Assembly (NCBI GenBank): GCA_029856365.1
Contig: JAHQWW010000039.1
Location: forward strand, 1 to 27,654
Direction: 5' to 3'
DNA: 27,654 bases
Source of the DNA: Candidatus Hodarchaeota archaeon
Lineage (GTDB): Archaea > Asgardarchaeota > Heimdallarchaeia > Hodarchaeales > Hodarchaeaceae
Below the pieces are notes generated by a model that was not told the DNA's origin, did not search any database, and was given only the letters and a program-made list of their open reading frames with translations. The position numbers were made by a program, and so were the translations under genes. Position 1 is the first letter of the stretch. The number at the start of each line of letters is the position of its first letter. Of this stretch, positions 1-27,654 are shown piece after piece.

Positions 1-11
1 AATCATTTTAT

Positions 12-1805
12 ATGGATAGTAAAGAGGTTTGTGAAATGGAAGACCAGTTTTTACTCCGATGCAACTTGGATACTAGAAAAATTATAAAGGAAGAAATACC
101 AGAAAGGATCTTGGCACAATATGTTGGGGGAAGAGGTTTGGGAGTAAGATACATGTGGGAAGAGGTTCCTCCTGATGTTGACCCATTAAGTCGAGCCAAT
201 AAAATGATATACGCTGTTGGTCCATTGACAGGAAGCTATGCCCCAACCTCTGGACGATATTGTGCTGTATCAAAATCACCATTAACAAAAACAATATTTG
301 ATGCTCATTCAGGGGGAAGATTTGGTTCAGAATTGAAAAATCTTGGGGTTATGGCCCTAATCGTTGAGGGTATGGCAACAGACCTTAGCTACCTCTACTT
401 GGATGCAGAGGATGATATCTTTGAATTGAGAGATGCATCCCAGTTGAAAGGGAAAACTACCTGGGAGACAACTGATATACTTGTAAAGATAACAAAAACA
501 CAAGCAAGAGTAGCCTGTATTGGGCCTGCAGGTGAGAATATTGGCCTTATGTCTTGTATCATCAATGACAAAGGTCACGCCCTTGGCCGTGGTGGGATGG
601 GTGCAGTTATGGGTTCAAAGAAATTGAAAGCCATTGTAGTCAAAGGACAAAGACCTCAAAAGAACGAAGAATTGAAAGATCTATCAGAACAGTTAAATTT
701 AGCTGTGAGGAAAAATCCTGTTACTAAATCTGCTTTACCCGTTTTTGGTACATCTGTTTTAGTAAATATTGTCAACGAATTAGGAATGTTTTCCACTAAT
801 AATTTTAAGGAAGGGACATTTGATGACGCTCTAGGTATTTCAGGGGAAAAACTTAAGGAATTGTACGTTATTAAAAATCATGCTTGCGCGGGGTGTCGTA
901 TTGCGTGTGGGCGTATAACAAAGGTAACTGAAGAGGAACAAGGAAAAGGACCAGAATTTGAAACTATTTGGGCTTTTGGATCTCAAATCGGAAACAATGA
1001 CCTAGCCTTGATTTGTAAAGTCAATTATCTTTGTAATCAATTAGGTTTAGATACTATATCTACAGGAAATACAATTGGTTGTGCCATGGAACTGTCAGAG
1101 AAGAATAGATTATCTAATTTTCCCAGATTTGGCGAGGTTGACTCATTAAAGAAAATCATAACTCAAATTGCTTACAAAGAAGGAATAGGAGCAGAATTGA
1201 GTAAAGGATCTAGAAAATTCGCAGAAAAATATGGAGAACCAGATCTCTCAATGACTGTAAAATCCCTTGAGCTACCTGCATATGATCCTAGAGGCGCTCA
1301 AGGTCAAGGTCTATCATATGCGACATCCAATAGAGGGGGTTGTCACCTTCGTGCTTACATGATAAGTACTGAAGTGTTGGGGACACCAATTCCAATGGAT
1401 CGCTTTTCTTCTTCAGGAAAAGCGAGTATTGTTCGAGTATTCCAAGATCTTTCTGCAGTAGTTGACTCGCTGGTTTTATGCAGGTTCTCAACCTTTGCTC
1501 TTTCTGCTGTTGATTATGCAAGGATCTTATCAGTAGTACACCAAAAAGAATATTCACAAAGCGATTTCATGAAAATTGGTGAGAGAATTTGGAATTTAGA
1601 ACGTATTTTCAATCTAAAAGCTGGTTTTAGTGCAAAAGATGACTCTTTACCTAAACGATTATTAGAAGAACCCTTAACGGTCGGTGGTTCACGAAACCGA
1701 GTAGTTAAACTGCAAGAAATGCTTCCAGAATATTATAAAATAAGAGGTTGGGATGAAAACGGTGTACCAACCAAAGAGAAAATAGCTCAACTTGAGCTAG
1801 GTTAA
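12..1805 (+). CDS. aor: Tungsten/molybdopterin aldehyde:ferredoxin oxidoreductase
   Basis: 597 aa with AOR-family motifs GGRGLG, KSPLT, GRGGMGAVMGSKKLKA, the 4Fe-4S motif CAGCRIAC, GPEFET, YDPRG, NRGGCHL and C-terminal YYKIRGWDENGVP. Confidence 0.93.
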   Translation: MDSKEVCEMEDQFLLRCNLDTRKIIKEEIPERILAQYVGGRGLGVRYMWEEVPPDVDPLSRANKMIYAVGPLTGSYAPTSGRYCAVSKSPLTKTIFDAHSGGRFGSELKNLGVMALIVEGMATDLSYLYLDAEDDIFELRDASQLKGKTTWETTDILVKITKTQARVACIGPAGENIGLMSCIINDKGHALGRGGMGAVMGSKKLKAIVVKGQRPQKNEELKDLSEQLNLAVRKNPVTKSALPVFGTSVLVNIVNELGMFSTNNFKEGTFDDALGISGEKLKELYVIKNHACAGCRIACGRITKVTEEEQGKGPEFETIWAFGSQIGNNDLALICKVNYLCNQLGLDTISTGNTIGCAMELSEKNRLSNFPRFGEVDSLKKIITQIAYKEGIGAELSKGSRKFAEKYGEPDLSMTVKSLELPAYDPRGAQGQGLSYATSNRGGCHLRAYMISTEVLGTPIPMDRFSSSGKASIVRVFQDLSAVVDSLVLCRFSTFALSAVDYARILSVVHQKEYSQSDFMKIGERIWNLERIFNLKAGFSAKDDSLPKRLLEEPLTVGGSRNRVVKLQEMLPEYYKIRGWDENGVPTKEKIAQLELG

Positions 1806-1882
1806 ATGTGAATATGAAAAATATTTCAACAACACTTTCCAAAGAATCATTAAACAAGAGATAGACGAAAGGAGTATGTGGG

Positions 1883-2833
1883 ATGACGAGAATCATCCGA
1901 GGTTTTTCACCAGCCACAGGTTATTTTTGTTTGGAATGTCTTAGCAAATGTTGTGCTACAGAATATGAACTACCATTATTAGCCCAGGAAACTGAAATAT
2001 TACGTCAAGAATACCCTTTTTGTAATATTTTTATACATCATTCAGTAGAGGGAAGTTGGTTACTTCGGGGAGATAGGTGCCCTTTTCTGAATTCTAAAGG
2101 GCTCTGTATACTTCATAATACTCCAAATAAACCATTGATATGTCAAATTTATCCTCTAATCTTCTGGAAAGTGAAACCAGATCTTATATTGGCGTGGATA
2201 AACCCTTGTCGGGGAAATGGATTTCAGTGGATATCAAATCCTAACAATCGTATTACGGATCAAGAAATTGAAAGACTACTTAACAAATCTCAGTTAAATT
2301 ACAAAAATTATATGGGAGAACAGATTGATAAACAAAATCCATTCAATGACATTCCAATGAAACGACTTGACGAAGAGCTTACATTTTTTGATAGTATAGA
2401 TACAAATGATTTACTTAATGAAATTAAGAACTTGAATCTTGTTCCCCAATCTTTAGAGAGAATTCTTTTACTAACAGAAGATTCTACAATAAAAGAAATG
2501 GTAGCAATAATGAATGCGGTCATTTATTGGTTATGCTGGAGTCCTGTTGGATTACAACTCTCTTTTAATCATTCAAAATTACTTTTTTTGGTAGCTGCTA
2601 TCTGGATTGACTTTACTAATCGTCCAATTCTTTCTCAAGCAGTTTTACCTTTGAGTCGTAGCCAAATCCTTCAACAATTGGGATCTTTCCTCGCAACAGC
2701 AATAATTCCTTCCTTTTGGAGACAAATGGCGCTTAAAACAGAATTTGAAGAATTGAGAAAGTTTGCTAAGAAAGCTTTTAAGGTACTGAAGGGGGAAATT
2801 ACCCAGGAAGAGTTTATTAATTCAGATCCTTAA
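1883..2833 (+). CDS. YkgJ-family (CxxCxxxCC) cysteine-cluster protein with helical C-terminal domain
   Basis: CLECLSKCC ... CPFL ... CILH ... KPLICQIYP ... C matches the YkgJ/FliB Zn/Fe-chelating pattern. Confidence 0.75.
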   Translation: MTRIIRGFSPATGYFCLECLSKCCATEYELPLLAQETEILRQEYPFCNIFIHHSVEGSWLLRGDRCPFLNSKGLCILHNTPNKPLICQIYPLIFWKVKPDLILAWINPCRGNGFQWISNPNNRITDQEIERLLNKSQLNYKNYMGEQIDKQNPFNDIPMKRLDEELTFFDSIDTNDLLNEIKNLNLVPQSLERILLLTEDSTIKEMVAIMNAVIYWLCWSPVGLQLSFNHSKLLFLVAAIWIDFTNRPILSQAVLPLSRSQILQQLGSFLATAIIPSFWRQMALKTEFEELRKFAKKAFKVLKGEITQEEFINSDP

Positions 2834-2862
2834 AAAGCCGTGAGATTGAAGGTCTTAATCAT

Positions 2863-3999
2863 TTAAGATTCAAAATCATCGGGGAATCCGATCTGTTTAA
2901 CAAGAATATCACTTAGTTTATCGGATCGCGGCCGGGACTCGATGAGAAAGTCTTCTAAATTGGTTTCAAGTTGTTTTAACTTTATTCTTTCATCAGGATC
3001 AAGATTTTTCTTGTCAATATGATGTTCAAAGAATTTACACGCTAATTGTGGGCATTGTGTCATTGCAGAGAGTTCCTCATCAGATAAGCTTCGAATTCGA
3101 TATACAGTTTGATTGACTCTTGGATCAAAAATATTGCTTGTAGGATGAATAATTGCGGTTAAATAACTTCGCCCCTTAGTTATTTCGTCTTCTTCCATCC
3201 AAATATCAGACCCTAAAGCCCACATCTCATAATCAATGCCCCAAATTTTTTCTGCTTGTTTTGCCTCATTAAATTGGACTAGGTAATTCCCTGCATTTCT
3301 ATCTGGGTCATTTAACCAAACATCAAAAGGTAGGAGGGTATAGCCATCATCTATTTGCTGAACAGTTTGAAATGCTTCATCTAAATCCTTGTAAGAATCT
3401 AAAAATTCATCGAGATTAATGGTGTTTGGGATTTTTTCCAGAAGAAGAGCCAAGACTACTGAGGGGTCATCATGCCCACTTTTTGAGGATAAAATCTGTT
3501 CAAATTTTGCTGATGTTTCCAAAGTATACGATTCTCGCTCAGAATACTGGTAATATTCTTCAGCTGTCTCAACTTCTTCATCTTCATCAAGCAAGATCAC
3601 ATCCCCAAGAGGTAATGTCGAGGTCTGTCTAAGAGGATGGTCAGCAATTTGCTGAGAACAAACAATTATAGCTTCAGGAACATTGAGATGTAAGCGACGT
3701 CCTAAACGTGAAGCTGTAAGCTCATTAAAGGTTCGCCATAAGTGCATTCTGTCACGACTATCCTCTGGAGATTCTTTGAGATCAACCTCCAAGTCTTGAA
3801 TCTCTTTTAATTCAAAATCAATAATATTTGCAAAGGTTTTCAAGAGCCATTCCTTACCATTCTCGTCTTCCAAGACGGTAGCTTTTCCATGTTGTCCCGC
3901 TGCAGTCATTGTTTTTTCAGTAAGCCGAAAACGATTACGAACAGCTATTTTATCAGGAGTATCAAAAATAACTAGATCCCAGTCATCCATTATTATCAA
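2863..3999 (-). CDS. HipA-like / PI3-PI4-kinase-like atypical kinase (start may be ATG at 3990)
   Basis: Gly-containing loop AAGQHG, lysine motif WLLK, helix-C NELTASRLGRRLHLNVP, catalytic loop FDVWLNDPDRNAGNYL and metal-binding WGIDYE. Confidence 0.7.
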   Translation of the reverse strand: MIIMDDWDLVIFDTPDKIAVRNRFRLTEKTMTAAGQHGKATVLEDENGKEWLLKTFANIIDFELKEIQDLEVDLKESPEDSRDRMHLWRTFNELTASRLGRRLHLNVPEAIIVCSQQIADHPLRQTSTLPLGDVILLDEDEEVETAEEYYQYSERESYTLETSAKFEQILSSKSGHDDPSVVLALLLEKIPNTINLDEFLDSYKDLDEAFQTVQQIDDGYTLLPFDVWLNDPDRNAGNYLVQFNEAKQAEKIWGIDYEMWALGSDIWMEEDEITKGRSYLTAIIHPTSNIFDPRVNQTVYRIRSLSDEELSAMTQCPQLACKFFEHHIDKKNLDPDERIKLKQLETNLEDFLIESRPRSDKLSDILVKQIGFPDDFES

Positions 4000-4122
4000 C
4001 TTCCTACATTCTCTTCCTAATGTAGATATATCGTTTCTTGGATTCTTCCTATGTTTTTAGATTATAATTTTTAAAGAATTAAATGATTAAAAGAAAACAG
4101 GTTAAAAAAGCTAGCTTGATGC

Positions 4123-6219
4123 TTAGGTCACTCGGGTACCATCAGATACCTCTTGGTCAGGAATTAACAAACTTAAATCTTCTCCATCAACAGCAGCCAA
4201 GAGCATTCCCTCGGAACGAACTCCTCGAATAGTGGCAGGTTCCAAATTTACGATCACAGTTAATCGTTGTCCAATAAGTTCCTCTACTTCTCTAAAAGTA
4301 GCTAATCCTGCAACTAATTGCCGCTGACCAATTTCTGAACCAAGATTAACTTTAAGCTTTAATAAATTCTTCGTTTTAGGGATTTTTTCAGCAGATATAA
4401 TGGTTCCAATTCTTATATCAAGCTTTTGAAAATCCTCAAACGGAATAGTGGATTGTTTCTGTTCAGGCACAGGTATTTCCTCTATTGAGTCACTTTTTGA
4501 TCTGATTCTCAATTCTTTAAATTGTATTTGAAGTTCTTCAATGTCTATTTTTGAGAATAATGGTTCAGACTCTTTAATGAGGGTACCTGGTTGAAGTTTT
4601 AATTTACCTGCTTCATCAAAATCCTGTTCTTCGGCTTTTCCCACTTGACCGAGAGTAGTCCAGATTTTCTCACTAGCTTCAGGTAAAATAGGCGATATTA
4701 GGATGCTTAGTGTGAGAAGAGATTGAGCACAGAGATACAACGTTGTCTCGACAGCGATAAAATCTGTATTCACCAATTTCCAAGGTTCTTTTGCACTGAG
4801 ATAAGCATTAGCTGTTCTAGCAAAATCGATTATCGAAGACACTGCTTTCTTGAACTCAAAGCGGTCGAAATAATCCGCTACACTATCAGGAATCTTGTGA
4901 ATAGCGGTGACAAATTCCCTATCAATATCATCAAGACGATGACATTCTGGAATCTTACCATCACAATATTTGTTAACCAAAACAATGATACGATGAATAT
5001 AATTACCTAAGACGTCATTAAGATCATTATTAACACGTTGTTCGAATTCACTCCAAGTAAAATTAGTATCTTTAATTTCAGGCCGTGTTGCCGCTAAATA
5101 ATATCTCCAATAGTCCGTAGGGAGAAGATCAGCTGCATCATCAATCCAAATACCGATACCTTGCGATTTACTGAACTTTTTATCCTCAAAGAGTAAAAAT
5201 TCGGTTGTACTCACATTGTAAGGGAGAACAAAAGGCTTACCATAGCTCTCCTTGGTCCCCAAGAGAAGACCAGGGAATAACAAAGTGTGAAAAAAGATAT
5301 TGTCTTTACCAATGAAAAATACAGTCCGAGTGTCTTGATCTAGCCAGTATTTTTTCCAAAAATTGGGATCATTATGTTCTCTTTCCCCTAATTCTGCGGA
5401 GGCAGAAACATAACCAAGAACTGCTTCTAACCACACATAAATGGATTTCCCCTTAGCTTTGGGGATAGCTTTATCGGCCGGAATACCCCAGGCCAAATCT
5501 CGTGTCAGGGTACGTGCCTGTAATCCCTCATTCAAAATGTTAACGGAAAATTTACGAGCATTTTCCGGTAGTTGTTCATTCTGATGAATATATTCAGCTA
5601 GGGGCTCCTGAAATGCCGAAAAATCATAGTACCATTGAGTTGTTGTTTTAATAATGGGAGAATTATTACAAATTTTACACAGAGGATCTATTAATTCGAT
5701 GGGACTCAAAGGCTTCCCGCAATCAGGGGCATCACATTGGTCTCCTCGAGCACCAGAAGCACCGCAATAGGGACATATTCCCTCTACAAATCTATCAGGA
5801 AGAAATCTCTTATCAAGTTCACAATAGAGTTGGTCTACCTCTTTGGAAAAAATATACCCGTTTTCAAAACAACGACGATAAAAATCTTGAACCCACTTAT
5901 AATGGAAAGGATTTGCCGTTTTGGAATAATTTAAGCGGATATTCCATTTTTCTAGTAGGGTCAAGATTTTAACATGGTTTTTGTCTACTAATTCCTGGGG
6001 AGAGATGTTTTCATCGATCGCAGCTACTTCAATGGGGGTACCATGGCAATCAGAGCCAGTGGCAGAAATTACATCTGCTCCTCGCAATTTTAAATAACGA
6101 AAAAAAATATCTGCACCCAATAAATGTAAGACAGTCCCAAGATGAGGAATAGCATTAATATAAGGCCACGCTGGGCAAATGACATACTTTTGATCTCGTA
6201 AGGTTTCCACATTAGCCAC
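4123..6219 (-). CDS. metG: Methionyl-tRNA ligase with C-terminal tRNA-binding (Trbp111/OB) domain
   Basis: AWPYINAIPHLG (HIGH-type), Zn knuckle CPYC..RGDQC, YVWLEA, FIGKDNIFFH, KFSKS (KMSKS-type) and C-terminal OB fold ending in SEGMLLAA. GTG start. Confidence 0.97.
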   Translation of the reverse strand: MANVETLRDQKYVICPAWPYINAIPHLGTVLHLLGADIFFRYLKLRGADVISATGSDCHGTPIEVAAIDENISPQELVDKNHVKILTLLEKWNIRLNYSKTANPFHYKWVQDFYRRCFENGYIFSKEVDQLYCELDKRFLPDRFVEGICPYCGASGARGDQCDAPDCGKPLSPIELIDPLCKICNNSPIIKTTTQWYYDFSAFQEPLAEYIHQNEQLPENARKFSVNILNEGLQARTLTRDLAWGIPADKAIPKAKGKSIYVWLEAVLGYVSASAELGEREHNDPNFWKKYWLDQDTRTVFFIGKDNIFFHTLLFPGLLLGTKESYGKPFVLPYNVSTTEFLLFEDKKFSKSQGIGIWIDDAADLLPTDYWRYYLAATRPEIKDTNFTWSEFEQRVNNDLNDVLGNYIHRIIVLVNKYCDGKIPECHRLDDIDREFVTAIHKIPDSVADYFDRFEFKKAVSSIIDFARTANAYLSAKEPWKLVNTDFIAVETTLYLCAQSLLTLSILISPILPEASEKIWTTLGQVGKAEEQDFDEAGKLKLQPGTLIKESEPLFSKIDIEELQIQFKELRIRSKSDSIEEIPVPEQKQSTIPFEDFQKLDIRIGTIISAEKIPKTKNLLKLKVNLGSEIGQRQLVAGLATFREVEELIGQRLTVIVNLEPATIRGVRSEGMLLAAVDGEDLSLLIPDQEVSDGTRVT

Positions 6220-6428
6220 GTCCTATAGATAGTGAGGAGAAAAAATTGCTGCTGTTATGATAGCCTAATGATGCACTCGTGATGAGAGTAAAAGAAAGAT
6301 TCAAAGAAAATTGAAAAAAATGACGAAAACATAAGCGGGTGAGCGGAAAAAGAAATAAGGATTCAGCTTGAGTACGCCATTTGGCAATCCCACATTGTTT
6401 ATCGCCTCAGATCATTCCGCTCAGAGAC

Positions 6429-6453
6429 AATATAAATGGCTTTCGATATAAAC
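6429..6453 (-). promoter_or_regulatory. Candidate tandem TATA boxes (with BRE-like GAAA) for metG
   Basis: The minus strand reads gTTTATATcGAAAgccaTTTATATT about 210-230 nt upstream of the metG start, resembling archaeal BRE-TATA. Confidence 0.35.
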
Positions 6454-7071
6454 AAGCCGATTCAAGGAGACATGTTTACACCAAGAAGAATAATTAAATA
6501 TGTAAAGTCAGAAAAAAAGGAAGTCAAGCCGCAAACTGTAAAATAAAGTATGATCATTTAAATAAAAAATCAAAAAATACCAATGAAACTAAGTAAAAAA
6601 AGGAAATTAGGAATAAAAATACAATAGCTGAAGAAAGCCTGCATAAAAACTCCTTATAAACAAAAATTAATATGGAACGGAATGAAATATGGGTAGAAAA
6701 TCTCAAAAAAAGTTGGAGTAGGAATCATTTCGCTACCCAAAAATTTGAGTACAACGAAAAAAGAAACAAGAAAGAAAGTACTCTCGAAGGGGTGGAGGAA
6801 GAAGCATTAGTTAAGTGGATTTGACAAGAAAAAAGTTTGAGAGAACTAACGGTAAAAGAATATAATAAGCCTATTTTCTGGGATTATTATCGCTAAAACG
6901 ATGAGTAATGATATCGCAAGATAAAAGTTATAATGAAAACATGAAACAACATGATTTGAACCTGAAAGGACGAAGGGAAAGATAAAAGTCAAATAGAAAC
7001 GAATAAAACGATACTTTAGCCGCTGAATGATGAAAGGAGTACAATGGCGCAAGAAAACCTATGAAAGCCTT

Positions 7072-7120
7072 GGGCATCCAACGAACCGAAAAACTTTCTT
7101 TTTCCTTACGTTGGGTGCCC
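7072..7120 (+). other. GC-rich inverted repeat (12-bp stem) in an AT-rich intergenic region
   Basis: GGGCATCCAACG (7072-7083) pairs with CGTTGGGTGCCC (7109-7120), with one G-U pair if transcribed from the + strand. Confidence 0.5.
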
Positions 7121-7224
7121 CTCCCTCCCCCCTCAAAATATTTCTCATATACACTCTATTTTGACAATTGAACAGACTAAATCTGATTTTTAGTATCGTC
7201 ATTATTTTTTATAAAATAAATTGA

Positions 7225-7518
7225 TCATTTTATAATTTTGTTTACTTCTGAAGCAAAAATCAGTGTTGCGGCGATATCTTCAACACTCTCCCCTAGCTCT
7301 TTAAAATTCTCTAATTTCTCCCTCATTGTTTGAATCATTGCTTTGTACACCGCATATTGCTTGTCAAGTGGGTATTTTGAGTATAAACTCGCCATTGCCA
7401 GTAATGAGGCAATTCTTGCTGTCTTTCGCGGATCTTTACGAAATTTTTTTTCATCTGCTTTCATAAATTCCTGAAGTTTAACAAAACGATTAAAAACATC
7501 TAAATAAGCTTCGGACAT
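7225..7518 (-). CDS. Small helical hypothetical protein
   Basis: 97-aa ATG-initiated ORF with protein-like composition, divergent from the E2 gene; no motif recognised. Confidence 0.65.
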   Translation of the reverse strand: MSEAYLDVFNRFVKLQEFMKADEKKFRKDPRKTARIASLLAMASLYSKYPLDKQYAVYKAMIQTMREKLENFKELGESVEDIAATLIFASEVNKIIK

Positions 7519-7808
7519 TCTTTTTTATCCTCTTTTATCTGTATATGATCTGAATAAAGTCATCAATAAGGATTTTAATACAAAATTGGCTCTTTTAAAT
7601 CTGGTTTCTTGATTTGGTTAATGACTTTAACCAGATATAAAAAATTTTATTGTGATGATCATATATATTATTTAACCAATTAGTAGTTTAACCCAGCATA
7701 AGATATATTGATATCAATTTTTACGAATAATGTAAAAGGTTACTATTTTGAACTCCTCGGAAATCATATGATTATCGGTAAGACTTAGAAAAAAAGCTGG
7801 ATCAAATT

Positions 7809-8264
7809 ATGCTTACAGAGGACGAATGGTTAGATAGACTGGCAATCGAAGCTCAAGAACTAGCTCGTGAACAACCAACTTTCCGTACAGTAAATAATAA
7901 TTTAACACATTGGAGGGGGGAAATATTAGGCTCGGGTTTGTATGAAGGGGGTGTATTTTTCATCGAAATTCATATTCCCCGTAAATATCCATTTGAGCCG
8001 CCCAAAGTTCGTTTTAAGACCCCAATTTGGCATGTAAATATTTTTAAAGAAAAAGTATGTGTAGGAATCTTAGGTAAGGAATGGAGTCCAGCGTATAGCC
8101 TCGTCCAGATTGTAGAAACAATCAGATTTCTGTTAAATAGCCCGAACCCTGATGATCCCCTCAATGCCACAGCTTCACATCAATGGAAAAAAAATCGTGA
8201 GGTTTTCAGACGACAAGCTGTGGATTATGTCAAAAGATATGCCCATTGGAATCAACAGTATTGA
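7809..8264 (+). CDS. Ubiquitin-conjugating enzyme E2 (UBC fold, catalytic Cys retained)
   Basis: W-x-G-x-I-x-G, YEGGVF, YPFEPPKVRFKTPIWHVNI, VCVGIL (active-site Cys), WSPA and PNPDDPLN. Confidence 0.95.
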   Translation: MLTEDEWLDRLAIEAQELAREQPTFRTVNNNLTHWRGEILGSGLYEGGVFFIEIHIPRKYPFEPPKVRFKTPIWHVNIFKEKVCVGILGKEWSPAYSLVQIVETIRFLLNSPNPDDPLNATASHQWKKNREVFRRQAVDYVKRYAHWNQQY

Positions 8265-8273
8265 GTTGAGCAC

Positions 8274-9290
8274 CTAGACGCCACGGTGTATTTCTCGTTT
8301 TACAGTATACTTAGGGGGATGTTCTAAGCGTGCAAAAACATGATCCGCGTTTACCTCTGCTTTCAAAGTGTCCAACCAATTGACATCTTCTTCATTTTCA
8401 AGGCCCCATACAAAAAGAGACTTTTTGTAACCACTTTCTTCATATAAGGTAGAACTTCTTATTGATCGTAGTAAGATGTCCCAACCTGGAGTGTCAGGTT
8501 CAGGATACATTGGAGAATAAGGCATGAGATGATAGACAATATAACCGCTAATTTCAATGATTGTGTCAATGTTAATCCCAAAATGACGGATGAACCCTTC
8601 GTTCCAGTCAGTTTCAGGGTCAATTGGAACTATCATCCCAACATCAAGATCTGGGTATTCGCTTTTAGCCATTTCTGTAATCTCTCGAAATGCTGAACTA
8701 ATAAGATCAGCACGCCATTCTTCAAACATTCTCTGGATTGGGGGATCTTTTTGAATGTCGAGATACGTAATGTCTAGGCTTGATCCAGAGATTTCAGCGA
8801 ACTTCCTAACACTTCTACGAGCAAATGAGTACTCCTGCCTAGGGAATAGAAATTCTTGGAAGATTAGCGATTTAATGGGCTTTGTAGCTACCTCGCGTGC
8901 AATATGGTTCAGGTGTTTCCAATAACCTTCCATCGATGGATCCACATAATCATGGATAGCAGTGCCGTCAGATCGTCCAATGGAATAATTAGGATCCGTA
9001 CCAAGGTATGAATCTCCGAAAGCATATGCTATTGCATGAGTTCTAAGGCCCAAATCGCTTGCTAATTCAGTGAAATCCGTGAAAAAATTTTCATAATTTC
9101 TATCGCTAGGTGCAGCTCCAGATCGATATGTTACTAAACCATCTTCTTTTTTACATATCAGAGCTACTTCCTCAACTACTCCACCATACTCTGCGAGAAA
9201 AGCGTTAGCACCTTTTTCAGCTGGAGAGTCTTTAGCTGTTGGATCAATAACTGGAATATAATTATGATCTATTAATTCGTCAATATTCAA
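8274..9290 (-). CDS. Putative glycoside-hydrolase-like TIM-barrel protein (DUF4015/GHL10-like)
   Basis: CKKEDGLVTY, YVDPSMEGYW..IAREVA and IFQEFLFP resemble the KxxxG / W(V)DP / FDYIRFP segments of these families; the catalytic residues look altered. Confidence 0.5.
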   Translation of the reverse strand: MNIDELIDHNYIPVIDPTAKDSPAEKGANAFLAEYGGVVEEVALICKKEDGLVTYRSGAAPSDRNYENFFTDFTELASDLGLRTHAIAYAFGDSYLGTDPNYSIGRSDGTAIHDYVDPSMEGYWKHLNHIAREVATKPIKSLIFQEFLFPRQEYSFARRSVRKFAEISGSSLDITYLDIQKDPPIQRMFEEWRADLISSAFREITEMAKSEYPDLDVGMIVPIDPETDWNEGFIRHFGINIDTIIEISGYIVYHLMPYSPMYPEPDTPGWDILLRSIRSSTLYEESGYKKSLFVWGLENEEDVNWLDTLKAEVNADHVFARLEHPPKYTVKREIHRGV

Positions 9291-9496
9291 TTCTTACATC
9301 TACCATTTTTGCTTAGAACACAAAACACGAGTTGGTTATTAGAAGCTTTTTTTTTGTAATGCCTTTTAAAAATTATCCTTCCTTTGGTATTTAGTACTTG
9401 AGAACGAAGAATGCACTCCTCCACCGAAAACCATTAAAAATTCAAAGACTAAAAAGAATATAGATTGTAGAAATAATCGAATCATGGTGAAACAAG

Positions 9497-10447
9497 ATGA
9501 CAAATTTTGTAGAATGGGCTTCGGGGATCTATCGGGTGGTAGATGATGTGGGAAAAGAAGGGGAAGAATATGCCAGCTATCTTGTTATGGGTGATGAAAA
9601 AATCGCGATTATAGACCTCCCATCTCGCTCGATAGGAAAAGATATCATTTCTTTCGTGAAAAAAGCTGGCCGAGACCCCACGACAGAAATCAGATATCTT
9701 GTTCTAACTCATACACATCCTGATCACTGGGCTGGGATTGACTCGTTAGAAAAAATCAAACCTCAAATATGGCTTCATAAATCTGGGGTTGAAGCCTTAA
9801 CGGCAGGAAAGAAATATATTTTAGAGAAACAGTTTCCCCAACCCTCCAAATTTAGCTTAGCGATGAAATCTTCACTGTTCTCAAAAATTAGAAAAGTGAA
9901 AGAGGAGCTTATCCACTCATTTGAAAAAAGTGAAACTATTGATCTAGGCGGAGAAGAACTCATTCTACAAAATTCAGGAGGACACTCCGCTGATTCTATT
10001 TTGATTCAAGCTTATCGAGGAGGGTGTACTTTTATAGGAGATGAGGGTAACATTTACCCGGGACGTCCAGCTGCTTTCTTTATTGATGGTACTGGAAGTG
10101 TAGAGAGACGATTGAAATTATTAGATTTGGTAAGTAAACTTAAAACAGAAGTAATTTGCCCTACTCATCAGAGTCCAGTTCCAAAACCAGTGGAACTTTA
10201 CATCAATGATTTAACCTTTGAGCATAAGCATACTAAAGATACAATTTACGATTTGGTAGTCAGTGCTGGAGAAGTTAAGGCATATTACATTGCGGAGGAA
10301 TATCAACGCATCCTTGGTTTTTTCTGGGAAACACCATTTAAAGAGTTGGGTGTTGCTGAAACAACTGTTACTGCTTTTCTTAAACAGTTAGAAAAAGAGG
10401 GTAAAGTTCATTACGAATCACATACTCAACGATGGAGTATCCTCTAA
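9497..10447 (+). CDS. MBL-fold metallo-hydrolase with C-terminal winged-helix-like extension
   Basis: THTHPDH (HxHxDH), GGHS, FIGD, CPTH; the C-terminal AFLKQLEKEGKV..W is typical of winged-helix tails. Confidence 0.85.
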   Translation: MTNFVEWASGIYRVVDDVGKEGEEYASYLVMGDEKIAIIDLPSRSIGKDIISFVKKAGRDPTTEIRYLVLTHTHPDHWAGIDSLEKIKPQIWLHKSGVEALTAGKKYILEKQFPQPSKFSLAMKSSLFSKIRKVKEELIHSFEKSETIDLGGEELILQNSGGHSADSILIQAYRGGCTFIGDEGNIYPGRPAAFFIDGTGSVERRLKLLDLVSKLKTEVICPTHQSPVPKPVELYINDLTFEHKHTKDTIYDLVVSAGEVKAYYIAEEYQRILGFFWETPFKELGVAETTVTAFLKQLEKEGKVHYESHTQRWSIL

Positions 10448-10515
10448 TAAGCTATATCTTCTTCTGATCCATATTAGTAGCTATTTCTAAATCTAAGAGC
10501 TGTGTTAAAAAATCG

Positions 10516-11013
10516 TTAAATAACAAACCAAGCGGATTCTGTTATAATATCTATATCAATGGAGATCCACTTAACATGAGGTTGAGCTATACGCGATTCA
10601 CAGAGAAGTCGTAAATAAATGTAAATCTCAGGTTCATATAAATATATCTCCCATGTTTTTCCTGTATGGATTTGAAACTCCTGAAGATTTTTATCCTTAA
10701 TTTTGCCATTAGTTAGATTGCATTGGATTACCTCCCCATTAACGTCTTCTAAATTTATATTAATAGTATTAGCAAGAATTTGAAGTAAATCGCCAAGGAG
10801 GATTTTATTAGTCGGATAAATATTCCAAGTAACCGTGACACTTTGCTTGCGACTATTGATCCTTACTGGTAAAGTATGGATTCTGTTGGAAAAATAAGAA
10901 TCTAAAAGGTCTTCAATCTTCGGAACTAATTGTTGAAGAACCTCAGGGAGGATTTCTAAGTTCAAGAAATTACAACTTCCCACGACAATAAGGACATGTA
11001 TGGTGTTTGGCAA
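10516..11013 (-). CDS. Hypothetical protein (true start probably TTG at about 10965)
   Basis: Open frame directly downstream of the RING gene; the TTG start removes a 44-nt overlap. No motif recognised. Confidence 0.55.
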   Translation of the reverse strand: MPNTIHVLIVVGSCNFLNLEILPEVLQQLVPKIEDLLDSYFSNRIHTLPVRINSRKQSVTVTWNIYPTNKILLGDLLQILANTININLEDVNGEVIQCNLTNGKIKDKNLQEFQIHTGKTWEIYLYEPEIYIYLRLLCESRIAQPHVKWISIDIDIITESAWFVI

Positions 11014-11305
11014 GCCAGCGGAACATATGATCTTGATGAGCCTTTTGGTGACAATGAGGACATTCTATATAAGAACCAGCATCTTTATCGTGAATATCGA
11101 TTGGTTTCCAACAAATCATACATTTAACAAGCTCAAAAGGATTCCATTCTCCAATATTTTTACTAATCAGTCTGATAAAAGAGGCACTGGATGATTTAGG
11201 AGGAGTATCACTTGGAATATGAATTTGATTATTATCAGCGCCTTTCCCAATGGGAGATGATCGAAGACTAAGCTTAGTAGAAAGCGTGATTACTTTAGGG
11301 TTCAT
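10970..11305 (-). CDS. RING-finger protein, putative E3 ubiquitin ligase
   Basis: CMIC-x16-CPHC-x3-AH-xx-H-x3-W-x6-CPYCR, including the RING-typical W and CPxCR. Confidence 0.8.
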   Translation of the reverse strand: MNPKVITLSTKLSLRSSPIGKGADNNQIHIPSDTPPKSSSASFIRLISKNIGEWNPFELVKCMICWKPIDIHDKDAGSYIECPHCHQKAHQDHMFRWLAKHHTCPYCRGKL

Positions 11306-11699
11306 TCTGGGTCACATGATCCTTCAATTGTTCAAGGATATTTGATAAGTCTTCTTTTAATGCAATTAAGTCAGCTTTTTCTATAATTAATTGTTTCTTT
11401 GAAAAGTCACGACTTTGCTCTTGTTTGGATTCTATTTTTGTTAAAAGAACAATGAGATCAGAAAAAGTTTCACCAAGTCCTCCAAGTTTTTTACCATATT
11501 TGACTAATTGTGAATTAACCTCCGCTAAGGCTTGACTGATTTGGGTCTGAAACTGGTTAATTTGTGATAGATGATTGTTTAATGAAGCCATCTCTGCATA
11601 AACAGTGTTTATTGTAGTTTCAAGACCTTTAACCGTAGGAACGTCACCTTTAGGAGTCTTAAGGGTCTCAATCTCGACTTTTCGAGGTTCATTGGACAT
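11295..11699 (-). CDS. Small coiled-coil protein
   Basis: 134 aa with an N-terminal TPKGDVPT motif followed by long heptad-patterned helices; overlaps the RING gene by 11 nt. Confidence 0.7.
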   Translation of the reverse strand: MSNEPRKVEIETLKTPKGDVPTVKGLETTINTVYAEMASLNNHLSQINQFQTQISQALAEVNSQLVKYGKKLGGLGETFSDLIVLLTKIESKQEQSRDFSKKQLIIEKADLIALKEDLSNILEQLKDHVTQNEP

Positions 11700-11930
11700 T
11701 GTCTTTCACATGAATCCTTTTATCTTTTGATTTGATAAATACAATCTAATTAAAAAATTTCATGACCCCAGGGCAAAATTCTTTATGTTTGATATCCTCG
11801 CATTTCGAAGATGTTATAAACGTCAATATCTAAGAATATCAATTGATACCCCATATTTAGAGTTTAAAGTTGCCAAGATGCTTTTTTCACAACACCATAT
11901 TGAATAATTAACGAAAGGATCTATCATCGG

Positions 11931-12500
11931 ATGGAAAGCAGTTCAAAAGACATTTATTCGGTGGTACTATTAGGAACAAGCGGCGTAGGGAAATCTACAA
12001 TCGCTTTTTATCTAGAACATGGATATCCTCCTCCTCGTGACATAAAACCAACAATTGCATTTGGGGTAACTCACGTGGTTATCCAAAATACAGTGATGGG
12101 ATTGATCGATGTGGGAGGTCAACGGAAATTCTTAGATATGCGTTATCACGAGCGTTTTGTACGTGCTGCTGATGGATTGGTCTTTATTGTGGATAGTTCG
12201 CGAAGAAATTTCAGATATGATGAACAATGGTTAGATGACGCTCTAAAGTTAATATCTAATCGAATACCAATTCTTGTGATTGCTAATAAACAAGATTTAC
12301 CTAATGCTCTTTCCCCTGAATTCTTAAAAACACATTTCTTTAGTAAATTTCTAAAGAATAATAATTATAATATTTTTGGTACAGTGGCCGCTGATCCAGG
12401 AGGGATTAGAAGTGGCGAGAATATTGAGATGGCATTTCAGTACCTCATAAACCAAATGAAGCTGAATCGTAAGGTTTTGATAAGACAAAGTCAAATTTAA
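11931..12500 (+). CDS. Arf-like small GTPase (Ras superfamily)
   Basis: G1 GTSGVGKS, G2 KPT, G3 DVGGQ, FIVDS and G4 ANKQDLP, which is the Arf-type signature. Confidence 0.88.
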   Translation: MESSSKDIYSVVLLGTSGVGKSTIAFYLEHGYPPPRDIKPTIAFGVTHVVIQNTVMGLIDVGGQRKFLDMRYHERFVRAADGLVFIVDSSRRNFRYDEQWLDDALKLISNRIPILVIANKQDLPNALSPEFLKTHFFSKFLKNNNYNIFGTVAADPGGIRSGENIEMAFQYLINQMKLNRKVLIRQSQI

Positions 12501-12522
12501 TCAAAGGAAAACGTGCGGTAAC

Positions 12523-13317
12523 TTGTTCGAACAAATTACTCGTGTAACCTCGGGTGTTCCATATTTAGATGCGTTAACATCAGGTGGTTTTATCAAGGGT
12601 ACAACCAATCTAGTAATTGGTCCTGCTGGGGCAGGTAAAACTATTTTTGGCCTACATTTTCTGCTTGAAGGCGCCCGACGAAATGAAAATGGTCTATTGG
12701 TGGCTATGCAAGAGCCCCCATGGGCAATTCGTAGAGACGCGAGCAGTTTCTCTTTTTTTGATCATAGCTTTTTTGCTGAACCAGAGAAAATTGTTATGCT
12801 TGATTTCACTCCCTCGGGTTGGGAACTATGGGATCCCGATAGTTTAACATATACAGAAGAGTCTGAAATGATAATAGAGGCGGAAGGAGTGCCTTATGAC
12901 GAAACATCTCTGCCTACTTTTCTTCACAAAGTATTCTATCATATTAGTCAAGTGGTAGAAGAAAAAAAGATTGAACGTGTTGTGATAGACCCTTTGGCCG
13001 CATTTCAATTCTACGATTATGGAAATGATTTTGGATTTCTAAGAAAGCTTACAACAGGATTTTTAGCAAACATCACAGCTTTGAATGTTACTACTCTTGC
13101 CATATCTGAGTTATCTGGAGGTATGGAGCATTCACTTTTCGGGGAGGAATATATTGCTGATTCAATAGTACACTTAGACATGCTTTCAGTGAGGGGTGAA
13201 ATGATTCGTATTCTTAGAATTGGAAAGATGAGAGCGACCAATCATACCACACAAACTTTAAGGTTTGAAATCAATCATCATGGAATCACTTTTCTTGATT
13301 CTGAAGACAGGGATTGA
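12523..13317 (+). CDS. Single-domain KaiC/RAD55-family ATPase
   Basis: SGVPYLD..TSGG, Walker A GPAGAGKT, Walker B RVVID, ADSIVHL and R-x-LRIGKMR-xx-H. TTG start. Confidence 0.88.
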   Translation: MFEQITRVTSGVPYLDALTSGGFIKGTTNLVIGPAGAGKTIFGLHFLLEGARRNENGLLVAMQEPPWAIRRDASSFSFFDHSFFAEPEKIVMLDFTPSGWELWDPDSLTYTEESEMIIEAEGVPYDETSLPTFLHKVFYHISQVVEEKKIERVVIDPLAAFQFYDYGNDFGFLRKLTTGFLANITALNVTTLAISELSGGMEHSLFGEEYIADSIVHLDMLSVRGEMIRILRIGKMRATNHTTQTLRFEINHHGITFLDSEDRD

Positions 13318-13489
13318 TTAATTAAGAACATATTTCTGATATAACCTGTTTTCTAATAGTATTACGATCCTCGATACAGATATATATTGAAGAACAGAAG
13401 GGATGATAGATTTGGGTTCCTCATTCAATATATTTTAAAAGCTGTACTTTTATAAAGTAGATTAAGTAGTTGAAACGAAGGAATTCATA

Positions 13490-13729
13490 ATGCAGATTAA
13501 TGTAGTTCAAGCTATTGGAGGTGGGGAGATCACAATGACTTGTGACAGGACAGACTCGGTTGCTGCTATCAAAGAGCGAGTAGCCCAGCAAAAAAGGATA
13601 CCCGCTAGATCGGTCATCCTTGTCTTTCAGGGAAAACAACTCGATGAAAGTGAGACTCTCAAGTCTGCTGGGATCGAAGATATGGATAAATTGTACATGA
13701 TCACTCGAACTACAGGTGGCTTCGCCTAA
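13490..13729 (+). CDS. Ubiquitin-like protein (pro-form ending GG-FA)
   Basis: 79 aa: MQINV, DSVAAIKERV, IP, LVFQGKQLDESETL..AGI and RTTGG line up with ubiquitin, with GG followed by two residues. Confidence 0.93.
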   Translation: MQINVVQAIGGGEITMTCDRTDSVAAIKERVAQQKRIPARSVILVFQGKQLDESETLKSAGIEDMDKLYMITRTTGGFA

Positions 13730-13829
13730 TCCAAAATACGGTCCCTAGGACAATACTTTGCATCTGATTTTACAAATCCAGTGAAGCACTTTTAAATTCT
13801 TTAGCTGAGGTGATGGTTGGGATCGTAAT

Positions 13830-14825
13830 ATGAGTGAGCGGTATAATCGACAGCTTCTGATCAAACATTGGGATCAGAAAAAAATCCAACAAAGTACCGT
13901 GACATTAGTCGGTCTAGGGGCATTGGGGAGTGTTGCTGCTACATCGTTAGCTATGGCTGGAGTAGGAACACTCATTCTTGTTGATTTGGACACCATAGAA
14001 ATGAGTAACCTGAATAGACAACTTCTTTTTCGGGCTGCAGATATAGGAAAACCTAAAGTGAAAGTCTGTGCACAAGTATTACAAGAAATTAATCCAGATG
14101 TTAATGTTATTGCGTTGTACATGCCTATTGAAAAAGCTCCGCGCCATGTCTTAGAAGCCTCGACCGTCATCCTTGAAGGTTTAGACACATTTCAAGCACG
14201 ACGATGGGTTAACTCATTTGCAGTGGGGGCGAATATTCCTTTGATTTCTGGAGGAATTTATAGTTTTTTTGGAAATCTCCAAGTAATTATTCCTCAAGAA
14301 ACTCCCTGTTTGGAATGTCAGTCATTAATTCCAGAAGAAGAGCTTCAAAAAGCCTGTACACCTTTTGGAGAAGTGAGAAAAGAAACTCGACCTACTGAAA
14401 GCGAGGAAGAATATATTCCATATGTTTCTAGTGTTTCTTTTGTCCTAGGAGGTCTTATGGCTCAAGAGGCTTTAAAGGTCATTCTTAGATTACCCCCTTT
14501 GAAAGAATATCTGTTTTGGGATGCAGAGGCTGAGTTGTTCACTTCAGTACCTCTAGAACGTCGGGAGGATTGTATTGTTTGTTCACCACGATATCAACTA
14601 AAAGCAATTCCTATTCGTTCTCCTATTGACCAACAGCTAGGCGACTTCATGGCTCAACTACGATATTCATTTAATCTGAGTTCAGAAATGGCATTATTAT
14701 TTCAAACTCAGAGATTATCTATATCTGAAGAAAAAATAGGAAGTATTTTTCAATCAGGAGCGATTTTCCGGGTTGTTGATCCCACATTATCTACTCCCCT
14801 AAAATTTATGATTAATCTCGACTGA
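13830..14825 (+). CDS. Ubiquitin-activating enzyme E1 (ThiF/MoeB family) with catalytic Cys and C-terminal extension
   Basis: RYNRQ, GLGALG, DLDTIEMSNLNRQ, Zn pairs CLEC and CIVC, and KACT at the thioester-Cys position; directly downstream of ubiquitin. Confidence 0.92.
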   Translation: MSERYNRQLLIKHWDQKKIQQSTVTLVGLGALGSVAATSLAMAGVGTLILVDLDTIEMSNLNRQLLFRAADIGKPKVKVCAQVLQEINPDVNVIALYMPIEKAPRHVLEASTVILEGLDTFQARRWVNSFAVGANIPLISGGIYSFFGNLQVIIPQETPCLECQSLIPEEELQKACTPFGEVRKETRPTESEEEYIPYVSSVSFVLGGLMAQEALKVILRLPPLKEYLFWDAEAELFTSVPLERREDCIVCSPRYQLKAIPIRSPIDQQLGDFMAQLRYSFNLSSEMALLFQTQRLSISEEKIGSIFQSGAIFRVVDPTLSTPLKFMINLD

Positions 14826-14881
14826 AATCTGTGAGTTAATCTACAGATTAACAAAATATTTTGAGTAAATTTTTCCTTATA

Positions 14882-15658
14882 CTAAAGAAAGTTTGGTAAT
14901 AGAAAAAGAACGATATAGATAAGCGTGAGGATGCCACTAATGCCATAAGAATAATATTCATTAAGTAAATGGGCCGTACGAATACCATTTCCGCAATGAT
15001 AAGCAGTGAGGCCCAAAAAGGGGATATAAAGGATTTCAAATAGTGTGTAATGGGTCCAAGTTGTAGACGTAATGGTTCCAACATCTAATCTTGGTCCTAA
15101 AAAAGTAATTAATAGACTTATTATTATTGATGCGGGAATGAGAGGCCCAAATGAGTAGCCAACAATTCCTTGGGTATCACGAAAACTAGCCTTTCCTCCA
15201 AGTGTTTTTGCTATCAACCAAACAATAAGACTACTGATAATCCATCCAAATATCGCTAAGATGATAAAGGCTATAGCAATAATCCAAGGAGCAATTATGA
15301 AGAATAAAAAATGCCAATCATGCCAAGAGGTGTTCGCACTTATAAAGAAAAATGCACTAAGACGAAACCCATAAGCTACTGAAACAAAATATAGTACAAT
15401 TAAGGCACCAAGACGATCTGGATTGACTCCAATCTCATTAAAAAGACGTTTACTTTCTCTAGGATCAAAAAAACTACGCCAAATTCGCAAAAGTTTTTCT
15501 CTAAATGTAACGCGAACTCGTTCTCTTGCTCGTACAATTTTTGTTAAATCAAAGCCGCAATAAGGGCAGAGAATATAACCTGCTGGACTTCTTTCGCTAC
15601 AATTGGGACAAACGAGGGATTCAGACTCAGACATTCGTTTCCTCTCACGGAAGAGCAA
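14882..15658 (-). CDS. Zinc-ribbon plus Yip1-domain membrane protein
   Basis: N-terminal CPNC-x10-CPYCG, then about 5 hydrophobic segments with the Yip1-type IAKTLGGKASF....GIVGYS..P motif. Confidence 0.78.
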   Translation of the reverse strand: MLFRERKRMSESESLVCPNCSERSPAGYILCPYCGFDLTKIVRARERVRVTFREKLLRIWRSFFDPRESKRLFNEIGVNPDRLGALIVLYFVSVAYGFRLSAFFFISANTSWHDWHFLFFIIAPWIIAIAFIILAIFGWIISSLIVWLIAKTLGGKASFRDTQGIVGYSFGPLIPASIIISLLITFLGPRLDVGTITSTTWTHYTLFEILYIPFLGLTAYHCGNGIRTAHLLNEYYSYGISGILTLIYIVLFLLPNFL

Positions 15659-15873
15659 TATCTTATTGTTTCTATACGCTTAAATTACTTATCACACAGT
15701 TATTCTTAACTATTTTCTTTTGGATTCTTATTTCTTTTAGATACTTAAATAAATTCTAAAACCCTTTTGAAGTCATTCAATCAATTAGAAAATTTTATTA
15801 TTAAGGATCACAACTGCTAGTTATTCTTGAATTATATTTTAGTGTTATACCCCTCTACTGAAGAAGAGGATTC

Positions 15874-16872
15874 TTAATTTAATGAGAGTTTTTGTTCAAT
15901 GATTTTAAATAACCACGGAACACAAAAAATACCAAAAAACGCCAGAATCGCATATCGACAAAATCGTGCAATTTGATAAAGAGGAAATTCTTTGAAAATC
16001 ATCTCAGTAATAGTACTCAAACCGAAATGAATGATAAAAATTATAATGAGGCCTATAACAGCACGATAAATAAGTATTTTCTTATTTGATCTGACTTCTT
16101 TTACTTTTAGATTGACATAGCGATTTTCAAGCATATAACCAACTGATAAACCTAGAAACAAACCTGCATATGAACTGGTTTCAGCAAGTTCAAAATCATT
16201 ACCCATTAAAACAGTAGAGATATACGATATTACTACTGCTATTATGGGAGCTATTATTGCAATTAGTACTAGAATAGAAGGAGAAGATTTGGCAGCAAAT
16301 TCTTCCATTTTAGGTAACATATAAATAAAGAGTAATGTGATCAATATTCCAAGTAAGACACCAATAATTACATCCGTTGGCCAATGTACACCTAAATAGC
16401 AACGGGAAAGGGGAACCATAACTATCATAAAAACTGCTATTATCCAAAAACTGGGACGGTGCCATTGAGTTGCTAAAAACGGCCAAAACGACCCTGCATT
16501 GGATGAATGTCCACTTGGAAATGTATAATCTGTTGGAAGTTGTCCTAGAATATCTTTGATCCCTTTTATTTCAGTTTTATTCAGCCTTTCATATTCAAGA
16601 TATGGTCGTTCAAGACCAAAAAAGCCTTTTGCCATAAAAGTGATGAAAGCTGTGAAAATTGATAAAAATGCAACGTGAATAGCAAGTTTTTTATCAATAC
16701 AGAAGAAAATTACAATAATAATTCCAATGATGAAGAGTTTATCACCAAAAAAAGTGATAAACCCAAAAAAGAGATCAAGTAATGATGTACTGAATGTTTG
16801 CAAGAAAATTACTATTTGGTCATCTAAAGGACCCAACAATTCACCCATCTTTTTTCCTTCCAAGAGTGTCAA
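15874..16872 (-). CDS. PAP2-family membrane lipid-phosphate phosphatase
   Basis: C1 KGFFGLERP, C2 FPSGH and C3 SRCYLGVHWPTD, plus additional C-terminal TM helices. Confidence 0.92.
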   Translation of the reverse strand: MTLLEGKKMGELLGPLDDQIVIFLQTFSTSLLDLFFGFITFFGDKLFIIGIIIVIFFCIDKKLAIHVAFLSIFTAFITFMAKGFFGLERPYLEYERLNKTEIKGIKDILGQLPTDYTFPSGHSSNAGSFWPFLATQWHRPSFWIIAVFMIVMVPLSRCYLGVHWPTDVIIGVLLGILITLLFIYMLPKMEEFAAKSSPSILVLIAIIAPIIAVVISYISTVLMGNDFELAETSSYAGLFLGLSVGYMLENRYVNLKVKEVRSNKKILIYRAVIGLIIIFIIHFGLSTITEMIFKEFPLYQIARFCRYAILAFFGIFCVPWLFKIIEQKLSLN

Positions 16873-17119
16873 GTTCAGAGAGAGGACATAAAATTCAGCT
16901 TTCTTATTAAAGTTTTATTTTCTTTTTCAAGATTAGTTGAATCATGACATCACAATAAGAGACTAAAAGATAAAGGCTTTTAGAGGGTGAAGGGCCATAC
17001 CTTTATTAGTCAAGAATTAACAAGTTGAATATCTGTTAAGAAATTATTAGAGGTTTAAAAAACTGAAGGAAAAAAAATCTCTTGAAGAAAAGGTTCTAGA
17101 CGAGTCCAGATCTGATGAA

Positions 17120-18250
17120 ATGGAAGAATTTTACCATAAGGTTCAGGTAGACCTTGAAAAAGCATTGTCAGGGCGCAGTGATTATTTAACGATCTTGGAA
17201 GAAGCTTATTCTCAAGCTGAAAGAACTGAGAAGGATTACATCGAAGATTTTAGACAATTTGGCTTAGAAAGAAGAGCGGAAAAAACTGAAGACATTTACT
17301 TGATTTCCTGTTTTGTAAAAAGTGGCCAGCCATTGTTTGATTATCCTCTATCACAAAAAATTAATTTTCAAGAATCTTTAGGTTTCATTTTAAGTACAAT
17401 AAAAAATTATGTGCGATACAAGCTCGGAGAATTACTTGAAGTTCTTACTCTTGAATCCCAAACCATTCATTTCTTCATAGTTGAACAGATAATCATTTCC
17501 ATTGTTACTTCTAAAAATATCCCCCGAGATAAAATCTATATGTTAGCAATTCAAATCGGACAAATTATAAGTCAACATCCGAATAAAACCCCTCAAACCA
17601 GTCTAGATTTGCGTGGTGATCTTGATCGTGCCATCGACTCAACTAAAGCTACACTCGTTCAGGAACATCACACTTTGAAGGTAATCCTAATTGGTGATGG
17701 TGCAGTAGGGAAGACTTCTATTCGAAGACGCTATCTTGGAGAAGGATTTAAGGTTGACTATCAAATGACTATAGGGGCAGATCTAGCTGCTAAGGCATCT
17801 GATATAATATATACTGGAGGAAAACAGATAAAATACTTGATTTGGGATCTGGCGGGACAACCCCGCTTTACTAATGTGAGAAAGATCTATTACATGTCTG
17901 CTGTGGGAGCGTTGGTCGTATTTGATTTTACTCGTCCTGAGAGTTTTCAGAACATCGTGAAATGGATGAATGAGTTATGGCGAAATAATGGGCGTGGACC
18001 TGTTCCCTTAATTGTTTTGGCTAATAAAATAGATTTATGCTCAGCTGGGCTGCCTTGTGTATCCGAAGAGAAAGTACAAGCTTTTGTCTCTCGCTTGTCT
18101 CAAATTTCAGAGAAATACCGTGGTTTCAAGATTTACTTTCTACCAACAAGTGCAAAAACGGGCCAAAATATAGAACAAGCATTTGAGCTGTTAGGTGAGT
18201 CGATAGTAGACTTCTTATCTTCTGTAAAAATCTCTGGAGGAAAAAAATAG
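17120..18250 (+). CDS. Longin-like domain fused to a Rab-like small GTPase
   Basis: C-terminal GDGAVGKT, TIGADL, IWDLAGQPRF, YYMSA, VVFDFT, NKID and TSAKTG. The N-terminal part (aa about 58-155) has a longin-like beta-beta-alpha-beta-beta-beta-alpha pattern, which is less certain. Confidence 0.85.
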   Translation: MEEFYHKVQVDLEKALSGRSDYLTILEEAYSQAERTEKDYIEDFRQFGLERRAEKTEDIYLISCFVKSGQPLFDYPLSQKINFQESLGFILSTIKNYVRYKLGELLEVLTLESQTIHFFIVEQIIISIVTSKNIPRDKIYMLAIQIGQIISQHPNKTPQTSLDLRGDLDRAIDSTKATLVQEHHTLKVILIGDGAVGKTSIRRRYLGEGFKVDYQMTIGADLAAKASDIIYTGGKQIKYLIWDLAGQPRFTNVRKIYYMSAVGALVVFDFTRPESFQNIVKWMNELWRNNGRGPVPLIVLANKIDLCSAGLPCVSEEKVQAFVSRLSQISEKYRGFKIYFLPTSAKTGQNIEQAFELLGESIVDFLSSVKISGGKK

Positions 18251-18561
18251 TAATATTATTTGAATTGAAACTTGAATTTCGGGAGAAACGTTTCAAGGAT
18301 ACCATATAATAAGGTTTTGGAATTTTAAAGAACGGTCATAAGATTTTAAGAATTAAATCAGCGACTCTTAGATTTAGAGAGATGATTGGGACTGAAAAAG
18401 GGAATAATGCACTTTCTATTCCGATGATGTGAGAGAAAAAGCGATATAGGACAAGTGAGCATCTTTTTAAGGTTCCTTATTGTGAGGCTTTTTTAAGAGG
18501 TTTCATACAGGTGTACATAAACCGAAGGAACCACCTATCTGGATTAAAAATATTTACATGA

Positions 18562-19338
18562 ATGTTTAAGCCAATAATTCAAAGAAAGGAGCCAGAAATA
18601 AAAATGGATAGAGATTTTATTTTAGCACGAGAGGCACAACTGGTTTTTTCTAATTCTGCAGCCTCAGGGTTCAATCCTGTAGGAGAATCCTTAGCACGAT
18701 GGCAAGGAACTTTGACCTACACAACCAGTCGAGGCCGAAACATGTTTTCTTTCGAGATCTTTTTACCAGAATATTTCCCCAATGTCCCTCCCGTGGTTAC
18801 AGCAGTTGGTTACATGGATCACCCAAATATCGATGAAGATAGCTTTGTTCAATTACGAATCTTAGATAACTGGCGTGCAGAGTTTCATCTTTACCAAGTG
18901 ATTATAGCATTAAAGAACCTCATGTCTAGGGTGCCTCCAACTCCACGAGGTGAGGCTGCTAAGTCAGTTCGCGAAACAGTTGCCCGATTAACCGAAACGC
19001 CCCCAGTGATCGAACGTCAAACAACCTCCGCAGAAACTACGGCCTTAAGAACAGAGGTATCTTCTTTAACACATAAATTACAGGAAAAAGATGAAGAATT
19101 AGCCCGATTACGTGCACAACAGATGGTTCAAGTACAAACATCACAGAGAGATCAACGTTCAAGTCTCTCAGCTCAGGATAACCTCGAATCAGAACGTATT
19201 GCCCTCTCAGAGTTATTAGCATCACTTGAAGATCGCTATTCAGCTGGGGAGATTTCAATTTTCGAATATTCACGTTTATACAAAAAATATACAAAAGAAC
19301 TATATACAATTCGAAAACAATTAAATTATTTGGGATAG
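18562..19338 (+). CDS. vps23: ESCRT-I Vps23/TSG101-like protein (UEV, coiled coil, steadiness box)
   Basis: UBC fold (WQG, LPEYFPNVPP, HPNI) with no catalytic Cys (SFVQL), Pro-rich linker, coiled coil, and SB-like ALSELLASLEDRYSAGEISIFEYSRLYKKY. Confidence 0.87.
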   Translation: MFKPIIQRKEPEIKMDRDFILAREAQLVFSNSAASGFNPVGESLARWQGTLTYTTSRGRNMFSFEIFLPEYFPNVPPVVTAVGYMDHPNIDEDSFVQLRILDNWRAEFHLYQVIIALKNLMSRVPPTPRGEAAKSVRETVARLTETPPVIERQTTSAETTALRTEVSSLTHKLQEKDEELARLRAQQMVQVQTSQRDQRSSLSAQDNLESERIALSELLASLEDRYSAGEISIFEYSRLYKKYTKELYTIRKQLNYLG

Positions 19339-19339
19339 G

Positions 19340-19969
19340 ATGAATTTCATGACTTTTCCTCCAAATTTAGCGAAACGTTGGGAATTAGAAGGACATTTAT
19401 ATGCAAATATTGGGACTCTTGACTTATTATCTCGGACTTATGAGCGAGGTGAATTAGATCCGAATATCTTTCATAAACAACACAAGAATCTTTTAACATC
19501 AATTGTTGCGATTCGAGGAAAGCTAGAAAGCTATAATTTTGATTTGGATGACTTCATTCATACGGAACAGATTGAAAAATTATTTCCATATGGTCTTGAG
19601 AAACTTCATATGACAGAAGGTACAGATGACTCACCTCGAAATCGCATTGATTATAGCCAAATTAAGAAACTTCCCAGTGTTGCGGCCGAATTTGTAGCTA
19701 ATGCCATTGAATTACTTGATCTTCTTCGTTTAGAGGCCATAGCAACTGTAGATCGAATTCTACCTTATCTAGATGAGCTTTACGCAATTCTAACTAAATC
19801 TCATGTATATGGAACTGATCATTGGGTAACACAAGATATTGATCAGTGGATAAAGTGGATGGATAGGCAAAAACCCGGCCAACTCTTAAAACAAGACGAA
19901 TTGCGAAAGTTAGAGTTGCAGGCTACAAGATGGCTTTCAGATTTCCGCCGAGAATTGAATAATCTCTGA
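19340..19969 (+). CDS. vps28: ESCRT-I Vps28-like protein
   Basis: LYANIGTLDLLSRTYERGEL (compare Vps28 L.A.I..L..LEKAY..D.I) and a C-terminal helical bundle (FVANAIELLDLLRL..VDRILPYLDEL); starts 1 nt after vps23. Confidence 0.85.
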   Translation: MNFMTFPPNLAKRWELEGHLYANIGTLDLLSRTYERGELDPNIFHKQHKNLLTSIVAIRGKLESYNFDLDDFIHTEQIEKLFPYGLEKLHMTEGTDDSPRNRIDYSQIKKLPSVAAEFVANAIELLDLLRLEAIATVDRILPYLDELYAILTKSHVYGTDHWVTQDIDQWIKWMDRQKPGQLLKQDELRKLELQATRWLSDFRRELNNL

Positions 19970-20006
19970 AATATCTGATTTAAATTTATCAATTCTAAAA
20001 TTAGAA

Positions 20007-21353
20007 TCAATTCAAAAGATTGGTTTTCCCAGTTCGAACCAGCAATTCTGTAATTGCATCATTTATTTTAGCGAGCTCCAATTCGAATTGTTTGATCAAC
20101 TCGAAATAATCTCGACTGGAGACCTTTTTTCTTCCTTCCTTGAGTTCCTGTAAAGCCTTTTCATTAGCCAGCTTACGTAAGCGAAGGTCACGAAGTCGAT
20201 CTTCAAGAACCCCTGTGACAAAATCTGGTTCTCTTTCTTGGTCGGAAGTTGTTTCAGCCGTTCCCCTCGTGTTTCCGATCATATTTGAACTAAAATTAAG
20301 CGCTGAAAGTATTTTTTCTTGGTAAATTTCGGAAGACCAATCTCGAAACGGTTCATGGACATATATATCACTGGGACGTCCGTAATAACTTAGTTGAAGT
20401 GCATCAAATATTCGCATTAGGGTCTGAAAATCCGCTCGCAGTTCATAGTCATGTTTGATGGTTGTTATTTGAAGTTTATCCCGTTTCAGAAGCCCTGTGT
20501 TTGTTTTTTGGACATCAATCAGATCTTCTGGTGGAAATTCATCATTTATTATAATTTTCTGACCTAATATCTTGTGTCTTTTTTTACTGAGCATAACAAT
20601 TCTATCAGTTGTGATTACCAAATCAATAGAACTCTTTCTGATACCACTGTTCTGTAATCCAATATTTGGGAAAAAACCTATAGCCAATTCTCCAGGTACA
20701 AAAACAAAGACATCAAAGCATCGTCCAAGATGTCGTGCCATCTCCTCAAACTGATCACACTGATTTTCTATATACTCAATTAGATCGTGGATTGGTTGAA
20801 GTTTATCATGGACTGTTTGATCGAAACTGGTAATTTGTTTCTGGAAAAGACTAAGTTGAAGCGAAAGATTACGATAATCAGTAAAAGAGGAGTCTAAACC
20901 CATTAAACTGCGATAGAGTCGATTTAATTTCGAAGCATATTCTTGAAATTCAGATAAGGTAAAATTTTCAATTTTTTTGGTGTCGAGGAAGATTTTATCG
21001 ATCTGATTTCCTGGGATAAGAAACTGTTTTCTAAAAGATCGTAATCTGGATTCAAGATGCCCAGTGCGTTTAAGTACGATGACTGAGCGATAACCTACTT
21101 GTTTAAGTGAGCGTTTCAACTCAAAAATATGTTCCAAGGTTTCAGTTTTCAAATTCTGTGTAGGAGAACCCATTTCAATATTTGGTGAACCGCATGGACA
21201 TTTAAACTGGGCACCATTAGTCTGTAGTTGAGAGGCACACTGAGAACAGAATGCTGCACCGCAATCAAAACACTTCTGGGAATCTAACTCTCGAATCATG
21301 GTGCCACAAAATGAACAATAAAAGCTTGATATTCCGGAAGGCATCTCGAGCAC
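20007..21353 (-). CDS. Uncharacterised 8-Cys Zn-finger / coiled-coil / PH-like / helical-tail protein (probable start ATG 21344)
   Basis: C-x2-C-x11-C-x2-C-x4-C-x2-C-x12-C-x-C; LVITTDRIVML..KLQITT resembles PH-like folds. The annotated GTG lies inside an SD-like GAGGTG that ends 6 nt before an ATG. Confidence 0.7.
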   Translation of the reverse strand: MLEMPSGISSFYCSFCGTMIRELDSQKCFDCGAAFCSQCASQLQTNGAQFKCPCGSPNIEMGSPTQNLKTETLEHIFELKRSLKQVGYRSVIVLKRTGHLESRLRSFRKQFLIPGNQIDKIFLDTKKIENFTLSEFQEYASKLNRLYRSLMGLDSSFTDYRNLSLQLSLFQKQITSFDQTVHDKLQPIHDLIEYIENQCDQFEEMARHLGRCFDVFVFVPGELAIGFFPNIGLQNSGIRKSSIDLVITTDRIVMLSKKRHKILGQKIIINDEFPPEDLIDVQKTNTGLLKRDKLQITTIKHDYELRADFQTLMRIFDALQLSYYGRPSDIYVHEPFRDWSSEIYQEKILSALNFSSNMIGNTRGTAETTSDQEREPDFVTGVLEDRLRDLRLRKLANEKALQELKEGRKKVSSRDYFELIKQFELELAKINDAITELLVRTGKTNLLN

Positions 21354-21637
21354 CTCGTACTATCCCAGTAGGTAAGAATTTCAGCTTTTCGTTTATAAGC
21401 TTACAAAGTCTTAACATATTATGGTAATCAAAATTTTAAGAAAATTGTGAACTGTAACTACTTGCCCTTAAAAGTGCTTCTATAAGTCGTTTTGACTGTT
21501 TCAACAACCAGATTCGAACATTTTTGAACAGTACTATCCTATACACAAATTTTGAGTGTCGGATTATAAAGAAATATAAATGAAATCATGTAAGTCCAAC
21601 TTGAAATTATAGTAGGAAAGATAGGAAAGCAACCATT

Positions 21638-22354
21638 ATGGGATTACGGAGAATCGAAGAGAAACTTGCTCAAGAAGCTGAGATGAAGCATAAAGGTACG
21701 GAATTAGCGCTGAAATCCTTAGAAGAAATGACCCGAAAAGTCCAGGATCTTCATGAGGATTTACAAAGGTTAGAGAAAAGGCATCAAGCAGATCTAAAGA
21801 AGAATCCTGAACTATCTCGACGCTTAATGGCACTACGAGAGGAATTGGGACTTCCCCGTGCCATAGGGATCTATGAGGTGGGGAAACAACCAGGTTTGAT
21901 GCAACGATTAAAAGGAAAGGATGAATATCATAATTTCTTGGCACTAAGAATCATAGAGCTAGGAAAACAAATGCGAAGTCAAACTGGTGGGCTTCTCAGT
22001 ATCTCAGAATTAGCCTTAAGGTTAAGCGACGAAAGTCAAGGAATTACTACCTCAATTGGTGATATCACAAAAGCTCTTAATTTATTAAAAGAGAATGGAA
22101 TGATTCATGAAATCCGTCAATTATCTGGGATGAAAGTTGTAGTGTTTATTGACCCTAAGCTAACCACAGATCACCAAGTCATCTTAGAATTAGCAGCTCG
22201 ATTTCAGGGACAAATTGGTTTAACTGAATTAGTTAGAGAGACATCATGGACGCTAGATCGTGTAAACCAGGGGTTAACACAATTAATCCAACAAAAAATC
22301 GCAATTAAAACCGAAACTTTGGACGGAGTAATTATATCCTTTCCAGGGATCTAA
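21638..22354 (+). CDS. vps22: ESCRT-II Vps22/Vps36 (EAP30)-like protein
   Basis: MGLRRI, HQADLKKNPEL, LALRIIELG..RSQTGGLLSISEL, DITKALNLL, LTTDHQVILELA and SWTLDRV match tandem winged helices of EAP30/Vps22. Confidence 0.9.
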   Translation: MGLRRIEEKLAQEAEMKHKGTELALKSLEEMTRKVQDLHEDLQRLEKRHQADLKKNPELSRRLMALREELGLPRAIGIYEVGKQPGLMQRLKGKDEYHNFLALRIIELGKQMRSQTGGLLSISELALRLSDESQGITTSIGDITKALNLLKENGMIHEIRQLSGMKVVVFIDPKLTTDHQVILELAARFQGQIGLTELVRETSWTLDRVNQGLTQLIQQKIAIKTETLDGVIISFPGI

Positions 22355-22570
22355 AAATCTGCCCAAATTAATCATATACTTTCTTTAAACTTAACCTCGA
22401 AATATTCTAGATCTAAACTAATATCAATACAGGTTTTTCCAGTCATTAGAAGGCTATAAGGGGTAAAGTAGGGAAAGTCTTAAGTACTGAAAACTCAAAG
22501 TACACCTGAAGACTTTTAACTAAGAAGATTAATATTTATACATTAATAATTTAGTGAGATGAATTAACCC

Positions 22571-23236
22571 TTGAAAAGATTTAAAGGTTTTTTAACCGGA
22601 AAAAAACCTAATAGCTCAACTGAAACTAAAGCAAAACTGAAACGTACCATCAATCAAATGGAAGTTAAAATCAGGAACTATTCAAGACAAGCAGATGAAC
22701 AGTATGAGCTTGCTCGAACTTTATTAAAATCAGGAAATAAGTTAGGCGCTCAACAGGCATTGAAACGCCGTGAACTTTACTTAACCCAAGTTTCAAACAC
22801 ACACAACAAAATTGCCAACCTTCAGAGAACAATTGATACTCTAGACGTATCAGCAGACAATGTTGCTTTAACTGAAACTCTAGCTTCTGCTCAAACAGCT
22901 ATTGATGCCAATATTGATGCAGCTTCCCCTGAGAGAACAGAAGAAGTAATGATGGCCTTGGAAGACTCTATTGAAATGGTTTCAGGTATGGAAGAAGCAT
23001 TAACGGACACTTCAATCACTGAAATTGGAATGGATGTTGAAGCAGATGATCGCATCTCTCAGCAAATGGCTGAATTGGAAGCTGAATTAGCTTCTGGTTC
23101 GCTTCCAGAGCCAAGTGTTGAAACATCGACCCCTGTCACTCCTGTGACGGAAACATCCTCCACTACTAAACGTGAAGCTGAGAAAAAGAAACTAGATGAA
23201 ATGCGACGACAAATTGAAGAAGGTTTGAGGTCCTAA
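22571..23236 (+). CDS. ESCRT-III Snf7/Vps20/32/60-class protein
   Basis: Basic N-terminal half (GNKLGAQQALKRR), acidic C-terminal half, ELEAEL then LPEP. TTG start. Confidence 0.88.
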   Translation: MKRFKGFLTGKKPNSSTETKAKLKRTINQMEVKIRNYSRQADEQYELARTLLKSGNKLGAQQALKRRELYLTQVSNTHNKIANLQRTIDTLDVSADNVALTETLASAQTAIDANIDAASPERTEEVMMALEDSIEMVSGMEEALTDTSITEIGMDVEADDRISQQMAELEAELASGSLPEPSVETSTPVTPVTETSSTTKREAEKKKLDEMRRQIEEGLRS

Positions 23237-23238
23237 GA

Positions 23239-23856
23239 ATGGTCTTTGATAAATTCGGAAATTGGTTGAAAGGTGGAGGTCGTAGCGATGCTAGATCCAC
23301 ACGAAAATGGATTGTACGACTACGTATGGTCGAAAAACGGATGAATCGTCAGCGAAACAAGCTCATTAAAGAAGAGAAACGAATGCTTAAGGAAGTTGAA
23401 AGATCAATCGAAGATGGCGATATGACAACAGCACGATTATTAGCGAAAGATGTAGCGAAAAATCGAACCATGGCTCGTGGATGTCAACAAATGGCAAGCC
23501 GAGTAAAAGGGATCAAATTCAAATTAGAGCAGGCTGCTGCAACCCAAGCCATAGGTCAGGATCTCAAAGGGCTAGTAAAAACCCTCCACACAATGAATAG
23601 ACAGCTAAAGATTCCTCAGCTTGAAAGTGTCCTTCAGCAAATGGAGATTGAAACTGAAAGAGTTGACATGGCTACAGAAGCTATGGATGAAGGTTTCGAG
23701 ATGATGACTTCAGATGTTGAGGAGGACGAAATGGTGGACAAGATAATTGGGGAATTGAGTGCTTCAAAAGCAGCTGCAGCTGACTTTGGACTTCCATCAC
23801 CGGACATTCGTAGTCAAGAACTTCAAAAAGAATTGGAGAAAATCAAGAAAGGATAG
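23239..23856 (+). CDS. ESCRT-III Vps2/24/46-class protein
   Basis: GDMTTARLLAKDVAKNR, MNRQLKIPQL..LQQME, VDKIIGEL and a C-terminal MIM1-like helix. Confidence 0.9.
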   Translation: MVFDKFGNWLKGGGRSDARSTRKWIVRLRMVEKRMNRQRNKLIKEEKRMLKEVERSIEDGDMTTARLLAKDVAKNRTMARGCQQMASRVKGIKFKLEQAAATQAIGQDLKGLVKTLHTMNRQLKIPQLESVLQQMEIETERVDMATEAMDEGFEMMTSDVEEDEMVDKIIGELSASKAAAADFGLPSPDIRSQELQKELEKIKKG

Positions 23857-23914
23857 ATAAGAATCCACCTCAGATTTTCTTTCTCTTAATTAGGTATTTT
23901 CTGGTGATTAAATT

Positions 23915-25060
23915 ATGAGCTCTCCATTGTTTGAAGCTGCTAAAAAGAATGCAGCCACAGCGTACAGACTCGATCAGAGTGGACAAACATCACAAGCGGT
24001 ACGATATTATGTGAATGCTGCTGAACAACTGCAGAAACTAATCAATTTTACTGACGATCCAAGTATGAAAAATTTATATTATCAAAAAGCCATGGAATAT
24101 ATTTTACGTGTAAAGGAAATTCGCGGGATTGTGGGATCGTCTGAATCTAAGACAGGTTCCACTGCAGCGCCTTCAACTGAAGATGATGAGATTTCAGGGG
24201 CCATCTCTAGCGTGATTGTTAGAGAAAAGCCCAATGTCAAGTGGGAAGATGTTGCTGGTATGGAAGGTGCAAAACGAGCCCTACGTGAAGCTGTCATTCT
24301 TCCTATGTCTCGACCAGATTTATTCAAAGGCGCTCGCAAACCATGGAAAGGAATCTTGATGTTTGGCCCGCCTGGGTGTGGAAAGACATATCTCTGTAAG
24401 GCAGTCGCATCTGAAGTAGACTCAACCTTTTTTTCTGTAAGTGCAGCTAATTTAATTAGTAAGTGGTTAGGAGAATCAGAAAAATTAGTTAAGGAATTAT
24501 ATGATCGTGCTGTTGAAGAAGCTCCTTCTATAATATTCTTTGACGAGATAGATGCCCTCGCAGGAGCAAGAGGTGGAAGTTCTGAGGGAGAAGCAATGCG
24601 CCGTATCAAAACACAGCTACTACAGGCAGTTGAGGGATTTGAGACTGGAGAAGAACTACTGGTCACCGTGGGGGCTACAAACACACCCTGGGATATTGAT
24701 GCAGCCATGCGTCGACGATTTGAGCGACGGGTCTATGTTACGTTACCAACAACTGAAGCTCGCGGAATAATGTTTCAGATTCATACCCGTGGTGTAAAAT
24801 TAGATTCAGATGTCAGTTTTGAAGAACTAGCAAAATATACTGCAGGATACAGCGCTGCAGATATTGCCCTCCTATGTCGTGAGGCCTTAATGCACCCCAT
24901 TCGGGAACTCGATGCTGATGGGGCATTGAAAGATGCAAGTATTCAGCCTCGAGCCCCTAACTTTAACGACTTTGTTGTTTCTATGGAAAATATCAAACCC
25001 TCAGTATCACCTAAAGAACTAGCACGTTATGAAGAGTGGAAAGATCAGTTTGGGGGATAG
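23915..25060 (+). CDS. vps4: Vps4 AAA+ ATPase with N-terminal MIT domain
   Basis: MIT domain (AYRLD..AVRYY..A), EKPNVKWEDVAG, GPPGCGKT, SKWLGESEKLVK, FFDEID, ATNTPWDID.AMRRRFERR and C-terminal W..QFG. Confidence 0.96.
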   Translation: MSSPLFEAAKKNAATAYRLDQSGQTSQAVRYYVNAAEQLQKLINFTDDPSMKNLYYQKAMEYILRVKEIRGIVGSSESKTGSTAAPSTEDDEISGAISSVIVREKPNVKWEDVAGMEGAKRALREAVILPMSRPDLFKGARKPWKGILMFGPPGCGKTYLCKAVASEVDSTFFSVSAANLISKWLGESEKLVKELYDRAVEEAPSIIFFDEIDALAGARGGSSEGEAMRRIKTQLLQAVEGFETGEELLVTVGATNTPWDIDAAMRRRFERRVYVTLPTTEARGIMFQIHTRGVKLDSDVSFEELAKYTAGYSAADIALLCREALMHPIRELDADGALKDASIQPRAPNFNDFVVSMENIKPSVSPKELARYEEWKDQFGG

Positions 25061-25102
25061 TAAGTCTAAGTAGACTGCTCTTAAATGGTAAGTTGAGCTT
25101 TC

Positions 25103-25882
25103 ATGTCTGAGATGCAACGAAAAAGAGATAAGGAAAAGAAAAAAACAGAACCCGTTGATGTACTTGGAACAGTCTTAGATGAGGTTACAAAAGAACCCTC
25201 AACTTCAAAATCCCCAGATTTAGAGCAAATTAGTGCTGAGGTTTCCCGTTCATCCCCTATACTTTCATCTGTTCAAAGTAAATCCACCTCAGCAGTACAA
25301 ATTCCTCCTATCTCTACTACAACCGAACCAGTAGCAGTACCAAAACTTCAACCAGGAACCGTTGACCCACGCGTGAAACCAGTTCTTCCTGCGTGGGTGG
25401 GAAAACCTTGGCGTTGGATGGTGCCCGAAGATCTACAATTAAAACAACAATGGTTAACTACATGGGGAGAATTTATGCTGGATTTTGCACGAGTGCTAAA
25501 TTTCCATATCCTTGATCTCCAAGAAGTGGCACTTGTCTACCCTTTTCAAAATCCTCTTATAAAGAAAAAATTAACACTCCCTCAACTTGTATTGATTTCT
25601 GAATATCTTATAGAAATTGAACGAGCCAGCTGGTGGGATGATGAAAAAACACGCTTACGTGTGTACTGGAAGACCTTGAAGTCGCATGCTGATGAGTTGT
25701 TTCATTACGCATTTCAACATGGTTATGATATGGTCACAGCTTTTGATATTGTCAAGATGAAACAGTCATGGTCCACATTACCTCCAGCTGATATTCGAAT
25801 GCTCATGAAAATAATGGTAGAATCGAAGCGAGCTTCATGGGCAGATTCGGAACGGAAGACAATTGAATTTCATTATGCTTAA
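25103..25882 (+). CDS. vps25: ESCRT-II Vps25-like protein with low-complexity N-terminal extension
   Basis: P..L.QQWLTTWGEFMLDF, PFQNPLIKKKL, ASW..EKTRLRVYWKT...AD.LF match the Vps25 winged-helix pattern. Confidence 0.85.
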   Translation: MSEMQRKRDKEKKKTEPVDVLGTVLDEVTKEPSTSKSPDLEQISAEVSRSSPILSSVQSKSTSAVQIPPISTTTEPVAVPKLQPGTVDPRVKPVLPAWVGKPWRWMVPEDLQLKQQWLTTWGEFMLDFARVLNFHILDLQEVALVYPFQNPLIKKKLTLPQLVLISEYLIEIERASWWDDEKTRLRVYWKTLKSHADELFHYAFQHGYDMVTAFDIVKMKQSWSTLPPADIRMLMKIMVESKRASWADSERKTIEFHYA

Positions 25883-25889
25883 ACGCTTA

Positions 25890-25897
25890 TTTTTTTT
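25890..25897 (+). terminator. Candidate oligo(T) archaeal terminator after the ESCRT operon
   Basis: A T8 run 7 nt after the vps25 stop codon. Confidence 0.4.
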
Positions 25898-25975
25898 CAA
25901 ATGAAGGTGTTAAAAACTCCAAAACTTCTTAACCTTTGTATTAAGAACCTTCATTGGCTCTTAAAGTAAGAAAAG

Positions 25976-26662
25976 ATGAACATCCAGAGGAATTCACATC
26001 AAATGTCAATTTCTGAAACAGAAGGGGAGCTACTTGCCCCCCTAGAAGATTATTTAAAGGCTGGCGTCCACATTGGAACCTCTTCTGGAATGAAGAGTAT
26101 GGAATGGGCAATTTATCGGACCCGAAGTGATGGCCTCTATGTCCTAGATGTTCATAAAACGGATGAACGGATTCGTGTCGCTGCCCAATTCCTCTCTCGA
26201 CAGAATATAGCGCAAGTTGTGGTTTGTAGTGTCCGAGCATACGGGATTTTTCCTGTTGAAATGTTTTGTAAAGTCACAGGAGCGACTCCAATCACTGGTC
26301 GTTTTATCCCTGGTATTTTTACTAATCCCAACATTAAAGGCCGATACCATTATCTTGAACCGACCTCTGTTGTTATTACTGACCCTCATTTTGATCGTCA
26401 AGCACTGAAAGAAGCAGCACGAGTAGGAATTCCAGTTATTTCATTAGTCGATACTGATAATGTGACTAGATATGTTGACCTGGCAATTCCTTGTAATAAT
26501 AAGGGCCGTAATTCTCTTGCAATGATTTTTTGGCTGCTTACAAAAGAGTTTTTGAAAGAAAAAGGCGAACTGACCCCTGAACGGGATGCTCAACTACGAG
26601 TGGAACATTTCAGGGCCCCACGAGGGCGTAGACCAACACCAGCTAGTGATATGGGATATTAA
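25976..26662 (+). CDS. rps2: 30S ribosomal protein uS2 (likely start ATG 26003)
   Basis: YLKAGVHIGT, DGLYVLDV, GRFIPGIFTNP, DRQALKEA and DLAIPCNNKGR. Confidence 0.96.
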   Translation: MNIQRNSHQMSISETEGELLAPLEDYLKAGVHIGTSSGMKSMEWAIYRTRSDGLYVLDVHKTDERIRVAAQFLSRQNIAQVVVCSVRAYGIFPVEMFCKVTGATPITGRFIPGIFTNPNIKGRYHYLEPTSVVITDPHFDRQALKEAARVGIPVISLVDTDNVTRYVDLAIPCNNKGRNSLAMIFWLLTKEFLKEKGELTPERDAQLRVEHFRAPRGRRPTPASDMGY

Positions 26663-26664
26663 AC

Positions 26665-26672
26665 GAGGTGAT
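26665..26672 (+). promoter_or_regulatory. Shine-Dalgarno site for rpoN
   Basis: GAGGTGAT ends 8 nt upstream of the ATG at 26681. Confidence 0.6.
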
Positions 26673-26680
26673 CAAGTCAA

Positions 26681-26884
26681 ATGATGATTCCCATACGTTG
26701 TTATACCTGTGGAAAAGTCTTAGCTCATTTGTACGACGATTATATTGAAGGATTAAAAGAAGGAAAAGCCCCAAATGAGTTACTTGATTCATTCGGATTG
26801 ACCCGCTATTGTTGCAGACGAATGTTGATAACGCACGTCGAACTGATTGACAACATTCTTACATTCTCAAGCCCTACTCGCTAA
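26681..26884 (+). CDS. rpoN: DNA-directed RNA polymerase subunit N (Rpo10)
   Basis: MMIPIRCYTCGK ... LD.FGL.RYCCRRML.THV. Confidence 0.97.
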   Translation: MMIPIRCYTCGKVLAHLYDDYIEGLKEGKAPNELLDSFGLTRYCCRRMLITHVELIDNILTFSSPTR

Positions 26885-26888
26885 TACT

Positions 26889-26996
26889 AGCCCCGTAGTG
26901 TAGTGGTCCATCATAGAGGACTCTGGAACATGTTTTAAGTAACATGAGAACATGTAGTGAAATTCTCTGACCTCAGTTCGAATCTGAGCGGGGCTA
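26889..26996 (+). tRNA. tRNA-Gln(CUG) with a 35-nt intron at position 37/38 (26927-26961); CCA not encoded
   Basis: Acceptor stem AGCCCCG/CGGGGCT-A, D arm, anticodon stem GAGGA/TTCTC with CT-CTG-G, T arm CTCAG-TTCGAAT-CTGAG; the intron forms a bulge-helix-bulge. Confidence 0.93.
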
Positions 26997-27144
26997 TAAT
27001 CATTTTAAGTTAGTGAGGACATCATTGTAAAAGCCCAATTTCAAGGAGTGAGGCTGTACATCATTAGGATTATGCAAACTTTTTTATTAAAACAAAAGCT
27101 AGAAAATAAGTCGAGCTCATAATGGTCAAAAACGAGAGATTATA

Positions 27145-27654
27145 ATGAACTTGGGTGTTTTAAGCAAGAATCGCGAGTTTTTTCCGACAATTCAGCTATT
27201 AGATGAAATAGAACAACGAAACAGCACTCATGGTATCTTTATATCGACTCGTTTTGTGTCACCCCTGGTTAACAATTCACTTGTAGATGCATTATTTGCA
27301 AACCAATCATTAAAGGCCCTCGATGGTATTATCCCCAGAATAGGTCGGTCACAGACCGAGATTGGGTTACTATGCCTGCAACAATTCGAATTAATGGGAA
27401 TTCCTACCACGATCTCTTCACACGCTTTGTACTTAGCACGTGATAAGTTTCGATGTTATCAAGCACTTTGTAGACTCCCAGGAATACAACTACCAAAGAC
27501 TATACTAATTAGTAATTCTTTTATGTTTGATAAATTAATGGCAAATTTTAAATTTCCAGTAGTAATTAAGATTCCAAACGCTACACAAGGAGTGGGAACA
27601 ATCCTCGCTCCTAGCAGACGATTAGCTCAAGAGATAAGTGAATCATTTAGATAT
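27145..27654 (+). CDS. RimK-family ATP-grasp alpha-L-glutamate ligase (truncated by the window end; not in the ORF track)
   Basis: My translation: MNLGVLSKN..DGIIPRIG..LQQFELMG..ARDKF..LPKT..FPVVIK..TQGVG, all RimK hallmarks. Confidence 0.88.
   Translation, partial: MNLGVLSKNREFFPTIQLLDEIEQRNSTHGIFISTRFVSPLVNNSLVDALFANQSLKALDGIIPRIGRSQTEIGLLCLQQFELMGIPTTISSHALYLARDKFRCYQALCRLPGIQLPKTILISNSFMFDKLMANFKFPVVIKIPNATQGVGTILAPSRRLAQEISESFRY

Follow-up and report, generated by a model that had tools for sequence, protein, structure and literature searches.

Hodarchaeales count among the archaea for which the closest relationship to eukaryotes has been proposed, and their ESCRT cluster serves as a model of how ubiquitin-dependent sorting arose. 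The biochemistry of Asgard ESCRT-I has so far been worked out with Vps23 and Vps28 only, and Vps37 and Vps36, of which Asgard archaea have no clear homologues, were concluded to be missing (Hatano et al. 2022). In the window (the whole stretch of 27,654 nucleotides that was analysed), a gene for a multidomain protein lies between vps28 and vps22. Does its product belong to ESCRT-I, and could it supply what the other subunits lack?

The gene and its place in the ESCRT cluster

The locus is a ubiquitin–ESCRT cluster of the Hodarchaeales type in which ubiquitin, an E1 and an E2, the last at 7809-8264, are all encoded. A sequence-only reading had placed the target gene between vps28 and vps22 and divergent from vps22; the ORF calls and the Pfam matches of the neighbours confirm this arrangement (Table 1). 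The Vps23-like product consists of a UEV/E2-variant domain, a coiled coil and a steadiness-box tail, and together with the Vps28 product it is a presumed partner of the target protein. Translation would start at a GTG at 21353 or at an ATG at 21344, and a GAGGTG is found 6 nt 5' of the latter. The target gene is separated from vps22 by an AT-rich spacer of 284 nt. A scan for sigma-70 promoters and intrinsic terminators around the target gene, which is not designed for archaea, gave nothing above chance.

Table 1. Genes of the cluster and parts of the target protein, with their positions in the window
Feature	Position	Strand	Basis and remarks
Target gene (P0001)	20007..21353	(-)	448 aa; ORF list and translation
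Vps23-like gene	18562..19338	(+)	Pfam UQ_con 1.4e-12, UEV 0.0053
Vps28 gene	19340..19969	(+)	Pfam VPS28 7.1e-12; convergent with target gene, 37-nt gap
EAP30/Vps22 gene	21638..22354	(+)	Pfam EAP30 1.5e-17; divergent from target gene
Rab-like GTPase gene	17120-18250		~1.8 kb from target gene
Separate RING protein of the same cluster	10970-11305
8-Cys zinc finger, residues ~11-56	21186..21323	(-)	Cys conservation, AF2 model, profile matches
Four-helix bundle/coiled-coil region, residues 65-211	20721..21161	(-)	AF2, conserved columns
PH-fold domain of GRAM/GLUE/bPH type, residues ~218-326	20376..20702	(-)	AF2, VIA-align
Linker, residues ~353-377	20223..20297	(-)	pLDDT <50 at 357-376; variable alignment columns
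C-terminal helical hairpin, residues 378-441	20031..20222	(-)	AF2 helices 378-405 and 413-441
Extreme C-terminal peptide (R/K)TGKTNLL	20010..20033	(-)	conserved

The target gene is real: homologues are intact, and in the same slot, in 20 of the 21 genomes of the genus. We found 52 close homologues of the protein. Synteny, which the sequence-only reading had named as a check on its proposal, agrees with an ESCRT connection. The order Vps23, Vps28, target (on the opposite strand), Vps22 is kept in the same-genus loci, and the adjacency of Vps28 and the target gene was seen in three distant loci and in each same-genus locus that extends far enough. Homologues that share only 21-33% identity with the target also occupy the slot between vps28 and vps22. 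One member from another family of the class is encoded ~7 kb away from an ORF of 467 aa that gave a steadiness-box match. The homologue of Heimdall LC_3 does not adjoin vps28 or vps22, and its finger is degenerate.

Relationship to the Znr_CC_PH_SB family

An Asgard family with this architecture, Znr_CC_PH_SB (asCOG cog.011556), has been described, and its members were proposed to be likely components of ESCRT-I that bind membranes through the PH domain (Makarova et al. 2024, mBio, PMC10936438). According to the type description it has three zinc ribbons, and the Lokiarchaeum type member of cog.011556 comprises 650 aa (PMC10936438). The sequence-only reading had presented the target as a new ESCRT adaptor. 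Its domain reading (finger, helices, PH-like region and steadiness-box-like tail) and the linkage to ESCRT genes hold up, but the claim of novelty does not, since both the architecture and the inference of an ESCRT-I protein with a membrane-binding PH domain were already published for Znr_CC_PH_SB (PMC10936438).

We aligned the profile of the target subfamily with ~500-aa proteins of other Asgard families by hhalign and obtained a match of 99.8% (E 1.5e-28) that spans 415 collinear columns from finger to tail. These long forms contain six Cys pairs, their PH domain gives weak GRAM/bPH matches, and their tail matches Vps23_core. The long-form profile matched 360 of 399 Asgard genomes, in 81 of 85 genera, and among its matches were open frames of 644-730 aa in the largest family, which fits the length of the Lokiarchaeum type member. 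In the window's own genome the best match was the target gene, and the same search found no separate long-form copy there.

The target has four Cys pairs where the long form has six, pairs 4 and 5 being deleted in the alignment. Four pairs are common to relatives of the same order; the other sampled families of the class have five or six. We read the smaller number as a derived reduction inside the family and not as exclusion from it. That the target belongs to the Znr_CC_PH_SB family (cog.011556 type) we consider very likely, and that it is the Hodarchaeales short form of a pan-Asgard Znr_CC_PH_SB protein we consider probable.

The zinc finger, helical bundle and PH domain

The cysteines of the N-terminal finger follow the pattern C13-x2-C16-x11-C28-x2-C31-x4-C36-x2-C39-x12-C52-x-C54, which includes KCFDCGAAFCSQC, within the sequence GISSFYCSFCG...DSQKCFDCGAAFCSQC...QFKCPCG. 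Seven of the eight are invariant among 20 family members and C54 is nearly so; the finger probably binds two zinc ions. The AF2 model of residues 1-68 has a pLDDT of 70, and zinc ligation is not readable from it. Nearly all structures that resemble it are RING, U-box or ZZ domains, with weak scores (VIA Z<=5.6; Foldseek best E 0.034, TM ~0.57). The finger profile matched MID1 B-box1 (5.6e-5), RUFY1 FYVE (3.2e-4), and PKC C1 and TRIM32 RING (9e-4) in the PDB. A phmmer search of the target protein against PDB sequences returned matches to the finger only, all weak (E 0.38 or worse), and in Pfam searches with the full-length sequence and with each part, the finger reached sub-threshold scores only. 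By model and profile, the finger is of a generic RING/B-box/ZZ/FYVE-like type.

The finger had been called FYVE-like before, with the remark that its eight cysteines lack WxxD and RRHHCR and end in CxC. The remark is correct, and part of the name can be kept: the eight ligands form four pairs with the central CxxC-x4-CxxC spacing of FYVE domains. The identity as a FYVE domain has to be dropped. The motifs WxxD, R(R/K)HHCR and RVC, which make up the PI3P pocket of FYVE domains, are absent, and the Pfam FYVE match is far below threshold (E 0.2; 12.2 bits vs a cut-off of 27.8).

The long helical segment noticed downstream of the finger is predicted by AF2 to be a bundle of four helices (65-87, 89-105, 115-150 and 160-211; pLDDT 88-97). 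Within the Hodarchaeales subfamily this is the most conserved part of the protein, with many invariant columns, and by hhalign it corresponds to the coiled-coil region of the long forms. Its structural matches were generic helical bundles only.

In the AF2 model, residues 224-324 form seven strands and a C-terminal helix, and this PH fold coincides with the PH-like region read earlier at 20380-20710 (residues 215-325). VIA-align matched the region to PH folds with Z 11.5-13.3 and rmsd 2.4-3.0 over 93-111 residues. The matches include the PH-GRAM domain of MTMR2 (Z 13.3, rmsd 3.0, 111 aligned), the PH domains of Bcr (Z 12.7) and TAPP1 (Z 12.3) and the GLUE domain of EAP45 (Z 11.5, rmsd 2.8, 97 aligned). 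Pfam found nothing significant on the PH domain of the target in whole-protein and per-part scans; the equivalent region of the long forms gave weak matches to bPH_3 in 7/7 and to GRAM in 4/7. The domain carries an ITTDR motif and the conserved basic loop residues R239, R259, K290 and R291. Its fold and these basic residues are what suggests that it may bind lipids.

The C-terminal hairpin

The tail had been said to resemble that of the neighbouring Vps23. A helical hairpin, which is a common element, is indeed present, and profile-profile comparison matched the target tail to Vps23 in equivalent register, with low probability (E 8e-4 to 4.5e-3). A resemblance at the level of pairwise alignment was not borne out: BLASTP of the two tails gave no alignment. 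Residues 375-448 matched no Pfam family at E<=10, including Mod_r and Vps23_core, and Mod_r was not among the Pfam matches of 27 subfamily members or 7 long forms. With a tail-only profile, no Vps23, TSG101 or Vps37 chain was found in the PDB, where the hits were coiled-coil noise only. Tail-only hhalign matches were modest, both to the long-form tail (34.7%, E 4e-4) and to Vps23 (24%, E 8e-4).

The tails of the long forms gave clearer matches. Pfam Vps23_core was matched in 6/7 members, the best match (E 5.3e-6) being at the gathering score. The tail of the long-form profile matched the yeast Vps23 core (2p22_A, 1.1e-6) and TSG101 (6vme_B, 0.003) in the PDB and also the tail of the local Hodarchaeales Vps23 (91.7%, E 7.8e-7). 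By position, the hairpin of the target would be homologous to the Vps23_core-type steadiness box of the long forms, an assignment that is transitive.

The peptide that ends the protein is conserved: G442, K443 and N445 are invariant and T441 is nearly so in 19 sequences. The motif is kept in P0064, which is 33% identical.

A possible third subunit of ESCRT-I

Whether the target is a true ESCRT-I headpiece subunit is, judged from sequence, close to evenly balanced, and we lean slightly towards it. The C-terminal hairpin would act as a steadiness box, packing against its counterparts in Vps23 and Vps28, and would make the target a third headpiece subunit of archaeal ESCRT-I, equivalent in position to eukaryotic Vps37. 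The PH domain would keep the complex on the membrane via its conserved basic loops, and the zinc finger would offer one more site of protein contact, perhaps for ubiquitin, an E2 or the C-terminal domain of Vps28. In combination, they would take over in Asgard ESCRT-I the tasks that fall to the GLUE and NZF domains of Vps36 in eukaryotic ESCRT-II. A complex prediction with Vps23 190-258, Vps28 1-110 and target 372-448 scored 0.00 in both runs and, as it had no controls, counts neither way. Vps23 and Vps28 of Odinarchaeota assemble into a 2:1 trimer with no third protein present (Hatano et al. 2022), which means that this lineage can do without a third subunit.

That ESCRT-I of Odinarchaeota assembles without a third protein (Hatano et al. 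2022) would also suit an upstream, ESCRT-0-like or accessory adaptor outside the headpiece, which would only recruit or regulate ESCRT at membranes and whose hairpin and helical bundle would mediate self-association or bind some other partner. In the subfamily, direct matches to a steadiness box are weak, the combination of a helical dimerisation domain with a PH domain is common (e.g. SKAP-Hom, Z 10.8), and the finger pattern resembles that of ESCRT-0 FYVE fingers. Against such an adaptor, which we regard as unlikely, the long-form tails pass or nearly pass Vps23_core and match solved Vps23/TSG101 headpieces, and the tail of the target is positionally equivalent to them. Moreover, the target has no VHS, UIM or GAT domain, no P(S/T)AP motif and none of the lipid-binding motifs of FYVE. 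The target may also contact Vps22 and/or the C-terminal domain of Vps28 through finger and PH domain and not be mainly a headpiece subunit, a view that overlaps with an ESCRT-I subunit as the best explanation. It would be in keeping with the divergent orientation of the two genes over a shared spacer and with the likeness of the PH fold to EAP45 GLUE (Z 11.5). Asgard archaea have no Vps36, and a free-standing steadiness-box protein of Lokiarchaeota contacted Vps22 in a yeast two-hybrid assay (Hatano et al. 2022); yeast Vps36 makes equivalent contacts by its GLUE domain and zinc fingers (PMC10936438). The AF2 model of the target, however, contains no winged-helix domain, so the protein cannot be an ESCRT-II core subunit, and a GRAM-type PH fits better than GLUE (Z 13.3 vs 11.5; Pfam GRAM and bPH_3 in the long forms). 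EAP30 and Vps36 were not among the Pfam matches to the target, nor was Vps36 among those to the long forms. From the sequence, we find this role decidedly unlikely.

Two further readings give a catalytic or regulatory task to parts of the protein. If the finger were a working RING-type E3 or an E2-docking module, it could couple ubiquitylation by the E1 and E2 of the cluster, which also encodes ubiquitin, to ESCRT-I at the membrane. The neighbours of the finger model are nearly all RING or U-box, the long-form profile matches the RINGs of RNF4, COP1 and TRIM21 at 1.5e-6 to 1e-3, and in our own reading of the sequence the last Cys pair, C-P-C, recalls the C-P-x-C of RINGs. Yet the scores of the target finger are sub-threshold (zf-RING_2 14.6 bits vs a cut-off of 27.3; VIA Z <=5.6; Foldseek E 0.034), B-box, ZZ, FYVE and C1 fingers score about equally, and the C-x4-C spacing between pairs 2 and 3 is FYVE/PHD-like and not RING-like. 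The cluster, moreover, already has a separate RING protein. We judge a RING function highly improbable. There is a slimmer chance still that archaeal ESCRT-I uses the finger as an E2-docking/E3 module to ubiquitylate cargo at the membrane and reads the mark by the UEV domain of Vps23. If true, one complex would both write and read the sorting signal, an arrangement that, to our knowledge, is not found in eukaryotic ESCRT-I. The bundle and PH domain, finally, might act in the manner of a DH-PH module and exchange guanine nucleotides on the Rab-like/Arf-like GTPases encoded nearby. The top Foldseek matches to the full model were DH-PH RhoGEFs (E ~1e-6), and the Rab-like gene is close by. But the TM-scores of these matches are only 0.19-0.27 at rmsd 17-27 A, and VIA-align gave rmsd 10-20 A with Z at most 12.6, not above the 13.3 of the PH domain alone. 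The four helices of the bundle span 147 residues, compared with ~200 for a DH domain, and RhoGEF was not among the Pfam matches to residues 60-215, even at E<=10. We set aside the DH-PH reading of the top Foldseek matches, since the structures superpose badly and inclusion of the DH portion does not improve on the match of the PH domain by itself, and regard an exchange function as hardly credible.

Significance

A protein of the target type is the natural candidate for the third, membrane-binding subunit that is missing from Asgard ESCRT-I. As this idea is already in the literature (PMC10936438), the window adds three smaller points: the short, two-zinc form appears to be a derived character of the order; the gene holds a fixed position among its neighbours; and the short form escapes Pfam and is often truncated in gene calls, with loss of the zinc finger. 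Recombinant proteins would allow a direct test of the proposed function.

Comparison with known systems

With the FYVE domain of ESCRT-0 Vps27/Hrs, the finger of the target shares eight cysteines, the central CxxC-G-xx-F-CxxC and sub-threshold Pfam and PDB profile matches. It differs in that the PI3P-pocket motifs are missing and the last pair is CxC, not CxxC; furthermore, B-box, RING, ZZ and C1 fingers fit it as well or better. Vps36/EAP45 of ESCRT-II is likewise an early-acting ESCRT protein in which zinc fingers accompany a PH fold. Its GLUE domain, however, is a split PH with inserted NZF fingers, whereas the fingers of the target are N-terminal and not inserted. Unlike Vps36, the target has no winged-helix domains, and a GRAM-type PH fits it at least as well as GLUE.

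The headpiece of eukaryotic Vps37 and Vps23 (TSG101) resembles the target in its C-terminal helical hairpin of ~60 residues; the long-form relatives match Vps23_core and solved headpieces, and the gene lies beside vps23 and vps28. The target itself matches neither Mod_r nor Vps23_core and has no UEV domain, and upstream of its hairpin are a disordered linker and the PH domain in place of a long stalk helix.

Compared with Znr_CC_PH_SB proteins, which have ~500-730 aa, the target is shorter (448 aa), its last Cys pair is CxC, its PH domain and tail have diverged too far to be matched by Pfam, and its position between vps28 and vps22 is fixed. Both have, in the same order, a Cys-pair zinc module, a coiled-coil or helical region, a PH domain and a steadiness-box-type hairpin, and they share the genomic linkage to ESCRT genes and the same proposed role.

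Genomic context of the target gene

Pfam scans of the gene products show that the window carries an Asgard-type ubiquitin–ESCRT cluster (see table). As the sequence-only reading had it, the target gene lies between vps28 and vps22; it converges on vps28 with 37 nt between them and diverges from vps22, which begins 284 nt away. The ORF encodes 448 aa and starts at a GTG (21353) or an ATG (21344), the latter with GAGGTG 6 nt upstream. The gene is real: we found 52 close homologues (50–86% identity; those named belong to metagenome-assembled genomes of Hodarchaeales and Heimdallarchaeota) and an intact copy in 20 of the 21 genomes of the genus.

Gene calls frequently clip the zinc finger (window 21299–21353, minus strand; locus L006, 7860–8010). 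The catalogued version of the window's protein (P0002, 430 aa) lacks 18 residues, spanning only 96% of the ORF, and in the distant homologue P0072 the called start is an internal Met, with CSLC...CPDC...CEMC...CIC upstream in frame. Elsewhere in the cluster, the Rab/Ras-like GTPase encoded immediately upstream of vps23 has its GTPase domain in residues 187–362 only, and Pfam matches nothing in the ~185 residues at its N-terminus. In the Vps25 homologue, the Pfam ESCRT-II match is restricted to residues 112–219; the first ~110 residues are rich in Ser/Thr/Pro and look disordered.

Genes of the cluster (window positions) and structural elements of the target protein (residues)
Feature	Position	Strand	Basis
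E2	7809–8264	+	Pfam
RING protein	10970–11305	-	Pfam
Arf-like GTPase	11931–12500	+	Pfam
KaiC-like ATPase	12523–13317	+	Pfam
Ubiquitin	13490–13729	+	Pfam
ThiF-type E1	13830–14825	+	Pfam
Yip1 protein	14882–15658	-	Pfam
PAP2 phosphatase	15874–16872	-	Pfam
Rab-like GTPase	17120–18250	+	Pfam
Vps23-like (UQ_con/UEV)	18562–19338	+	Pfam
Vps28	19340–19969	+	Pfam
Target gene	20007–21353	-	ORF
EAP30/Vps22	21638–22354	+	Pfam
Snf7 protein 1 of two	22571–23236	+	Pfam
Snf7 protein 2 of two	23239–23856	+	Pfam
Vps4	23915–25060	+	Pfam
Vps25	25103–25882	+	Pfam
Finger	residues ~10–60		AlphaFold2
Four long helices	residues 65–211		AlphaFold2, pLDDT 88–97
PH region (seven strands, C-terminal helix)	residues 224–324		AlphaFold2
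Short helix	residues 342–352		AlphaFold2
Disordered stretch	residues 357–376		AlphaFold2
Helical hairpin	residues 378–405 and 413–441		AlphaFold2

Relationship to a published Asgard family

Only 13 proteins came out of an exhaustive phmmer search against 1.84 billion representatives; several of them, at 21–33% identity, keep the vps28–vps22 slot. Searching 399 Asgard genomes with a profile gave weaker matches to ~500-aa ORFs of other families, several adjoining Snf7 gene pairs. Seven such ORFs, termed the long form, contain helical and PH regions besides six invariant Cys pairs, and a tail with the motif F-x-E-G-K-I-S-x-E-x-F-F-K-Q-Y-R. In hhalign, the profile of the target's Hodarchaeales subfamily aligned with the long-form profile at 99.8% (E 1.5e-28), the 415 aligned columns being collinear; the long form's Cys pairs 4 and 5 are missing from the target.

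Pfam assigned Vps23_core to six of the seven long forms (best E 5.3e-6, at gathering score), bPH_3 to all seven and GRAM to four. Their profile also matched the yeast Vps23 core (2p22_A, 1.1e-6), TSG101 (6vme_B, 0.003), RING fingers and the Hodarchaeales Vps23 tail (91.7%, E 7.8e-7). It found matches in 360 of 399 Asgard genomes and 81 of 85 genera, including 644–730-aa frames in the largest family. Within the window's own genome, which is 84% complete, the target was its best match, and this search found no long-form copy there. Because the other families sampled in the class retain five or six Cys pairs, against four in the target's order, we read the short finger as derived.

The Asgard-specific family Znr_CC_PH_SB (cog.011556) combines zinc ribbons, a coiled coil, a PH domain expected to be membrane associated and a steadiness box; it is likely ancestral in Asgard archaea and likely an ESCRT-I component (Makarova et al. 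2024, PMC10936438). We conclude that the target is very probably a short-form member of this family. The target is not a new adaptor, and the central idea of the sequence-only reading was already in print, since that study describes the family and proposes the ESCRT-I role.

The homologue in Heimdall LC_3 (P0071, HeimC3_02860) lies away from vps28/vps22, beside aEF-2, AAA ATPase and rpS26e genes; its finger is degenerate (5 Cys), and a related protein, P0075, keeps all eight. An aEF-2 (EF-G family) gene recurs in three distant lineages (L003, L006 and L001, the LC_3 locus), a few kb from target homologues or from the ESCRT cluster. In G033, a genome from another family of the class, contig C1 (322100–323218; 329784–330002) carries a Zn-PH family member and, ~7 kb away, a 467-aa ORF that has a steadiness-box match and is of a length consistent with the UEV–Vps23–Vps28 fusion described for Heimdall AB_125. 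In this Zn-PH protein the profile match ends before the last ~100 residues, and the tail may be divergent or lost there.

Domains of the target protein

The AlphaFold2 model (27 family sequences; mean pLDDT 78.7, pTM 0.62) contains the long helical segment previously noticed after the finger, and its elements fit almost exactly where finger, PH-like region and tail had been placed from sequence. Using VIA-align against 48,161 PDB representatives, residues ~212–330 superposed on PH-type domains: MTMR2 PH-GRAM (Z 13.3, rmsd 3.0 Å, 111 aligned residues), Bcr PH (Z 12.7, 2.4 Å, 93), TAPP1 PH (Z 12.3, 2.8 Å, 99) and EAP45 GLUE (Z 11.5, 2.8 Å, 97). These matches lend good support to a PH fold in the PH-like region; a specific GLUE kinship is unsupported, EAP45 scoring below MTMR2. 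Foldseek ranked DH-PH RhoGEFs highest (E about 1e-6), which would make the target a DH-PH-like exchange factor, yet TM was 0.19–0.27, and in VIA-align these alignments had an rmsd of 10–20 Å and did not outscore matches to PH domains alone. Since nothing is gained from the helical bundle, we reject the DH reading and regard an exchange factor as highly improbable.

The finger reads C13-x2-C16-x11-C28-x2-C31-x4-C36-x2-C39-x12-C52-x-C54 and probably binds two zinc ions. All but one of the eight Cys are invariant among 20 members; the exception, C54, in the terminal CxC already recognized, is nearly so. The FYVE lipid-pocket motifs WxxD and R(R/K)HHCR are absent, as noted earlier, and so is RVC. 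Pfam FYVE scored below its threshold (12.2 bits; cut-off 27.8). A profile of the finger matched MID1 B-box1 (5.6e-5), RUFY1 FYVE (3.2e-4), PKC-delta C1 (9e-4) and TRIM32 RING (9e-4). In a separate model of residues 1–68 (pLDDT 70), structural neighbours were almost exclusively RING, U-box and ZZ domains. Taken together, missing motifs, neighbours and profile matches place the finger in a generic RING/B-box/FYVE-like class. A RING-type E3 module would agree with these neighbours, but their scores are low (VIA Z <=5.6; Foldseek best E 0.034), and we consider it improbable. With its N-terminal zinc module (model positions 1–61), the long-form profile also picked up a 67-aa ORF elsewhere in the window's own genome (contig C85, 2338–2520, plus strand; E 7e-7), which may be a free-standing mini zinc-finger protein.

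The subfamily tail has no Pfam match, BLASTP did not match the target's tail to that of its own Vps23, and the tail-only subfamily profile retrieved no Vps23-type chain from the PDB. Tail-only hhalign gave 34.7% (E 4e-4) with the long-form tail and 24% (E 8e-4) with the local Vps23 tail, both alignments lying around the turn motif G-(R/E)-x-x-(V/I)-S-x-x-(D/E)-Y in corresponding register. The likeness to the neighbouring Vps23 tail is weak. Past the hairpin, the extreme C-terminus (R/K)TGKTNLL (window 20010–20033, minus strand) varies little or not at all within the Hodarchaeales subfamily, and a relative with 33% identity retains a recognizable version, SGLTNLM; this end of the protein could serve as a short docking peptide.

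Possible role in ESCRT-I

Hatano et al. (2022, PMC9192718) report a 2:1 trimer of Odinarchaeota Vps23 with Vps28, and find no clear Vps37 or Vps36 homologues in Asgard archaea. We slightly favour the explanation that the target joins the Vps23/Vps28 headpiece via its hairpin, a candidate steadiness box. The PH domain would then anchor the complex through its conserved basic loop residues R239, R259, K290 and R291, and the finger would supply an additional protein contact. An accessory adaptor outside the headpiece seems unlikely, and an ESCRT-I/II bridge replacing Vps36, which overlaps with headpiece membership, somewhat less likely still.

Our findings demonstrate the target's architecture and PH fold, its homology to the long-form family from end to end, and its strictly conserved position; they confirm what the sequence-only reading observed and partly support its interpretation. 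What is new is confined to the short form, here defined as derived, to the fixed order of genes in which it sits and to pitfalls in its annotation. The Lokiarchaeum member of Znr_CC_PH_SB, as tabulated by Makarova et al. (2024, PMC10936438), has 650 aa and is encoded close to a Vps20 gene.
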